Shown in pieces: positions 1-61,859 of a stretch of DNA of 61,859 nt; within the stretch, counting starts at the first letter, position 1, and the number at the start of each line of letters is the position of its first letter. The translations under genes and the position numbers were made by a program. Below the pieces are notes generated by a model. The model worked only from the letters and a program-made list of their open reading frames with translations. It was not told the origin of the DNA and ran no database searches. Source of the DNA: a virus (Duplodnaviria; Caudoviricetes); IMG/VR virus record IMGVR_UViG_3300037424_001336, positions 1 through 61,859 of that record, one strand, 5' to 3'.

Positions 1-1320
1 GGCCCTGCCGTGGGCGACGAAAACGATGGTCTTGTCACGCGCCGGCGCCGCCCAGCAGAGGCCGCAGTTGCCGCAGCACCGCTCTTCGTCAAGCTGGGCC
101 GGGCAGACGATGCCTTCCTCGACCACGGGGCCGTCGGGCCGCCGCCAGATCGTCGTGGCACCCTGGCGGAGCGGTTTCGATGAGGAGAAGCGAATCGCGA
201 AGCGGTCCCAGCGGTCACGGGCCAGATCAGAAACCGCCGCCCCGATGGGGGTGAACACGGTGTGCGCGGTGTAGCCGAACACCCGCAACGCCGGGAACCT
301 GTCCAGCCAGGCGGCCCACTTCCCGACGTACTCGACGCCGTAGAAGTCGCCCAGGACGTGAAGCCTGACCACGAAGCCGTCCGGGAACAGCCGCTGCTTC
401 TCGGCCAGTTCCGAGGTAAGGATTTCCTCGAAGCGGGGGCCGTGCCGGTGGCGCCGCGCCAGCGGCATTCCGTTCCCGTAACACGATTTCCAGTGGTAGC
501 AGGTCTCCGGGCAGGTTGCCCGCTCCTCGAGGGTGACGGTGAAGATCGGCATCCCTTTCCAGGGGCCCTTGGTGACGTGACTGCCGATCTTGCGCTGGTT
601 CTGGCCCGAGACGAGGATGCGGGCGCTGTCCCCGGCGTCGACAACGGTGCTGGGGAACAGGGAATGGCCGGACTTGACGGCGCCGTGCTCCGGGGGCAGT
701 CCGGTCACCTTCTCGGGTTCCAGCTTGGTGTGGCCGTTGAAGCGCCGCGCCGGCTGTTTCTCGCGGGGAGCCTCTTTTTCCGAAACCGGCGTCTCGATCG
801 CGGTGCCGTCCCGGAAGGTGGCGCGGCAGCCCCCCTTGATCCTTTCGACCACGACGCCGCGCGCCGGCAGGCTGACCTTGAAGACCGGCCCCTGGCTCGA
901 CCGCGGCACCCCGGCGGCGTCGAGGATATGGCCCATCGTCTTCGGCAGCGGTTCGTTGCGCTCGATCAAGCCGCGCAGATAGTCGATCACCACATCGGCA
1001 TAGGCGGCCTTGCCCCTCGGCTTGGTTTCGGGAACAGGCTTGACCTGGGACGGCGTTTCCGGGAAACCGCTTGACTGATCGTTTGCCGGGCCTTCGGTAG
1101 GGGCCCCCTCTTCCGGGGCGGTGATCACCGTTTCCGGTTTCGTCGGCGGTTCCCCAGGCTCGGGCAAGCAAGCGTCGGCCCGCCGCAGCGGCATCGGTAT
1201 CCGGTCCAGCCGGTTGGTCGCCGCCAGGAACACGTCGACGGACGCGGCGACGGCGCGCTCGCTGCCCTCGGCCTCGAAGATGTCGCCCTCGATCGTCATG
1301 CGGAGACGGAGACTGGTCAT
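1..1320 (-). CDS. Gp88-like / radical-SAM-like Fe-S protein, 3' end runs off the window (not in the ORF track)
   Basis: Manual translation from ATG 1320, which overlaps the MT-A70 stop. It contains RATCPETCYHWKSCYG, RLHVLGDFY, VFGYT and a C-terminal CPAQ...CCGNCGLCW, and is open to position 1. Confidence 0.75.
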   Translation of the reverse strand, partial: MTSLRLRMTIEGDIFEAEGSERAVAASVDVFLAATNRLDRIPMPLRRADACLPEPGEPPTKPETVITAPEEGAPTEGPANDQSSGFPETPSQVKPVPETKPRGKAAYADVVIDYLRGLIERNEPLPKTMGHILDAAGVPRSSQGPVFKVSLPARGVVVERIKGGCRATFRDGTAIETPVSEKEAPREKQPARRFNGHTKLEPEKVTGLPPEHGAVKSGHSLFPSTVVDAGDSARILVSGQNQRKIGSHVTKGPWKGMPIFTVTLEERATCPETCYHWKSCYGNGMPLARRHRHGPRFEEILTSELAEKQRLFPDGFVVRLHVLGDFYGVEYVGKWAAWLDRFPALRVFGYTAHTVFTPIGAAVSDLARDRWDRFAIRFSSSKPLRQGATTIWRRPDGPVVEEGIVCPAQLDEERCCGNCGLCWAAPARDKTIVFVAHGRA

Positions 1321-1892
1321 GCTGCTACCCCAAATTTTCCGACTTCGTTGCCCCAGGCATCCCACCCCGGCCGCCGCTGCCGCGCAAACAACTCACAGCG
1401 CCAGGCCTTGGGAGCGATGCGCTCCAGCATCTCGTAAGCCTCATCTGGCTTCCGGCTGTGTTCCCTCACCGGGGCGACAATCAGGTTTCGTTCCGAATGG
1501 GATTTGCATGCCGGGGAGCCCATCGCTCCCAGCAGGAAAAACTCGGCGGCGGAGCGAAACACATACCCGGTGCCGAACGCCCACTTCCGGCCCGTCTTGG
1601 ATTGCTTTGCCCAGGGCCCGGCGGAGACGTAGCGGAACCCCCACGCGCCCATCGTCATGATCGCCTGCGGCAGCATCGGGGCCGTAGCCCACATCCAGAG
1701 CCAGCAATCGCGGGCCGCCAGTTGATGGACCGGAAGAGCCATGATCTCCTCAAGGCTCATGCAGGAATATTCGCCTTGAGGAGACTTCCCGTTGCCACGC
1801 TCGGAGCGCAACTCGAAGCGCCATGGACAGTCGGCGAGAATCACGCCGTATTTCATCGGGGTCAGGGCATCGAACGGCCAATCCTCGATCAT
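1317..1892 (-). CDS. MT-A70 family adenine methyltransferase
   Basis: Motifs ILADCPW (a DPPW variant), LWMWAT, HSRKP and ELFARQRRPGWDAWGNE. Confidence 0.9.
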   Translation of the reverse strand: MIEDWPFDALTPMKYGVILADCPWRFELRSERGNGKSPQGEYSCMSLEEIMALPVHQLAARDCWLWMWATAPMLPQAIMTMGAWGFRYVSAGPWAKQSKTGRKWAFGTGYVFRSAAEFFLLGAMGSPACKSHSERNLIVAPVREHSRKPDEAYEMLERIAPKAWRCELFARQRRPGWDAWGNEVGKFGVAA

Positions 1893-2695
1893 GCCCGCGC
1901 CTCCGCCCGTTCCCGGATCAGCCGCTGCTTGATTGCCTGCTCCTCGGGGGTCAGCGGCCGTTCGGTGGTTGCAACTGGTGCCGATTTCCGTAGGTCTGGC
2001 GGGCCGTGCCATTCGATGTCCTGGCGAACCCAGCGTTGCCACGTCAGCGACCAGCCGGGCCGCTTCTCGTTCCGGCCCCGGCCCTCGGTGAAATGCTGGC
2101 GCATGTCGGGGACCAGGAACCCGGAAATCTGCTGGTCTGAGAACCCAAGGCTTTTGGCGTAGGCGATGTCGCGCTCTTCCGGTTGCCAGTCCTTCGGAAA
2201 GGGGTACGGTTTTACCTTCGGATTTTCGGTTTTCTTTTGCACCTCGTCAGAGGTGTTTTCTTCTTCTTTTGGTTTATGGATAAGGATAGGTTCGTTCTGG
2301 GTTTCCGAAACACAAACCGGAACAGAACCGTTCGGTTTTGTTGAATTGTTTTCTTTCAATGACTTGGGCCTTCCGCCACGCGATCCGTTGTCGCGGTTTG
2401 TCTCTCGACGGTTGGCAACTTCTAGCCACACTTTTTCCAACTTTTTTTGTCGCCAAGTGTTGTCTGAAAGATCGAAAAATTCCTCGATCACTGGACGCAT
2501 CTTGAGCCACCGTTTCATGGTCAGCCCGAGGATGCGGCAAAGCCGTTCGTTATCGTCCGGAAGGGGGTTCCCGTTGTTGCGCCACGTCACGATCAGCAGC
2601 TTGAGATATGCCCCATGCTGCTCGCACGTCAGATGCATGGTGTCGGCCAAGTAGGCGTCTGTGTAGATCGGCATGACGGGGGCTTGGCTCATCAC
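1889..2695 (-). CDS. DUF1376/YdaU-family phage replication initiator
   Basis: N-terminus MPIYTDAYLADTMHLTCEQHGAYLKLL; translationally coupled to the end of dnaB. Confidence 0.85.
   Translation of the reverse strand: MMSQAPVMPIYTDAYLADTMHLTCEQHGAYLKLLIVTWRNNGNPLPDDNERLCRILGLTMKRWLKMRPVIEEFFDLSDNTWRQKKLEKVWLEVANRRETNRDNGSRGGRPKSLKENNSTKPNGSVPVCVSETQNEPILIHKPKEEENTSDEVQKKTENPKVKPYPFPKDWQPEERDIAYAKSLGFSDQQISGFLVPDMRQHFTEGRGRNEKRPGWSLTWQRWVRQDIEWHGPPDLRKSAPVATTERPLTPEEQAIKQRLIRERAEARA
2200..2360. other. Candidate replication origin inside the initiator gene
   Basis: AT-rich stretch with short AACC/GGTT inverted elements (e.g. gaaccgttcggttt), in the position where lambdoid origins lie inside the initiator gene. 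Confidence 0.35.
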
Positions 2696-4140
2696 ATCGC
2701 CCCCAGGTTATCGAAGCGCGCCGCGGCGCCGTCGAACCGGGCATTGACGGTGCCGATCGGGCCGTGACGCTGCTTGGCGACAATGATCTCGGCGAGGCTC
2801 TTGGCCTTGGCGAGGTGGGCTTCCCACTTCGCGACGCGGTCGAAGAACCTGTCGTCGCTTTCGTCGAGGCGCTGTTCGGGCTTGTCGCGCTCCAGGTAGT
2901 ATTCCTCGCGGTAGAGAAACATCACCACGTCGGCGTCCTGCTCGATGGTCCCGCCGTCGCGCAAATCCGCAAGCTGGGGCCGCTTGTTGTCCCGTTGCTC
3001 GACGGCACGCGAGAGTTGGGACAGCGCCAGCACCGGAACTTTGAGATCCTTAGCCATCGCCTTAAGCCCGGCGGTGATAGCCGAGATCTCCTGGACGCGG
3101 CCATTCTTCTTGCCGTCGTCGTCGGTCGCGAGTTGCAGGTAATCGATGATGACCAGGGAGAGGCCGTGCTGGCGCTTGAAGCGCCGGGCCGAGGTGTACA
3201 TGTACCGGATCGGCAGCGCCGGCCGCTCGTCGATCCACAAGGGCAGCGTCCTCATATCCTCGCCGCTGCGCATCAAGGCCTGGAACTGGTCCTGCCCGAT
3301 CCTGCCTTGCCTGACGAGATGGGAAGAGAACCCGGCGCGGCCGGCCATCTCGCGCATGGTTAGCTGCTCTCCAGACATCTCGAGCGAGAACACCTTGATG
3401 GGAGCAATCTGCGGCACCGCCGGCGTCAGTTGGAGATTCCTGGCCAATCGGGCGATGTTGAAGCCGATGGTGGTGGCCAGGGCGGACTTTCCAATACCGG
3501 GGCGACCGGCCAGAATGATCAGGTCCGTGGGATGGAGTCCGCCCAGCTTCTCGTCCAGGTCGACGAGCCCGGTGGGCAGCCCCGCGGGCTTCCCCGACTT
3601 ATAGGAGGCCTCGGCCTGCCTCAACGATTGGTCCACGTAGGCGGAGAGGGGTTGGGCCCCTGTCCTGGTGCCCTTGTCGGCCAGATCGAACAGCCGGCCC
3701 TCGGCGCGCTCCTGGATGGCCTCGGCGGTGTCAGGGGAGTCGAAGGCCTCGGCGGCTGCTTCGTCGGCAATCTCGATGATGCGGCGGCGCTTGGCCAGAT
3801 CCACCACGAGGTTGGCGTATTCGGTGGCGTTGACCAAGCCGACGGCGCAGGAAGCCAGATCGGCGAGGTAGGCCTGCCCCCCGACGTCGTCCAGGCCTTG
3901 GCCAAGCCGGTGCTTGAGTGTCACCGGGTCGGCGACGCCGCCACCGTCGATGATCTTGCCGCAGGCCTCGAAGATCTGGCCGTTCTGCCCCAGCGCGAAG
4001 TGCTCGGACTTCAGGAACTCGGATACCGCCTCGTAGGCCCGGTTGTTGGCGAAGATGGCGCCCAGCACCGCCTTCTCAGCCTCGATGTTGTGCGGCGGCT
4101 GCCGGAAGGTCGATGCTATTTGGATGGTTTGGTGTCCCAT
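2692..4140 (-). CDS. dnaB: Replicative DNA helicase
   Basis: PPHNIEAEKAVLG, Walker A GRPGIGKS, IIDYLQL, LSQLSR, EQDAD and KQRHG; GGAGGG RBS before ATG 4140. Confidence 0.97.
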   Translation of the reverse strand: MGHQTIQIASTFRQPPHNIEAEKAVLGAIFANNRAYEAVSEFLKSEHFALGQNGQIFEACGKIIDGGGVADPVTLKHRLGQGLDDVGGQAYLADLASCAVGLVNATEYANLVVDLAKRRRIIEIADEAAAEAFDSPDTAEAIQERAEGRLFDLADKGTRTGAQPLSAYVDQSLRQAEASYKSGKPAGLPTGLVDLDEKLGGLHPTDLIILAGRPGIGKSALATTIGFNIARLARNLQLTPAVPQIAPIKVFSLEMSGEQLTMREMAGRAGFSSHLVRQGRIGQDQFQALMRSGEDMRTLPLWIDERPALPIRYMYTSARRFKRQHGLSLVIIDYLQLATDDDGKKNGRVQEISAITAGLKAMAKDLKVPVLALSQLSRAVEQRDNKRPQLADLRDGGTIEQDADVVMFLYREEYYLERDKPEQRLDESDDRFFDRVAKWEAHLAKAKSLAEIIVAKQRHGPIGTVNARFDGAAARFDNLGAM

Positions 4141-4159
4141 GTCCCCTCCCCGGGGGTTC

Positions 4160-4621
4160 TTAGGTTTTGAGCGCGGCGTCGATTTCGGCGACGATCCCGC
4201 GCAACTCTTCGACGGCCTTGCGGTCTTCCGGGTCCATGGTCTCCAGGTTTGGTTCGTCGTCGTGGATACAAACGCTGCGGACCAGGGATTGCAGGTCATC
4301 GGCCAGCCACTCGCGGGCGTGGACCAGGGCCTCGCGCATCTTGTCGGGGTCGGGCACCCGACAGGCCGGCGGCGCGATCTCCTTGGCTGCCGCGATAGCT
4401 GGTGCGGCCTTGGCCAGCGTCTCCGCCGTCCGCTTCCGCATCGCCTCCGGGTCCGGCCAGCCGCACCACGTACATGCCTTGGCGTCGCCCAGGCCGTGGC
4501 CGCAGCTGGGGCAGAAATTGCCACCGGGCCTCTCGTGGCTCCAGTCGGTGGGCGAAAGCCGCGCCACCACGTCGCTGACGACGTCACCAAGGGGCTTCGC
4601 GCCTATCCGGTTGTCGCCCAT
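4160..4621 (-). CDS. Hypothetical protein with Zn-ribbon
   Basis: CPSC...CTWC; ATG overlaps the tnpB stop (TGATG) and has a GGAGG RBS. Confidence 0.7.
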   Translation of the reverse strand: MGDNRIGAKPLGDVVSDVVARLSPTDWSHERPGGNFCPSCGHGLGDAKACTWCGWPDPEAMRKRTAETLAKAAPAIAAAKEIAPPACRVPDPDKMREALVHAREWLADDLQSLVRSVCIHDDEPNLETMDPEDRKAVEELRGIVAEIDAALKT

Positions 4622-5698
4622 CAGGCGGCCCTCCGGCTTTCTTCCACAAGAGGCGGGACACTCCGCCCGAGCCTGAGAATGTTCCTGGCCGCGTTCACGT
4701 CGCGGTCGTGGATGGCACCACAGTCGGAGCATTCCCACGTTCTTATTCCAAGCCCCGCGATACCTTTCGGCCTCTCAGGCGGCAGCGCGCCACATTGAGA
4801 ACAGGTTTGGGTCGTGAACCTCTCGTCGACCTCCACGAACCGCACCGCCTTATAGCGGAGCATGCCCCTGAAAGCCGACCACCCTGCGTCGAGGACAGAC
4901 TTGGCCATCTTCGTTTTCGCGAGGGCTGATGCGTTGACGTTTCCCACCGCGATGAACGCGTATTCGCGGGAGAGACGGGTAGAGAGCTTGTGGTGGAAGT
5001 CGCGACGGGTGTTGCAGATCTTCACATGAATGGCCTTGGCGCGCCGAGCATTGCCAGCTCGCTGCGCGGTGGCGAGAGCCTCGGCGTGTCGCAACAAGTG
5101 ACGCGGGTTCTTGATGATCTCGCCGGTGGACAGGGTTGCGAGAGACTTAAGCCCAAGATCGACCCCGACTTCGGTGTTGGGCTTCGTCTGGGTTTCGTCG
5201 GACACTTCAACGTGGAGGCACACGAACCAGCGCCCGAGTCCACCCTCGACGAAGGATCCGCCTTTGGCGTTCTTCGGCAGGGGACGACGGCGGTTTCCAA
5301 AGAAACGAAAAGTCTTCCCGAGATATGTGATGCTGTTGCCCTCGGTCTGCCGGCTCTGGCGCTGGAATGGTACCCAGCCGAGCGCGCGCTTGGAGCCGAA
5401 GCTTGACCGGAATCGCGGGCAGCGTTTGTGCTGGTCGCGGCTCAGAACGAATTGCTCGCAGATGGCCTGCACCGTCTGCTGATGAATGCCAAGATGAATG
5501 CCGACCCCCTTGCATTGCTTGGCCAGATCGAAGTGCGATGCCCATTTGCGCTTCTTCGCGCCGGCCAAATAGCGGGCCTCAACATCGCGCTGTTGAGCCA
5601 CGCACCAGTTCCAGACTTGGTTGCAGGCGGTAGGTATGGGCGTTCAACACCTTGCGGGCAGAACGGTCTTTGAGCCGGTACTTGTAGGTTTTAATCAT
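4621..5698 (-). pseudogene. tnpB: TnpB (rearranged RuvC-II type) with an N-terminal frameshift and no IS ends
   Basis: MIKTYKYRLKD from ATG 5698 goes out of frame near 5630 relative to ACNQVWNWC...GVDLG...VGNVN...EVDERFTTQTCSQC...HDRDVNAARNIL. Confidence 0.85.
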
Positions 5699-5699
5699 T

Positions 5700-6055
5700 G
5701 CACCAAATCCTCCCGCCCCATGGGCTTCTCCTCAAACTGTCGGACGCGTCGGGGGCCATGTCATCCCCCGCTTGCTGGGACACACCCCGGGTTGCCGGTG
5801 GGCGGATAGGGGTTGGGTGTCCGCGCCCGCGTAAACCCCCGGAAGGGGCTTGCGTGGGGGCGGTCGGGGTGGCCACGGAATCGGCTTGCTTTGCGCGGCC
5901 TCCCCCGGTTCCGTCCGCCGGGCTTTCCCCGGCTGCTGGCATGATGGCCTCCATCGCTGGTTGGATTCCTTCCAAGGTTCAGTCGTCTCGCACCCCGAAG
6001 CCCGGCCACCCTTGCGGGCTCCGGGCACGGGGCCTAACGGCCGAAGGTCGGCGGG
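5700..6055 (-). ncRNA. Candidate structured RNA upstream of tnpB (alternatively a low-complexity ORF at 5691-5942)
   Basis: Run of GC-rich hairpins, several capped by GCAA or GAAA loops (6001-6025, 5917-5933, 5821-5863, 5777-5822). Confidence 0.35.
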
Positions 6056-6346
6056 TCAGATCTTGGAGATGCGCGTGATCTCGTGATCCAGTTGCCCGAG
6101 GGACGCGCCGACGCGCATCGTCATATCGCGGATTTCCTGGACCAAGCCGACCGGCACCGCCTCCGGACGCTTTTCCGAAGGTGCTTCTGGTTCGCACCCG
6201 AAGGCCCGGTCGGCGACCATCCGAACGCACTGGGTTTGATGCACGATGCGGCTGTTCAGTTCCTTGGTGGCCTCAAAGATGTCGCGCAGGAAGCTGTCCT
6301 CTTGCGGCCCCACCGATTGGCAGGCGGCATTCTGTAGTGAAGGCAT
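6056..6346 (-). CDS. Hypothetical coiled-coil protein
   Basis: AAGGAG RBS, in operon orientation, MPSLQNAAC... Confidence 0.65.
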   Translation of the reverse strand: MPSLQNAACQSVGPQEDSFLRDIFEATKELNSRIVHQTQCVRMVADRAFGCEPEAPSEKRPEAVPVGLVQEIRDMTMRVGASLGQLDHEITRISKI

Positions 6347-6405
6347 TGCACTCTCCTTTGCTTGTTGTGGTCGACTTTCCCCCGGCGGGCCGGCCGGCGC
6401 GTTCG

Positions 6406-7377
6406 TCAGCTTTCCGGACAGCCCATGAACAGGGGGAGCGCCGTTCCGTCCCTGGCGACGACGCAGGCTTCGTCGAAGGCGTGCTCGAAGACCTTGTCGG
6501 GGCGGTACATCTGGCAGCACCACTTGACCGACCCGCCCGACACGCGATAGCGAAGCCGGATGGCGATCTGGTAGAGCGCCCCCGACCGGAACACCGGGAT
6601 GGCGACCAGGAACAGCGTCGGCACCTTCAACGGCTGGCCCTGCTCATCCTGGTGGGCCGCCGTGTACTGGATCTGCATCTCGCCGCTGGAGAGGGTGGTC
6701 GCCTGCTTCACCGTTTCGCTGACGCGGACGGCCAAGCCGCGCGACAACTCCATCAGCCGGCTGGGGCTGGCGAACGCCCCACCCAGGAGTCCGACCAGAT
6801 TGGCAAGCTTGGCTTCCTTGTCGTCATCCAGGGGGGCGTGATTGAGGTCGGGCGGCATCATGACGTCGCCGATCCTGTCTTCCAGGAATTCGGCAAACGC
6901 CTGCTGGTCCATCAGGGTGCCGTCCGCTGTTTTCCACGCCTTCCATTCGTCCGACAGCGGGAAAGCGTAGTTGGCGCGATGGTAGGCAAAGCGCGCCTTG
7001 GCCTCGGTGTCGACCACGCCGTCCAGGCTGTTGACGGCGTCGTGGTAGTCGATGATCCCCGTGATTGCCGGCGCCGCCATGTTGCGATCGGCGAACAGCG
7101 CCGAGTCCTCGTTCTTGAACCGGTTGACGTAGGCGACGAGGCTGGCGAGGTCCTGCAGCCTCGCCGTACCCTTCCGAAACTCCGGGTTCTTCCGGTAGGC
7201 GTCGAGGTATGGTTTGATGTCGTGAGCCCGCAGGCCCAGCCCGTCCGGCAGCACGAGCACGGCCGCCGAGCCTTCGTCGGGAACCGTCAGCGGAACGACG
7301 GTCGGGGCGATGTGCTTCTTGACGATCTCGGCGACGGCCTCCGCCTCGGGCCGCCCGTTGTCTGATGTCTCGGTCAT
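6406..7377 (-). CDS. DUF2303 (YfdQ-like) phage protein
   Basis: IIDYH, PLSDEWKAW, MDQQAFAEFLED, IPVF and RLRYR motifs. Confidence 0.85.
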   Translation of the reverse strand: MTETSDNGRPEAEAVAEIVKKHIAPTVVPLTVPDEGSAAVLVLPDGLGLRAHDIKPYLDAYRKNPEFRKGTARLQDLASLVAYVNRFKNEDSALFADRNMAAPAITGIIDYHDAVNSLDGVVDTEAKARFAYHRANYAFPLSDEWKAWKTADGTLMDQQAFAEFLEDRIGDVMMPPDLNHAPLDDDKEAKLANLVGLLGGAFASPSRLMELSRGLAVRVSETVKQATTLSSGEMQIQYTAAHQDEQGQPLKVPTLFLVAIPVFRSGALYQIAIRLRYRVSGGSVKWCCQMYRPDKVFEHAFDEACVVARDGTALPLFMGCPES

Positions 7378-7402
7378 GTCAACTTGTCCCTCCAAGCGGG
7401 GG

Positions 7403-7801
7403 TTAAGCCGTCCGGACCTGTCCGGCGTCGCCGCTGGTGACGTCGCGCGGCTTGCCGAAGAGGTTCATCTGGCGGGGGTTTTGCGGCGTGAACTCGTTGT
7501 TCGCCGTCGACCAGGCGATGGTGCGGTCGCGCTTCGCCTTGGGGGTCTGGACCTTGTAGTCCGACGTGATCTCGAAGATCCCCTTGTCGAGGGTGAAGTC
7601 GAGTTTGAGGGTGAGCGAGCCCTTGCACTTGCTTCCGTAAGCGTGCGCAAAGTCGTTCATTGCCGCGTTGAGATTGCGGAGTTCGTCGGTGAGGTCGCCG
7701 TTCAGCCTCCCGTCCTCCACCATCTGTATGAATTGGTGGAAGGCTCTCGCCGCCACCTCTCCCGTACCCTCGCGGGTAGCGGGAACGTCGTTATCACTCA
7801 T
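7403..7801 (-). CDS. YfdP-like partner of DUF2303
   Basis: GSLTLKLDF...PQNPRQMNLF; GGAGG RBS; lies in the usual position upstream of DUF2303. Confidence 0.7.
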   Translation of the reverse strand: MSDNDVPATREGTGEVAARAFHQFIQMVEDGRLNGDLTDELRNLNAAMNDFAHAYGSKCKGSLTLKLDFTLDKGIFEITSDYKVQTPKAKRDRTIAWSTANNEFTPQNPRQMNLFGKPRDVTSGDAGQVRTA

Positions 7802-7821
7802 TGCCGCCTCCAAAGGTTGCG

Positions 7822-7898
7822 TGGTCGGCGTGGCAGGATTCGAACCTGCGACATCCCGCTCCCAAAGCGGGCGCACTACCGGGCTGCGCTACACACCG
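7822..7898 (-). tRNA. tRNA-Pro(TGG)
   Basis: CGGTGTGTAGCGCAGCCCGGTAGTGCGCCCGCTTTGGGAGCGGGATGTCGCAGGTTCGAATCCTGCCACGCCGACCA forms a complete cloverleaf with encoded CCA. Confidence 0.95.
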
Positions 7899-8030
7899 AG
7901 AAGGGGCCGGGGCGCTACCCCCGGCCAAGTCAACAGGGAGGTCACGTCTGGGAGACGCTAGGCCGTTCTGCCCGGAGGCACCCACGGCTCGGGGATCTGA
8001 AAAATCGGCGGAGCGGACGGCCTTGCGCAT

Positions 8031-8387
8031 TTATGCCGCTCCGCCGAAGGTGTCTGCCGACCGGATGGCCGGCAGTGAGGATTCCATCCGCGCCCGAAGA
8101 CGCGGCGTCGTGATGTTCGGCAGCAGGCGGGCGACGCGCTCGGCGTCGAGGTAAGGCATCGAGACGCGCCGCCGCTGCTCTTTGGCCGGCCGCTCGTCTC
8201 TCATCACTTCGGCCATGTTGCGGCCCTGGCGGTCGATGAAGGCGGGGTCGCGGATCGAACGCAGCCAGATGATCGCGGCGACGTCCTCGGGCACCATCCC
8301 GACGGCGGCACAGATTGCATCGAAGGAATCCCCGGACGTCCACATCATGGCGATCTTCACGCGGCGGTCGCGCTCGAACTTCGTCAT
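8031..8387 (-). CDS. Hypothetical protein, possible HTH
   Basis: MTKFERDRRVKIAMMWTSGDSFDAICAAVGM; ATGA overlap with the upstream gene. Confidence 0.65.
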   Translation of the reverse strand: MTKFERDRRVKIAMMWTSGDSFDAICAAVGMVPEDVAAIIWLRSIRDPAFIDRQGRNMAEVMRDERPAKEQRRRVSMPYLDAERVARLLPNITTPRLRARMESSLPAIRSADTFGGAA

Positions 8388-9214
8388 GCCGACCTCCGCA
8401 GGCAAGCCGGCATGTCGCGGTCCGGGCACCACGGCCGGCGCTCGCCCGTCTCCTTGTCGATGACCCAATCATCGTCGTCGGTCGAGGGGGCCGGCGTTCC
8501 TATTGGCGACACGAGCGCCACGTCGCCAGCCCCCTCTCCGGCGGAGGCGGGGGATGGGGACGCCTCCGTTTCGGAATTCTCGGCGGGGGCGCTCTCGGAG
8601 CCCTCCCCCGCCTGCTCATGCGGCCCCGCGTCGGCGGCGGCCTCTCCAGGTATCTCGGGTGCCACTTCCACCGGGAGGGAGCCGCCTGTCGTCTCGGCCC
8701 CCTCCCCATCCGTTGGGCGGGCACTGGAATTGACGGGGCGGCCGCCCTCGGAAGGGCTCTCAGCCGCCCCAGCCCCGCTCTCCAGCGGGGCCTCGGTGAC
8801 GAGCCGCCTCTCGGCATCGTCCGCCGGGGGCGTGGTTTCAACCGACCCCGCCGGATGCTCGTCAGGTTCGTGAATTTCGCCGGTCGCAGGATCATACGGA
8901 GCGGCGGTTTTCGGCTTGCCCTCCGATGGCGTGCCTCGTGCACGCGCGCGAGGCGATGAATTTTCAAGGGCGCGGCGATATAGGTCCAGCAGGGCGGACT
9001 TCTCGTCTCTCCTCTCGGGGTCCTGGCGCCGCTCCTGGATAAGGGCCTTCATCGCGGGAACGTCGAAGCCGTTGCCCTTGGCCTCGGCGTAGACGTCCTT
9101 CTTGTCGTCGTTCAGCGCCTTGATTTCAGTCTCCAGGCCCTCGATACGTTCGACGAGGGACGCCAGACGATCCGCCGCGATGCCGGAAACCGAGTTGTGG
9201 CCGATCCTGCTCAT
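8384..9214 (-). CDS. GapR/DUF2312-family DNA-binding protein with a long acidic tail
   Basis: IAADRLASLVERIEGLETEIKALNDDKKDVYAEAKGNGFDV...LLDLY, followed by about 180 aa of E/P/A/G/S-rich disordered sequence. Confidence 0.88.
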   Translation of the reverse strand: MSRIGHNSVSGIAADRLASLVERIEGLETEIKALNDDKKDVYAEAKGNGFDVPAMKALIQERRQDPERRDEKSALLDLYRRALENSSPRARARGTPSEGKPKTAAPYDPATGEIHEPDEHPAGSVETTPPADDAERRLVTEAPLESGAGAAESPSEGGRPVNSSARPTDGEGAETTGGSLPVEVAPEIPGEAAADAGPHEQAGEGSESAPAENSETEASPSPASAGEGAGDVALVSPIGTPAPSTDDDDWVIDKETGERRPWCPDRDMPACLRRSA

Positions 9215-9426
9215 GGGGCCGCCCCATAGGGCTCAAACGTCAGGTGCCCGTGATCGACGGCGGCGATAACCTCCGGCGCGTCCGGCACACGCTCGCCCTC
9301 GACGGGGGCGACGAACAGGTCCGGAATGCTGGTCCGACAGACCGGCCCCATCTCGCAGGCGTTGCGGATTCGGATGATGTCTTCGGCGCGGCTCGCGTGG
9401 CCGATGCGGACGAATGATTTGCCCAT
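9211..9426 (-). CDS. Hypothetical protein
   Basis: GGAGG RBS; coupled to the downstream gene. Confidence 0.6.
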   Translation of the reverse strand: MGKSFVRIGHASRAEDIIRIRNACEMGPVCRTSIPDLFVAPVEGERVPDAPEVIAAVDHGHLTFEPYGAAP

Positions 9427-9450
9427 GGGTTCCTCCGTGTCGAAAAGGGG

Positions 9451-9681
9451 TTAACCCGCCTGCGTGGTTGCGCCCGCATCGGGAGGCGGCCCATAGATAT
9501 CCGGGCGCAACTCATAGCGGCTCACCCGTCCTTTGGCGGCCGCCTCGACCGCAAGGACGCGCATCGGCGGGCACTCGTCCCACTGGCTAAGTGCCTGGGG
9601 GGTGACGCCGATGGCCCGTGCCAACTTTGCTGCGGAACCAGCGGCTTCTTTTGCCCTTTGAAGGGGGGTTTGTGTGTCCAT
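9451..9681 (-). CDS. Cro-like (YdaS-type) regulator
   Basis: AGSAAKLARAIGVTPQALSQW...ELRPDIYG; divergent from the repressor gene. Confidence 0.9.
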   Translation of the reverse strand: MDTQTPLQRAKEAAGSAAKLARAIGVTPQALSQWDECPPMRVLAVEAAAKGRVSRYELRPDIYGPPPDAGATTQAG

Positions 9682-9684
9682 GGC

Positions 9685-9763
9685 TCGTTTGTAAAGTGTA
9701 GATTTACGGATGTCAAGCCCAACTTTGTTAGGCTAGCGCAAAGCCATGCTTTATAATGTGCCC
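9685..9763. promoter_or_regulatory. Divergent cro/cI control region with three operators
   Basis: 17-mers gtaaagtgtagatttac (9691), gtcaagcccaactttgt (9712) and gcaaagccatgctttat (9738); TTGACA on the minus strand at 9711-9716; TATAAT at 9752-9757, 6 nt before the cI ATG. Confidence 0.75.
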
Positions 9764-10177
9764 ATGAGCGTTGGGTCATTTCTCAAGAGCGCCCGCATCC
9801 GGGCCGGGTTTAGCAGCGTCCATACCGCCGGCAAAGCCATCGGCGTGTCCGGCCAGGCCGTCAGCAGTTGGGAATCCGAAAAGAGCCCGCCCGACCCCAA
9901 GCGGTACGACAGCATCGCCGCCGCCTACCGCGTTCCTCGATCCGACTTGGTCGCCGTCCTGCACGGCATTAACCAGGAATTAACCGCGCCGGCCCATGAT
10001 TTCGGCGGGGTCGGAGGAGATGAGCGCGAGAGCAAAAACATGGTCTACGAAATAGTGCGGGATCTTGTGCGGTTGCGGATGGAAGTGGAGGCCAAGCTAC
10101 AGGAAGTCGACCGGCGCCTGGCGGCGATCGAAGGGGAAAGGCCGGCACACCCTCGGACGGGCGAGAGAATGTTGTAA
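9764..10177 (+). CDS. CI-like XRE repressor without an S24 peptidase domain
   Basis: LKSARIRAGF...AGKAIGVSGQAVSSWESEKSPP HTH and a C-terminal coiled coil. Confidence 0.85.
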   Translation: MSVGSFLKSARIRAGFSSVHTAGKAIGVSGQAVSSWESEKSPPDPKRYDSIAAAYRVPRSDLVAVLHGINQELTAPAHDFGGVGGDERESKNMVYEIVRDLVRLRMEVEAKLQEVDRRLAAIEGERPAHPRTGERML

Positions 10178-10219
10178 CGTTCCCAGGCCCTCGAAACTCG
10201 CAGGCATAGAACCTGTGGC

Positions 10220-10246
10220 GCCCCGCTTGCCCCGGGGCATTTTTTT
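10220..10246 (+). terminator. Intrinsic terminator after the repressor gene
   Basis: gccccg-cttgccc-cggggc followed by attttttt. Confidence 0.8.
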
Positions 10247-10255
10247 GACCGGCTC

Positions 10256-10296
10256 GTAAATTATCGCTTGACGCTGATAAAGTCTGTCTTTATATT
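10256..10296 (+). promoter_or_regulatory. Early rightward sigma70 promoter overlapped by two operators
   Basis: TTGACG-17 nt-TATATT; operators gtaaattatcgcttgac (10256) and ataaagtctgtctttat (10277). Confidence 0.8.
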
Positions 10297-10348
10297 ATCT
10301 CCCACAGTTACCCACGGTAGCCCGTATCGGTCGGGCAGGGAGAGTGAG

Positions 10349-10603
10349 ATGAAACTTTGGTTACTCCGGCCCGTTGACGGGTGCGACCTTTGGACACCTT
10401 GGTATGACAAGGCGTTTGGCTTTGTCTGCCGTGGCGAAACCGAAGACGAGGCCCGCGCCTTGGCCCAAGCCGAGGGAGGAAACGAGACCGGGTGGGGAAA
10501 AAACCAGCCGCCGGCTTGGACGGACCCCAATAATTCGACATGCGTTGAACTGACGGCCGACGGCGACGCTGGCGTGATCATCCGCGATTTCGAGCGGACA
10601 TAA
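10349..10603 (+). CDS. Small conserved phage protein
   Basis: MKLWLLRP...PWYDKAFGFVCRGETEDEARALA; first gene after the promoter. Confidence 0.8.
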   Translation: MKLWLLRPVDGCDLWTPWYDKAFGFVCRGETEDEARALAQAEGGNETGWGKNQPPAWTDPNNSTCVELTADGDAGVIIRDFERT

Positions 10604-10638
10604 CGGCACCCGGCGCCGCCGGGGAGGGAGATGGGAAG

Positions 10639-11148
10639 ATGGCCTTCGAATCCAAAAAGCTTTCGGTCCTTGCCTATGCCAATGGCTTCACCCTCTGGCA
10701 CTACACCACGGCCGATGCCGCCGCAGACGTCGATACCCAGGGCTACTTCAACGGGGCCAGCGACATGCTGACGGCTGGCGACATGGTGATTTGCAACGCC
10801 GGCATGGGGATGTCTCCGGAAGTGGAAATTCTTCATATCAAGTGTTCGGGGCCCGCCGGTGTTTCTGTCCGTGACGTGGTGGGGAAAACCGCACCGGACC
10901 AGACGCCGATCAGCGCCGCCGCACTTCGGGACGAGATGCGCGACGAACTCGCCCGCCTTCGGGAAGCCAACCGGGAACTGGTCGAGGCGCTGAAGCCCTT
11001 CTCCGAAATGGCTGGGGAACTATTTGCACGGAATTGGAACGACGAAGATGTGGTTGCTGTTCTCGACAACCCCGGAGACCCCCACCGCATTACAGCGAGT
11101 GATTTCTTTCGTGCCCGCGCCGTCCTCGCCAAGCATGGGGTGAAGTGA
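10639..11148 (+). CDS. Hypothetical protein (LSVLAYANGFTLWHY-type N-terminus fused to a phage-type C-terminus)
   Basis: Strong RBS; the N-terminal motif is recalled from Rhodospirillales proteins and is unverified. Confidence 0.7.
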   Translation: MAFESKKLSVLAYANGFTLWHYTTADAAADVDTQGYFNGASDMLTAGDMVICNAGMGMSPEVEILHIKCSGPAGVSVRDVVGKTAPDQTPISAAALRDEMRDELARLREANRELVEALKPFSEMAGELFARNWNDEDVVAVLDNPGDPHRITASDFFRARAVLAKHGVK

Positions 11149-11333
11149 TGCCCTGGTCCCGCGAAGATGAAGCCAAGGAAGCCGCCGCCGACGGTCGCGA
11201 CGCCCGCCGCTCCGGCCTCGCAGACACCGCCAACCCGCACCGGCCCGGCACCCTCGGGTACAACGCATGGAACGAGGGCTGGGAAGGCATGGACGCCTAC
11301 GTGATCCGTCTCGAGAAGGGGGAGGCCGCGTGA
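11145..11333 (+). CDS. Small hypothetical protein (Rmf/CrpP-like motif)
   Basis: GRDARRSG...NPH...AWNEGW; coupled to its neighbours. Confidence 0.65.
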   Translation: MMPWSREDEAKEAAADGRDARRSGLADTANPHRPGTLGYNAWNEGWEGMDAYVIRLEKGEAA

Positions 11334-11560
11334 TGTCCATCAACACGCACGCCAATTTTCAGAACGCCGACACGCTGACAGGGCTCGACATCGAGGCCGG
11401 GCGGACGGGCGCCACGCTTTATCTGCGCCACGCCACGGACGCCGAGGGCTCCGAGCGCGCGCTGGCGATTTCGCTGGCCGAGTTCGACGCCGTCGCCCGC
11501 GAGGTTGCGCGGTGGCGGGTGCTGGAGACCGAATACGCGAAGCAGGAAGGGGGCGCGTGA
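11333..11560 (+). CDS. Hypothetical protein
   Basis: TGATG coupling and GGAGG RBS. Confidence 0.65.
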   Translation: MSINTHANFQNADTLTGLDIEAGRTGATLYLRHATDAEGSERALAISLAEFDAVAREVARWRVLETEYAKQEGGA

Positions 11561-11763
11561 TGGCTTGGGTTTATTTGGACCGGACAGACGAAGGCCGCTT
11601 TTCGGTTCGCGTCATGACCGGAGCCTATGGTGACAAGACGAAGGTCTTTGATGCCCGCTCCGAGGCCGAGGGGTTCGCCAACAAAAAGATGGGGCGCTCC
11701 GGCATGGTCGTGTCCTCGCTCGACATGACCACCGAGCAACTGGCCAGGGCGAGGGGCCAATGA
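11560..11763 (+). CDS. Hypothetical protein
   Basis: TGATG coupling. Confidence 0.65.
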   Translation: MAWVYLDRTDEGRFSVRVMTGAYGDKTKVFDARSEAEGFANKKMGRSGMVVSSLDMTTEQLARARGQ

Positions 11764-11858
11764 CCGCCTCCAACGTCCTCGTCGCCATCCTGCTGAGTTC
11801 CCTGCTCGTCCTCGCGACGGCCGATTGGGACCAACTGTTCTTTGTCTGGGGGCTGTGA
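11760..11858 (+). CDS. 32-aa membrane peptide (below the ORF-track size cutoff)
   Basis: MTASNVLVAILLSSLLVLATADWDQLFFVWGL; overlaps both neighbours by coupling. Confidence 0.55.
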   Translation: MTASNVLVAILLSSLLVLATADWDQLFFVWGL

Positions 11859-12130
11859 TGGCCAAGCGGCGCATGAGTTTCCAGGACGCCTGCTCTCTGG
11901 TCGATGACGACATGCCGGACGGCGCCTATTTCGCGCTGGCCCACGAGATGGCCGGCATGGAATACGGCGACGGTTTCGACGAACTGGCGGAAGACGATTT
12001 CGAGCCCGTCGTTCAGCAGCCACAGAAGCCGCGCGGCAAGTTCCGCTGCGAGATTTGCGGGCGCCACCTCAAGACCCGCAACGGACGCAAGCAACACAGG
12101 CGCGACGCGCATGGAAAGGCGGGTGCGTGA
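11858..12130 (+). CDS. Acidic protein with a C2H2 zinc finger
   Basis: FRCEICGRHLKTRNGRKQHRRDAH matches C-x2-C-x12-H-x4-H. Confidence 0.75.
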   Translation: MAKRRMSFQDACSLVDDDMPDGAYFALAHEMAGMEYGDGFDELAEDDFEPVVQQPQKPRGKFRCEICGRHLKTRNGRKQHRRDAHGKAGA

Positions 12131-12330
12131 TGCAGTTCCGTGAATTTCACAACGGCCTGCGCCTCATGCTCAACATCGACCGGGACGAGTTGGAAGACGC
12201 CGGGCTGATCGACCGGGGCGACCACAACGCTTGGGGTGAGTTCCGCCGCAACCCGTTCATCTGGTTCGTTCGGGCCAGCGACGAGCGGGCCGAGAAGCTG
12301 TGGGCGCTGATGCAGAAAAGGATGCGGTGA
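12130..12330 (+). CDS. Hypothetical protein
   Basis: TGATG coupling. Confidence 0.65.
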   Translation: MQFREFHNGLRLMLNIDRDELEDAGLIDRGDHNAWGEFRRNPFIWFVRASDERAEKLWALMQKRMR

Positions 12331-12731
12331 TGCACTGGGCATCGATCAGGGCCGTCGCAATGCTGCTGCTGTGCACCGTGCTGCTGCCGTTTGCCTTGCT
12401 CGAAGACAAGATCCGCCGGGCGCGCGATGCCCTGGCTGCGTGGAGATACAAGCGATGGCTCGGGCGTCGTTATCAGGTGGTTTTCTGGCCGTCGTGGGGG
12501 TGGAAAATCGGCCGCCTCGATGGCGCGCTGTCTCTGATTTACGAATGGTCCGCCCGCGTGGGGTTTATCGAAATCCGGAAGTGGGCACACCGGGTGAAGA
12601 CCGTCCGCCAGCACATTGCCGAGATGAGCCCCGAACGGCGGGAACTTGTGGAGCAAGCGCGGCGGGAAATCACGGCGGCCCGCATGGGTGGCCAGGATCA
12701 CCCCAGGCATTTCAGGAGCGAGGGATGGTGA
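12330..12731 (+). CDS. Hypothetical protein with an N-terminal TM segment
   Basis: MHWASIRAVAMLLLCTVLLPFALL; coupled. Confidence 0.6.
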   Translation: MHWASIRAVAMLLLCTVLLPFALLEDKIRRARDALAAWRYKRWLGRRYQVVFWPSWGWKIGRLDGALSLIYEWSARVGFIEIRKWAHRVKTVRQHIAEMSPERRELVEQARREITAARMGGQDHPRHFRSEGW

Positions 12732-12931
12732 AGACCGCGATGACTGATCGGCAACGGGAGACGTGGCGGAGGATTGGTTGCAACGCCCGCGTTAACTGGC
12801 ACGTGTGGAAGAAGCCGGACCTCGAGAAGGACGTCGTTTACAGGGGGTCTTTGCCGATCGGGATCAACCTTACCTGCGAGATATGCGGAAAAACGAAGTT
12901 CATCTCCGTCGACATATCGGAAAGCCAATGA
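12725..12931 (+). CDS. Hypothetical Zn-binding protein
   Basis: AGGAG RBS; C...H...CEIC. Confidence 0.55.
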   Translation: MVKTAMTDRQRETWRRIGCNARVNWHVWKKPDLEKDVVYRGSLPIGINLTCEICGKTKFISVDISESQ

Positions 12932-12940
12932 AGGACAACA

Positions 12941-13294
12941 GTGGTGCGACGCATCGACCGGCCCGAGCCCGGCTTTTTCAAGCTACGCCTTGTCAGGGGC
13001 GGTCCATTCGTGGCGGCCGTGATTTTCATGCCCTGTCCGATGGTGCCTGCCGACCCGGACATTCACCCCGGCGAATGGTGCACGCCGCTCGACCGGTCCC
13101 GTCACCTGGAAGCCAGGATCGATGGCAGGCCGGCGGCGCCGGACAGGGTCTGGATCGGCGGCCGGCCGATCGATTCCCGGGAGTACCGGTATCTCACCGA
13201 GGGCGCCGCCTGGGATCGGTCCTATGCCCCGGAAGCGCCTGCGGCCAACCCAACTAGGGCCATCGACCTTAACGCGACGAAGCCACTCTTTTAG
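12941..13294 (+). CDS. Hypothetical phage protein
   Basis: PEPGFFKLRLVRGGPFVAA...; in operon. Confidence 0.7.
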   Translation: MVRRIDRPEPGFFKLRLVRGGPFVAAVIFMPCPMVPADPDIHPGEWCTPLDRSRHLEARIDGRPAAPDRVWIGGRPIDSREYRYLTEGAAWDRSYAPEAPAANPTRAIDLNATKPLF

Positions 13295-13304
13295 GAGGCG
13301 ACAG

Positions 13305-14102
13305 ATGAACACCAGTCTTGCCCACGACTTGCGAAACAGCCAGCCGCCGACGCTACGCGAGGAACTCGACGAGCGCCATGGCCGGCTGGCCGAGCGCCGC
13401 GATGAACTTCTGGAAGCCGCTGGGCGCGTTCCCGCCACCATCGACGACGAGGAGATTGCCGGGCGGGTCCAGGACTTCATCAAGCAGATCGGCGCCTGCA
13501 CCAAGACCGCCGAGACGTTCCGGGTTTCCGAGAAGGAGCCCCACCTGGAGTCCGGCCGTGTCGTCGACGGCTTCTTCAGGGCGATTACCGACCCGCTGGC
13601 CAAGGCCAAGAAAGAGATCGAGGGGCGTCTTACCCTCTATCTCCGCAAGAAGGCCGAGGCAGAGCGACGCGCCCGCGAGGAAGCCGAACGCCTTGCCCGC
13701 GAGGAAGCGGAGCGCACCCGGCGCGCGGCCGAGGAAGCCGCCACCAAGTTGACCCGGGAATCCGACCTTCAATCGGCGATCGAGGCCGAGACGACGGCGA
13801 GGCAGGCCGCAGCGGATGCGATGCGGGCTACCGCCAACGCCGATGCCAAGGCGGCCGAACTGTCCCGCACCCGCGGCGACTACGGCTCGGTGGGCTCGCT
13901 GCGCACCTTCTGGGACTTCAGGGTTGAGGACCGCTCTGCCATCGACCTCGAAACCCTGCGGCCGTTCATCCCGGTCGACGCCCTGGACAAGGCGGTGCGG
14001 GCGTTCATCAACGCCAACAAGCCCGACAAGTCCGGCGGCGACTGGCCGAAGCCGATCCGGGGTGTCCGCATCTTCGAAAACACGTCGGCGGTGGTGAGGT
14101 GA
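13305..14102 (+). CDS. Coiled-coil protein of the recombination module
   Basis: AGGAGG RBS; E/A/R-rich helix; C-terminal IRGVRIFE. Confidence 0.8.
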   Translation: MNTSLAHDLRNSQPPTLREELDERHGRLAERRDELLEAAGRVPATIDDEEIAGRVQDFIKQIGACTKTAETFRVSEKEPHLESGRVVDGFFRAITDPLAKAKKEIEGRLTLYLRKKAEAERRAREEAERLAREEAERTRRAAEEAATKLTRESDLQSAIEAETTARQAAADAMRATANADAKAAELSRTRGDYGSVGSLRTFWDFRVEDRSAIDLETLRPFIPVDALDKAVRAFINANKPDKSGGDWPKPIRGVRIFENTSAVVR

Positions 14103-14758
14103 CCATGGAAATTTTCGTCTTCGACGTCGAGACGTCGGGCATCCCGGACTTCAAGCTGCCGGCCGACGATCCAAAACAGCCCCGCGCCATCCAGATCGCC
14201 GGCATCCTCTGCGGAGACGCCGAACCGGGCGAGGAGGACTCGCCCCTGGGCCCCGGCATCGCGGTGCGCGGCTTCGTCAACTGCCCTATCCGGCCCGACG
14301 GCTGGACCATGGACGACGAGTTGGCGGCGAAGATGGGCCACGGCATGACCCAGGCTTGGCTCCTGGAAAACGGCCGTCCGGTCCGCGAGGCCCTCGACCT
14401 CTGGACCGCTTTGCACAACCGGGCCGACCTGATCGCCACGTTCGGCGCCGGCTTCGACCTGAAACTGATGCGGGGCGAGTTCCGCCGCGCCGGCATGCCC
14501 GACCTCTACGGGGCCAAGCCCAAACTCGACGTGATGCGGGCGGCCTGCAAGCCGTGCGCAATGCCGATGCCCAGCGGCCGGGGCGGCTTCAAGCTGCCGA
14601 AGCTGGGCGAGGCGGCCGAGATCCTGCTGGGCGAGAAGGTCGAAGGTCTCCACAACGGCTACGTCGACGCCAAGACCACCGCCCGCATCTACTACGCCCT
14701 GCTGGCCCGCGGCGTCGTCATGGCGCCGAAGCAGGACGTTTCCACCAAGGCCGCATGA
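14099..14758 (+). CDS. DEDDh (DnaQ-like) 3'-5' exonuclease
   Basis: FDVETSG (ExoI), FDLKLM (ExoII) and HNGYVDA (ExoIII). Confidence 0.9.
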   Translation: MTMEIFVFDVETSGIPDFKLPADDPKQPRAIQIAGILCGDAEPGEEDSPLGPGIAVRGFVNCPIRPDGWTMDDELAAKMGHGMTQAWLLENGRPVREALDLWTALHNRADLIATFGAGFDLKLMRGEFRRAGMPDLYGAKPKLDVMRAACKPCAMPMPSGRGGFKLPKLGEAAEILLGEKVEGLHNGYVDAKTTARIYYALLARGVVMAPKQDVSTKAA

Positions 14759-14769
14759 GGGAGACACCA

Positions 14770-15729
14770 ATGGCCAATACCCAGAACATCCAGACGATGA
14801 TCGCCGACAAGTTCAACGCCAACGACTTGGCCGACATGAAGCCCGAGGCCGGGGCGCTGCCGGCGTGCTTCCTGCCCAGCAGCATGGGCGAGGCGATGGA
14901 GTTCGCCAAGCTGATGTCGGTCACCATGAGCGTGCCGCCGCACCTGCGGAGCAAGCCGGGCGACTGCCTCATGGTGCTGATGCAGTCTGTCCGCTGGGGC
15001 ATGGAGCCCTTCGCGGTCGCCCTGAAATCCTACTTCGTCAACGACCGCATCGCCTATGAGGCGCAACTGGTCAACGCCGTGGTCAACGTCCGGGCGCCCC
15101 TGGAAGGCCGGCTCAAGGTCGAATGGTCGGGCGAGGGCGAGTCCCTGAAATGCACGGTCACCGGCACGATCAAGGGCGACCCGGAACCGCACGAGGTCGA
15201 GCAGGAGATCAAGACCATCACGACCCGGAACTCCCCGCTCTGGAAGCAGGCGCCGCGCCAGCAATTGGCCTACTACACGACCCGGCTCTGGGCGCGGCTC
15301 TACACGCCGGAGGTTCTCTTGGGCGTCTACACTCCCGACGAACTGGAAGGCGACAAGTACCGGGGGCCGGAGAAGGCCAAGGACGTGACGCCGCCCCGGC
15401 CGACCCGGAGCGACCCCAAGCCGGACCTCGCCGCGGCGAATGCCGAGACGTCCGTCAGCAACGACGCGATGGTGGCCGGCCGCGAAGACGATCCCGGCAC
15501 CTTCCCGCTGGTCGACCAGTTCGGGGAAGTGAAGGGCGAGTACGCCCCCGGCGAATGGACCGACGAGTTCTGCCGGCTGGTCGACGGCTGCAACCTCGAC
15601 ATCGCGCTCAGCACCCTTGTCGAGAACAACGCCAAAGCCATCGCTTGGGCCACGCCCCTGCTCGACCAGCCGGCCGTCATCGACGAGGCCATCGCGAAGC
15701 AGAAGGCCACCCTGGAGAAAGCGGGGTGA
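14770..15729 (+). CDS. recT: RecT-family single-strand annealing protein
   Basis: VPPHLRSKPGDC...WGMEPFAVA...YEAQLVNAV...NSPLWK..PRQQLAY...PEVLLGVYTPDE. Confidence 0.85.
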   Translation: MANTQNIQTMIADKFNANDLADMKPEAGALPACFLPSSMGEAMEFAKLMSVTMSVPPHLRSKPGDCLMVLMQSVRWGMEPFAVALKSYFVNDRIAYEAQLVNAVVNVRAPLEGRLKVEWSGEGESLKCTVTGTIKGDPEPHEVEQEIKTITTRNSPLWKQAPRQQLAYYTTRLWARLYTPEVLLGVYTPDELEGDKYRGPEKAKDVTPPRPTRSDPKPDLAAANAETSVSNDAMVAGREDDPGTFPLVDQFGEVKGEYAPGEWTDEFCRLVDGCNLDIALSTLVENNAKAIAWATPLLDQPAVIDEAIAKQKATLEKAG

Positions 15730-15899
15730 CCCCCCTCCTCCACATCCTCCTGATGTGGGCCGTCGTCTGGTTCGGCTTCCGCGCCATCCGCGTCCTGGCG
15801 CTGGCGGCCGGACCGGCGGCGGTGGTGCTGGCCGTCATGGCGTGGGGGCTGGTGTTCCTCGGCGCCGCGGCGACGGTTCATGTGTTGGGGCTGCGATGA
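15726..15899 (+). CDS. Small two-TM membrane protein
   Basis: Hydrophobic 57 aa; GTGA and ATGA overlaps. Confidence 0.6.
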   Translation: MTPLLHILLMWAVVWFGFRAIRVLALAAGPAAVVLAVMAWGLVFLGAAATVHVLGLR

Positions 15900-16285
15900 T
15901 CCGCAACAGGCATTTCATCGCCGACGTCCCCGCGTTCAAGCGGTTGCCGGACGAGACGGAACAGCCGGAATATCTGCGCTGGTGCCACGCCCACCTGTTC
16001 TGCGTGATCACGATGGAGCGCGCGTTCGACGCCCACCACAGCCGCAGAGACGAGTTCGGCCCGATCGGCACATCCAACCACGACGACCGCCGCATCATCC
16101 CCATCGTGGCCCGGCTGCACCGCCCCGGCTACCCGAACAGCCTCCACACCCTGGGCGAGCGGCCGTTCTTCGACCGTCACGGCATCGCCTACCACAGCCT
16201 GTCGGCCATGATCTGGGTTTCCTACGACATGGGCCGCGACGTCGAGCAGGCGCAGGCGGCCATTATCGGAGCGATGCCGCGATGA
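15896..16285 (+). CDS. DUF968-like HNH-fold protein
   Basis: YLRW...CVI...DAHH...DDRRIIP...H...SLH..GE..FF..HGI. Confidence 0.65.
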   Translation: MIRNRHFIADVPAFKRLPDETEQPEYLRWCHAHLFCVITMERAFDAHHSRRDEFGPIGTSNHDDRRIIPIVARLHRPGYPNSLHTLGERPFFDRHGIAYHSLSAMIWVSYDMGRDVEQAQAAIIGAMPR

Positions 16286-16869
16286 AAGCTACCGGATGCA
16301 TCTGTTCGGTTCCTGGGTGCGGCGCCCCGGTGCTGGCGCGCGGTTGGTGTCGGCGTCACTACAATCGCTGGCAGCATCACGGGGACCCAACGGTTTGCCT
16401 CAAACCAATGGTCCAGCGAGGAGCGCCCATGAAGTGGCTTCTCGACCACGCCTCCTACAGCGGGGCCGAATGCCTGATCTGGCCGTTCGCGCGCCATCCG
16501 GATGGTCGCGCGCACATGAAAGCCGGCAAGCCCTCTCGCATCATGTGTGAACTCGCACACGGGCCCGCACCGACGCCCACCCACGAAGCCGCACACTCCT
16601 GCGGGAAGGCGTACAGCGGATGCGTCAACCCCCTCCATCTGCGCTGGGCAACCCCCAAGGAAAATGCTGCCGACAAGGAAATGCATGGAACGGTCGTCAG
16701 AGGAGAGCGTCATTACGGGACGACACTAACTGAGGTCGATGTTCGGCGCATCAGATCTCTGCGCGGGGAGGTGTTGGGCCGCGATCTTGCCGAGGAGTAT
16801 GGCGTAACCGCCGGCTGCATCAGCGAAATCCAGAATATGAAATCATGGAGGGGCGCGCCAAATGGCTGA
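16282..16869 (+). CDS. HNH endonuclease
   Basis: CSVPGC...CRRHY; ECLIWP...AAHSCG...CVNPLHLRWATPKENAADK; C-terminal HTH. Confidence 0.85.
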   Translation: MKATGCICSVPGCGAPVLARGWCRRHYNRWQHHGDPTVCLKPMVQRGAPMKWLLDHASYSGAECLIWPFARHPDGRAHMKAGKPSRIMCELAHGPAPTPTHEAAHSCGKAYSGCVNPLHLRWATPKENAADKEMHGTVVRGERHYGTTLTEVDVRRIRSLRGEVLGRDLAEEYGVTAGCISEIQNMKSWRGAPNG

Positions 16870-17386
16870 CAACAATCGCCCAATCCTTTGTGGGTGGGAC
16901 GGGGAGGCTTTTTTCCCAGCGAGTCCGTTCTGGGCCAAGGCGGCGGATAAACAATTTGTTGTCGGCGAGATATACCCCATCGAGGTCCATCAGGAGCGGT
17001 CGGCAAAAAGTCATCGTCACTACTTCGCCGCCGTGGCAGAGGCGCACGCCAACCTTCCGGAATATTATTTAGAGCGCTTCTCCAGCCCAGAGGCCCTTCG
17101 TAAGTTCGCGCTGATCAAGGCCGGCTACCGGGACGAGCGCTCCATCGTCTGCGCATCGAAGGCCGAAGCCCAGCGCCTCGCCGCCTTCATCCGGCCGATG
17201 GATGACTTCTGCATCGTTACCGTCTCGGAGGCGGTTGTTGTGGCCTACACCGCCAAGAGCCAAAGCCTGCGCGCCATGGGCAAGAAAGATTTCCAGGCCA
17301 GCAAGACCGCCGTCCTCGACATCGTGTCGCAATTGGTCGGCGTCACGGCGACGGAGTTGCAGGTCAACGCCGGCCAGGCGGCATAG
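16862..17386 (+). CDS. NinB/YbcN-like phage protein
   Basis: ERSAKSHRHYFA...SQS..AMGKKDF. Confidence 0.6.
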   Translation: MADNNRPILCGWDGEAFFPASPFWAKAADKQFVVGEIYPIEVHQERSAKSHRHYFAAVAEAHANLPEYYLERFSSPEALRKFALIKAGYRDERSIVCASKAEAQRLAAFIRPMDDFCIVTVSEAVVVAYTAKSQSLRAMGKKDFQASKTAVLDIVSQLVGVTATELQVNAGQAA

Positions 17387-17416
17387 GGAGCCCTGCGGGG
17401 CCAGAGGAGAAACGAC

Positions 17417-17827
17417 ATGAAGAAGATTTTTGTGGTGGCTTTCGCGGTCCTTACTTTGGCCGCGTGCGAAAAGGACGCCGATGTTGCTTCGCGCAACCTC
17501 TCGCAGGCGGCCGACATGTTCGAGATCGACCGCCGGATCGTTTTCTACAACGGCATCACCGGGGCCTACATTCTCGAAATCATCGGGCGATGCTCGCTGG
17601 GGAACAGCGACACGGCGGGGCGGCTGTCCGTCACCTGCAAGACCGGGCCAAGCGCCTACAAGAAGCATTTCCTCGGCCTGTCCGACAACGTGACGTTCTT
17701 CGCCGAGCAGATCCAGACGGCGGACGTGAGCGCCTACCATTACCGCGTCGTCTTCAAGCCGCAGGTGATCGTGCCCGAGGTTGACCTTCGGGGCAGCGCC
17801 TCTGAGTTGACGCGCGACCGGCACTAG
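17417..17827 (+). CDS. Conserved phage lipoprotein
   Basis: Signal peptide with lipobox LAAC; DADVASRNLS..AD.FEIDRRIVFYNGIT. Confidence 0.85.
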   Translation: MKKIFVVAFAVLTLAACEKDADVASRNLSQAADMFEIDRRIVFYNGITGAYILEIIGRCSLGNSDTAGRLSVTCKTGPSAYKKHFLGLSDNVTFFAEQIQTADVSAYHYRVVFKPQVIVPEVDLRGSASELTRDRH

Positions 17828-17851
17828 GCCTCGCCCCGAAATCAGGAGAAG

Positions 17852-19105
17852 ATGATGGCCGACAAGACCAAGATCGAATGGACGCAGCGCCCCGGCACGG
17901 TCGGCGCAACCTGGAACCCGATCCGCGCCCGCAACAAGGAGACCGGCGGCGTCGGCCATTTCTGCATCAAGGTCGGAGTTGGCTGCGTTCACTGCTATGC
18001 CGAGCGGTTGCAGAAGCGGTTCCGCAACCAAATCCGATATGCGGCCCAGGATGTCAACCAAGTCGACATCTTCCTCGACGAGAATGTCCTGACCCAGCCG
18101 CTCCGCTGGCGCCAGCCTCACACGGTGTTCCCCTGCTCGATGACCGACCTGTTCGGGCCGTGGGTCACCGACGAAATGCTGGACCGCATCTTCGCCGTGA
18201 TGGCCCTGACCCCGCAGCACACCTACCTGCCGTTGACCAAGCGGCCGGCGCGGATGCGGGAGTACATGACGACGCCGCACGGGCCGAGATGCACAACCAT
18301 TCTTGACGACGGATCGGAGATCCCAACGCCCGCCGCCCATATTCGGGTGCATGCCGCGATGTGCGACATGTTCAAGGACGCCCCTGCCCGCGCGCTCAAC
18401 GACGCCGTCGATTGGCAGGATAAGCATTATCCCGGCGGCGACGGGTTCATCCGTAGGTGGCCCCTGCCGAACGTGTGGTGTGGCACCAGCGTCTCCACCC
18501 AGGCCGACGCCGACGCGCACATCCCCGATCTGCTGGCCACGCCGGCGGCGGTGCGGTTTCTGTCGGCCGAGCCGCTGCTGGGGCCGGTGGATTTTCTAAG
18601 CCCCATCCGCGACATCTTCGTTGGCGCCGGGTATGGAGTTGAGTCCCGCCAGGAATTCGCAGAAGCCGCGCTGGCAAAGTTCTGGGTAATAGCCGGGGGA
18701 GAATCTGGCCCCGGTGCCCGACCGATGCACCCGGATTGGGCGCGATCCATGCGTGACCGGTGCCAGGCGGCCGGCGTGCCGTTCTTTTTCAAGCAGTGGG
18801 GCGAATGGCTGATCGGCGAGCCATCCACCAAGCCAGACGATGACGGGAACGTGTTCGGGCTGCCAATCTCTTTCCAGGACAGCGGCGAGTTCGACGTCAA
18901 CTCCGACGGTGAGGATATCGTTTTCGCCGCGGCCGTCGATGAGAAGGAAGGGCCAAGGCCCATCTGGCGCGAATATCACGGCTGGCAGGGGCACCTCATT
19001 AAGCGCGTCGGCAAGAAGGCCGCCGGCGCCCTCCTCGACGGCCGCGAGCATAAGGAGTGGCCGCAGGTGTCCGACCAGCGGACGAATGGAGGCGACGATG
19101 CGTGA
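17852..19105 (+). CDS. DUF5131 (Gp37/Gp68) radical-SAM-like protein
   Basis: TKIEWT...WNP...CIKVGVGCVHCYAE, SMTDLF, LTKRP, FLSAEPLLG, GGESG and FFFKQWGE. Confidence 0.92.
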   Translation: MMADKTKIEWTQRPGTVGATWNPIRARNKETGGVGHFCIKVGVGCVHCYAERLQKRFRNQIRYAAQDVNQVDIFLDENVLTQPLRWRQPHTVFPCSMTDLFGPWVTDEMLDRIFAVMALTPQHTYLPLTKRPARMREYMTTPHGPRCTTILDDGSEIPTPAAHIRVHAAMCDMFKDAPARALNDAVDWQDKHYPGGDGFIRRWPLPNVWCGTSVSTQADADAHIPDLLATPAAVRFLSAEPLLGPVDFLSPIRDIFVGAGYGVESRQEFAEAALAKFWVIAGGESGPGARPMHPDWARSMRDRCQAAGVPFFFKQWGEWLIGEPSTKPDDDGNVFGLPISFQDSGEFDVNSDGEDIVFAAAVDEKEGPRPIWREYHGWQGHLIKRVGKKAAGALLDGREHKEWPQVSDQRTNGGDDA

Positions 19106-19274
19106 ACTAACCGATTTTGAGTTAGCCGTGCTTATCGAATGCTGTCGGAATTACACAGCTTCCACGTCATCCCTACGCAAAGGTAAGGCCCAGGTCCGTA
19201 TCAGCCAAAAGGCTGAGGATGAAAGAAGGCGAAGGTTGTGGCTGTCCCCGCAACGGACGGAGAAACAGCCATGA
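19098..19274 (+). CDS. Hypothetical protein
   Basis: GGAGG RBS, MRELTDFELAVL. Confidence 0.55.
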   Translation: MRELTDFELAVLIECCRNYTASTSSLRKGKAQVRISQKAEDERRRRLWLSPQRTEKQP

Positions 19275-19435
19275 TGGTTGTCGTTCCCCTCACCACGACA
19301 GACGATGGGCGCTGGATTGCGGTTTACCGCTTCCCGGTAGCCGTGTCGGAGTGGACAGCCGTAGTCGGCGATAAGGCTGTCTTTATTGATTACGAGGAAG
19401 CGCCACCGCAACGAGCGGAGAAAGCCAATGGCTGA
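19271..19435 (+). CDS. Hypothetical protein
   Basis: ATGA coupling. Confidence 0.55.
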   Translation: MMVVVPLTTTDDGRWIAVYRFPVAVSEWTAVVGDKAVFIDYEEAPPQRAEKANG

Positions 19436-19805
19436 ATACACCTGCCCCGAATGCGGCACCCGCAACACCTGGGAAGACGGCACGATCATGCCGTGCTGTT
19501 CTGTCCCGGTGTTGCACTCCCGGATTGCCAGCCTTGAGGCGGCCCTGATCGACGCCCGCGACACCTTCGCTGGAGACGAAAATGACGACAGATATTGGGC
19601 GTGGTTCAACCGGCACGAGGACGGCGCATTCAAGGGCCTGTCCCCGCAACGGCTGGAAGTGCGGTCCTGCGACACGTGCCGACATGTCACGGGTAGCCCA
19701 GCCTTCCCAGACTGCGACCACCCGAGCGGCGATGCATGCGAGGGCCATGAGAAGTGGGAACCGATGCTGTCCGCCCAGCGGCCGAAGGAAGGAGAAGACC
19801 AATGA
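19428..19805 (+). CDS. Cys-rich hypothetical protein
   Basis: CPEC...CC...CDTC...C...C. Confidence 0.65.
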   Translation: MAEYTCPECGTRNTWEDGTIMPCCSVPVLHSRIASLEAALIDARDTFAGDENDDRYWAWFNRHEDGAFKGLSPQRLEVRSCDTCRHVTGSPAFPDCDHPSGDACEGHEKWEPMLSAQRPKEGEDQ

Positions 19806-19891
19806 CCGTTTATGTCGACGATATGCGGGCGCCGTTCCGCCGGATGATCATGTGCCACATGACCGCCGACACAATGAAGTCTGTCCGATAG
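19802..19891 (+). pseudogene. Truncated DUF4031-like gene
   Basis: MTVYVDDMRAPFRRMIMCHMTADT matches the DUF4031 N-terminus and stops after 29 aa at a family A linker. Confidence 0.6.
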
Positions 19892-19919
19892 CGAGCCCCA
19901 CAGGGGCAAGGAGAGAACG

Positions 19920-20144
19920 ATGAGTGACCTTCGTAAAGACATCGAAAGCGCGATCAATAAATCCAGTGCGGAGAACGGCAGCAACACGCCCGACTTCATC
20001 CTGGCTGAGTTCATGGTGGCGTGCCTGGCCGCGTTCGACGCGGGCGTGAAAGGGCGCGAGACGTGGTATGGCCGGGACGACGGAAGCCCCTTCAACTACG
20101 CGAGGGATATGAGCCCGGAAGCCAACGCCACACCCCCTTACTGA
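19920..20144 (+). CDS. Conserved small phage protein
   Basis: IN..SAENGSNTPDFILAEF...RETWY; AAGGAG RBS. Confidence 0.75.
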   Translation: MSDLRKDIESAINKSSAENGSNTPDFILAEFMVACLAAFDAGVKGRETWYGRDDGSPFNYARDMSPEANATPPY

Positions 20145-20176
20145 TAGGTAGCCCCTCTGGGCTGAAGGGAACGACT

Positions 20177-20434
20177 ATGAAATTTTACCGCGGGACCATT
20201 GTGGGGGCCGCCCCGAATTCATGGTTTACGCCCGACGGGAGACGGCACGACCGCAGCAAACCATCGTTTGTTCTTGGCCTGACAATTTGGGCGTTTGATC
20301 ACTCTGGCGGCGCCCATACCATCTTCGGGATTAAGACGCGCAAATGGTCATTACGGTTTTGTCGGGCTTTCGGAGTTGTCTCGGAAGGTCACGATGTTGG
20401 GTGGTCTTTCGTGCGTCGGCACGCAGGGCCGTAG
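20177..20434 (+). CDS. Hypothetical protein
   Basis: Follows a family A linker and RBS. Confidence 0.55.
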   Translation: MKFYRGTIVGAAPNSWFTPDGRRHDRSKPSFVLGLTIWAFDHSGGAHTIFGIKTRKWSLRFCRAFGVVSEGHDVGWSFVRRHAGP

Positions 20435-20496
20435 AGAAGGATTTGAACGATGCAAACAGCCGCCCTTATTTGGCTGAAAAGGAGCAGGTATCATCC

Positions 20497-20724
20497 ATGA
20501 ACGAAGATCAAGAGAAGGCCGCCAGGGCGTTGGAACGGGCGCTCAAGAAGTGCGCCGCTGCTAACCTTGGGGTCTATGTTTATGACGGCAGCGTGCAGGT
20601 ATGTCCGCAGCCGGCCGGGCGGCATAACCCGGAGTGGGACCACCATCCGTCGCGTGTCTGTGATGAAATCGGCGAGTCGCTGCACGTGCCGAATTTGGAC
20701 TGTGACGGCGGCGCTGGCTGCTGA
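20497..20724 (+). CDS. Hypothetical protein
   Basis: AAGGAG RBS; ends DCDGGAGC. Confidence 0.65.
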   Translation: MNEDQEKAARALERALKKCAAANLGVYVYDGSVQVCPQPAGRHNPEWDHHPSRVCDEIGESLHVPNLDCDGGAGC

Positions 20725-20750
20725 CCGTCTCGAAATCAGGAGGATTTGAG

Positions 20751-21068
20751 ATGACAAAGCTTTATGCGGCAGGTGAGGCCATGCACACGTCAAAGGAGTT
20801 GCTGGACAGGTACGGAAGGGCAGAATTGGGTATCGACGGGAACGCTGCGTTTGCCCTTCTCGGTCCCGATCTGCAAGAGGGCGAAGCCGAGTTTGTCACG
20901 CTTCCCTCGGAAACAGGGGAATCCGGGGATGGCTCTTTTGTCGTCCCCACCGGAGACGACGCCGCAAAGTTGAGGGCCTGCAAGATCGCACTAAAGCACC
21001 TGTGCGCGCGGCTAGGTGTCGATGCGCTGCCGTATTACTTCGGCCCCAGCCACCCCTACGGCCGATGA
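20751..21068 (+). CDS. Hypothetical protein
   Basis: AGGAGG RBS; DGNAAFALLGPDLQEG. Confidence 0.7.
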   Translation: MTKLYAAGEAMHTSKELLDRYGRAELGIDGNAAFALLGPDLQEGEAEFVTLPSETGESGDGSFVVPTGDDAAKLRACKIALKHLCARLGVDALPYYFGPSHPYGR

Positions 21069-21113
21069 GGAGGGTTTTTCCCCGGACGGGGAAGAACTGA
21101 AATAGAGGCCACC

Positions 21114-21374
21114 ATGGACGAGAAAAAAACCATTACCCAGCACGCCGCCGATCATCTGCGAGAAATCGGAAAGACGGGCATTATGTGGGGCGACGTGTGC
21201 TTGGCGCATGAAATAGCAACACGAGCGGGCATGAAGCATGAGGGGTGGCGGACACCCCCAAAGATCCTTCGTGCGCTCGAAGGCTCCCCTCTATTCAAAA
21301 AAAGCCTTGAGCGCGTTCGTGTTGACGGCCGCTATAGGCTAGTCAGGTGTTTCGATTTGATGAGTCCCGTTTAG
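21114..21374 (+). CDS. Hypothetical protein, possible winged helix
   Basis: GAGG RBS; in array. Confidence 0.65.
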   Translation: MDEKKTITQHAADHLREIGKTGIMWGDVCLAHEIATRAGMKHEGWRTPPKILRALEGSPLFKKSLERVRVDGRYRLVRCFDLMSPV

Positions 21375-21386
21375 GAGGATTGGACT

Positions 21387-21575
21387 ACGCCAAAGTTTCG
21401 ATACCGCCATCCGCAGCATTGCCCCGAATGGACGGAACTCGACTGGCCGCGCGACGGGCCGGACGTAGAAGATGACATCGCCGCCAACATCGCCGAGAAC
21501 TTTGCCTACGATGAGTCCGATGAGACAGAAGACTCGATTGTCGCCGACGACATTGAAGTTGAGCGCGTCCCGTAA
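21387..21575 (+). CDS. Highly acidic 62-aa protein with an ACG start (not in the ORF track)
   Basis: AGGAGG RBS, then ACG CCA AAG...; fills the gap between two linkers exactly. Confidence 0.5.
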   Translation, partial: TPKFRYRHPQHCPEWTELDWPRDGPDVEDDIAANIAENFAYDESDETEDSIVADDIEVERVP

Positions 21576-21588
21576 TCAGGAGGTAGCC

Positions 21589-21789
21589 GTGAAAAAAATA
21601 AGTTTTACGTTTGGGGTGCTGTCGGAGCCCCTGAAACAGCAGATACCAAACCTTAAAGATGACGGAGGCCACTTACAAAAAGATGCCGATGCAATCTCGC
21701 GCCTTTCAGTTCGAGGCATGCTGACGGAAAAGGAAACGAAACGTGCGCGAGACAGACTGGCGAAGCACATCTTTAAAGCCGTGCTCTGA
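21589..21789 (+). CDS. Hypothetical protein
   Basis: AGGAGG RBS and GTG start; LQKDADAISRLSVRGMLT. Confidence 0.7.
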   Translation: MKKISFTFGVLSEPLKQQIPNLKDDGGHLQKDADAISRLSVRGMLTEKETKRARDRLAKHIFKAVL

Positions 21790-21802
21790 ACCGAGGATTG
21801 TT

Positions 21803-22027
21803 ATGACTTTGAAAGCTATAGCCGAAATCAAGGTTCATCCGATGTTCGCGCCGTTCATGGGTCGCCATGCACAGCGCGCGGCGGATGCGTTGAACGGATA
21901 CCTGGACGCCTGCCCGACGATTGACGAGAAGCTGGGTGCACTCGGTGTGCTCGCTCAGGTTCTCTTGGCCCATGGCGATGCGCTCCAGGCCATGCAGCTT
22001 GAACGACAGACTGCCGGCAACGGCTGA
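21803..22027 (+). CDS. Hypothetical protein
   Basis: GAGG RBS. Confidence 0.6.
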   Translation: MTLKAIAEIKVHPMFAPFMGRHAQRAADALNGYLDACPTIDEKLGALGVLAQVLLAHGDALQAMQLERQTAGNG

Positions 22028-22040
22028 AAAGGAGGATCGA

Positions 22041-22166
22041 ATGTACGGACCAAGTGATAGCGAGTGGCGGTGGATGATCGTGATTTTCGTGGTCATCGTT
22101 GCCGTCGGGACGGTCGGCCTTTGGGAGGCTGGCTCGTGGCTCTTCGGGCATCTGGTGTGGTCATGA
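22041..22166 (+). CDS. Small membrane protein
   Basis: AGGAGG RBS; WMIVIFVVIVAVGTVGLW. Confidence 0.6.
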   Translation: MYGPSDSEWRWMIVIFVVIVAVGTVGLWEAGSWLFGHLVWS

Positions 22167-22354
22167 GCGACACATGTCCGATGGACGGCGCGGTTCTTGA
22201 CACCGGGATGGTCTGCCCGAAGTGCGGGCGTGCCTGGAAGTGGAAAGACCTCGCCGGAGAGAGGTATATCGTCAGCGAGCCGCGCCGCGTTCAGATCGTC
22301 GCGCCGCTGGTCGAGGGTGCGCTCCTGGACGACTGCATCAAGCCGACCGAATAG
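22163..22354 (+). CDS. Small Zn-ribbon protein
   Basis: CPMD...CPKC; ATGA coupling. Confidence 0.6.
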   Translation: MSDTCPMDGAVLDTGMVCPKCGRAWKWKDLAGERYIVSEPRRVQIVAPLVEGALLDDCIKPTE

Positions 22355-22382
22355 GAGCCCCACGGGGGCAAGGAGAGATAGT

Positions 22383-22898
22383 ATGGGAAGCAAGACAAAG
22401 TATTTTCTGGCTGGTGGGAAAACGCTTGAGGCGGCCCGCGACATTCAGGCGAAGATCGCCGCTCGCCACAAAGAATGGAGGGCTCTGGCCGACGAGGTCG
22501 GCGCGGAAGAAGTTGTCACCCGCTACGCCGTCGATGGCTTCACCTTCGTCGGAAATCCGCCTGAGGGGTGGGCAGGGGGCCGCATGACCGACGGCAAGCC
22601 CTTCTTTTACCCGCACAAGCGCGGCAAGGCGAACAAGGAACTTCGGGCGAAGATGGCCGCCCTTCGGAAGATCGGCGCCCGTGATTTCGAGGCAGCCATC
22701 GGGTGCGACAAGGGCTTCATGGATTTGACTGGGTTCGGGATCACCATCAGGTGCGTCGGCTTCGAGGCCATCGGCGACAAGATCATCATTCACGTTCCCG
22801 ACATTGAAGGCACTGACTACACGCCGCCTGATAGCGAGCCCGTGCGGCAATCCGAATACTGGGCCATGAGGGAAGCGGCTGACGCAAAGGCCGCGTGA
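22383..22898 (+). CDS. Hypothetical phage protein
   Basis: AAGGAG RBS within a family A linker. Confidence 0.75.
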   Translation: MGSKTKYFLAGGKTLEAARDIQAKIAARHKEWRALADEVGAEEVVTRYAVDGFTFVGNPPEGWAGGRMTDGKPFFYPHKRGKANKELRAKMAALRKIGARDFEAAIGCDKGFMDLTGFGITIRCVGFEAIGDKIIIHVPDIEGTDYTPPDSEPVRQSEYWAMREAADAKAA

Positions 22899-22918
22899 CC
22901 GTTTAGGAGGATTTGAAC

Positions 22919-23227
22919 ATGAAGATGGATAGAAACTGCAACGCCGACGGCAAGGGGAAATACGCCGTCGTTCGGCTACGCGGCGAATTGTCGGCCGAAG
23001 ATATGGCGGCGCTCGCACAGCTTGAGAAAAGCGGGCGGCTGGATTGGGGAATGGTCGGGCAGCCTGACGAGTTTTTCTTGATCCGGCTGAAGGACCGCTT
23101 CGCCCAGGATGCTCTCGACGGATATGCAAACGCCGCCGAGTTCGCCGACCCGGAATGGGCCGCAGAGGTACGTGCTCTCGCGCGCCGCGCAGGCCCGGCA
23201 CACCCGGAATGCAAGTTTCCAGACTGA
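22919..23227 (+). CDS. Conserved small phage protein
   Basis: GKY...EFFLIRLKDRFAQDALDGYA...CKFPD. Confidence 0.75.
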   Translation: MKMDRNCNADGKGKYAVVRLRGELSAEDMAALAQLEKSGRLDWGMVGQPDEFFLIRLKDRFAQDALDGYANAAEFADPEWAAEVRALARRAGPAHPECKFPD

Positions 23228-23246
23228 CCGTAAAGGAGGATTTACA

Positions 23247-23429
23247 ATGGCGATGACCGTCAGGCAGTTGATCAAGGAGTTGCAGAAGTGGCCGCCGAAT
23301 TGGACGGTCGCAACTGCCTTTGACGATAATAGTGCCGATGAGATCCAGTGGTTTTTCAATTCGGCTTCTGAATTGGAAGATGGACCACGCAAGGACGAAC
23401 ACGGCCCGACCGTTGTGCTTCGGCCGTAG
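23247..23429 (+). CDS. Hypothetical protein
   Basis: MTVRQLIKELQKWPPN, a common phage N-terminus; AGGAGG RBS. Confidence 0.7.
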   Translation: MAMTVRQLIKELQKWPPNWTVATAFDDNSADEIQWFFNSASELEDGPRKDEHGPTVVLRP

Positions 23430-23440
23430 AGGAGCCGCTT

Positions 23441-23830
23441 ATGAAGCAACGTTGCGACGGCAGTTGGAGGGTTGGGTGCACAGCGGCGGGAGCGTCTCGG
23501 TTCGTCATTTTCCTAGGACAGTGGGTTGTGAAGCTACCGTCGTTTTATTCATGGAGGAATTTCCTGTGGGGTCTCCTCGCTAACATGCAAGAAGCCAGTT
23601 TAGGGCGCTCGACGCTGACCGGGTTTTGCCCCGTCGTGTTTGCGTTGCCTGGTGGATTCCTGAATGTGATGCCATATGCGAGGCCGCTAACTGCCGAAGA
23701 TGCGGAGCAAATCAGGTTCGACTTCGTGACGTGGACCAACCGTGAGTCGCACATCATCCCCGTCGAGCACAAATTGGACAGCGTCGGATGGTATCGTGGA
23801 GAAATCGTCGCCATTGATTACGGCGACTGA
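23441..23830 (+). CDS. Minimal protein-kinase-like protein
   Basis: GASRFV...VVKLP...ANMQE...VMPY...EHKLDSVG...IVAIDYG in kinase motif order. Confidence 0.55.
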   Translation: MKQRCDGSWRVGCTAAGASRFVIFLGQWVVKLPSFYSWRNFLWGLLANMQEASLGRSTLTGFCPVVFALPGGFLNVMPYARPLTAEDAEQIRFDFVTWTNRESHIIPVEHKLDSVGWYRGEIVAIDYGD

Positions 23831-23853
23831 TCGTTCTGGAGCAGAGGAAGAAC

Positions 23854-24045
23854 ATGCTAAGACTGATTATCAAATGCACAGACCAGGGGTTTGCCTGCAA
23901 CATCGGAGGCCCCGGCACCGTCCCGGACATTTCCATGAAAACGTTCGATGTGGACCTGCCCGAGGTCGAGAAGTTTCTCCGACCTGGGAAAGCCTATCCC
24001 TTTGTCATGAGGGAAGTTATCGGTGTCGAAGTTATCGACCGATAG
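23854..24045 (+). CDS. Hypothetical protein
   Basis: GAGG RBS. Confidence 0.6.
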   Translation: MLRLIIKCTDQGFACNIGGPGTVPDISMKTFDVDLPEVEKFLRPGKAYPFVMREVIGVEVIDR

Positions 24046-24100
24046 GGAGCCCTGACCGCCCATGTCCTGGCCCCAATACATGAAGCGCGAGAGGTAACCA

Positions 24101-24349
24101 ATGCGCGTGATGACCCTCAAGGAAGCCCATGCCTTTGTGACGGCGGATCCGCCCGAGGGGCTGGGCATGAGAATCGAGTTCCGCACTTTCGAGGCGCGAG
24201 CCGAACCGCGGGCCGACGGCAAACGCCGGCTGCCCTTCTTCAAGGAGCCCGGCGGTGGCAAGAACGCGCGCCTGCTCGTTACCGACGAAGCGCTGCGGGA
24301 ATTTTACCAGCGGCTGTCCGACGACGCGCTGCGAGATGTGGCGGCATGA
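24101..24349 (+). CDS. Excisionase-like protein
   Basis: MTLKEAH...LPFFK..GG...LLVTDEALREF wHTH-like pattern; last early gene, immediately next to attP. Confidence 0.55.
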   Translation: MRVMTLKEAHAFVTADPPEGLGMRIEFRTFEARAEPRADGKRRLPFFKEPGGGKNARLLVTDEALREFYQRLSDDALRDVAA

Positions 24350-24351
24350 AT

Positions 24352-24626
24352 TCTTGCATTTCTCTTGCAAGGAGAGGCTCGCCGACCACCGGAAACGGTG
24401 GGAGACGGTGGGCGTTCCCGGTGCAAGAACGGATGCAAGAGGAACCGATTTTTTTGAGGAAATCCCTGGGCTTCATGCCAGGAGTGGCGGTTTCCTTAGT
24501 GGTCGGGGCGACTGGATTCGAACCAGCGACCCTCTGCTCCCAAAGCAGGGGGTCACTTACCCCTAACCATTTGAAACCTAAACGTTTGTTCCACGTGAAA
24601 CCCGGCTTTATTGCAAATCTCTTGCA
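24352..24626. other. attP with a tRNA-Pro(TGG) 3' core and arm-type repeats
   Basis: Core 24500-24548 (minus strand) is CTGCTTTGGGAGCAGAGGGTCGCTGGTTCGAATCCAGTCGCCCCGACCA. TCTTGCA pairs lie at 24352/24363, 24422/24434 (inverted) and 24609 (TATTGCA)/24620. Confidence 0.85.
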
Positions 24627-24693
24627 TCGAGGGTCGGATTCTGGGGTTAAGATAGCGATCGGCGCTGGCCGATGGAAGGGCTAAAGGCACAGA

Positions 24694-25773
24694 ATGACGG
24701 TCGAAATCCTCATCGGCGATGCGCGCACGGTTCTGGCCGGGATGCCGGATGCCTCGGTGCATTGCGCCGTGACCAGCCCGCCTTATTACGGTCTTCGGGA
24801 TTACGGCGTAGATGGGCAGCTCGGCCTTGAGACAACGCCGGATGAATATGTATCGGCCTTGGTCGGCGTGTTTCGCGAGGTACGCAGGGTGCTGCGCGAC
24901 GATGGAACGCTGTGGCTCAACCTGGGGGACTGCTACGCCTCACGGCCGAACGGCTCAATCGGCAAGGAAGGGCGGCTCGATGGAAACTACACGGCACACG
25001 CTGAGTTCCGGCGCGCCCACGCCTTGAGAAAACCCACGCTTCCGCCTCATCTGAAACACAAGGATCTGATCGGCATCCCCTGGATGGTGGCGTTCGCGCT
25101 GCGGGCGGATGGCTGGTATCTGCGCGGCGACAACATCTGGGCCAAGCCGAACGGCATGCCGGAGAGCACCAAGGACAGGCCGACCAAGGCCCACGAATAC
25201 GTCTTCGAGATGAGCAAGTCGGAAGCCTACTACTACGGCTACGAGGACGTGCGGCTGCCGCCGGTCCCGGAATCGGTGGGCCGGCTGGCGCGGGCCATGC
25301 GCGCCCACATGGACGGGCCCGATGATCCCGGTGCCGGTTCTTTGGTTGTCAGCGGCGGCGGCTATGCCCCGCCAGGCCAGCCGCCGCACAAGGGCACCCG
25401 CCGCAATGACAAGCAACGCGGACAGTCGCGCCGGCACAGCGGGTTTAATGACCGCTGGGACGCTATGTCGGCGGCCGAGCAGAAGGCCAATGGCGCGGCG
25501 CTTCGCTCGGTGTGGTGGATCGCACCAGGTGGTTTCCCGGGCGCACACTTCGCGGTTATGCCAGACGAAGTCGCGGCGACCTGCATTCTGGCAGGCTGTC
25601 CCGCCGGCGGCACGGTGTTGGATCCGTTCGGGGGTGCCGGAACCACGGGGCTCGTCGCCGACCGTCTCGGGCGCAATGCCATCTTGATCGAGTTGAACCC
25701 GGACTATGCAGAGATGGCGCGGGCGCGAGTCAGCAAAGATTCGCCGCTGTTCGCGAAAGTGGGCGTGGCGTGA
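24694..25773 (+). CDS. Beta-class N4-C/N6-A DNA methyltransferase
   Basis: VTSPPY, HFAVMP, VLDPFGGAGTT and IELNPDY. Confidence 0.95.
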   Translation: MTVEILIGDARTVLAGMPDASVHCAVTSPPYYGLRDYGVDGQLGLETTPDEYVSALVGVFREVRRVLRDDGTLWLNLGDCYASRPNGSIGKEGRLDGNYTAHAEFRRAHALRKPTLPPHLKHKDLIGIPWMVAFALRADGWYLRGDNIWAKPNGMPESTKDRPTKAHEYVFEMSKSEAYYYGYEDVRLPPVPESVGRLARAMRAHMDGPDDPGAGSLVVSGGGYAPPGQPPHKGTRRNDKQRGQSRRHSGFNDRWDAMSAAEQKANGAALRSVWWIAPGGFPGAHFAVMPDEVAATCILAGCPAGGTVLDPFGGAGTTGLVADRLGRNAILIELNPDYAEMARARVSKDSPLFAKVGVA

Positions 25774-25890
25774 TGGCCGCTTTTAATAAAGGCACCACCG
25801 GCACGATCTGGCCCTGGGAAATCATCTTTGATGACGAGCGCTGGCGGGCCCGGAGGTCGCGGCGGCACGTCAGATGTGGGAGAAAGATCA

Positions 25891-26070
25891 ATGCCAGCAG
25901 ATGATGACGACGAGCCCGACCCCATCATCCACGTATGCCAGGGACCGCCGGTCTGCATGTTGGAGGGTGACACCGCAGTAGCGGCGCAGCAGAATGGGTG
26001 TCCCTGGTGCAAGAGGATCATCGTGCACCCCGATGGAACGGAGACGGTCCTGGAGCCGTCGAGGCAGTGA
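25891..26070 (+). CDS. Small Cys-rich protein
   Basis: GGAG RBS; HVCQGPPVC...GCPWC. Confidence 0.6.
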   Translation: MPADDDDEPDPIIHVCQGPPVCMLEGDTAVAAQQNGCPWCKRIIVHPDGTETVLEPSRQ

Positions 26071-26089
26071 GGAAATCTGGAGGAATGCA

Positions 26090-26653
26090 ATGATGCACGA
26101 CGTCTTAGTTTTCTTTAGTGGCACCTTATTTGGCATCCTTCTTTTTGTCTGCACCCGTCGCCTTTTAGACTGGCTGTTTGACCAAGATGAATTTCTGGAT
26201 TGGTATGGCATTCTCCGCAGATCCTTTGGGCGACGCAGGATCATTAATCGCGGTGGAAAAGCCGATTTTTCCGCCATTCCCCAGGAACGAAAGGCGGAGT
26301 GGGCCAAGCAAACCGCGACGGCGGCCAGGGAGAGGGCCTTTTGGTGTGAAAATGGCTTCCTCTCCGCACCATCATCGCGCATGAGAGTTCGGCGGGCCGG
26401 GCTGCGGAGTTGGGTGGCGGAATATCAGGATAAAGATGGAAAAACTCATCAGCGGACATTCCCCACCATCAGCCAAGCCAAGGCGCACCTCGACAGGGCG
26501 GTGATTGATGAATCCGGAGGCTATGGTCATTGCGGCGGCCCGGGAGTTTCTGCCGGAACCGATCAAATTGCGGGTCGGTTTTTACCACTGGCTTGTAGGG
26601 GGCGTGGCGGCCTACTGGCCGGACGGATGCCGCCGTGCGGTTCGCATCTCTAA
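26090..26653 (+). CDS. Membrane-anchored protein carrying an integrase arm-binding-like domain
   Basis: GGAGG RBS; TM segment VLVFFSGTLFGILLFV; SWVAEYQDKDGKTHQRTFPTISQAKA resembles the integrase N-terminus. Confidence 0.6.
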   Translation: MMHDVLVFFSGTLFGILLFVCTRRLLDWLFDQDEFLDWYGILRRSFGRRRIINRGGKADFSAIPQERKAEWAKQTATAARERAFWCENGFLSAPSSRMRVRRAGLRSWVAEYQDKDGKTHQRTFPTISQAKAHLDRAVIDESGGYGHCGGPGVSAGTDQIAGRFLPLACRGRGGLLAGRMPPCGSHL

Positions 26654-26765
26654 CTTCTCTTTCCCAGAGACCCCCGAAGAAGCGACCGAATTCGGGCACA
26701 TGGCGGGAAAAAAGCTGGCGGCGTGGAAGAAGGACCGCCCCACCCCCCCCCACCTGAAGGCATGA
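26505..26765 (+). CDS. Hypothetical protein
   Basis: GGAGG before an internal ATG (26523); overlaps the preceding ORF. Confidence 0.5.
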   Translation: MMNPEAMVIAAAREFLPEPIKLRVGFYHWLVGGVAAYWPDGCRRAVRISNFSFPETPEEATEFGHMAGKKLAAWKKDRPTPPHLKA

Positions 26766-26769
26766 AATT

Positions 26770-27045
26770 ATGGAATTCAAGCCACATCCGATGGTTCCCG
26801 AGACCTGCCGGGCGGCCAGAGCATACTTGAATTGGCCGCAGAGCCAGCTTGCAAAGATGGCCACCGTCAACATCAATACCGTGAAGAAATTTGAGCGCCA
26901 TCTCACGACACCGATCATCAACAATCTGTATGCCATGCAGAGAGCCCTGGAAAATTCTGGCATCTTGTTCGTTGAGAATGAAAAAGGATCGATCGGTATC
27001 CTGTGGAGACCTAAATCCCCACCACCCAGACCTGAGCGGCCTTGA
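26770..27045 (+). CDS. XRE-family HTH regulator
   Basis: CRAARAYLNWPQSQLAKMATVNINTVKKFE...ALENSGILF. Confidence 0.85.
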   Translation: MEFKPHPMVPETCRAARAYLNWPQSQLAKMATVNINTVKKFERHLTTPIINNLYAMQRALENSGILFVENEKGSIGILWRPKSPPPRPERP

Positions 27046-28186
27046 TCAGATCGGCGTGATCCTGCCGGACCTCGTCGAATAGGTGGCCGTAGGTCGCCAT
27101 CGTGAAGGCCGCATCCTCGTGGCCGATCCATTCCGCGATCTGGTGCCAGTCGATGTGGCTCTTCTGTTGCAGCTGGACCGCGCCCCATAGCGAGACCGCG
27201 AAGTGCCGGAACTCGTGGGGACGGTACTTCGGCCTCGGAACCTCGACCTTGGCCTTGCCGTCCTTGCGCCGGCGCGTCACCGTGCGGACGCCCTCGACGA
27301 TCCCGAGCTTCACCTGGAGCGGGTTGAGCCACCGCTTCTGGATATTCGATAGGAAGAGCACGGAGCCCTCGCCATTGGTGAACAGCGGCTTCCCCCTCTC
27401 CCTGCCCTTCGTGAACTCCTTCATGGCGTGCTGGACCAGGGGAGGCATCGGGACGCGGCGCCGGCCAGCGTCGGTTTTGAGGTAGTCGGAGACGGTGGCG
27501 AACTTGTCGGCCGCCCGGCGCACCTTGATGAACCCATCCGTCCCGACGTCCTCGGGGTAGAGCGCCCGGATTTCCCCCCAGCGCAGCCCGCAGAACATCG
27601 ATATGAGCAGCATGGGCCTCAGCGTGCCGGCGGCGCTGTCCGCCATCAGGCGGGCCTCCTGGCGCTCCGGGATGCGCTTCTTGCGGATGACCTGGGTGCG
27701 CCGTCTCGGCGCCCGTCTCCGCTTCGGGACCGGGTTGAGCGTGGCGGCCCCGGTACGAATCGCCTCGTCGAAGATGGCCGACAGGGTATTGCGGACCCGA
27801 CGTTTCATGTCGCGGCTGCATTCCAGGTCGACGTCGAGGAAGTGTTGCACCTTGGGGGATGTCAGTCGGCTGACCAGGACGGTGCCGAGATAGGGCCGGA
27901 TGTATTTCTCGATCCGGCCCTTGTCGCCCTCGATCGTCGCGGGGGCGAACTCTTCCGCCTCGCGGGCGGTGATGAAGTTGTCACAGGCCTTGCCGATGGT
28001 GATCGACACCGAATCGGCGACGTGAGTTCCCTTGCCCGATTCCTCGACCGCCTTGCGCTCGGCGGCCTCGGCCAGTTTCTTGGTGGGGAACGTGGGCTGG
28101 TGGCGCTTGCCGTGCTGGTCGCGGTAGTCGGCAACCCAGCCGCGCTCACCCTTCGCATTCCGGTATGTGGACCGCCGCACCGCCAT
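27011..28186 (-). CDS. int: Tyrosine integrase
   Basis: Arm domain; GLRWGE (R), LKT (K), HEFRH, IGH and TYGH (Y). Possible leaderless promoter TTGACC-17-CACCAT just upstream. Confidence 0.95.
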   Translation of the reverse strand: MAVRRSTYRNAKGERGWVADYRDQHGKRHQPTFPTKKLAEAAERKAVEESGKGTHVADSVSITIGKACDNFITAREAEEFAPATIEGDKGRIEKYIRPYLGTVLVSRLTSPKVQHFLDVDLECSRDMKRRVRNTLSAIFDEAIRTGAATLNPVPKRRRAPRRRTQVIRKKRIPERQEARLMADSAAGTLRPMLLISMFCGLRWGEIRALYPEDVGTDGFIKVRRAADKFATVSDYLKTDAGRRRVPMPPLVQHAMKEFTKGRERGKPLFTNGEGSVLFLSNIQKRWLNPLQVKLGIVEGVRTVTRRRKDGKAKVEVPRPKYRPHEFRHFAVSLWGAVQLQQKSHIDWHQIAEWIGHEDAAFTMATYGHLFDEVRQDHADLIKAAQVWVVGI

Positions 28187-28358
28187 GGGCGGAATGGTGG
28201 CGCAACGTCATGGCGCGGTCAAGAGCGGGGCTTGTTCCATTGTACAATCCAGCACCATCGCCGTCTCGGCATAGCTTCTGCATAATTTTCGCTGGTTTTG
28301 CCGTGCCCCCCGGCAGCCCCATGTTAATTTTTGCGACCATCCAGGATGGGCGGATTTC

Positions 28359-28526
28359 TTAACAAGCCACGTTCCCCTCGAGACGGCTGGCAGCCTTCTC
28401 CGCCCTCACCCGGGTCGAGAAGTAGGCCAGGACCAGGCCGTAGGCATCGTCGATCAGCACCCATCTCCGTTCGGGTTCCGACGTTTCGTCGTGGAGGACG
28501 CGGTAGCGGGTCAGCCCATCAGCCAC
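28359..28526 (-). CDS. Small hypothetical protein (not in the ORF track)
   Basis: GGAGG RBS and GTG start: ADGLTRYRVLHDETSEPERRWVLIDDAYG... Confidence 0.5.
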   Translation of the reverse strand: MADGLTRYRVLHDETSEPERRWVLIDDAYGLVLAYFSTRVRAEKAASRLEGNVAC

Positions 28527-28954
28527 AGGTCGGCCTCCGCTTGCCGCCGCAGGACAAGCCCGGGGAGCTTCCGGCCGCCGGCGTTGACCCAGCGCATGAA
28601 CTGCCCGGGGATGTCGTCCCAGTCCATTGCGTTGATGTGCTTGAGAAGGGTCGATGCCTGGAGCGCGCCGGAACCCAGATTGAACGCGAAGCTAACGAGC
28701 GCCCCATGCTGCCGTTCTGAAATGGGCACGATGACCATCTTGGAAACGGAGCGATCGAAGCGGGCGAGGTCGCGGGTCAGAAGCGCGTCGGCCTGTTCTT
28801 GCGTAATGGGCGAGTGGCTCTTCGTCACGCGCTTGCCGTCGGAGCCGTAGGTCGCGCCGTAGCCTATCGTCCACACCAGGGCGGGGCAGAGATAGGGCTT
28901 GAGGCGCAACCCCTCGAACCGCTTGATGACGGCGACGGCGTCAGCGTGAACCAT
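28511..28954 (-). CDS. Endolysin (GH24 lysozyme)
   Basis: IKRFEGLRLKPYLCPALVWTIGYG with the E-C-T triad; GLVLRRQAE. Confidence 0.95.
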   Translation of the reverse strand: MVHADAVAVIKRFEGLRLKPYLCPALVWTIGYGATYGSDGKRVTKSHSPITQEQADALLTRDLARFDRSVSKMVIVPISERQHGALVSFAFNLGSGALQASTLLKHINAMDWDDIPGQFMRWVNAGGRKLPGLVLRRQAEADLWLMG

Positions 28955-29468
28955 AGCGCGACCGGATGGCCTGAACCGTCGTGCTGGTGGTGCGGTAGCC
29001 GAACAAGTACCCCAAGACCGCCTGGATCGAATCGCCCACCAGGGAGCCCCAGATTGCCGTCGAGAGGCGCCCCCAATCGTCTGGGATGGAAAGGTCGATG
29101 GCCCCAATCAGCGACCAGGTGTAGGCCCCGGCGGTGAAGACGAAGAGAAGCATCAGGGCGGCAGCCGTGGCGGGGCGGATCATCGCGTTGAAGCCGTCCA
29201 CCCATTTGATGCCGGTTGGCTTTTGCGCCGCGTAAATAGCCTTCATCTGCTCGCCAAACGCCTTCATTTCTTCAACCACGACGTTGGCGTCGATCTCGGC
29301 CAGCTTGGCGTCGGTTTGGGCCTGAAGCATTTTCAGTTGCAGTTCGGCCTGCTTGTCGAGCCGTTCCAGTTCCCGGCCATGCTCGCGGCTGGCCTTGATC
29401 TCCTTGAAGATGTCCGGCAGCAGCCCGCCGAACATGCCGAGCACGCTGGAAATCAGGCTGATGATCAT
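28941..29468 (-). CDS. Holin-like membrane protein
   Basis: N-terminal hydrophobic segment, WVDGFNAMIRP, two TM segments, YLFGYRT; directly upstream of the endolysin. Confidence 0.75.
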   Translation of the reverse strand: MIISLISSVLGMFGGLLPDIFKEIKASREHGRELERLDKQAELQLKMLQAQTDAKLAEIDANVVVEEMKAFGEQMKAIYAAQKPTGIKWVDGFNAMIRPATAAALMLLFVFTAGAYTWSLIGAIDLSIPDDWGRLSTAIWGSLVGDSIQAVLGYLFGYRTTSTTVQAIRSRYGSR

Positions 29469-29469
29469 C

Positions 29470-29754
29470 TCAACCTCCTTTGCTGAAAATCTCCCGGAGG
29501 CCCCCGGCGAGAGCCGCCATGAAGCCGACCACGAACACGGTGGTGATGGTTCTGGCAATCCAGGTGGACATCGAGTTGAACCGGAACCGCGACCCCCGCA
29601 TGAAGGCGAAGTCCTGTTGCAGCGCCTTGACGTCGTCGCTGTCGTCGATGTTGTAGCCGAGCAGCGAGTAGTGCTGTCGAAGCACGCAATGGGCGGCAGA
29701 TTTTCCGATGGCCTCGATCTCGACCGTCGACAACAGCCGGGGGTCTTCTGTCAT
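29470..29754 (-). CDS. Lysis-region membrane protein
   Basis: C-terminal TM segment; LGYNIDD..DVKALQQDFAFMR. Confidence 0.7.
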   Translation of the reverse strand: MTEDPRLLSTVEIEAIGKSAAHCVLRQHYSLLGYNIDDSDDVKALQQDFAFMRGSRFRFNSMSTWIARTITTVFVVGFMAALAGGLREIFSKGG

Positions 29755-30053
29755 GGGACGTTCCACTTCGCTTTCTGGGGGGCGGATTGAATGGATTCCC
29801 AGTAGGCGCCGGCCGCCATCAGGCAGCTGACTCCCTCGGGGTCTGTGACGATGATGGTCCAGGTCGCACCGCCCGGCGAGGCCAGGACTTCGACGACTCC
29901 ACCAGTGTTGGCAAGGCCAATGGCGACGGGGGCTTCGGCAAACTGGCTCTTCAGGTTGCTCAACAGGTCTGCCCTCTTCGAACACACCATCTGGGCCTGG
30001 GCCGAGCCCATGAAAAAAGCCGCCGAGGCGGCCAGAAGCGTCAGGCGGAGCAT
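29751..30053 (-). CDS. Small secreted protein
   Basis: Signal peptide ending AQA; C..R..L...TWTII...G.SCL.AAG..WE. Confidence 0.75.
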   Translation of the reverse strand: MLRLTLLAASAAFFMGSAQAQMVCSKRADLLSNLKSQFAEAPVAIGLANTGGVVEVLASPGGATWTIIVTDPEGVSCLMAAGAYWESIQSAPQKAKWNVP

Positions 30054-30054
30054 G

Positions 30055-33000
30055 CTATCCCCCCTTCTCGTTCGGGATGGCTTCCTTGGCAAGGCCCCAG
30101 ATCTCGGGGCGGAGCTGCTTCCTCGTCCTTTCCACGGTTCTCAGGACCCGCGGTTCGAAGGCTTTCTTCAAGGCGGCGCTGACCTGGCGGTGCGAAATCA
30201 CGACGCCGTCACGGCGCGACTCCCTGGCCACCTCGCCCAGGATATCGGAGAGACGATCCTTGCTCCCGGCGTCGCCATACCTGCGGTAGGCGTCGATGAT
30301 CCGGTTCGTGTAGATCTGCGTCTTCTCCTTGGTCTTGGCTTCGTCGTGCTGCTGGATGGCGTCGACGTCCCGGAGTTCGGCGATGTGGCGCGGCGTGCCG
30401 CCGACCGCCATGCGGGCCAGGTCCATGTTCGACAGGATGCGCTCGTCGTATTCCAGGGCGCCGCCCTTCCAGGGATTGGTATAGGCGACCTTGCCGTCGG
30501 CCAGGGCCTCGAAGAAGACCTTGGGACGCAAGGCCATATCCTGGATCGGCAGCCCGTTGGCCATGGCTTCCAGGCTTTTCAGCGGCCGGCCGATACCGGT
30601 GCTGAGATTGCGCAGATGGTCGGCCACGGTGGCGTTGAGTTCGCCCAGCCTGACCGCGCTCTCCAGGGTGGACACCCACGGCCCCTTGAAGTCCCTGAAC
30701 TCGAGCGGCAGGAACTTGTCGCCGACGCCGGCACGAGCCGACATATCTTCCCCGATCAGGCCGGGCAGCCCGCGGATGATCAGGTTGGCCGCCGAACCCC
30801 AAGCCTTGCCCTCGGCCTGAGCCTTGAGCGCCAGGCGCTTGATTTCTGTGATCGGCGAGAAATCGGCCAGCCAGTTGATAAGCTCGTCCAGAAGATCGAG
30901 CATGGGAAACCCGAGGACGCCGGCCACCAGGAACATGGAGACCAGGAACTTGCCGACTTCCGGCGTTGCCCACCCGGTAAGGGCGTTGCCGGTCGGCTTT
31001 TTGAGCCCGGCAATGAAGGCAATCTCCTGCATCACGAAGTTCTTGAACTGGCCGGGAACCCTGAGGAAGATGCCGCGCAGGATCTCCGGCTTCTGCGCGT
31101 TGCCGTAATGGAACTGCGTCTTCACCATCATGGCTTCGCCGCGCTTGAAGGCGTCGCCTTCCGAAGCCCCGGCGTCGATGGCCTTCTGGTAGGCGCCCAG
31201 GAACGAGACCGCCCGGTTGAACTGTTCCGCCTTGCTGAACAGGTAGAGCGAGGCGTGGGCCAGCGTCGATTCCCGGGAGAACTGCGCCGTCCCCTGCTCC
31301 GTGTACTTGAAGGCCGACACGATGTCGGCGCGTTCCAGCAGACGCCAGTAGCGGTCCGGCTTCCCCGTCGCCCTCGATCCGACGGCCTGGCTCAACAGCT
31401 TCATGCCCGTCATCGTGTAGGTCCCCAGCACGGGAACCGTATTGATCAGGGTCTGCGACAGGTTGACCACGGGGCTGAATACGTTGAAGAAGGACCCCAG
31501 CTTGAGGTGCGCCATGTCGCCCAGCATGGCTCCGGTCAGGGCCCGGCTCTTGAACGAACCGCCGTCGTGGAGCGCCCGATAGACCCGATACCCGACGTAG
31601 GACCCGGCGACGACTCCGACGGCGGGGCTGGCCGAAATCCCGAACATCGTAGTGGCGGCCATCGCGGTGCCGGAAAGAAGGGCCATGCGCACCGGCTTGG
31701 CCCAGGGCTTGTCCAGGATCTCGTCGATCTGGTTTTCCAGGGGCTGCTTCTGGCCGTTGACGTCGCGGAACCAGGACAGCACGGCGGCGCGCAGCGTGTC
31801 GCTGCTGGCGGTGGCACTCCGGTGCGGCGAAATCCCCAGCCGCTCCATGGTGCTGATCGCCTCGTATTTCAGCTTGTCCAGCATGACATAGCGAACGGCC
31901 TCGCCCATGTGGGTGCGCATCACCCGGTCGAAGTCCTTGCTGTAGCCGGGGACGCCTTGCCGGAACAGAGTGAATCCGGCGATGCGGCGGCGGAACGGTT
32001 TGCGGGCGACGCCATTGACCAAGTCGCGCAACTCCTCGCCCTGGATCTGGAGGGCGGTGCCGACCTGGGACATGAACTTCCAGTATGAGGCATCGGTCAG
32101 AGCCGTGGCCCCGGAGTTGGGGAACTGGAACTGGACCGGACGGACCACAAGATTGGCGCTGCCGTCGGCGGCCAGCACGGCGCCGGCCGCCTTGACCGCC
32201 GATTCCCGGTCCGGGAAGAAGCCGTGGTCGCCGGCCACCAGGGTGTGGACGGGGCCGTCTTCCCCCCCCTCGACCCGGTAGACCGCCCAGGTGCCGAAGA
32301 ACTTGTGCGGCACGTAGCCCTTGCGGCGGCGAATCGACGTCTTGGCAAGTTCGGCGTCGATGCGGTCGACCTCGGCGGTCAGCTCCGCGTACTCGTCGGT
32401 GGCCTCGCGCTTGATCTTCAGTTCGGCCTCGACGGCGTCCAGTTCGGTGGCGATGGTTTCCGGGTTTCCCTCGCCGCTCCGCAGCCTGGAGCGCAGGGCG
32501 CCCCGCTTGTTGAGGAGTCTCCGGAACTCGGGGTCGCTCATGTCGCGGAGATGCGCCATGCGCTTCATCGCCGCGAACTTCCGGGCCCGCAGCTTGGGCA
32601 GCATGGAACGACGGTGCTGATCGACGAAGCGGCCCACGGTTTCGAAGATGTCGCGGACTTCCTGATAGGCCTCGGCCACCTTCTCGTCCTGTCCTGACAG
32701 GTCGGCGGCCGTGAATTCCTTCTGCTCCGCGTCGCCGGCAAAGAGAAGGTCGGAAAGCGCGTCGAACTGTTTCGACGACAACTCGCGGCGGACCGCGTCA
32801 TACCGCGTGTTGAGGCGCTTCACGAACTTCGACATATAGACTTCGGTCTGGACGCCGAAACGCTGCAGCTGGGCCAGCTCTGGCCACCGCTTGAACGCGG
32901 CTTGCGGGGTGTAGAAATAGCGCTTCACCAGATTGAGGTCGCCGACGTCCTTGCGCTCCTCGATGGTGAGGCGGCCATTCTGTCCGAGACTGTCGGGGTC

Positions 33001-36000
33001 GATGCTGAACCGGACCTTGCCCATGGCCTTGACGACGGAGCGGATTTCCCGCTGGCCCTTGCGGCGCAGCGCGGTGGCGTCGATGTCCTTGCCAAGAAGA
33101 TCCTCGGCCTCGGCCTTGTAGTCGGCCTCGGTCATGGGTTCGACCGTGTCGTTGGCGGCGGTCTCTTCCGCCTCCCGTCGCCCGACCTCTCCGCTATCGA
33201 TGGCCCCGAAGATGTCGTCAACGGTTTTGTAGCCGCGTCCGGTCAGCGCCTCGCGCAGGGCCTGGAAGAACTTCTTGATCACATTGAACAGGCGCAGCAG
33301 CCGGCCGCCGACCTGGCTCCGCCCGGACGTCCAGTCCGCGAACATGTCGGCGATGGCTTCCTCGACCAGTTGCTCCTCGGGTAGGCTGTACGCGGCGTAG
33401 CGGTCGCGGATGTCGGACATGCGCTCCACATCGGCTCGCGCCGCTCGCTCCAGGACGGACCATTCCGCCTCGGCAAACAGGCCAAGGTCCCGCAGAGCGT
33501 GGATGATCTCATGGTCCAGGGTCCAGGCCTTTTCCGGGGCCTCGAGCGACACCTCGATCAGTTTCATGTGGCCGCGGTAGACGCCGTCGATCGCCGCCTT
33601 GGAACCGTCGCCGGCAACCGCGTCGATGCCTTCCGACAGCCGCAGCGCGACGCGGTCCGAGATCCCGATCTGCCCCAGGCGCTTCGTCAAGTCGGCGCCG
33701 ATCGCCTCGACGTCCTGGGCGAACTCGGGCCGCAGGCTGTAGAACACCCGGCCCTGCGACTTGATCACGTCGTCGCGATAGAGTATCTTGGCTTTCACCG
33801 ATGCGGTCGACTGGCGCCGCCCGCCACCGACCACTTCTTCGGCAGAGCGCCGAGGGCTGCGGATCCCCGATGGGGCAGCCACTCCTTCACCGGACGCGGG
33901 ACGGAATTGTACCTGGGCGGACCGCGAGAGACCGGAAACCCTCGACGCCGCCTTCCTGTCACGGATGTAGACCTTGCCCGGTTCCGCCATGGCGTGGGCC
34001 ACGAAGCCGAGCATTCTGGCCGTTCCGGGCTCGTCCATGTCATGCGTCGGCGTGATGGTGCGGATCTCGCCATTCCTCAACCCGACGATGATGGGCTCGC
34101 CCTTCTTCGTGGTGGCGTCGATGACGACGCTCACCGTCCCGTCCCGGCGGGAGTGGACATAGAGCGGGTCGGCGACCATCTCTGGCAGCCGCTTCCACAC
34201 CTCGGTCGGGATGTCGCGGTGCTTGTTGGCGATGTCGGTCGCGATCTCCGGGCTGAGGGAGACGTCGCGGTTCGGCAGGCCCATCGCCTCAAGGACGTAG
34301 AACCGCCAACCCAGTTTCTGTTTCGTGACGGGCTGGCCGGCCAGCAGCCGGTCGGCGAAGCGGCCCCACTTCTCCGCGTCGGCCTCGAACAGGTCGGTGC
34401 GACCGTCGGGGCCGGTGGAGACGGATTCGCGGCGGAGTGAGTAGAACTTGCTGGTCGAAGCCGGCTTGCCGAGATGGGCGCGCAGTCTCCGGATGGCCGA
34501 GAGGCCCCCGGTGATGGTGAACTTGGTTTCCTTGCCGCGCGCCGTACGCAGGGTAAATTCGACGGGAACCGGGCGCTTGATCTCCGTTCCCTTCAGCGAC
34601 CCCTTCATGGCGTTGCTGCCATCGGTTCGGCCGCGATCGTAGATCTTCTTCTCGGTATCGGACAGGACGGCTGGCCCGAAATCGCCTTCGCCGGTCACTG
34701 CATCCATGTAACCCTGGGCGTATAGGAGCTTCTGGGGCTCGCGAGGCTCCGGCTTCCATCCGGCCAGCCCGTCATAGGTTTGCTTCCAAAGCCGGCCATA
34801 CTCGGTGTCGAGCATCGCAGCCTCGGCCTTGTCCAGATCAGCCGTCGTTTCGGCCTGGAGTTGCCCCGCCGCAGCCCTGGTCTCTTTGGGAATGTTCGGA
34901 GCAAGCCGCTTGGCGTCGGCGTCGTCGAGCATGCGCGCCAGGGCCTCGCTGCTCTGGGGGGCGCGGTTGGGCAGCGTGCCGGGAGGAACCTGCCGAGGCT
35001 TGGTTTCCGCCGGGGCCTGCGCTTCGGGTGTGGTTTCTGGCTTTGGCTTCGTAACCGGCTTCGCCTGGGCTTTTTTCGGCGCATCCTGGGGAGCAGGTCC
35101 GGCGGCCGCCCTGATCACCGCCTCGACATCGGCAGCGAACGCGGAATTGTGCAGATGCGAGGCGACGGCCGTCTCCGGCACGGGGTCGCCGCGCCGCATC
35201 GCGGCGAGGATCGCGGCCCGGTGTTCCTGCTCGGCCTTGGCGTAGTCGCGCTTCTTGATCCTGGTGGCCTCCGGGTCGACGCCCCGCGTCCTGTCCCCGG
35301 CCACCGCCCACTTCGGCCCCCACTTGGTGGCGGCGAATTGCGAGAACGACTGCTTCCAGGGTTCGGCGGATTCGTCGTTGGCCGGCTGCTGCACCTCTTG
35401 CACGACGGGGGTTTCCTGATCGGTCGCCCCCGGCGGCGCTGCTGGCGGCGGTGGCGCCGCCGGGGGCTCCCCGCGCGGCTCGACCGAGGGGGCGGCCTCG
35501 GGAGCTGCGGCAGGCTGGGGTTTCGTGTAGGCCAGCGGTTTAGTGGTGTCGCCGTTGGCCAGCCATTCCTTGAACTCGGCGGTGTTCATGGCGGTCACGG
35601 CGCCGCGCCGGACCGCGCCGGCGCCGTCGTTGAAGTGGACGTCATAGAGGAAATGGGCGTCGCCCAGGTTGCTGGCGCCCAGGATGGCCTTGTGCTCGTC
35701 GAAGTTCCCGGTGGCCGGGTCGATCTGGTCGACGACGAAGACCTGGTCTGAATTGTCGTCGATGCCGAGATAGACGTCGATCCCGTCGCCGTCCTTGCCC
35801 TCGGAGCGTTTCAGGTAGCCGTAGTGGGCCATCATCTTGACCGACCACGGCTTCCCGTCGGCGCCGGTCCCGCTGCGCGTCGACCCCCGGGGGTTCTCGA
35901 TGGCGATGTCGAGGCCCTTCCAGGTGACGTGAGCCTTGCGATAATTTCCAACCTCTTTCATTGCCGGTGTCGGTTCGGTGTCGACGCGCTGGGCCGCGAC

Positions 36001-38262
36001 ATCGACGTCGGCGATGGTCTCGGCACGGACCGGGCTTTCCGGGGTGCCGGCGCCCACCAGCGTCACCGTGGAGTCGTCGAGATAGGTTTCGATGGCGTCG
36101 CCCTTCTCGGGAACCACCCTGACGCCGGCGGCGCCCTCGACCTCGAAGACGTCCTCGAGACGGCCGGTGACGGGGTCTCCCCCTTCGGTGGCCACCGTGA
36201 CCGTGCTGCCCATGGCGGGCAGGCCGTTGGCCTCGATGATCGCTTGACGGCGAGCCTGGACCTCGTCGGTGGCGGCTTGGCGCTGTGCTTCCGCCGCATC
36301 CTTGACCCCTTGCTCGTCCTCGGCCTTGATTTCCGAGACCGGCCGGGGGTCAGCCATCAGTTCGGCGAGGCTACGCTGTGGCGTCTGCTCCGGTTGCGGG
36401 GCTGTCGGCGTAGGCTCGGCCGCCCCCTGCTCCTGTGGAGCCGCCGGCTGGTCCTGGCGGGGCCTTACGGCGGCGCCGGACACGGAGCCGAATAGGAGAC
36501 CGACGACGGCCCCCACTCCCATCGAGGCGACGAGTTCGTCGCTGAACTGCCGGCTGGTGTCGTAGGCCTTGGCAATCATGTTCTGGGTGAACTGCTGCAA
36601 GCCCTCCTGGCCGCCCTCGATGGCCGCCTGTTCCAGGGCCTTGCGAATGATGGAATAGGCCAGCCCGACCGATTGGCCACCAAGGGGCCGCAACAGGTTC
36701 TCGATCGGCGCTATGTCGGTGGCGCCGGGCAGCATGCCCATGACGGCGGCCCGCGCCGCGACCTCGTCGGGAACGCCCTTCTCCATGGCCGCGTCCAGGG
36801 CCTCGCCAGCGCCCATCGAAAGCGCGGTGACGGGAAGCATGACCTGGCCGATGCCGGGGATAAGGCGAGCGGCCACGAAGGTGCCGGTCGACCCGATGCC
36901 GCGGGCAACCTGTACGATGAACTCTTTTTCATGATGGGGGGGGATGGGGAAGGTTTCGGCCGCGAAGTCTTCGACGGCCTGACCCGCCTTGACCAGCGGG
37001 TTTTCCTTGAGGGGGACATCGAGGCCAAAAGCCTTCGGAGTCTCAGCGAGGAAACGGCGGGTTTCCTGGATCGCGAATTCCGGGTTGGAATAGAAATCCT
37101 GCTTCATGAGGGAGCGGCCGACCCGGGCGTTTTGCTGGACCAGCCGCTGCGCTTCGTCCTGGTTGCCGGCCCGCATCGCAGCCTCGATCTGGTCGAGCGC
37201 GGCAAGATCCTCGTGGTAGGAACTGGGATAGGTGATTCCCCCAAGGCCCGTTAAGACGGTGGCGACGCCCTTGATGGCCGCTTCGGGAACCCCCCGGGCG
37301 GTCGAGGCGGCAAGGCTCGGCCCCAACTCTTCCTCGATCGCTTGCGCAATCATGTCGTCGGTCATGCCGGCGGGAAACTCGACGGGGCCGATTCCCTCGA
37401 CCTCGACGATCTGGGCCGGCAGTTCGTGGGCCTGCGGGCGCGGCGCGGCCTCGCGGGTGGCGCTGTAGGGTGATTCCCCGCCCTGGAGCCAGGCGTCCGC
37501 TTCCTGCGGCGTCTTGAGGCCGAGGGCGTCCGGGTTCTCCCCGGTCTCCCGCATGAAGGTTTCGCGCCACGCTGGGTCTGGGGCCTGGGGCGCGGCGGGT
37601 GTCGGTTCCGGCCGCGCGAAGGCCTGCCAGGGCTTCCGGCCCGGACGCTCGAAGGTGGGCACCGGCTCGGGGCCGGGCATGGCGGCGGCAAGCGGCTGCT
37701 GATAGTCGGGAACCTCGCCGGGGTCCATGTTGCCGCGCACCCTGGGGTCCCGCGCCTCGCGAGCCTGGACGTCGGCAAGCGTCGGCATGTCCCGTTTCGG
37801 CGCATCATTTGATGCAGAAAATTGGGACATGTTAATTTTTGGCCCCTCTCGGGAGGCGGGAAAATTCAACACGGGCGGCGCCGCCTCCGGGATGAACGAC
37901 GCCGGTTGCAGCTTCGGGCGGGTAGGCTCGAAGGTCTGGGCCGGCCGGCGGGGGGCCGGCTCATAGGTGGGCGCAGGATCTGCGGGGGCTGGGGCCTGGG
38001 GGGCAGGCTCAGGTTCCGGGCGGTTCAGCGGCATCAGTTGCGCCGGCCGGGCCTCGCCCAAGGCAACCCGGAAATTCTCCATGCCACCGTACTTCTTGAG
38101 CGTCTTGTCCAACGCCTCGCGGTAAAGCTGCCCTTCTCGGGAGGCGGAGCGGTGGCCGAGGTGCGTGACGCCGTTTTCGGTGCGCGTCGGCGGAATCCTG
38201 GAACGCAGCTTGTCCAGCTGCTCCAGGTCGAACCGCGCGATCGTGCGTGCCGTCTCGTCCAT
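30055..38262 (-). CDS. 2735-aa polyvalent internal virion/ejection protein (inorganic pyrophosphatase-like, PBECR-like nuclease, zincin metallopeptidase)
   Basis: GNYRKAH...IENPRGSTRSG...HYGY...DGDGIDVY...FDEHK (about 35540-35990); PBECR-like region (about 33950-34330); DHEIIHAL (about 33500). Confidence 0.85.
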   Translation of the reverse strand: MDETARTIARFDLEQLDKLRSRIPPTRTENGVTHLGHRSASREGQLYREALDKTLKKYGGMENFRVALGEARPAQLMPLNRPEPEPAPQAPAPADPAPTYEPAPRRPAQTFEPTRPKLQPASFIPEAAPPVLNFPASREGPKINMSQFSASNDAPKRDMPTLADVQAREARDPRVRGNMDPGEVPDYQQPLAAAMPGPEPVPTFERPGRKPWQAFARPEPTPAAPQAPDPAWRETFMRETGENPDALGLKTPQEADAWLQGGESPYSATREAAPRPQAHELPAQIVEVEGIGPVEFPAGMTDDMIAQAIEEELGPSLAASTARGVPEAAIKGVATVLTGLGGITYPSSYHEDLAALDQIEAAMRAGNQDEAQRLVQQNARVGRSLMKQDFYSNPEFAIQETRRFLAETPKAFGLDVPLKENPLVKAGQAVEDFAAETFPIPPHHEKEFIVQVARGIGSTGTFVAARLIPGIGQVMLPVTALSMGAGEALDAAMEKGVPDEVAARAAVMGMLPGATDIAPIENLLRPLGGQSVGLAYSIIRKALEQAAIEGGQEGLQQFTQNMIAKAYDTSRQFSDELVASMGVGAVVGLLFGSVSGAAVRPRQDQPAAPQEQGAAEPTPTAPQPEQTPQRSLAELMADPRPVSEIKAEDEQGVKDAAEAQRQAATDEVQARRQAIIEANGLPAMGSTVTVATEGGDPVTGRLEDVFEVEGAAGVRVVPEKGDAIETYLDDSTVTLVGAGTPESPVRAETIADVDVAAQRVDTEPTPAMKEVGNYRKAHVTWKGLDIAIENPRGSTRSGTGADGKPWSVKMMAHYGYLKRSEGKDGDGIDVYLGIDDNSDQVFVVDQIDPATGNFDEHKAILGASNLGDAHFLYDVHFNDGAGAVRRGAVTAMNTAEFKEWLANGDTTKPLAYTKPQPAAAPEAAPSVEPRGEPPAAPPPPAAPPGATDQETPVVQEVQQPANDESAEPWKQSFSQFAATKWGPKWAVAGDRTRGVDPEATRIKKRDYAKAEQEHRAAILAAMRRGDPVPETAVASHLHNSAFAADVEAVIRAAAGPAPQDAPKKAQAKPVTKPKPETTPEAQAPAETKPRQVPPGTLPNRAPQSSEALARMLDDADAKRLAPNIPKETRAAAGQLQAETTADLDKAEAAMLDTEYGRLWKQTYDGLAGWKPEPREPQKLLYAQGYMDAVTGEGDFGPAVLSDTEKKIYDRGRTDGSNAMKGSLKGTEIKRPVPVEFTLRTARGKETKFTITGGLSAIRRLRAHLGKPASTSKFYSLRRESVSTGPDGRTDLFEADAEKWGRFADRLLAGQPVTKQKLGWRFYVLEAMGLPNRDVSLSPEIATDIANKHRDIPTEVWKRLPEMVADPLYVHSRRDGTVSVVIDATTKKGEPIIVGLRNGEIRTITPTHDMDEPGTARMLGFVAHAMAEPGKVYIRDRKAASRVSGLSRSAQVQFRPASGEGVAAPSGIRSPRRSAEEVVGGGRRQSTASVKAKILYRDDVIKSQGRVFYSLRPEFAQDVEAIGADLTKRLGQIGISDRVALRLSEGIDAVAGDGSKAAIDGVYRGHMKLIEVSLEAPEKAWTLDHEIIHALRDLGLFAEAEWSVLERAARADVERMSDIRDRYAAYSLPEEQLVEEAIADMFADWTSGRSQVGGRLLRLFNVIKKFFQALREALTGRGYKTVDDIFGAIDSGEVGRREAEETAANDTVEPMTEADYKAEAEDLLGKDIDATALRRKGQREIRSVVKAMGKVRFSIDPDSLGQNGRLTIEERKDVGDLNLVKRYFYTPQAAFKRWPELAQLQRFGVQTEVYMSKFVKRLNTRYDAVRRELSSKQFDALSDLLFAGDAEQKEFTAADLSGQDEKVAEAYQEVRDIFETVGRFVDQHRRSMLPKLRARKFAAMKRMAHLRDMSDPEFRRLLNKRGALRSRLRSGEGNPETIATELDAVEAELKIKREATDEYAELTAEVDRIDAELAKTSIRRRKGYVPHKFFGTWAVYRVEGGEDGPVHTLVAGDHGFFPDRESAVKAAGAVLAADGSANLVVRPVQFQFPNSGATALTDASYWKFMSQVGTALQIQGEELRDLVNGVARKPFRRRIAGFTLFRQGVPGYSKDFDRVMRTHMGEAVRYVMLDKLKYEAISTMERLGISPHRSATASSDTLRAAVLSWFRDVNGQKQPLENQIDEILDKPWAKPVRMALLSGTAMAATTMFGISASPAVGVVAGSYVGYRVYRALHDGGSFKSRALTGAMLGDMAHLKLGSFFNVFSPVVNLSQTLINTVPVLGTYTMTGMKLLSQAVGSRATGKPDRYWRLLERADIVSAFKYTEQGTAQFSRESTLAHASLYLFSKAEQFNRAVSFLGAYQKAIDAGASEGDAFKRGEAMMVKTQFHYGNAQKPEILRGIFLRVPGQFKNFVMQEIAFIAGLKKPTGNALTGWATPEVGKFLVSMFLVAGVLGFPMLDLLDELINWLADFSPITEIKRLALKAQAEGKAWGSAANLIIRGLPGLIGEDMSARAGVGDKFLPLEFRDFKGPWVSTLESAVRLGELNATVADHLRNLSTGIGRPLKSLEAMANGLPIQDMALRPKVFFEALADGKVAYTNPWKGGALEYDERILSNMDLARMAVGGTPRHIAELRDVDAIQQHDEAKTKEKTQIYTNRIIDAYRRYGDAGSKDRLSDILGEVARESRRDGVVISHRQVSAALKKAFEPRVLRTVERTRKQLRPEIWGLAKEAIPNEKGG

Positions 38263-38300
38263 TCCGCCGCTCCAACTGTAAGGGGGACCCGTCGCCTTAA

Positions 38301-38329
38301 TTGCAAAACCGCAGTCGATGGATTATTCT
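38301..38329 (+). promoter_or_regulatory. Sigma70 promoter of the counter-oriented moron
   Basis: TTGCAA-17 nt-TATTCT. Confidence 0.6.
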
Positions 38330-38375
38330 GGTGGTGAAGATTGCCGGTGGGGCTCAATTTTCGGAGTGTTGGCGC

Positions 38376-38630
38376 ATGATCACGAAGCTTCTTGCAATCA
38401 CCGGACTTGTTCTCGCCACCAGTGGCGCGGTGGCCGCCGAGCAACCGGCTCCGGTCGACAACCCGCCGAACCCGGTATGGGGAGGGATCGGAGTCCACCC
38501 CGACGATTTCGGGGGGAACATGAAGGCTATCCCCTATGACCCGGCATGGGGCGGGATTGGTATGCACCCCGACGATTTCAAGGGAAACCAGAGCCCGATT
38601 CAGCCTGCGGCTCAGCCCTCGTCCAAATAG
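38376..38630 (+). CDS. Secreted mini-protein with two WGGIGxHPDDF repeats (moron)
   Basis: Signal peptide MITKLLAITGLVLATSGAVAA; opposite strand to the late operon; GGAG RBS. Confidence 0.85.
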   Translation: MITKLLAITGLVLATSGAVAAEQPAPVDNPPNPVWGGIGVHPDDFGGNMKAIPYDPAWGGIGMHPDDFKGNQSPIQPAAQPSSK

Positions 38631-38631
38631 C

Positions 38632-39669
38632 CTACTGAACGAACCCTTTCCCCGGCACATACCTGCGGGTCGGGGTGGACGGGGCTGGCGCGGCCCCGTT
38701 CGTTTGTGGGACCGAGATCAGTTCGTTGACCATGGTCTGTGCCTCGGCCCACTTTTCCTCGGCGGAACGCTGGTCCTGGAAGTCGGCGCTCATCGCGGTA
38801 AACAACCGCTGCACCACCTGGGCTCGGGCATAGGGGCTGCTCTTGGCCGTGGACATCATCTGCCACGCTTCCCGGGCATCCTTGGCGACGCCTTTGGTAA
38901 CCAGCCATTCGGCGGTCTGCACCGACGCCGGCTGCGTCGTCTTGTCGGTCTTCAACATTTCCTGGGGCTGCGGCAAACCCTGGTAGCCGAACTGGTTGGC
39001 CGGGGCCTGCTGGCCGGGCTTGAAGTGGCGGCCGACGATTTCCCGCATCGCGGTTTCCATGGCCTGCTTCAGGTCGCGCGGCCGGCCCTCGTAGAGCTTG
39101 GAATACTTGGTCCAGGTGTCGGCAAGATCGCGTTGCGCGTTGGCGTTCGAAAGGATGTTGTCGGGGATGGCTTCGCCGAACCGCTTCGCGTACTGCTGCG
39201 CCATGTCGGGCTGGCCGGCGGCGATATATTTCATGGTCTGGTCGAAGACCTGGACGTCCTGGGCGTCCTGGTCGAGCGACATCTGGGCGCCCTTGGCGGC
39301 GTGGCCAGGCGTCTGCATATAGGTCGAGGCGAGGCTTCGGCGCGTCACCGGCTGCGGGGATGGGGGCTGCTGGCTCGATGGGCCGACCGCCGGCTGTTGC
39401 GCCGGAGTGGCCTGCATCGGTTGGGCTGGCTGTTGCCCACCCGTGGGCTGCGCCGGTTGCGGCTGGCCGACGGCGCGCAGCGGCGAACCCTGGGACATGG
39501 ACCGGATGTTGCGGTCCAGCGCGGCGTCGTTGGTCATTTTGGCTTCGGCAGAGGCCCGCTCCAGGTCCTGCATGTCGCGGAGCGCTTCGCGGTCGGACTG
39601 CTGGGCGCGGCGCTGCAATCCGCTGTCACGGCCAACCTGATAAGGGTCGCGCTGCAAGTATTCGACCAT
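38632..39669 (-). CDS. Putative ejection (internal virion) protein
   Basis: Q/A-rich helical composition; lies between ejection genes. Confidence 0.75.
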   Translation of the reverse strand: MVEYLQRDPYQVGRDSGLQRRAQQSDREALRDMQDLERASAEAKMTNDAALDRNIRSMSQGSPLRAVGQPQPAQPTGGQQPAQPMQATPAQQPAVGPSSQQPPSPQPVTRRSLASTYMQTPGHAAKGAQMSLDQDAQDVQVFDQTMKYIAAGQPDMAQQYAKRFGEAIPDNILSNANAQRDLADTWTKYSKLYEGRPRDLKQAMETAMREIVGRHFKPGQQAPANQFGYQGLPQPQEMLKTDKTTQPASVQTAEWLVTKGVAKDAREAWQMMSTAKSSPYARAQVVQRLFTAMSADFQDQRSAEEKWAEAQTMVNELISVPQTNGAAPAPSTPTRRYVPGKGFVQ

Positions 39670-39678
39670 GGGTTCCTC

Positions 39679-40371
39679 CTAGACCGTCATCTCTCTGACC
39701 CGGTCGCCGTAGCGCGATTTCCGGGCTTCTTCCTTCTCGGAGTTGGTGAGGAACGCCGAGATGTCGCCCAGCGCCTGGCCGCGCGCGCCGACGTTGGCCA
39801 GTTCGGATTTGGCCTTGGTGTCGGCGGAACCCAGCGCGGCGGCGCCGGTAGCCCGCCCCGACGAGGTGTCCAGCATGGCCTGGTTGCCGGTGGCGTCGAA
39901 ATATTCCCCGGACAGCCGGGCCGCGGCATCGTCCTGCGAGGAACGGTTCTCGTCGATGAACTGGTTCTTGACGCCGGTCTCGACGCCCCGCATCACCGCG
40001 ACCTGGGCACGGCCGGCGCCGCGGAGCCCGCCGGAGTTGAGCGTTCTCCGGGTGGAACGGCTGGTGTCGTCCAAGCTGGCCTTCTGGGTATCGGTCAGCA
40101 GGTAAGGGTTGCCTGCAACCGTGACTTTCAGGCGCTGGACGGCCGGTTCGGACAGCGCCTTGCTTTCGTCGTAGCGGGCCTCGGCGTTGGCATTGCCCTC
40201 GCGGATCGCGGCGGCTTGGTCCTGGTAGCCCTGGGAGACCTTGTTGGCGGCGTTCTTATTGGCTTGCGTCGTCATCGCCGTGGTGGCAATGGGAACGACG
40301 ACGTCGGAGATCAGGCCTCCGGTGCCCAGGGCCTCGTCGATGAACCCGGCGAAACTGCTCCACAGTCCCAT
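39679..40371 (-). CDS. Putative ejection protein (P22 gp7-like position and composition)
   Basis: A/G/S-rich, with ANKNAANK..Q and GGLRGAG. Confidence 0.75.
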   Translation of the reverse strand: MGLWSSFAGFIDEALGTGGLISDVVVPIATTAMTTQANKNAANKVSQGYQDQAAAIREGNANAEARYDESKALSEPAVQRLKVTVAGNPYLLTDTQKASLDDTSRSTRRTLNSGGLRGAGRAQVAVMRGVETGVKNQFIDENRSSQDDAAARLSGEYFDATGNQAMLDTSSGRATGAAALGSADTKAKSELANVGARGQALGDISAFLTNSEKEEARKSRYGDRVREMTV

Positions 40372-40372
40372 G

Positions 40373-41458
40373 TCAGCCTCCCGCCATGCCCGTCCCGGCG
40401 GAGCGCAGGGGCGAACCCATGGCCTGCATCGGGTTGGGCCGGCTCTGCGGCATCGCCGCCGCCGATCCCTTGTTGATCATCTGGCGCACCAGCTGGACCT
40501 GCTCGGGTGTCGCGACGCCTTCGGCGATGGCCGACATGGCTTCCAGCATGTCATTGCCCCAGTATGCCGTCGCCTCCGGGTTCATGACGTGCTCGGTTTC
40601 GTGAGCGGTGATGCGGACCGGCTCGATCTCGGGCGAACCCTTGTTGGGGATCGGGCCGCCCATGCGGTAGGTCGAATCCCCCATGCCGCTGCCCGCCGAG
40701 GTGTCCTGGGAACCGGTGGAACCGCCGGGACCGGGGTCAGATTCGCTGGGGCCGCCACCGCTGTCGCCACCACCGTAATCGTCGGGGTGGGAACCGATGG
40801 CGCCTTCCGCCTGCGCGGTCTCCTCGCTCAGATCTCCTTCGGGCTGGGAAGGCGACGCTTCCGGGCCGCGGTTTGGGTCATATCCAGCCCCGCCTGGCGT
40901 CCCGGTACCCAAGCCGTAATCGTCTGGGTGGGAACCGATGGCGCCCATCGCCGTTGGATCCGATGGCTCATTGGAGCCCCCCGCAATTCCGGCGGCCCGC
41001 TCCAGGGCCCGCTTGTCCCGCGCGGCAATGGCCTTGTCGAAGTCTTCCTTGCCCACCTTGTTCGCCAGATTTACCATTGGGCCGATGCCGGGCAGCGCCA
41101 TGTTGGCGGCGAGCCCGATACCTTTCTTTCCGTACCCTTCGACGGTCTCTTCCGGCATGCCGACGCCGAACACATCCCTGGCAAACGACCTGTTCTTCTC
41201 CTCCTGGCTCAGCTCCTCATCGGTCATGTCGGTGTACGACTTGCTGCCGGGCCCCACATTTTCCGGGCTCGGGCCGTCGCTCTCGGTGGAAAGCCCCAAA
41301 CCGACGCCGCGCAGCGGGGACTCGATCGCAGCCGGCTGCGGTTCCTCCTCGACGTTGCCGGTGGCGTCCAGGGTCTGGGACATGAACCCGGGGAAGCGCG
41401 AGGTCTTGAACCGCGTCGAGGTGAAGCTCTTGCGAGGGTCGAGGGTGTTGGTGGCCAT
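40373..41458 (-). CDS. Putative ejection protein with two GAIGSHPDDYG repeats
   Basis: G/S/P/D-rich; C-terminal YRMGG...AHETEHVMNPEAT..WG..ML..M resembles motifs of tape-measure and ejection proteins. Confidence 0.75.
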   Translation of the reverse strand: MATNTLDPRKSFTSTRFKTSRFPGFMSQTLDATGNVEEEPQPAAIESPLRGVGLGLSTESDGPSPENVGPGSKSYTDMTDEELSQEEKNRSFARDVFGVGMPEETVEGYGKKGIGLAANMALPGIGPMVNLANKVGKEDFDKAIAARDKRALERAAGIAGGSNEPSDPTAMGAIGSHPDDYGLGTGTPGGAGYDPNRGPEASPSQPEGDLSEETAQAEGAIGSHPDDYGGGDSGGGPSESDPGPGGSTGSQDTSAGSGMGDSTYRMGGPIPNKGSPEIEPVRITAHETEHVMNPEATAYWGNDMLEAMSAIAEGVATPEQVQLVRQMINKGSAAAMPQSRPNPMQAMGSPLRSAGTGMAGG

Positions 41459-41467
41459 GGCGGTCTC

Positions 41468-41986
41468 CTAGCGTCTGAGCTGGTAGTTGAAGGTCACGGA
41501 ATTTCCGAGGCCGGGAGCCACCGCGACGGTGACGGTGAAGCCGGCGGCGGTTTGTGCGATGGCCGTGACGCGGAACGCCCCCACGTCCGGAGTGCCGGTG
41601 ATCGATACCGGCGACAGGACGAGATTGTAGACGGCGTCCGCCTGCGCCGCGGCGAACGTCGCCACCCCCGTCGTCGCGGCAGCGGCCACCGTGACGGTGC
41701 CGAAGATCCAGGAATCCAGCCTCGCCTTGTTCTCGTTGGCTTGACCGAAGGCGTAGGCCGCCAGGACGAACGCCTCGTTGGCTGTCGACTGTGCTATGGC
41801 GATGGTGCTGGTCGCCGGGTCTGGAAGGCTGTTTGGGTCGAACCCGGAATCGTCGAAGGCCTCGGAGCGGCGCAGGAATTCATCGTTTAGTTCAAACGAC
41901 TTGAAGACCTCGAAGGCCCAATTCACCATGGCGGTGGAGTCTTCCTTGGCGTCTCCGGACTGGCGCGGGGGGCGGGGAATGGGCAT
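41468..41986 (-). CDS. Virion structural protein
   Basis: Position after the tail hub gene; beta-rich C-terminus. Confidence 0.7.
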   Translation of the reverse strand: MPIPRPPRQSGDAKEDSTAMVNWAFEVFKSFELNDEFLRRSEAFDDSGFDPNSLPDPATSTIAIAQSTANEAFVLAAYAFGQANENKARLDSWIFGTVTVAAAATTGVATFAAAQADAVYNLVLSPVSITGTPDVGAFRVTAIAQTAAGFTVTVAVAPGLGNSVTFNYQLRR

Positions 41987-43402
41987 CTACCACTCCAGCC
42001 GCTCGACCATCGCATCGAGGCGAACCACCTCGACGGGGCAGTCGTCGGTAACAACCCACTCGAACTGCCAGGTATCGGCGCAGCCGAAGCCGTCGAAGTC
42101 GACGAAGAATTCCCGTTCGCCGGCCAGGCCGAATGACCGGGAGACCCAAGGTGTCGGATCGCCGCCGTCGCGGATCGCCCGGATCCTGATTTCCCCGGCC
42201 GCCGTGTTGGTGCCGGTGCCGCGGCGCAGCCTGGCCCTGAGATTGGTCACCTCCGACGGCCCCCAATCGCCGAGGTGGGCGGTGCGGCCCAGCATCCTCT
42301 GGACCTCACCGGCCCAGGTGTAGGCGTCCCGGGTCACCTTGTAGATGACGCCCTCTCCACCGATGAAGGTGTCGTTCCACAGCGACCAGTGCGACCAGCC
42401 CGGCCACCGGGACGGTATCGAGGTGGAGGCGTCCCAGGCGTAGAGGCTGTACCAGCGCTTCCGCCGATAGTCATAGAGGAGCGTCACGCCCTTGGAGCCG
42501 TAGGGGTTGGTGGCGTGGGGTGCCTGCATCAGGATGAAGTTCTGGCCGGCAAGTCCAAGCGGCTTGTCGGGATGGCCGCCGACCCAGAAGTCGGTCCAGT
42601 CGTCGATGCCTTCGAGGATCTGGGCGATGTCGTCGCTCTGGACCCGGCTGCTCTGCCCGGAAACCCGGCTGAATTCCTTGACCGGGTTGACATACCACAA
42701 GGCGTTGTCGGCGAAGATCTGGCCGTAGGGCGCGAAGTTGCCGTCGCCCACCGACCAGCGCCGATAGAACGGCGTCTCGCCACTGGTCAGCCGCTCGAAC
42801 TGCTCGATGCTGTCCGGCCCAGTCAGCATCAATTCGCGGAACCGGGTCACCAGGAGGCCGTTCAGCGGGTCCGGCTGGGTGTCGGCGGAAAACACGTCGA
42901 GCGGGCTCCAGGTGCGGTACTCCCCGGCCTCGCAATGCAGAAACCGCCCGGAATGCCGCTCGATCGCCACGGCGTAGTTGTCGATGAACCCGATGTGCGT
43001 GGTGTCGGGCGCGTCCTCGGACAGGATTTCTGTCTTCTCCCCGGCGAAGCGGATGGGTTTCCGGCCGGCCGCCAGCAACAGTTCGTCGGTGGTCTTGCCG
43101 AAGATGACGCGCAGCCCCCCGGAAATCGGCACCCCGGTCACGTTGGCGACGGCACCATTCCGGTCGACCTTGAAGAGGTTCCCGGAACTGGTCGCCGCCA
43201 TCAGGTTGCCGCGCCAGTCGTGGAGATAGACCCGGCCATTGTCCCCCGGAAGGGTGCAGAACACGGCGTGCCCGGGGAACCGGCTGTGCCCGCCGGCCTC
43301 GTTCTGGAAGCCGTTCTCGATCGCGGCCTGGGCTTTGGTCAGCGCGGTCTCGTGGACGTTGGCAAACCACTTGGCCTCGATCGGGATGCGCTCCGTCCTC
43401 AT
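41987..43402 (-). CDS. Tail hub / DNA stabilisation protein (P22 gp10-like)
   Basis: Beta-propeller-like sequence, SADTQPDPL and TLLYD..RKRW; podovirus gene order. Confidence 0.75.
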   Translation of the reverse strand: MRTERIPIEAKWFANVHETALTKAQAAIENGFQNEAGGHSRFPGHAVFCTLPGDNGRVYLHDWRGNLMAATSSGNLFKVDRNGAVANVTGVPISGGLRVIFGKTTDELLLAAGRKPIRFAGEKTEILSEDAPDTTHIGFIDNYAVAIERHSGRFLHCEAGEYRTWSPLDVFSADTQPDPLNGLLVTRFRELMLTGPDSIEQFERLTSGETPFYRRWSVGDGNFAPYGQIFADNALWYVNPVKEFSRVSGQSSRVQSDDIAQILEGIDDWTDFWVGGHPDKPLGLAGQNFILMQAPHATNPYGSKGVTLLYDYRRKRWYSLYAWDASTSIPSRWPGWSHWSLWNDTFIGGEGVIYKVTRDAYTWAGEVQRMLGRTAHLGDWGPSEVTNLRARLRRGTGTNTAAGEIRIRAIRDGGDPTPWVSRSFGLAGEREFFVDFDGFGCADTWQFEWVVTDDCPVEVVRLDAMVERLEW

Positions 43403-45264
43403 CAGGAAAGCCTCGCCTCGCCGTGGACTTCCCAATTGATCGTGGTCGAGGCGGCGCCGGTCACCCTCAACTCGATCTCGGGACCGTTGGCGGCAAACGC
43501 GCAATCCCAGCCGGCCGTGGTCTCGTGGTCGGTGCCGATGGTGTCGGCCTGGAGAATGGAGCAGGCCCCGGCCACCAGGGCACCGTTGGCCGTCGCCGAG
43601 CCGCCGGCGGCATCGGTGATGATCTCGTTGTCCTCGAACTCGCCCTCGATGTCGCGCAGCGTCAGGGTGCCGGTCGCCCCGGAGTCGGAATCGGCGATGA
43701 TCAGCGCCGTGGCTCCCGAGGTGCCCCCGGTCAGGGTGGAACCCAAAGTGAAGTTCGCGGTCTGGGTGTCATAGGCCAGGGTGGAACCGGCCCGCTTCAC
43801 CTTGGCACCCCTCCAGTAGCAGGCGACGGAAACGCCGTTGCGCATGTTGCCGATGACGATGGCCTCGACGTAGCCGACCTGTCCGGGGTCGAGGCGGATC
43901 GCCCAGGCCTTGGTCACGTCGGCCGTCGTCGTCAAGCCCGAGGTGGCGTTCTTGAGGATGGTCCGCCCCCGCGTCCACTTCGTGCCTTCTCCGGCAACCG
44001 TGACGTCGGCATCCTCGATGCAGTCCATGGCCAAGACGTTGTTTAATGGCAGCGTCAGCGTGATGGCGATGCCGCTGATCTCCATGCCCCACAAGACGAC
44101 GTCCTGGCAGGTGCCGGCGAAGGTCATGGAGCTGGTCGTGGCGTCGCCCTTGACCAGGGAACCGGAGATTTCGAGGCCGATCACGGTGTTGATGGCCTCG
44201 TTGTCGGTGTCGTCGTCATCGTCCACCGCGAGGTTGACGGTGTTGCCTGACCAGTGGCCGTGGATCTTGGTGTGCCTGGCGCCATTGACGTTCATGGCGG
44301 TGCCGGTGCAATCGGCGAAAGACAGGTCGAAGCGGTTGTGCCACGCCTTCATGTCCTCGAACCCGAGGTCGACGCCCGCCACCGAGCACAGGCTGACCGC
44401 GCCGGCCCAGGCGTTGCCCCGCCACTCGTCGCCGTCGGCCCCGTTGCCGGCGTCGCTGTCTCCATGCAGCTTGGCCCCGGTATCGCAGTCCTCGACGGAG
44501 AGGCCGACCCACGCCGACCGGCGCCCCCCCTTGAAATGCAGCCCGGTCTCGAAGCGCTTGACCAGGACATCCTCGAACACGGTCTCGTCGTTGGCCTTGG
44601 AGAAGACGCCGACGGACCCTGTTTGCAGGTCGACGCCGTCGAGCGTGAGGCTTCTCAGTCCGGCCCGGTCGCCGCCAATGGTAATGCACTCCGCCGCAGT
44701 CTGGCATTGCAGGATTGTGACGTCACGGCCGGCCCCGGCCAGGACGACGCCCTCGGCCAGGGTGAGATCGGTAAAGGGCCATGTTCCGGCCGGGATCATC
44801 ACCCTGCCGCCGCTGGCTGCGGCACCGCAAGCCGCGACCAGGGTTGCGGTATTGGTTGCCGCGTCGTCGTCGGCCAGCGCCCCATAGTCCAGGGCCTGGA
44901 TGAAATCATCGGCGCGATCGGCGAGGCTCCGGGCCGCGGTACCATCGGTGCCAGTGACCAGGGCGCCGGACGCATCGGCCCCGACCAGGGTATAGATCGG
45001 CGGTCTCACGATGCCGGTCTGGTCGGTGGTGTTGATTTCAAGATCGACCGGCTCCCCGGCGTAAAGAGGGATTGCCCACTTGCCATAGGTGACGCCGTTG
45101 CTGGTCAGGCTCAGTAGGGTCTGCGGGTTGGCCGCCGCAACTGTCAGCGCCTCGTCGGTGTAGACCGACGCCAGCGTCGATAGCCCGGCCTTGCGGATGC
45201 GCACAACGGCATAGGCATAGTGGGGTTGCCAAGTGTCGAAGAAGCCGATTCGGAATGCGGACAT
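43402..45264 (-). CDS. Tail spike with a pectate-lyase-like beta-helix
   Basis: ALDYGA.ADD...NTA...GGRVMIPAGTW...L..GVVLAGAG...TIL. Confidence 0.8.
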   Translation of the reverse strand: MSAFRIGFFDTWQPHYAYAVVRIRKAGLSTLASVYTDEALTVAAANPQTLLSLTSNGVTYGKWAIPLYAGEPVDLEINTTDQTGIVRPPIYTLVGADASGALVTGTDGTAARSLADRADDFIQALDYGALADDDAATNTATLVAACGAAASGGRVMIPAGTWPFTDLTLAEGVVLAGAGRDVTILQCQTAAECITIGGDRAGLRSLTLDGVDLQTGSVGVFSKANDETVFEDVLVKRFETGLHFKGGRRSAWVGLSVEDCDTGAKLHGDSDAGNGADGDEWRGNAWAGAVSLCSVAGVDLGFEDMKAWHNRFDLSFADCTGTAMNVNGARHTKIHGHWSGNTVNLAVDDDDDTDNEAINTVIGLEISGSLVKGDATTSSMTFAGTCQDVVLWGMEISGIAITLTLPLNNVLAMDCIEDADVTVAGEGTKWTRGRTILKNATSGLTTTADVTKAWAIRLDPGQVGYVEAIVIGNMRNGVSVACYWRGAKVKRAGSTLAYDTQTANFTLGSTLTGGTSGATALIIADSDSGATGTLTLRDIEGEFEDNEIITDAAGGSATANGALVAGACSILQADTIGTDHETTAGWDCAFAANGPEIELRVTGAASTTINWEVHGEARLS

Positions 45265-45271
45265 GGACGTT

Positions 45272-45721
45272 TTACTCCTCTTCCGGCCACGTCAGGGCCG
45301 GCAGTTCCGCGAAAACCTCTTCGATGGTCGGCATCGGCCTGGCGCCGCTCAGCACGTCGCCCAGGATGGCGTATCCGGCCGCCCAAGTGGCATCACGCGC
45401 GGCGAGGCAATAGGCCCCCTCGGCGGCGAATTGCGGGTTCGTGCTGGACACGTATGTGCAGGCGGAAAGAATACCGTCGTACAGTCTCGTTCGCGCGAAG
45501 GCGTCGAGACGCTCCTGGATGGCGGCGCTGAACCCAGCCTGGATTTGCTCGGGCGACTTCGGCGGCGGGGCCGGCTCCGGCACGACCGTCGCACCCAGCG
45601 CCGCAACGTTGTCGGGGTAGTCCAGCCAGTTGGCTGGGTATTTGGTGCCGTCGGCCCCACGAAACGGCCGCCCGGTCTTCACCAGTTCCGGCGTCGCGCC
45701 GGGGATTGAATAAAGGGTCAT
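45272..45721 (-). CDS. Tail fibre assembly-like protein
   Basis: IQERLDAFARTRLYDGILSACTY...FAAEG...RDATW...LPALTWP. Confidence 0.75.
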   Translation of the reverse strand: MTLYSIPGATPELVKTGRPFRGADGTKYPANWLDYPDNVAALGATVVPEPAPPPKSPEQIQAGFSAAIQERLDAFARTRLYDGILSACTYVSSTNPQFAAEGAYCLAARDATWAAGYAILGDVLSGARPMPTIEEVFAELPALTWPEEE

Positions 45722-45740
45722 CTTCTCCGCCCTCTCCTAG

Positions 45741-46487
45741 TCACGGCACGTCGGTTGAGGAATTAGCTGTCGTCATGTTGACCAGCGTCCAGTTGTTGCC
45801 GTTGCCGCTGTCGTCGGCCCCAAGAGTTGTCGTGCTCGTCGGATCTTCGAAGCGCAGCCGGAACCCGTAAGTCCCGAACGAACCCGTGTAGTCGACGGGT
45901 TTGCCGCCGGCGTCGTGGAAATTGCTGTCGGCCAGTTTCAGGCCGTCGATCCAGTGCAATTCGTCCATCTGGCCATTCCAGTCATAGGTGCCGACGCCCG
46001 GCAGATAGTCACCGATGATGGACGTTGTGGCGTAGCCGAACACCTGCATGTTGGTGTTCTGGGCCGGGCGGGTGTTGGTGGCGAACGAACTGATCTCCGT
46101 TCCGTCAATTTCCAGAGAAAACATATCCGCAGCGACCGGCTGCGTCGTATCGACGCCGAGCGTACCATAGTGCCAGGCGGTGTCAGTGAAGGTGGCGTTG
46201 GTGATGATGGTGGTGTTGATGGAGCCCCCCGCGCCATTCGAGACCCGGAACCGGTTGGACCCGTCGATATGAATCTCGAAGGTGTTGTTGGCAGATCCGT
46301 CGCCAGCACTGAAAATGTACTGCACGCCGTTTGAGGCCCGCTTGAAGTAAAATGGGACGGTGAACGTCTTGCGGTTTCCGCTGGTCCCCATCAGGCGCGA
46401 AAGCCGCTGGTCGCTCGCCGCCGTAAAGGTCAGAGAACGGGCGTTCGAAAGCCCGCCAGCCATCATCATCGGCGCCCCGAAAAGCAT
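45741..46487 (-). CDS. LamG/ConA-like receptor-binding protein
   Basis: GNRKTFT, WHY, WNGQMDE and GADDSGNGNNWT..N. Confidence 0.8.
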   Translation of the reverse strand: MLFGAPMMMAGGLSNARSLTFTAASDQRLSRLMGTSGNRKTFTVPFYFKRASNGVQYIFSAGDGSANNTFEIHIDGSNRFRVSNGAGGSINTTIITNATFTDTAWHYGTLGVDTTQPVAADMFSLEIDGTEISSFATNTRPAQNTNMQVFGYATTSIIGDYLPGVGTYDWNGQMDELHWIDGLKLADSNFHDAGGKPVDYTGSFGTYGFRLRFEDPTSTTTLGADDSGNGNNWTLVNMTTANSSTDVP

Positions 46488-46490
46488 GGC

Positions 46491-47474
46491 CTAGCTCCAA
46501 TTCTTCAGCAGCTTCGCCTCGATGTGCGTCGCGTCGCGGACCACTCCAACGAGGGTGTCCCTGGCCGAGTTCGATGCCGTCACGCTTGGCGCGGTACCGC
46601 CCTCAAAATCCCAATAACTGCCGAACGCCAGTGTCTTTGGGCTGCTGGCATGCTGGGTGAAGCGCACCACGATTTCCTGTCCCGCCGCCGGTAGGTTCGT
46701 CGGGTTATCGAGCGTCGTGTTTTCAGTGAAAGTGTGGGAGAAAAAGTTTCCCGCTGACGCGTCAATTGCAATGTGGGCCGACGCGCTGGTCAGCGGAACG
46801 TCAGCGCCCCGCTGCGCCTTGGTGAAGGACTGCGCCACGGCGAGCTTGGCGACATTCGTCAGGTTTGCACCGTCGCCGGTCGGGGCCAGCACGTCGATGC
46901 CGATATCGAGGCCCATGGCGGTGCGCATGGCGGCGGCGGCCAGAAGCTCATAGGCGGTTCCCCCGGTATTGACCCTGGGGAACTTCAGCCCGTTGCCGGA
47001 CGGGTCCGGGAGATCGAAGAGGGCGGCCAGAACCGAGACGTCGGTGGCCTTTTCCAGATACCCGGCGCTGACATCGGTGGCAAACACGTCGCTCTCATGG
47101 AAGGCGGTGACGATGTACCAGTCGTTGCTGGCATCATCGGCGACGACGATGTCGTTGGGGACGTAAGCGGTGTCAGTGACCCAGGCCCCTTTCCAGCGCA
47201 TGCCCCCCCAGATGATGCCGGTGCTGTGGTCGGCAATGGAGAGTTCCGAGATGTCGGCAATGACGGGGCCGTCGATATAGACCGGCTGCTCGATCTTGCC
47301 GGCGCTGTCGAGGATCTGGGGGTTGGCCAGCGTCCCGGTCCCCGCCGGCGCGTCGTATAGTGTGGCCAGCGTCGTCGTCTTGGCACCCGTCGCCGACACC
47401 GTGTAGAAGTTGACGGTGGCCCCGATATAGAGCGGGTTGGCCAGATTGAATTCGGCGATGGCGAAACGGGTCAT
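46491..47474 (-). CDS. Tail fibre protein
   Basis: ANPQILDSAG head-binding-like N-terminus, WKGAW..TAY and QSFTKAQRG. Confidence 0.8.
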   Translation of the reverse strand: MTRFAIAEFNLANPLYIGATVNFYTVSATGAKTTTLATLYDAPAGTGTLANPQILDSAGKIEQPVYIDGPVIADISELSIADHSTGIIWGGMRWKGAWVTDTAYVPNDIVVADDASNDWYIVTAFHESDVFATDVSAGYLEKATDVSVLAALFDLPDPSGNGLKFPRVNTGGTAYELLAAAAMRTAMGLDIGIDVLAPTGDGANLTNVAKLAVAQSFTKAQRGADVPLTSASAHIAIDASAGNFFSHTFTENTTLDNPTNLPAAGQEIVVRFTQHASSPKTLAFGSYWDFEGGTAPSVTASNSARDTLVGVVRDATHIEAKLLKNWS

Positions 47475-48783
47475 GAAAAATTCGGCATGGAAACCGCCTC
47501 CTTCAGGAAGCGGAGGAAAGACCGCCCCTCTTTGAGACAGATGTTGAACATTTCCGTAAATGCCTGTACATAAAAGGAATGTTTGAGTGCGCCTACCGCT
47601 ATCGCTTTTACCCGACGCCAGATCAGGCTGCTTTCCTGAGCCGCACGTTCGGGTGCGTCCGCGTGGTCTATAACCGGGCTCGCGCCGCCCGCGAAGCGGC
47701 GTGGGTTGAGCGGAAGGAATCCGCCGGATTTATCCAGACGAACGCCTTGTTGACGGCGTGGAAGAAAGACCCGGACCTCGCATGGCTCAACGAGGTTTCG
47801 AGCGTGCCACTGCAACAGGCGCTCCGGCACCTGGACACGGCCTATCGCAACTTCTTCCGCAAGACGGCCCGCTACCCCGGCTTCCGCCGCAAGGATGGGA
47901 CGCAGTCGGCGGAGTTCACCAAGAGCGGATTCAACTACCGCGATGGCCGGCTGAAGCTGGCGAAGATGGATATGCCTATCGATGTGGTGTGGTCGCGCGA
48001 TCTTCCGTCTGATCCGACGACCGTAACGGTGATCCGCGAGACGGATGGCCGCTGGTATATCTCTCTCAAGGTGATCGTGCCGACTGAGAAATTGACCGGT
48101 GGCGGCGAAGTCGGGATAGACCTCGGCCTGACCGACCTCGCGATCTTCAGCACCGGAGAGAAGATCGCCAACCCGCGTCATTTGGCAAAGCGCCAAGAGC
48201 GCCTTGCACGCGAACAGCGGCGTATGGCGAAGAAACAGAAAGGATCGAAGAACCGGGCGAAGGCCAGACTGAAGGTCGGCCGCGCTTATGCCGCCGTGCA
48301 CCATGCCCGGCAGGACTTTTTGCACCAACTGTCTACTCGATTGATCCGCGAGAACCAAGCGATCTACGTCGAGGACTTGGCGGTGGCCAGGATGCTCAAG
48401 AGCAAGCGCATGTCCCGTTCCATCGCCGATGCCGGCTGGGGCGAGCTTCGGAGAATGCTTGCCTACAAAGCCGCGTGGTATGGGCGGACGCTGGTCAAAA
48501 TCGACCGATGGTATCCATCCACCAAGACTTGCAGCGCGTGCGGGACAACCGGACATGTTCTTACCCTCGCCGATAGAGAATGGACGTGCCCGGACTGCGG
48601 AGACCATCACGACCGCGACGTGAACGCGGCGCTGAATATCCTAAGGGCCGGACAGGCCCGGTTAGCCTGTGGAGAGACTGTAAGTCGGTTTGGAACTTCG
48701 GTTTCAACGCTCGTCTCCGTGAAGCAGGAACCTGCGTTGCGAAACTCAGGAATCCGCCCTCTTTAGGGGGCGGAGGATGTCAA
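47475..48783 (+). mobile_element. Non-autonomous IS200/IS605-family (IS1341-type) element
   Basis: Left-end hairpin ccgcctccttcaggaagcgg (47494); right-end hairpin ccgccctctttagggggcgg followed by GATGTCAA; inserted 3' of TCAT; no tnpA. Confidence 0.9.
47579..48766 (+). CDS. tnpB: RNA-guided endonuclease TnpB, intact D-E-D triad
   Basis: AYRYRFYP...FGCVRVVYN; GIDLG, VEDL, CSAC...CPDC and HDRDVNAA. Confidence 0.96.
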   Translation: MFECAYRYRFYPTPDQAAFLSRTFGCVRVVYNRARAAREAAWVERKESAGFIQTNALLTAWKKDPDLAWLNEVSSVPLQQALRHLDTAYRNFFRKTARYPGFRRKDGTQSAEFTKSGFNYRDGRLKLAKMDMPIDVVWSRDLPSDPTTVTVIRETDGRWYISLKVIVPTEKLTGGGEVGIDLGLTDLAIFSTGEKIANPRHLAKRQERLAREQRRMAKKQKGSKNRAKARLKVGRAYAAVHHARQDFLHQLSTRLIRENQAIYVEDLAVARMLKSKRMSRSIADAGWGELRRMLAYKAAWYGRTLVKIDRWYPSTKTCSACGTTGHVLTLADREWTCPDCGDHHDRDVNAALNILRAGQARLACGETVSRFGTSVSTLVSVKQEPALRNSGIRPL

Positions 48784-49535
48784 GGCCACATCCTGTCTGC
48801 CAGAGTGGGTTCACCGAAATCTTCGTTGCTGTCGCAGATCGGCGGTTCGGTGTCGTGCTGCCGGTTCTCGAAGGCCAGCAGCTCGTCGAGGTGCTGTTTC
48901 GCGATGGCCTCGCGCAGCCGGAAGAACCCGGCGCCCAGGTTGCGGATCGGACCATTGCCCAGCCAGGCGGCCAGCTTGTGAACGAGATAGGCCTGCCAGG
49001 ACAGCCTGAGTTGGTGGCTGCTGGTTTCCTTTCTCGGCGACGTCAGGTCCGGCCCGAAGGTCTGGACGTCGAGAAGGATGGCATAGCCCGCCGTGGTATC
49101 GCCAAGCGTCGGCCAGGTGTGCATCGTCGGCGTGTTGAGGCGGTCGATCCATACCAGTTCGGGACTGCCCGCCGCATCGCGGTCGGCGATGTCGGTCCAG
49201 GACTCCCGGGTGACGATGGTGACGGGACTCTCGTTGCCGTTGGGATCGACGAGCCTCGCCGCGACCGGGAACTGGATGCCCTCGTCCGGAGCATCCGATG
49301 CCAGGGTTGCGATCAGATCATAGCTCTGCGTCGTGGCGGTCAGGGGAATGCTGAGGGTGTCGGGGATCAGCCAGAAGCAGCGTCCGGCCCCCGACAGGTG
49401 GGCGACGGTGAGGTCAAGCCGGGCCAGGGCACGGCGCAGGTGTTCGGCCCCGGCGCCCTGCTCGTTGGCCGAGATGACGCCGATGTCTTCCAGCGCCATC
49501 TCGCAGATCTGCTTGGCATTGAACCTCGTCGACAT
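48780..49535 (-). CDS. Head-tail adaptor (P22 gp4-like position)
   Basis: QICEMALEDIGV...; stop codon supplied by the IS right end. Confidence 0.7.
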   Translation of the reverse strand: MSTRFNAKQICEMALEDIGVISANEQGAGAEHLRRALARLDLTVAHLSGAGRCFWLIPDTLSIPLTATTQSYDLIATLASDAPDEGIQFPVAARLVDPNGNESPVTIVTRESWTDIADRDAAGSPELVWIDRLNTPTMHTWPTLGDTTAGYAILLDVQTFGPDLTSPRKETSSHQLRLSWQAYLVHKLAAWLGNGPIRNLGAGFFRLREAIAKQHLDELLAFENRQHDTEPPICDSNEDFGEPTLADRMWP

Positions 49536-50075
49536 CTAGGCGGCCTCGTCCTCTTCCCACAGCTTCTTCAGGTCGGCATCGCCCAGGTCCTCGGCCTCGG
49601 CGTCGCCGACCCCGTCCTTCTCGACGATGGGTTCCGGCTGCGCCGTGGCTTCGGTGAGGAAGTTGACCAGGGCTTCCTTGCCGTTGCGCTTCGAGAGCCC
49701 CATGCCGCCCTTCAAGGCGACCGCGCGGATCACCAGGGAATCGACGCTCAGTTCCTCGAACTTGGCGATGCAGCAGCCGCGCGGGATCGGCGGCGGCAAC
49801 TGGCCCTCGGCCGGCTTCGTCGCCGTGGCGTGGACGTCGAGCCTGGAACCATCCTCGCGGTAGACCTCGAAATTACGATCAGCGTTGCCGAGCCGGATGG
49901 CGTGGGCCGCCGGCATCTCGACCTTCTGGTTTTCCAGGAACGCATAGGTGACGACGTGGTCGTTATCGAGCAGGACGTCGTGGCGCCTGGGAACGTCGAG
50001 GCTCCTGGCGGTGCGGTCGAGGACCAAGAGGACATCTTTCTCCTTCTCCGGCTTCGCCTTCTCCGGGGTGTTCAT
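49536..50075 (-). CDS. Hypothetical virion-associated protein
   Basis: AAGGAG RBS; in operon. Confidence 0.7.
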   Translation of the reverse strand: MNTPEKAKPEKEKDVLLVLDRTARSLDVPRRHDVLLDNDHVVTYAFLENQKVEMPAAHAIRLGNADRNFEVYREDGSRLDVHATATKPAEGQLPPPIPRGCCIAKFEELSVDSLVIRAVALKGGMGLSKRNGKEALVNFLTEATAQPEPIVEKDGVGDAEAEDLGDADLKKLWEEDEAA

Positions 50076-50104
50076 GGTTAGGTCTCCTTTGCCAGCGTGG
50101 TAAA

Positions 50105-50150
50105 AATCGAATAAAAAAATGGGAAAAAGCCGGCCGCCTCGCGACGGCCG
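50105..50150 (-). terminator. Intrinsic terminator after the head genes
   Basis: Minus strand ccggccgtc-gcga-ggcggccgg followed by ctttttcccattttttt. Confidence 0.8.
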
Positions 50151-50166
50151 GACGGAAATCTCCGTT

Positions 50167-50976
50167 CTAGAACACCGCGAGTTGGAGCGGCAGCACGATG
50201 AAGCCGGCGGCGGTGTCGGTGCCGCTCGACAGCGTGTAGTCGATGGACTTGCAGGTGCCGTCGCCGATGTGGGGGCGGATCACGTACATGCCCTCGTCTT
50301 CATTGGTGTTGCTGCCTTCGGCCACGGCGGCGATGGTGCCGGCCCCGGCCACCAGGGCGCCATAGGTGAACTCGACATCACCACCGGTGAGATCGACGAA
50401 GACCGCGTTGGTGCCGACATCGAAGCCGACGGTGGCCTGGGCCATGCCGGCGAGAGTCAGGGCCATGGCGGCCATGATGCCATTGGCGTCGAACCCGGCC
50501 TCGGTGCCGATCCCAAGCCCGACGTCCATGGTCTCGGTGGCGTCGAGGGTTTCGACATAGACGCCGAGGCCTTGCGGCAGGATCATCTCGCCGGCCTCGA
50601 GATCGAAACCGGTGTCGGTCTGGGTGTTGTCGTCGGTGTCGGCGATGTCGAACGGGATCACCAGGACGCCGGTCAAGGCGTTCCGGTCGATGTAGATCTC
50701 GTTGAGACCCGACGGTTTGACGGTCTTGTAGCGGAACGGGTGTCCCGACGGAGCCTTGCCGTAGATATCGACGCTGGCGACGGTCTCGGCGGTGCGGAAC
50801 GAGATCAGGCCGTTGGTGATGGACACCGGGTTGGAGGCCGCGGCGCCTTCTTCATCGACGATGGCGACCTTGGCGGTGCCGCCGGCGGCGGCGATGTAGG
50901 CCACACCGCCCGCATCCTGGATAACCTCGCGGGTGAGGTGGTCGTGGAGCTGGATGCTCCAAAGCTTCTGTCCCAT
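50167..50976 (-). CDS. Putative capsid decoration protein
   Basis: Directly after the major capsid gene; beta-rich. Confidence 0.65.
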   Translation of the reverse strand: MGQKLWSIQLHDHLTREVIQDAGGVAYIAAAGGTAKVAIVDEEGAAASNPVSITNGLISFRTAETVASVDIYGKAPSGHPFRYKTVKPSGLNEIYIDRNALTGVLVIPFDIADTDDNTQTDTGFDLEAGEMILPQGLGVYVETLDATETMDVGLGIGTEAGFDANGIMAAMALTLAGMAQATVGFDVGTNAVFVDLTGGDVEFTYGALVAGAGTIAAVAEGSNTNEDEGMYVIRPHIGDGTCKSIDYTLSSGTDTAAGFIVLPLQLAVF

Positions 50977-51039
50977 AGGGAACTCCTTTCGTTGGGATGG
51001 CGACGGGAAGGAAGGGGGGCACGAAGGCCCCCCGGTGGC

Positions 51040-52149
51040 TCAGGTGGCGGCGGCGGCGGTCTTCACCGTCAGCGTCCCGAAGTCCTCCTTCTGGGTGTCG
51101 ATGCTGCGCTGGAACCGCGGCTTGAGGAGGCCGAACTTGCGGCCGAAGGCGATGCCGGGGCGGTTGCCGTAGTCCTTGGTTTCCTCCCGCGTCACCGCGT
51201 TGCCGATGGTCGCGAAGCCCATGGCCTGGGCGCCAAGCAACTGGGCCTGGGCGCCGTGCACGGTACCGGTCGATCCCCAGCGCGACCCGCTGGACAGCCC
51301 CAGGGTGTTGAACACCTTGTTGTGGGCATGGATCACGACGCCGTCGACCACAGCGATGGCGTTCTTGAACAGGGGGTTTTCCTTGCCCCGTTCGGCCGCG
51401 CTCTTGACGATCGCCTGATAGGTGGGGTCGAGAACGAGGTCGCGGCGCTGCTCCGAGGAAACCAGGAGCACGAAGTATTCCTTGCCCCCGGAATTGATCG
51501 GCTTGATCAATTCGCGCTCGGCCTTGGCCTTGGCCCGGACGATGACGGACCAGCTCATCTTGTCGTCGGCCGAAAGCGTGGCCTCCGACGTCGCCGAGCC
51601 GGCATAGAGGATGCGGTTCGTGGTCGGCGCCACGACCTGGCCGGCGAAGGCCAGTTGGGTGAGCTGGCTGGCGCCGCGGGCGGAGCCGTTCAGCTTGAGG
51701 CTATAGGCGCGGCCGGCGATGGTGAGGAACATCAGTTCGTCGAGCTTGTTGCCCATCCAGAAGCTGAGCTTGCCCTTGGCCTGGGCGCGGAAGCGGATCA
51801 CCGTCTTCTGTTCGCTCATCTCGCCTTTCGAGCGAACGCCGTGGCGCAGCATGTCGATGTTGATCTCTTCCGTGTCGTTGACGAGGGCTTCCTCGTTGTC
51901 TTCCAGCTTGTTGTCGGCGGCGACGCCGTCACCTTGCAGGTCGGCCACCAGCTGCATGATGCAGCGGGCGCCGCGCTCGGTTTCGGTGAGTTCGGTGATG
52001 CGATGAACAGGGGTGTTCATGTCGGTGGTGTTCTTGCCGACGAACCCGTTGCTCATCCAGTAGTTCTTTTCGCGCGCCTCCTGGTAGGTCTGGGCGGCCC
52101 AAAGCGTCTTCTGGGCAAGGCTCATGGCGCTGAAATCGGTGGCAGGCAT
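51040..52149 (-). CDS. Major capsid protein (N4-gp56/DUF4043-like)
   Basis: LQGDGV..DNKLEDNEEAL...IDMLRHGV...ENPLF...LLGAQA...DYGN...EDFG. Confidence 0.9.
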   Translation of the reverse strand: MPATDFSAMSLAQKTLWAAQTYQEAREKNYWMSNGFVGKNTTDMNTPVHRITELTETERGARCIMQLVADLQGDGVAADNKLEDNEEALVNDTEEINIDMLRHGVRSKGEMSEQKTVIRFRAQAKGKLSFWMGNKLDELMFLTIAGRAYSLKLNGSARGASQLTQLAFAGQVVAPTTNRILYAGSATSEATLSADDKMSWSVIVRAKAKAERELIKPINSGGKEYFVLLVSSEQRRDLVLDPTYQAIVKSAAERGKENPLFKNAIAVVDGVVIHAHNKVFNTLGLSSGSRWGSTGTVHGAQAQLLGAQAMGFATIGNAVTREETKDYGNRPGIAFGRKFGLLKPRFQRSIDTQKEDFGTLTVKTAAAAT

Positions 52150-52197
52150 AGGTGATCTCCTTTCCGCACCGCTCCGGGCCAGGAGGCGCGGAGGCGG

Positions 52198-53235
52198 CTA
52201 AAAAGCGTTTCTGGCGATTTGACGCTGGATCCCCTCGGGAAGGGCCGCGATCTCGTCTTCGGTCATGGTTCCCGATTCGATGCGGGCTTCGATCGCCGCG
52301 ATGTCCGTGGTCGCGGCGCCGTTGCCCAGGGTCGAGACGTCGATGGGATGCTGTTCGGCCAGGTCGATCTTGGCGTTCCGCGCAAGCGCGGCCGGGCTCG
52401 GCGTGGGGTTTCCGGGAGAAGCCTTCGGCGTCAGGGGGCCGACCCACTGCGGGCCGTAGGTATCCGTCAGACGGGCCATCCTGTCGCGGAGCACCAACTG
52501 TTCACGGGACGGCAACGCGCCGTCTTTCCCGTAATGCAGGGGCGTGCCTTCCGCCGCGAGTTGCGCGGCCGCCTCGTTTTCGAGGTAGTCCCACCGGGCC
52601 CGCCCGACCGGCGTGTTGGCCGGGATCAGGAGGGTATAGGGGTGGGCCTGCTCCATCGCGGCGGTGCGTTCGTCGACGATCAGGCTGTTCTCGGTGACGG
52701 TGTCGGGGGCGCGTTGCGGCTGCTTCATGCTTTCGCGCAGCGTCCATTTCTCGTCCTCGAGGACGGCCTGCCGGCGGGTCAGTTCCGCATAGGTGATCGT
52801 GGCGGCGTCGTACTGTTCGGCGTTGGCGGTAATCTCCGCCTGGATTGCGCCGAGACGCTGGGCCGGATCGGTATGCTGCGGCTGGGCCTCCTGCTGCCGT
52901 GCCTTCGGTTGCTGGGGCCGCGAGACCAGGCCTTCGGCGAGACCGCGCAGGTAGCGGGCATCATCCTCGGCCTTGCGGCGCTTGCCAGCTTCCTCGTCCA
53001 GCCTCTCCTTCGGAACCATGATCGGTTCATGGCCGGCCTTCTTGGTGTCGGCTGCCGGCTGAGTTGCCGGGGCTGCCGGGGTTTGGGCGGCTTCTTCGTT
53101 CGCGGGCTTGGCGGCCTCGGCCTCCAATTGGCGAACCAGAATGTCGTCCGGGTCCTCGATGGCCGTTTCGGGTTTGGCGGGCTCGGGGTTGGGCTGAGCT
53201 TCGGGCACAGTGGTGGTGTCGGTCTTCTCGGTCAT
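52198..53235 (-). CDS. Scaffolding protein
   Basis: MVPKERLDE coiled coil; C-terminal MTEDEIAALPE; upstream of the capsid gene. Confidence 0.75.
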   Translation of the reverse strand: MTEKTDTTTVPEAQPNPEPAKPETAIEDPDDILVRQLEAEAAKPANEEAAQTPAAPATQPAADTKKAGHEPIMVPKERLDEEAGKRRKAEDDARYLRGLAEGLVSRPQQPKARQQEAQPQHTDPAQRLGAIQAEITANAEQYDAATITYAELTRRQAVLEDEKWTLRESMKQPQRAPDTVTENSLIVDERTAAMEQAHPYTLLIPANTPVGRARWDYLENEAAAQLAAEGTPLHYGKDGALPSREQLVLRDRMARLTDTYGPQWVGPLTPKASPGNPTPSPAALARNAKIDLAEQHPIDVSTLGNGAATTDIAAIEARIESGTMTEDEIAALPEGIQRQIARNAF

Positions 53236-53382
53236 GTCATCCTCATCTCGCTGGGATCGGTGCGGAAGCGCCCTTCACGCCAGGCGGCGGCGGGCCCGTG
53301 TCGTGGGCCGGACGGGAAAATGAACAAACGAATGGAAGGGCCACCCCGGGGGATGGCCCCATCGTCCTGAAATTGGACGGGA

Positions 53383-53823
53383 TTACTTCGGGGTCTTCGC
53401 CGCCTTCTTGGCGGCCCTGGGCTTCGCCGCCGGCTTAGCGGGTTTCGCGGGGACTTCGACCTTGGCCGGCGCAGGCGGCGCCGCCACGGGTTCCTGGACG
53501 GGTTCGGCTTCCGGATGCTTGGCCACGGCCGTGTCCTTCATCTCCGTCTTCACGACCGGCACCGGGGCTGGACCCGGGAGAGGCTGGCCGGCATACCCGG
53601 CCCGGAACGCCTCAGCCCAGATCTGGTGGGGCCGTCCGTCTTCCATGTCGCGCGGGAACGGGTTCGGGAAATCCGGCAGCCCGATGGCGCGGGCCAGCGC
53701 GCCGGCCTTGTGGCCGGCCGTCACGTAGTCGGACGCCGGCACGTTGCAGAGCGCGGCATAGAACTGCCTCGCGTGTTTCGGGGAATGAGAGGTGATGGCG
53801 GCTTCGATCAGTTTGTTCAGCAT
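53383..53823 (-). CDS. Hypothetical protein with a K/A/P-rich tail
   Basis: GAGG RBS; ends PAKPAAKPRAAKKAAKTPK. Confidence 0.65.
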   Translation of the reverse strand: MLNKLIEAAITSHSPKHARQFYAALCNVPASDYVTAGHKAGALARAIGLPDFPNPFPRDMEDGRPHQIWAEAFRAGYAGQPLPGPAPVPVVKTEMKDTAVAKHPEAEPVQEPVAAPPAPAKVEVPAKPAKPAAKPRAAKKAAKTPK

Positions 53824-53833
53824 GTCCCTATCC

Positions 53834-54364
53834 TCAATGCAGGCTGGGTTTCCGCTCGCCCTGAGCGGCGAAATAGAGTTGCTCCGGCTTCGGGTCGAGG
53901 ACCTCGCGCATATGGTGGTGCCAGCACACCCAAGCCTCCTCGGCCTGCTCGATCCAGTGGTCGGCGCCGGCCTTGACGATGTCGACGAAGTCGTCTTCGA
54001 TCTCGACCGGGAACTGCGGGTCTCCACCGTGGTCTATCCACAGCAGAACCAGGCGTTCCGGGTAGCCGCTGCGGCCGGACAACACTTCCTCGACCGTGGG
54101 CTCGTGCCAGTCCGTCCACACCGCCAGCCATGCGCCGTCGTGATGGAGGTGATGGTTCAGCGCCTGGATCAGGGTGATGGCCATCTCCTGGTAACCCGGC
54201 GATGGCGTCAGGCCGACGGACCGCATGACTGGCGTCCCGTTGTCCCGGACCCACACCTTCCAGTGGCGGCGATCATCGCCCCCCATGTTGAAGTTGGCCT
54301 CGTCACCAAGCCGGGCGTTGAGGACGTCGGTGTCGAGCAGCTTGTCGTCGAGTCTGTGCCCCAT
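53834..54364 (-). CDS. Hypothetical protein
   Basis: GAGG RBS; follows the portal gene. Confidence 0.7.
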   Translation of the reverse strand: MGHRLDDKLLDTDVLNARLGDEANFNMGGDDRRHWKVWVRDNGTPVMRSVGLTPSPGYQEMAITLIQALNHHLHHDGAWLAVWTDWHEPTVEEVLSGRSGYPERLVLLWIDHGGDPQFPVEIEDDFVDIVKAGADHWIEQAEEAWVCWHHHMREVLDPKPEQLYFAAQGERKPSLH

Positions 54365-54372
54365 GGATTCCT

Positions 54373-56376
54373 CTATTGCATCGGTGGGACCTGGACCGGC
54401 ACGCCGCCCGGTTCCATGCCCTCATCAAGGGATAGCGCCTTGGTCTGGTCGGTGATCGTCGGCATCTGCGGGACCGCGCCGGCGCCGCCGCCGAGCCCGA
54501 GTTGAGCCAAGCGCTCCTTGAACTCCTCCTTGCGGGGGAGCGAACTCATGTCGATGATGATGTCGATGACGGCCGGCAGCACCTCGGGCGCCATGCCGCC
54601 CATCTCCTTGAGCAGGCCCAGCGCTTCCTCGTACTGCGCATTCTGGAAGGTCTTGGCCATCGGCGTCTCTTCGACGGTGACCGTGTATTTTCCCAGCGTC
54701 ACGTCGTTCAGACGGTCGCGGATGGTCTTGCCCAAGGGGTCGGTCATCGACTGGTTGATGACGAGGCGGGCGTGACGGCCGTCCTCACCCAGGATGCGGA
54801 ACACCCGCTCCTCGGTGTAGTGCTTCTGGACCAGCTGCAGGAACTTGCCGCCCAGCAGGGCCGCGGTGCGCGACCAGTTCGTGGAATAGAGTTGGATCGC
54901 AATCACGGCCTGGCGCTGGCGGGCCTCGATGGCGCGGCCGGACTGGACCTTGTCGAGGTCGCCCATCGCCGATTCGTTGACCCCGGCGATGTCCGGGATC
55001 TCCTCGCCGGCGGTCTCGCGGGCGCGGATCTGGCCCTCGTTGGCGCCCTTCGCCTCGATCGCGGTCGGCGCGTTCTTCCCCGCCTTGTATTCGATGGTGA
55101 CGCCGGGCTGGGAACCATACTTCTTGAGGTTGCGCTCCTGGATCGGATCGAGGCTGCCCTGCTCGTAGAACCAGCCGCCGTTGGCCAGCCGGGTCAGACC
55201 CAGGATCTCGGCGTTGCGCCGCTTGTTGTACTCCTTCTGGGGGTCGATCAGGTCGGCCACCATGCCGCGGGTCTGCCCCCTGCGGAAGTACGGGAAATAT
55301 CCGTTGAGCGTGTAGGAGTCGTAGGGCGAGAAGCCGTCGAACACCATGACGTCGCCGATGAAGGTGGACCAGCCGATGCGGGTCATCGGGCGCTCGGCGA
55401 CGCGCAGCGGGTTGCCCAGCCGTTCCGCGAAGTACACGCACTTGTCGATCCACTCGCTCCGGGTCTGGACGCCGTCGGTCAGCTTGGCGACGGTGGCCTC
55501 GTCGGGGATGATCTTGCGGTCGCCGGTCTCCAGATCGATGAACACCTCGCAGTTCTCGGTGACCTTGTATTGGGTGTCGAGCAGCCGGACGTTCCGCCGG
55601 TAGGGGTCGACGAACTCATGGAAGGCCTGCATCACGGAGCGGCGCTCGTCGTAGCCGCCCTCGTCGAAGCCGAACCCGGTGACCGGCCGGATATCTTCGC
55701 TCGGGATGTTGACGTAACTGGACGGGAACGAGGAATAGCCGTCGGTCCGAAACAGGTTGCCAACCAGGTTCTCGGCTTCGGGGCCGTAGCCGTAGCGGAC
55801 CTCGGCCAGGCTGACCCAGCGCGATTCGAAGACGAAGCTGCCCTTGTTGACGTCGTACTCGGTGAGGTCGGGGTCGACGTAGATTGAGAACGGGTCCTTG
55901 CTGTTCATCGCGATTTCGCCGAGGTCGTTGTCGGTGAAATCGAGGCGGGAATCGAACCATCCCCGCCCCGTCACGATGCCGTCCATGATCACTTCGGTAT
56001 CGACGAAGGCATTGCTGCCCATCTTCGAGACTGTCTTCCAGATCTGGCTGATGGCCTCGGCAACCTGCTGGGAGCCCATGTCGTCGAGGCTGGGCATGAA
56101 CTGCAAGTCGGTTCTGTTGTTGGCGAAGAAGCCGAGGACGAGGCGGACCAGCCGGCCAATCTTGTTGAAGGTGTAGCTGGGCTGGCGCCTCGCTTCGAGG
56201 GCGGCCCTGATCTCTTCCTTGACCTGCCGGCTTTCCAGGAAGTCGTAGCATTCCTTGGCCACCGTCGCCCATTTGGCGTGGGCCTCGGCGGCGCGCACCC
56301 AGCGGTCAAGGTGGAAGATGACCTTCTGGGCGTCCTGCGGCGGCAGTTTACGGGGCGGGATCGGGCCGAACAGCAT
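54373..56376 (-). CDS. Portal protein (P22-like)
   Basis: FNKI...V..VLG, GRGW, GMVADLIDPQKEYNKR, SGRAIEARQ and HYTEERVFRILG. Confidence 0.9.
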   Translation of the reverse strand: MLFGPIPPRKLPPQDAQKVIFHLDRWVRAAEAHAKWATVAKECYDFLESRQVKEEIRAALEARRQPSYTFNKIGRLVRLVLGFFANNRTDLQFMPSLDDMGSQQVAEAISQIWKTVSKMGSNAFVDTEVIMDGIVTGRGWFDSRLDFTDNDLGEIAMNSKDPFSIYVDPDLTEYDVNKGSFVFESRWVSLAEVRYGYGPEAENLVGNLFRTDGYSSFPSSYVNIPSEDIRPVTGFGFDEGGYDERRSVMQAFHEFVDPYRRNVRLLDTQYKVTENCEVFIDLETGDRKIIPDEATVAKLTDGVQTRSEWIDKCVYFAERLGNPLRVAERPMTRIGWSTFIGDVMVFDGFSPYDSYTLNGYFPYFRRGQTRGMVADLIDPQKEYNKRRNAEILGLTRLANGGWFYEQGSLDPIQERNLKKYGSQPGVTIEYKAGKNAPTAIEAKGANEGQIRARETAGEEIPDIAGVNESAMGDLDKVQSGRAIEARQRQAVIAIQLYSTNWSRTAALLGGKFLQLVQKHYTEERVFRILGEDGRHARLVINQSMTDPLGKTIRDRLNDVTLGKYTVTVEETPMAKTFQNAQYEEALGLLKEMGGMAPEVLPAVIDIIIDMSSLPRKEEFKERLAQLGLGGGAGAVPQMPTITDQTKALSLDEGMEPGGVPVQVPPMQ

Positions 56377-56379
56377 TGC

Positions 56380-56709
56380 CTACTGCTTTCCCCAGAACTC
56401 GGCGTAGATCAGGATGGTGCCCGAGGAAGACAGCACCGACAGATTGGCGACGCCTTCGCAGCCATAGACCCGGGACGCCCCGCCATCGGCGGCGGCCGGC
56501 ACCAGGATCGAGGCGGACCCGTCGGTGACGTCTCCGGTCGCCGCGGCGGCGGTGCCGTCGGGTTTCAGGTAGAAGGCCGTCAGGCTGGTCGCCCGGAAAC
56601 ACACTGCCCCGGACGGGACGGCGATGCTCTCGGCGGTGGAGGCGTCGACCTGGCGCGCCAACACATAATCCGGGACAGGCGGCGGCCGGTCTGGAGTGTA
56701 GGGCTTCAT
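56380..56709 (-). CDS. Hypothetical structural protein
   Basis: GAGGAG RBS; coupled. Confidence 0.65.
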   Translation of the reverse strand: MKPYTPDRPPPVPDYVLARQVDASTAESIAVPSGAVCFRATSLTAFYLKPDGTAAAATGDVTDGSASILVPAAADGGASRVYGCEGVANLSVLSSSGTILIYAEFWGKQ

Positions 56710-56897
56710 GGCTCCTCGCTTTCGGCAGAGGATTCCTGGGGCTCATCGACCTTGTCGGAGCCCCTGTCGATCTGGGTCAGCCAGAACTCGCAATCCTGCA
56801 AGGCGCCGGCGTGGGCGTCGTGGGCCGCCTTGATGGTCACCATCTCGGCCTGCAAGATTGCGATCCTGGCCTCAATCTGCTTGCGGCTGATCATCAC
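56706..56897 (-). CDS. Small coiled-coil protein
   Basis: Coupled on both sides. Confidence 0.6.
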   Translation of the reverse strand: MMISRKQIEARIAILQAEMVTIKAAHDAHAGALQDCEFWLTQIDRGSDKVDEPQESSAESEEP

Positions 56898-57733
56898 GAA
56901 CCGCCGCAGGCCTTGGAGGTGTGCAGCGGGATGAAGTAGGCGGTGCCGCCGATCCTGACCCGAAGCGTGTGGGTCTTGGCGATGCCCGTCTTGGCTTCGG
57001 CCTCGAACAGGTCATCGGTGCCGGCGGCGACGCCGGTTCCGAGTTCGAATAGGTAGCCGTTCGCGTTGAAGGTCGCGGCCGCGGCGCCGCTGACATTGCC
57101 GTGCAGAAACGCAGTCGCCGTTCCGGTGTCGGCGCTGGTCGGCATTACGATCTCGGACTCCAGGGGCGCGTAGCTGCCCTCGGTGCAGCCCGCCGAGAGC
57201 GACATCTCCGCGACCAATGCCGACCCCAGCCCGGTGACCCGGCCGCTGGCCCCGAATACGGTTTCGGCCTTGAGGGCGTTGGCCCAACCGCCGAGAGCGA
57301 CGTTGGTGTCCAGACGATACCGGGCACGGCCCCCGACCCCGCCGATTCCGGTAAGGGTGGTGTTGACCAGGAGGGACTCGACGCTGGTGCTGGCCGCCGT
57401 GCTGGCGCTGGTGAACGCCAGTTTGCGGTTGCTGTCGGGGACCAAGGCCTTCTCTGCCACGATCGTGCCGGCGAGGGCGCCGTCAAGGAACTGGAGTTCG
57501 GCCAAGGCGAGACCGGATGCGCCGGCCGGAGCCCAATCGGTATTCAGGGCGTTGTCCGTGGCGCGATACCAGACCTTGTTCGTGGTGTCGAAGCAAAGCT
57601 GGCCCACGTATTCGGGAACCAGGGCGGCCACCGGGGTGCCGGCGTTCTCGACATACGCGAAATACTTCCGCATCAGCGGGAACGTGATATCGGCGGTGGG
57701 AAACTTCTTGTCGAACAGGGTGCGGCTCAACAT
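56894..57733 (-). CDS. Fibre-like structural protein between TerL and portal
   Basis: P.YVGQLCFDTTNKVWY; C-terminal LRVRIGGTAYFIP. Confidence 0.65.
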   Translation of the reverse strand: MLSRTLFDKKFPTADITFPLMRKYFAYVENAGTPVAALVPEYVGQLCFDTTNKVWYRATDNALNTDWAPAGASGLALAELQFLDGALAGTIVAEKALVPDSNRKLAFTSASTAASTSVESLLVNTTLTGIGGVGGRARYRLDTNVALGGWANALKAETVFGASGRVTGLGSALVAEMSLSAGCTEGSYAPLESEIVMPTSADTGTATAFLHGNVSGAAAATFNANGYLFELGTGVAAGTDDLFEAEAKTGIAKTHTLRVRIGGTAYFIPLHTSKACGGS

Positions 57734-57747
57734 CGGGACTCTCCTTT

Positions 57748-59328
57748 CTAGACGGCGTCGAAGCTCGCCGGCATGTCATCCATGGAATCGTGGGGTTGGT
57801 CGGTGGAGGCGGCGCCCAGGTTGCCCATGACCTCGTCGTCGGGGCTGTAGCCCTGGGCGAATTGCCGGAAGGAATCGGCGCCGTGAACGTGGATGTCCTT
57901 GTGGTGCCGGTCCGCCCACCGCCCCAGCTTCTCGTCCCAATCGTGCCGGTAATTGTCGAGGTCGAGGATGCCATCGGCGCACTTCTTCTCGTCGAACCAG
58001 CATGACCCGAGAACCTGGCGCACCGCCTCGCGGCCGTCCTCGATGCGCTCGATGCGGGGCACCACGACGATCGGCCGGATGCCCAAGGCCTCGGCGACTT
58101 CCTTGCGGCTCTTGCCGCCCGTCGTGCTGAGTTCGCGGACCTCGGCGTCGTGAGGCAGGTAGTGCTTGCCGTAGACGTAGCCCCGCTCCTGCAGGACGCG
58201 GGCGTAGTGGTCGAAGCCGTGGCCGTGGTTGCGGTAGAAGTCGATGAACCGGTTCTCGTGGCGATACCGCTGGTGGAACCAGATCGTCATCATGTCGTTC
58301 ATGCCGAGGTCCCAGAACGTGTTGACCGCCAGGCTGGGCTCCCAGGGCACGAAGCCGATGCGGCCCTGCTCGCGGACCCGGGTCATCTGGGTGGCGTAGT
58401 AGGCTCCCTCGATCGCCGCCTCGAAGGCTTCCTTCGGGGTCGAGGGGTGTTCCCGCTTCATGTCGTCGGTGAGGTCATGAAGTTTCTTCGCGTACCAGGA
58501 CTTCTGTCCCCGATCGAGTGCGCAGCCCGTCTCCGCCATGACCGCGGTGAAGTAAGCCTCGTGCTCGTCGGTGATCACGACGTTGGCGGCGTCTGCGGGG
58601 GTCAGGCGGTTCCCCGCGTCCTGGAACCACCCGAAGAAGAAGAACTTCCAATCCAGCGCCGTCAGGGGCTTGCCCATCTCCGCCATCTTCTTGGCGTCCT
58701 GGCAGCGCCGGAAGAAGTCGCCGTCCTGGCCCTCTGCCGTGCTCTCGATCCAGACGATCTGGCCAACGTGCACGGCCTCAAGGGCGCCAGTCCGGATTTC
58801 CCGGGCCTTCTCCGGGTACTGAGCGCAGATCTTGCCGTACTCGCTGATATGCAATCTCTGCAAAGTTGAGCTTCGGAACGAGGTGTCGACCGCGATGCTC
58901 GAGTTGTTCGAGAACATCATGGTCCGGACCGAATCTTGCTTTGCCGGCCGCTTCGCCTTTAACCCCTCGGGCAGATGGTCATAAGGGAACTTGACCTTGT
59001 CCCGGAAGATGTCCTCTGCCTTCTCCACGGTGTGGGCGATGGTGCCGCACCGCATGTCGCTGTTGAACAAGGCATCATCCAGCATGTCGAGCTGGATCAG
59101 CGTCGTCATCCCGTGGCGCCGGGATTTGAGGATCAGGTTCAGGTTATGGGTGCCGTCGAAGACTTGCTCCTGAACGGGGTTCATCCGGAACGGGACACGC
59201 TTCCCGTCCTTATCGACGATCCAGTACAGGTTGTTGAGCCGCCACTTCTTGTTGGCGAACTGTGCGGCAGTGGCCTCGATGCGCCGGAAGGACTCAGCGT
59301 CGGCCGGAGGGCGGCTTTGTCCGGCCAT
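57748..59328 (-). CDS. terL: Terminase large subunit
   Basis: WRLNNLYWI, LKSRRHGMTT, LHISE, ESTAEG, WDLG and HGADSFR. Confidence 0.95.
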   Translation of the reverse strand: MAGQSRPPADAESFRRIEATAAQFANKKWRLNNLYWIVDKDGKRVPFRMNPVQEQVFDGTHNLNLILKSRRHGMTTLIQLDMLDDALFNSDMRCGTIAHTVEKAEDIFRDKVKFPYDHLPEGLKAKRPAKQDSVRTMMFSNNSSIAVDTSFRSSTLQRLHISEYGKICAQYPEKAREIRTGALEAVHVGQIVWIESTAEGQDGDFFRRCQDAKKMAEMGKPLTALDWKFFFFGWFQDAGNRLTPADAANVVITDEHEAYFTAVMAETGCALDRGQKSWYAKKLHDLTDDMKREHPSTPKEAFEAAIEGAYYATQMTRVREQGRIGFVPWEPSLAVNTFWDLGMNDMMTIWFHQRYRHENRFIDFYRNHGHGFDHYARVLQERGYVYGKHYLPHDAEVRELSTTGGKSRKEVAEALGIRPIVVVPRIERIEDGREAVRQVLGSCWFDEKKCADGILDLDNYRHDWDEKLGRWADRHHKDIHVHGADSFRQFAQGYSPDDEVMGNLGAASTDQPHDSMDDMPASFDAV

Positions 59329-59857
59329 CAATCGCCTCAAGGATTTGGTCCAGGGCGTCCTTCTCGGCGCCGCCCTTCTCGGGCTCGAACAGGCCGAGGT
59401 GCTTGCCGAGGTCGACCAGGGCGCCCCGCTTGTCGAGCAGCTTGAACTTGATCTTGCGGACGTCGCGGGCGCCCTTGCCGCGGCCGTCCTTGAAGTCCTC
59501 GACCGTCAATTCGCCGATGGCGGCGGCCTGCTCTGGGGTCAGTCCGGAGAAGTCGAAGTAGGGATCGCCGTCGCCGCCGACCTTGAAGAAATCGCCCAGG
59601 TTGGAGAACGCGATCTTGGCCAACTCGTTCAGCACGCGGTCCCGGGTGATCCCGGTATCGTGGCTGATTTGCTGTTGCTTCGCCCGGATAGCTTCGGAAA
59701 CGAAACCTTTATGAACCAGTTTATAACCCATTTGCGCGGCGGTCTTCGGCGAGTAGCCTGCGCGAATGGCGGCTTCCTTGGGGTTGAGGTCGATCAGGTA
59801 CTCGTCGACAAACTTAACCTCTTTGGCGGTGAGGCTATCCTTCTTGCGCCTGCCCAT
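59294..59857 (-). CDS. terS: Terminase small subunit
   Basis: LTAKEVKFVDEYLIDLNPKEAAIRAGYSPKTA...LGKHLGLF. Confidence 0.95.
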   Translation of the reverse strand: MGRRKKDSLTAKEVKFVDEYLIDLNPKEAAIRAGYSPKTAAQMGYKLVHKGFVSEAIRAKQQQISHDTGITRDRVLNELAKIAFSNLGDFFKVGGDGDPYFDFSGLTPEQAAAIGELTVEDFKDGRGKGARDVRKIKFKLLDKRGALVDLGKHLGLFEPEKGGAEKDALDQILEAIDGRTKPPSGRR

Positions 59858-59860
59858 CGA

Positions 59861-60085
59861 TCAATGACCCCGCGCCATGCGCCTGGCGAACCAGCGCGCC
59901 GTGCGGTGGCGATGCGCCCGCTCTTCCTGGCATCGCACCACCACGGCTTGGGCATATTCGATTTCAAAGCTGCGCCGCCGGTTGTGCTCGGCCTGCGCGC
60001 CATCCATCTCGGCCAGGACGGGCCCCTCAATCGGCTGGAGCATGGCCCACAGATCCCGTTTCGGCCGGCCCGCCCGGTTGTGCAA
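59861..60085 (-). CDS. Hypothetical protein (start uncertain)
   Basis: ORF track; in operon orientation. Confidence 0.4.
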   Translation of the reverse strand: MHNRAGRPKRDLWAMLQPIEGPVLAEMDGAQAEHNRRRSFEIEYAQAVVVRCQEERAHRHRTARWFARRMARGH

Positions 60086-60224
60086 ACACCCTCAGCGCAT
60101 CAAACACGATGCCGCGCAACTGTTCGTAGCTTGGCGCGACCAGGCGGTCGCCGCCGAGGCCGTGCTCCACCTTCACGAGGAAGCCGCCCGTCAACTCCTC
60201 GATAGCGATGCTGATCTTTTTCAT
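60027..60224 (-). CDS. Hypothetical protein
   Basis: AAGGAGG RBS; MKKISIAIEELTGGFLV. Confidence 0.55.
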   Translation of the reverse strand: MKKISIAIEELTGGFLVKVEHGLGGDRLVAPSYEQLRGIVFDALRVFAQPGGPAETGSVGHAPAD

Positions 60225-60249
60225 CCTGCCGCCTCCTTCATGTCCGCCA

Positions 60250-60280
60250 GCCAAAGAAAAGCCCGCGCGGGGCGGGCCTC
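60250..60280 (-). terminator. Terminator after the tRNA, upstream of the late genes
   Basis: Minus strand gcccgc-cccgc-gcgggc followed by ttttcttt. Confidence 0.7.
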
Positions 60281-60298
60281 ATGTCACGATCCTGAAAC

Positions 60299-60374
60299 TG
60301 GTAGCGGGCCCCGGAGTTGAACCGGGCTTGTCCGGTTATGAGCCGAACCAGGGCACCGGCCCTGGCCACCCGCG
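60299..60374 (-). tRNA. Atypical tRNA-Met(CAT), initiator-like
   Basis: CGCGGGTGGCCAGGGCCGGTGCCCTGGTTCGGCTCATAACCGGACAAGCCCGGTTCAACTCCGGGGCCCGCTACCA; C1:U72 mismatch; encoded CCA. Confidence 0.8.
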
Positions 60375-60470
60375 TTTAAGTCAAATGTTGATTGCTTCCC
60401 GGATATGTCATATGCTTACGACATCCGCCGGGAACTTCCGGCGCACCCTCACAGAGAGGAGATCGGTCAG

Positions 60471-60677
60471 ATGGCATACAAGACCTACCAGGAACGCATC
60501 AAAGAGATCGACCCGACCGTTGATCCGCGCCACGTCGAGGCCTGCATGCGGCTCCAGTACGGCACGCTCGACCACCTTCCCGACTGGACGTTCCGCGATG
60601 AGGTTGCGCTGTTCAAGGCTTGCGAGGCCGAGCGGCCCGGCTTCGGCGAGAGCGTGGCGCGGTCCTACGGGCTATGA
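60471..60677 (+). CDS. Small protein of a counter-oriented cassette
   Basis: AGGAG RBS; upstream promoter TTGATT-17-TATGCT at about 60388-60416. Confidence 0.7.
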   Translation: MAYKTYQERIKEIDPTVDPRHVEACMRLQYGTLDHLPDWTFRDEVALFKACEAERPGFGESVARSYGL

Positions 60678-60895
60678 CCAACCTCATCACGGAAGCGGGC
60701 CTCCACTTGTGGGGTCCTCAGTGGCAAACCCCGATGGCACGGGAAACCGGCCATTCCGTCCGCACCGTCCAGCGGTGGGCGGCGGGAACCTCCAAGCCCA
60801 GGGCCAGGGTCTATGCCGATCTGCTCGCCATTGCCGCCACCAGGGTTTCCACCCTGGGCGGGCTGATGTCGAAGCTGCAGGCCGCGAAATCCTGA
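60674..60895 (+). CDS. HTH regulator of the counter-oriented cassette
   Basis: LWGPQWQTPMARETGHSVRTVQRWAAG; ATGA coupling. Confidence 0.8.
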   Translation: MTNLITEAGLHLWGPQWQTPMARETGHSVRTVQRWAAGTSKPRARVYADLLAIAATRVSTLGGLMSKLQAAKS

Positions 60896-60898
60896 ACA

Positions 60899-60928
60899 GC
60901 AAAAAGCCCCCGCGTCAGCGGAGGCTCT
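60899..60928 (-). terminator. Terminator overlapping the stop of the NusG-like gene
   Basis: Minus strand agcctccgc-tgac-gcgggggct followed by tttt. Confidence 0.7.
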
Positions 60929-61451
60929 GGCATGCGCCGCCCGTCGGGTTAAGAGGCTCAACATCCTCCGGCCCGACGGTGAGGGGAATCAGTCGATCCC
61001 CAAACGAGCGCAACCATACCACTATCGACGCGCCCCTATCAAGAGAAACCGTTGCTATGAACCCGGCGAACGGCCCGGATTCCAGCGTGACCTGAGTGCC
61101 CCTCTCAAGCCGCTCGCGCACCGGGGCGGCCGGCACGTCCACGAGGCCATCCCGGTTTCCCTTGGCGCGCAGTTCGTCCATGACGCGGTCGGGGACCGCC
61201 AGAGGCTCGTCACCGAAGTACACCACCGTGCTTACGCCCTGGGTCTTGTTGACCTTGCCGATGCTCTGCCCGGGTTCGACGCCGACGAACAGATACCGCG
61301 GGAAATAGGGTTTCAGGACCCCGATCTTGCGGTTGGCGTGGCTGACGGTGCCCATGTAGTGCAGATACAGCGTGTCGTAGCCCTGGCGCCGCAGTTCCTG
61401 GTGGGCCATCCACTCGGCGCGGGCGTTGGTCAGCACGGCGAACCACTTCAT
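60915..61451 (-). CDS. NusG/RfaH-family antiterminator (late activator position)
   Basis: WFAVLT...E...L..QG...PYFPRYLFV NGN domain and GTQVTLESGPFAGF KOW motif. Confidence 0.9.
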   Translation of the reverse strand: MKWFAVLTNARAEWMAHQELRRQGYDTLYLHYMGTVSHANRKIGVLKPYFPRYLFVGVEPGQSIGKVNKTQGVSTVVYFGDEPLAVPDRVMDELRAKGNRDGLVDVPAAPVRERLERGTQVTLESGPFAGFIATVSLDRGASIVVWLRSFGDRLIPLTVGPEDVEPLNPTGGACQSLR

Positions 61452-61636
61452 GATTTTTTGCCCCTCTTCCGTCTCGCCTTCCGCACCGCATCGATGTCCC
61501 GCTCCAGCTGCCGGGCCACGGCCCTCACATGCTCCCGGCAGGCCGACCGGCCGCGAGGCGTGCCATACCGGGCCCGGGCACGGCGGAGGGCGGCGGCGAT
61601 TTCTGCGATGTCGACAAGGTCGGGGAAAGTGATCAT
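61448..61636 (-). CDS. Small basic hypothetical protein
   Basis: ATGA coupling to the NusG-like gene. Confidence 0.55.
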   Translation of the reverse strand: MITFPDLVDIAEIAAALRRARARYGTPRGRSACREHVRAVARQLERDIDAVRKARRKRGKKS

Positions 61637-61654
61637 GGCTCACCGCGCATCTCG

Positions 61655-61859
61655 TCAGGTGCCTTTCGCAAGGATTTCCTCCACGACAAAGGGGTTCAGA
61701 GGCGGCTTCGCCCGGCCGCGCCTGTCGTTGGCGATGTTGATGACGGCACGCGGCGTCATCGTGTCGAAGCCGTTCACCTTCCAGAGCGCGGGGTTGTCGT
61801 CGTCCGGCTCGATCTTGACCTTCTGGGACCGCAGCCACGTCACGACGGCCAGGAATTGG
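61655..61859 (-). CDS. Hypothetical protein, 5' end off the window
   Basis: Frame is open to the window edge: QFLAVVTWLRSQKVKIEP... Confidence 0.55.
   Translation of the reverse strand, partial: QFLAVVTWLRSQKVKIEPDDDNPALWKVNGFDTMTPRAVINIANDRRGRAKPPLNPFVVEEILAKGT

What the first reader, a model, noticed from the sequence alone, without database searches (positions are those of the whole stretch)
38301..41458. Secreted decoy peptide that copies a repeated motif of the phage's own ejection protein: candidate mimicry-based superinfection exclusion
Seen: an 84-aa gene (38376-38630) lies antisense inside the ejection-protein operon, with its own sigma70-like promoter and a signal peptide. Its mature part is mostly two repeats, NPVWGGIGVHPDDFGG and DPAWGGIGMHPDDFKG. 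The putative ejection protein at 40373-41458 carries the same motif twice, DPTAMGAIGSHPDDYGLG and EGAIGSHPDDYGGG (about 40773-40804 and 40914-40945). The DNA also matches (atcggagtccaccccgacgatttcgg vs atcggttcccaccccgacgattacgg). Known: P22 sieA is a counter-oriented lysogen-expressed gene next to the ejection genes that blocks DNA entry. Inference: the lysogen exports a periplasmic mimic of the GxIGxHPDD(F/Y) motif, which occupies the host or phage partner needed for DNA translocation. I know of no described exclusion system that works this way.
Basis: partly seen in the sequence, partly recalled or inferred. Interest (0 to 1): 0.88.

Follow-up and report, generated by a model that had tools for sequence, protein, structure and literature searches.

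The report
Exported peptide copying ejection-protein motif
A temperate phage from sediment carries, backwards among its likely DNA-ejection genes, a small exported peptide that repeats a rare ten-residue motif also found twice in a neighbouring virion-block protein, so it may block incoming related phages by mimicry, but this is untested.

Summary
GxIGxHPDD[FY] occurs four times in the window: twice in the 84-aa counter-oriented ORF (38376-38630) and twice in the 361-aa protein (40373-41458). None occurred in 100 shuffles. All four copies share rare codons, so they are copies by descent.

The motif is almost private. Apart from chance singletons, only one other phage has it, known from proteins P0002 and P0004. 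That phage has the motif in both proteins. Two homologs of the 361-aa protein lack the motif. The one genome that could be checked also lacks the peptide.

The peptide has an N-terminal hydrophobic, signal-like segment and is otherwise disordered. The large protein carries its motifs in a disordered Gly-rich linker. Its position matches P22 sieA, next to the ejection genes. The phage has an integrase.

Not shown: expression, export, virion residence of the 361-aa protein, the partner, or any exclusion. One homolog sits in a satellite-like island without virion genes.

Decoy-type exclusion is the best single reading, at about 0.33. The scan has flagged the same theme on other DNA. I found no paper describing it.

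The parts
38301..38329 (+). Weak candidate promoter: TTGCAA (38301-38306), 17-nt spacer, TATTCT (38324-38329)
   Evidence: Read by eye; 8 of 12 consensus matches. The scan, with a threshold of 9 of 12, reported no site, so this is unproven.
38363..38366 (+). GGAG ribosome-binding site, 9 nt before ATG 38376
   Evidence: Sequence.
38376..38630 (+). 84-aa counter-oriented small gene (moron-like). It encodes an N-terminal signal-like segment followed by a disordered Pro/Gly-rich peptide with two motif copies.
   Evidence: Best codon score of the six frames, 0.08 against -0.19 to -1.09. GC3 0.72 against 0.82-0.87 in neighbouring genes. Homolog P0002. AF2 mean pLDDT 48.
38376..38438 (+). Signal-peptide-like N-terminus: K4, a 16-residue hydrophobic core, and AVA/A or VAA/E cleavage sites
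   Evidence: KD19 maximum 1.70 at residue 1. P0002 has an equivalent segment with 1.83. The cleavage site was read by eye and not predicted by a tool.
38481..38510 (+). Motif copy 1 of the peptide (GGIGVHPDDF), preceded by PPNPVW
38550..38579 (+). Motif copy 2 of the peptide (GGIGMHPDDF), preceded by PYDPAW
40373..41458 (-). 361-aa protein of the virion gene block (putative ejection protein). The N- and C-terminal parts are conserved and the Gly/Ser/Pro/Asp-rich centre is disordered.
   Evidence: AF2 mean pLDDT 42, with no secondary structure in residues 160-293. No Pfam, PHROG, NCBIfam, PADLOC or PDB-sequence match.
40916..40945 (-). Motif copy 1 of the 361-aa protein (GAIGSHPDDY, residues 172-181), preceded by PSDPTAM
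40775..40804 (-). Motif copy 2 of the 361-aa protein (GAIGSHPDDY, residues 219-228)
40514..40624 (-). Conserved C-terminal module (residues 279-315, including the invariant H286-E-x-E-H290) with a weak likeness to the C-terminal module of tape-measure proteins
   Evidence: The best local alignment of residues 263-315 over the whole of lambda gpH falls at gpH 745-781 (score 38); 11 of 2000 shuffles reach that score against the module. The weak tblastn hits (E 0.9-9) of 24 of 42 records lie in mycobacteriophage tape-measure genes. BLASTP, hhalign and Pfam see nothing.
39679..40371 (-). 230-aa gene of the same block, no known family
38632..39669 (-). 345-aa gene of the same block, no known family. 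Its stop codon lies 1 nt from the stop of the small gene, and the two genes converge.
41468..41986 (-). 172-aa gene between the gp10-like gene and the 361-aa gene
41987..43504 (-). P22 gp10-like head-closure (Hc3) protein; it anchors the synteny with P22
   Evidence: phrog_578, E 2.3e-17. tblastn finds 18 phage records at 21-24% identity, annotated Hc3 or packaged-DNA stabilization protein.
30055..38262 (-). 2735-aa giant polyvalent protein directly downstream on the - strand
   Evidence: PF18823 InPase, E 4e-46. PF18819 MuF_C scores 19.4 bits, below its cut-off of 27.6.
27011..28186 (-). Tyrosine integrase, which marks a temperate life style
   Evidence: phrog_1, E 1.1e-51.

Best explanation
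The 84-aa ORF is a real, lineage-restricted, moron-like gene. Its product is exported across the inner membrane by an N-terminal signal or anchor segment. This leaves a disordered peptide of about 63 residues in the periplasm with two copies of a short linear motif, [WF]-G-[GS]-I-G-x-H-P-D-D-F. The same motif, copied by descent, sits twice in the disordered Gly-rich linker of the 361-aa protein, which by gene order is one of the proteins released with the DNA. Each gene has kept its own motif version since the two known phages split. The motif is therefore a functional docking peptide, and both proteins most likely dock to the same envelope partner, either a host periplasmic or membrane protein or another ejection protein. 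The most economical role for the exported copy is competition. It would be made from the prophage, or early in infection, because late leftward transcription runs antisense through it. It would occupy the partner so that incoming virions of the same kind cannot complete DNA entry. That is superinfection exclusion at the position where P22 keeps sieA. Shown: the sequence facts, the motif's rarity, descent by shared codons, co-occurrence, predicted disorder, synteny and the integrase. Inferred: export, expression in lysogens, ejection of the 361-aa protein, a common partner, and exclusion.
For: There are 4 motif copies in the window and 0 in 100 shuffles. All four copies use GAC-GAT for Asp-Asp, where GAT is 20% of 587 Asp codons. 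For the Gly of I-G they use GGT (3 copies) or GGA (1 copy), codons of 8-9% each. This points to common descent rather than convergence. Outside this phage the exact pattern gave 2 stretches in viral contigs and 56 in metagenome contigs. All are single copies in unrelated or broken frames. The peptide family has only one other member, P0002: 2 proteins among 7 candidates in 5.8 billion clusters and no true further hit in 1.84 billion representatives. P0002 has the same plan, with a hydrophobic N-terminus and two motif copies, although overall identity is 39-53% and the spacer is 21 residues longer. P0004, the 361-aa homolog, has the same contig statistics as P0002 (3 contigs, longest 24,565). 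It keeps both motif copies, with 20 of 20 motif residues identical against 41 of 69 other linker residues (Fisher p 0.0002). Peptide motifs resemble each other across the two phages more than they resemble the large protein's version, so there has been no recent gene conversion. The motif-less homologs P0005 and P0006 exist. The genome holding P0006 has no peptide homolog and no IGxHPDD pattern. Both motif settings are predicted disordered. The gene order is gp10-like, 172 aa, 361 aa, 230 aa, 345 aa, then the counter-oriented small gene. This parallels P22 genes 10, 26, 14, 7, 20, 16 followed by counter-oriented sieA. SieA blocks DNA injection, and its escape mutations map to ejection proteins (PMC10883804, abstract and sections 20-21). 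An integrase is present. The small gene's GC3 is lower than its neighbours', as is typical of morons.
Against: There is no evidence of transcription. No promoter or terminator passed the scan and no RNA run holds the phage. Export rests on a hydropathy value and my reading of the cleavage site. P0002 lacks a positive n-region, and its AxA site is followed by Pro. The 361-aa protein has no detectable homology to P22 gp7, gp20 or gp16; no window-block protein matched any P22 protein compared (including SieA) better than E 0.08, and no family match. Its homolog P0006 sits between an integrase and primosomal/DnaB genes in a roughly 17-kb island. That genome gave no match to this phage's portal or gp10-like protein. 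The family is therefore not tied to a virion block. Only two motif-bearing lineages exist, so co-occurrence is 2 plus 1 cases and co-variation cannot be tested. In the peptide pair, motif conservation (16 of 20) is not significantly above the other aligned mature columns (18 of 31, p 0.14). The partner is unknown.
Confidence: 0.33

Rival explanations
1. The partner is the same but the purpose is not exclusion. The motif neutralises or recruits a periplasmic host factor, such as a protease, a wall hydrolase or a Tol-Pal-type protein, to the resident phage's benefit. The ejected protein would bring the motif at entry. The exported peptide would supply it later, either as lysogenic conversion or as help at lysis or release.
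For: The evidence is the same as for a shared docking motif. Nothing in the data speaks specifically for competition rather than a parallel action. Both proteins carry two copies each, as would suit avidity for an oligomeric target.
Against: The counter-orientation inside a late operon and the sieA-like position fit a prophage-expressed exclusion gene better than a late helper. No host factor is identified.
Confidence: 0.22
2. The 361-aa protein is not an ejected virion protein, and its motif acts in the cytoplasm or at the inner face of the membrane. The small protein would then be a membrane-anchored paralogous fragment with a role unrelated to DNA entry, for example tethering the same phage or host factor to the membrane.
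For: Homolog P0006 lies in a non-virion context next to an integrase, an HTH_17-like gene and replication genes. That genome gave no match to this phage's portal or gp10-like protein. No family or fold evidence marks it as a virion protein. P0002's N-terminus looks more like an anchor than a cleaved signal.
Against: In this phage the gene sits in a tight run of - strand genes between the gp10-like gene and the giant polyvalent protein, with gaps of 1-9 nt. The C-terminal module is weakly tape-measure-like.
Confidence: 0.15
3. The ORF is an evolutionary by-product. A piece of the linker-coding DNA was duplicated into the gap between two late genes. The resulting ORF is not expressed or has no function.
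For: The shared rare codons show a duplication origin. Codon score is low (0.08 against 0.18-0.73 for the 17 other genes scored) and GC3 is lower. No promoter or terminator was found by the scan. The family is tiny.
Against: A second phage keeps an open frame with the same plan at only 39-53% identity. The differences include spacer indels that preserve the frame, both motif copies and the hydrophobic N-terminus. No gene on the opposite strand could explain this conservation, because the - strand frames there are broken or not coding-like. An RBS is present.
Confidence: 0.12
4. The repeated element works as DNA, for example as a protein-binding site, and the peptide likeness is a side effect.
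For: The core 12-mer CACCCNGACGAT occurs only at these four places in the window, two on each strand.
Against: All four copies are in frame in coding-like ORFs and give the same peptide. In the second phage the peptide is conserved in both proteins, although its DNA could not be seen. The flanking residues (P-x-[DN]-P ... G before the core, G after it) also agree at the protein level.
Confidence: 0.03

Closest known systems
Phage P22 SieA (superinfection exclusion A; Leavitt et al. 2024, PMC10883804)
   Same: Both are small genes on the opposite strand directly beside the ejection-protein genes of a temperate short-tailed phage with a gp10-like head-closure gene. SieA blocks DNA injection by relatives, and its escape mutations map to ejection proteins gp16 and gp20 (paper abstract). 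The paper's alternative model, that SieA occludes a host component needed by the conduit (section 21), is the same logic as a decoy.
   Different: There is no sequence likeness: the 84-aa ORF gave no hit at all to SieA at E up to 10 in BLASTP, and no PHROG match. SieA is a 164-aa integral inner-membrane protein. This product has one N-terminal hydrophobic segment and a disordered soluble part. SieA is not reported to copy a motif of the ejection proteins. Here the gene lies inside the block, before the giant protein, rather than after the last ejection gene.
Filamentous-phage pIII superinfection immunity
   Same: [quoted passage not shown] That the immunity works by occupying TolA is my recollection and comes from no call. 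It is the nearest precedent for exclusion by occupying the entry partner.
   Different: In that case the full entry protein itself does the job. Here it would be a separate dedicated gene carrying only a ten-residue motif, in a tailed phage, with an unknown partner.
Morons such as HK97 gp15 (Cumby et al. 2012, 'The moron comes of age', PMC3594210; search listing and start of abstract only)
   Same: An extra gene is set into a late structural operon, with base composition unlike its neighbours, in a temperate phage. From memory, HK97 gp15 is a moron that blocks DNA entry.
   Different: An own promoter and terminator, which define a moron, were not found by the scan. There is no homology.
Ltp-type exclusion lipoproteins (TP-J34; PMC3952083, listing and start of abstract only)
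   Same: A prophage-encoded, surface-exposed small protein excludes superinfection. From memory, its target is the tape-measure protein.
   Different: Ltp is a folded lipoprotein of Gram-positive hosts that binds the incoming protein. The peptide here has no Cys or lipobox and would mimic the incoming protein rather than bind it.
C-terminal module of tape-measure proteins (lambda gpH about 745-781)
   Same: Residues 279-315 of the 361-aa protein align best to this part of gpH, in the pattern EP..I..H..E.V...EAT...G. The weak tblastn hits fall mostly in mycobacteriophage tape-measure genes. Tape-measure proteins leave the virion with the DNA.
   Different: The likeness is below the significance of BLASTP, hhalign and Pfam. 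The rest of the protein is unrelated, and the phage is P22-like by its head-closure gene.

Membership tests
P22 SieA family | Sequence homology to SieA types A, B or C | tested here: not met
   BLASTP against P22 SieA gave no hit for the 84-aa protein at E up to 10. No PHROG, PADLOC, Pfam or NCBIfam match. Only P22's own SieA was compared.
P22 SieA family | Integral inner-membrane protein | tested here: not met
   There is only one hydrophobic stretch, at the N-terminus. The remaining roughly 63 residues are Pro/Gly/Asp-rich with net charge -3, and AF2 finds no structure.
P22 SieA family | Counter-oriented gene next to the ejection-protein genes | tested here: met
   (window) compared (P22 record).
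P22 SieA family | Expressed from the prophage and blocks DNA injection by relatives | not testable with these tools
   No RNA run holds the phage, and the host is uncultured.
Moron | Own promoter and terminator (an independent transcription unit) | tested here: inconclusive
   0 promoter-like and 0 terminator-like sites. By eye there is an 8-of-12 candidate at 38301-38329. The scan uses an E. coli-type consensus, and the host is probably an alphaproteobacterium.
Moron | Base composition unlike the flanking genes | tested here: met
   GC3 is 0.72 against 0.82-0.87 in neighbouring genes. The gap region has GC 0.60 against about 0.65-0.69 around it.
Moron | Absent from between the same two genes in related phages | not testable with these tools
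   No related phage DNA could be fetched.
Sec-type signal peptide | Positive n-region, hydrophobic h-region of 10-20 residues, small residues at -3 and -1 | tested here: inconclusive
   K4, an L5-A20 core, AVA/A, and KD19 of 1.70. These were read by eye, and no predictor was on hand. P0002 has the core but no positive n-region.
P22-type ejection proteins (gp7, gp20, gp16) | Sequence homology | tested here: not met
   Best E for the 361-aa protein is 0.087, against gp20, and 0.081 for the 230-aa protein against gp16. These are not significant.
P22-type ejection proteins (gp7, gp20, gp16) | Gene position downstream of gp10, gp26 and gp14 in the late operon | tested here: met
P22-type ejection proteins (gp7, gp20, gp16) | Present in virions and released on infection | not testable with these tools
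   This needs virion proteomics.
Tape-measure C-terminal module | Significant similarity to the module in lambda gpH or other tape-measure proteins | tested here: inconclusive
   Segment alignment scores 38 at gpH 745-781, reached by 11 of 2000 shuffles. tblastn E values are 0.9-9. BLASTP, hhalign and Pfam are negative.

The most novel reading that the evidence does not exclude
A dedicated, exported short-linear-motif decoy. The prophage secretes into the periplasm a disordered peptide holding only the docking motif of its own ejected protein. The peptide saturates the envelope partner, host or phage, that the ejected protein needs. Kin phages are thus shut out without any change to the receptor or the membrane. 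The satellite-like island that carries a motif-less copy of the same ejection-type protein would then hint at an arms race around this motif. With the other cases noted by the scan, this would be a general, undescribed class of superinfection exclusion by molecular mimicry.
Probability: 0.3. Interest if true: 0.8.

Novelty: new variant of a known kind. Interest (0 to 1): 0.55.

Why it matters
If the peptide is a decoy, it shows a cheap way to evolve exclusion: copy about ten codons of one's own entry protein behind a signal peptide. It would also mark, by sequence alone, the residues of an otherwise opaque, disordered ejection protein that contact its partner. How podovirus ejection proteins find their envelope partners would then become directly testable with a peptide bait. 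The full-text searches found no paper describing such a mechanism. A 2024 review of superinfection exclusion contains 'decoy' 0 times, 'secreted' 0 times and 'mimic' once, in an unrelated sense. If the peptide has another role, it is still a clean natural example of a short linear motif shared between an exported and a virion-block phage protein.

Tried and rejected
Relatives. No DNA or protein match was found for the region or the 361-aa protein in the 50,697 GenBank phage records. Viral contigs gave none with the 361-aa protein, its alignment or the 345-aa protein. Metagenome contigs gave none. Genome contigs gave one locus, the MAG copy. Only 1 of 401 genomes of that MAG's order holds the family, and it is the MAG itself. 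The synteny of the second motif-bearing phage therefore could not be seen.

Families. Pfam, PHROGs, NCBIfam, PADLOC and PDB sequences gave nothing for the peptide, the 361-aa protein or the 230-, 345- and 172-aa proteins. The only near-hit was a sub-threshold Rod-binding match (E 0.037, 15 bits against a cut-off of 25.1), which I reject. Atlas hits were all under 0.9 and unnamed, so they are leads only. P0007 from the profile search is a repetitive protein without the motif, which I reject as spurious.

Zincin idea. H286-E-T-E-H290 is invariant. However, it lies in a coil of low confidence, not a helix, and no peptidase family matched, so I did not adopt it.

Other roles. Spanin or lipoprotein roles are rejected: there is no Cys or lipobox and no coiled coil. 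An RTX or calcium-loop likeness and a J-domain HPD likeness were considered from memory and rejected, because there are only two separated copies in a disordered context.

Complex prediction. I folded the peptide (residues 23-84) with the 345-, 230- and 172-aa proteins. The verdict was 'no answer', which is evidence neither for nor against binding.

Sequencing runs. No RNA holder is listed. Laying contigs showed only the probable source run, plus short identical contigs in a second sediment study, with no variant information.

Earlier-note claim of a lambda gpH-like module. It was not reproduced by BLASTP or hhalign. A segment alignment and sub-significant tblastn hits gave only weak support.

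Supplementary files of papers were not consulted. They could hold P22 transcript data relevant to the sieA comparison.

Full report
WHAT THE WINDOW IS

The window is a whole IMG/VR virus record of 61,859 bp, rated 100% complete. It has 57-69% G+C in 2-kb windows.

It encodes a tyrosine integrase at 27011-28186 (phrog_1, E 1e-51), so the phage is temperate. It also encodes a GapR-domain protein (PF10073, E 5e-26). From memory, GapR is an alphaproteobacterial nucleoid protein. The only cellular relative of the gene studied here is in a Rhodospirillales MAG. A diderm alphaproteobacterial host is therefore likely but not shown.

The virion genes run leftward on the - strand:
- large terminase, 57748-59340
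- portal, 54373-56376
- major head protein, 51040-52149
- a P22 gp10-like head-closure (Hc3) protein, 41987-43504 (phrog_578, E 2e-17; 18 phage records at 21-24% identity)
- genes of 172, 361, 230 and 345 aa, with gaps of 9, 1 and 9 nt
- a 369-nt gap
- a 2735-aa polyvalent protein with an inorganic-pyrophosphatase domain (PF18823, E 4e-46) and a sub-threshold MuF_C match

THE OBSERVATION

The 369-nt gap holds the only + strand gene of the block. This is the ORF 38376-38630, 84 aa.
- GGAG lies 9 nt before its ATG.
- It is the best of the six frames by codon score, 0.08 against -0.19 to -1.09.
- That score is below the other 17 genes scored (0.18-0.73), and GC3 is 0.72 against 0.82-0.87 next door.
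- The N-terminus has K4, a 16-residue hydrophobic core and AVA/A (KD19 1.70). The cleavage site is my reading, because no predictor was available.
- The rest is Pro/Gly/Asp-rich, and AF2 finds it unstructured (pLDDT 48).

The ORF carries GGIGVHPDDF and GGIGMHPDDF. The 361-aa protein carries GAIGSHPDDY twice, at residues 172-181 and 219-228. Both copies lie in a Gly/Ser/Pro/Asp-rich stretch with no predicted structure (pLDDT 42, residues 160-293 without secondary structure).

A back-translated pattern for G-x-I-G-x-H-P-D-D-[FY] hits exactly these four places and none in 100 shuffles. BLASTP aligns the two proteins across both repeats (E 0.001 for the pair). It also shows an extended likeness before the core: P-x-[DN]-P-x-x-G.

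The scan found none. By eye there is an 8-of-12 site at 38301-38329.

COPIES BY DESCENT, KEPT BY SELECTION

All four copies encode Asp-Asp as GAC-GAT, although GAT is only 20% of 587 Asp codons. They encode the Gly of I-G with GGT or GGA, codons of 8-9% each. Independent convergence on the peptide would not be expected to pick the same rare codons. The motif DNA was therefore duplicated between the two genes.

The duplication is not recent, and the copies are not being homogenised. In the one related phage known, the peptide homolog P0002 (95 aa) has GGIGAHPDDT and GSIGAHPDDF behind a hydrophobic N-terminus. Its spacer is 21 residues longer and overall identity is 39-53%. The 361-aa homolog P0004 has GAIGSHPDDY twice. 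Each gene has thus kept its own flavour of the motif since the two phages split.
- In the large protein, the motif residues are 20 of 20 identical against 41 of 69 for the rest of the linker (p 0.0002).
- In the peptide, the contrast is 16 of 20 against 18 of 31 aligned columns, plus 33 gap columns (p 0.14, not significant).

No gene on the other strand could account for the conservation.

HOW RARE IS THE MOTIF

- The exact pattern occurs in 2 other stretches of 2.9 million viral contigs. One lies in a capsid-protease fusion and one in a 124-aa open frame of no known function.
- It occurs in 56 stretches of the metagenome collection. Each has a single copy, and by my reading none has the Gly-rich setting or the prefix. 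Many lie in frames broken nearby.
- A profile of the two peptides found nothing else real in 1.84 billion representatives. P0007 is a repeat protein without the motif.
- A search with only the linker (residues 160-235) found only P0003 and P0004 among 56 candidates.

The refutation condition 'the motif is common in unrelated proteins' is not met.

CO-OCCURRENCE

The 361-aa family has four members in 5.8 billion clusters.
- Two carry the motif: this phage and P0004.
- Two do not: P0005, from a 5.4-kb contig that I could not fetch, and P0006. At the first site they read AIAGDPTARG and AIEGDPTARG. At the second they have a divergent or deleted stretch.

P0002 and P0004 share identical contig statistics, with 3 contigs and the longest 24,565 bp.

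The 5.1-Mb genome holding P0006 has no peptide homolog. This holds with the single protein and with the alignment, whose best hit has E 0.49 in a frame with stops. It also has no IGxHPDD pattern on either strand.

The tally is therefore:
- motif and peptide together: 2 of 2
- neither: 1 of 1 testable
- unknown: 1

This is consistent with a linked pair, but the numbers are very small. Co-variation cannot be assessed.

IS THE 361-aa PROTEIN AN EJECTION PROTEIN?

For:
- The annotated P22 record has genes 10 (Hc3), 26, 14, 7, 20 and 16, followed by counter-oriented sieA with its own promoter. The window has the same layout after its gp10-like gene.
- The protein is largely disordered with conserved ends.
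I tested this. BLASTP, hhalign and Pfam see nothing.
- However, the best local alignment of residues 263-315 over all 853 residues of gpH falls at gpH 745-781, with 11 of 2000 shuffles reaching its score against that module.
- In a tblastn at E up to 10, 24 of 42 records hit lie in mycobacteriophage tape-measure genes. These are one phage cluster, at E 0.9-9.

This support is weak.

Against:
- There is no homology to P22 gp7, gp20 or gp16.
- P0006 lies in a roughly 17-kb island holding an integrase, an HTH_17-like gene, the 354-aa gene, a primosomal protein, a DnaB-type helicase and an SNase-domain gene.
- The island is bounded by ribosomal protein L21 and Obg.
- None of the other 19 window proteins tested, including the portal, major head, terminase, gp10-like and giant proteins, matched within 10 kb either side of the gene.
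- The whole genome gave no match to this phage's portal or gp10-like protein.

The family can therefore live outside a virion block, perhaps as a captured copy in a satellite. I put 'ejected virion protein' at about 0.55.

MECHANISM

The following are shown:
- a real-looking small gene with an export-type N-terminus
- a private, duplicated short motif kept in both proteins
- disorder around every copy
- sieA-like placement
- a temperate phage

The following are inferred: both proteins dock the same partner through the motif, and the exported copy competes with the incoming one.

Late leftward transcription must read antisense through the small gene. Its stop lies 1 nt from the convergent stop of the 345-aa gene. 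Its expression is therefore most plausibly confined to the prophage or to early times, and this too is inference.

P22 SieA is the closest known system. [quoted passage not shown] Its escape mutations lie in gp16 and gp20. The authors also consider occlusion of a host membrane component (PMC10883804, abstract and sections 20-21).

The nearest precedent for occupying the entry partner is pIII-mediated superinfection immunity of filamentous phages (passages in PMC13702708; the TolA-occupancy mechanism is recalled, not read).

The rival readings are these:
- the same partner but a helper or conversion role
- a non-virion role for the 361-aa protein
- a functionless duplicate
- a DNA-level element

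The last two are disfavoured by the second phage.

NOVELTY AND CONTEXT

Full-text searches found no paper that joins superinfection exclusion with mimicry of an ejection protein, a periplasmic decoy or a short linear motif, and none on an 'HPDD motif'. A 2024 review has no 'decoy' or 'secreted'.

The scan itself has noted the same theme before on other DNA. 17 findings in at least 17 genomes hold the search words. The eight that were listed describe small exported or membrane proteins beside the ejection or tape-measure genes (opposite-strand in the four notes that say so) that copy a motif of the phage's own ejection or tape-measure protein. One is reported to co-vary across dozens of phages. 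These are unchecked AI notes and are not independent evidence. They do mean that this case is one more instance rather than a singleton.

This case differs in two ways. The motif sits in the disordered middle of a mid-sized protein, whereas six of the eight listed notes place it at the start of the ejection protein. And only two lineages exist, so the case has little comparative power.

VERDICT

I rate it a new variant of a known kind, namely an exclusion gene beside ejection genes, with an untested mimicry mechanism. The probability of the decoy reading is about 0.3, and interest is 0.55.

Noticed in passing
L004:10001-11065 (Rhodospirillales MAG contig, G001:C10): A 55%-identical, motif-less copy of the 361-aa protein sits in a roughly 17-kb island. 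The island holds an integrase (7319-8554), an HTH_17-like gene, a primosomal protein, a DnaB-type helicase and an SNase-domain gene. It is bounded by ribosomal L21 and Obg, and no portal or gp10-like homolog was found in the genome. It looks like a satellite carrying one ejection-type gene.
   Followed up: partly
window 40592-40606 (-), residues 286-290 of the 361-aa protein: An H-E-x-E-H string, invariant in H286, E287, E289 and H290 across the four homologs, lies inside the conserved C-terminal module. It is zincin-like on paper but predicted as low-confidence coil, and no peptidase family matched.
   Followed up: partly
window 30055-38262 (-): A 2735-aa polyvalent protein with an inorganic-pyrophosphatase domain (residues 767-901) and a weak MuF_C match. 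Its C-terminal third looks rich in hydrophobic segments, which is my reading of the translation.
   Followed up: no
window 8384-9214 (-): A GapR-like DNA-binding domain (PF10073, E 5e-26) at the N-terminus of a 276-aa phage protein. It hints at an alphaproteobacterial host.
   Followed up: partly
window 4621-5601 (-): A transposase-like gene (phrog_506, E 3e-57) lies next to the DnaB-type helicase gene (2692-4590).
   Followed up: no
window 7822-7898 (-) and 60299-60370 (-): The phage carries tRNA-Pro(TGG) and tRNA-Met(CAT) genes.
   Followed up: no
window 38481-38746 and 40818-40968: Short contigs with no differences from the window are present in a second sediment metagenome from another study (run X2). 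The phage therefore occurs in more than one sample.
   Followed up: partly
window 45741-46487 (-) and 43402-45264 (-): A concanavalin-A-like lectin/glucanase domain protein (PF13385) and a 620-aa tail-protein-like gene lie upstream of the gp10-like gene. They are probably the receptor-binding apparatus, placed differently from P22's tailspike.
   Followed up: no
L002:755-2743: A 662-aa open frame with a Gly-Leu-Ile-Gly-His-His-Pro-Asp-Asp-Phe stretch. I read it as a protease-capsid fusion, without a family search. It shows that the bare pattern can arise by chance in an unrelated protein.
   Followed up: yes
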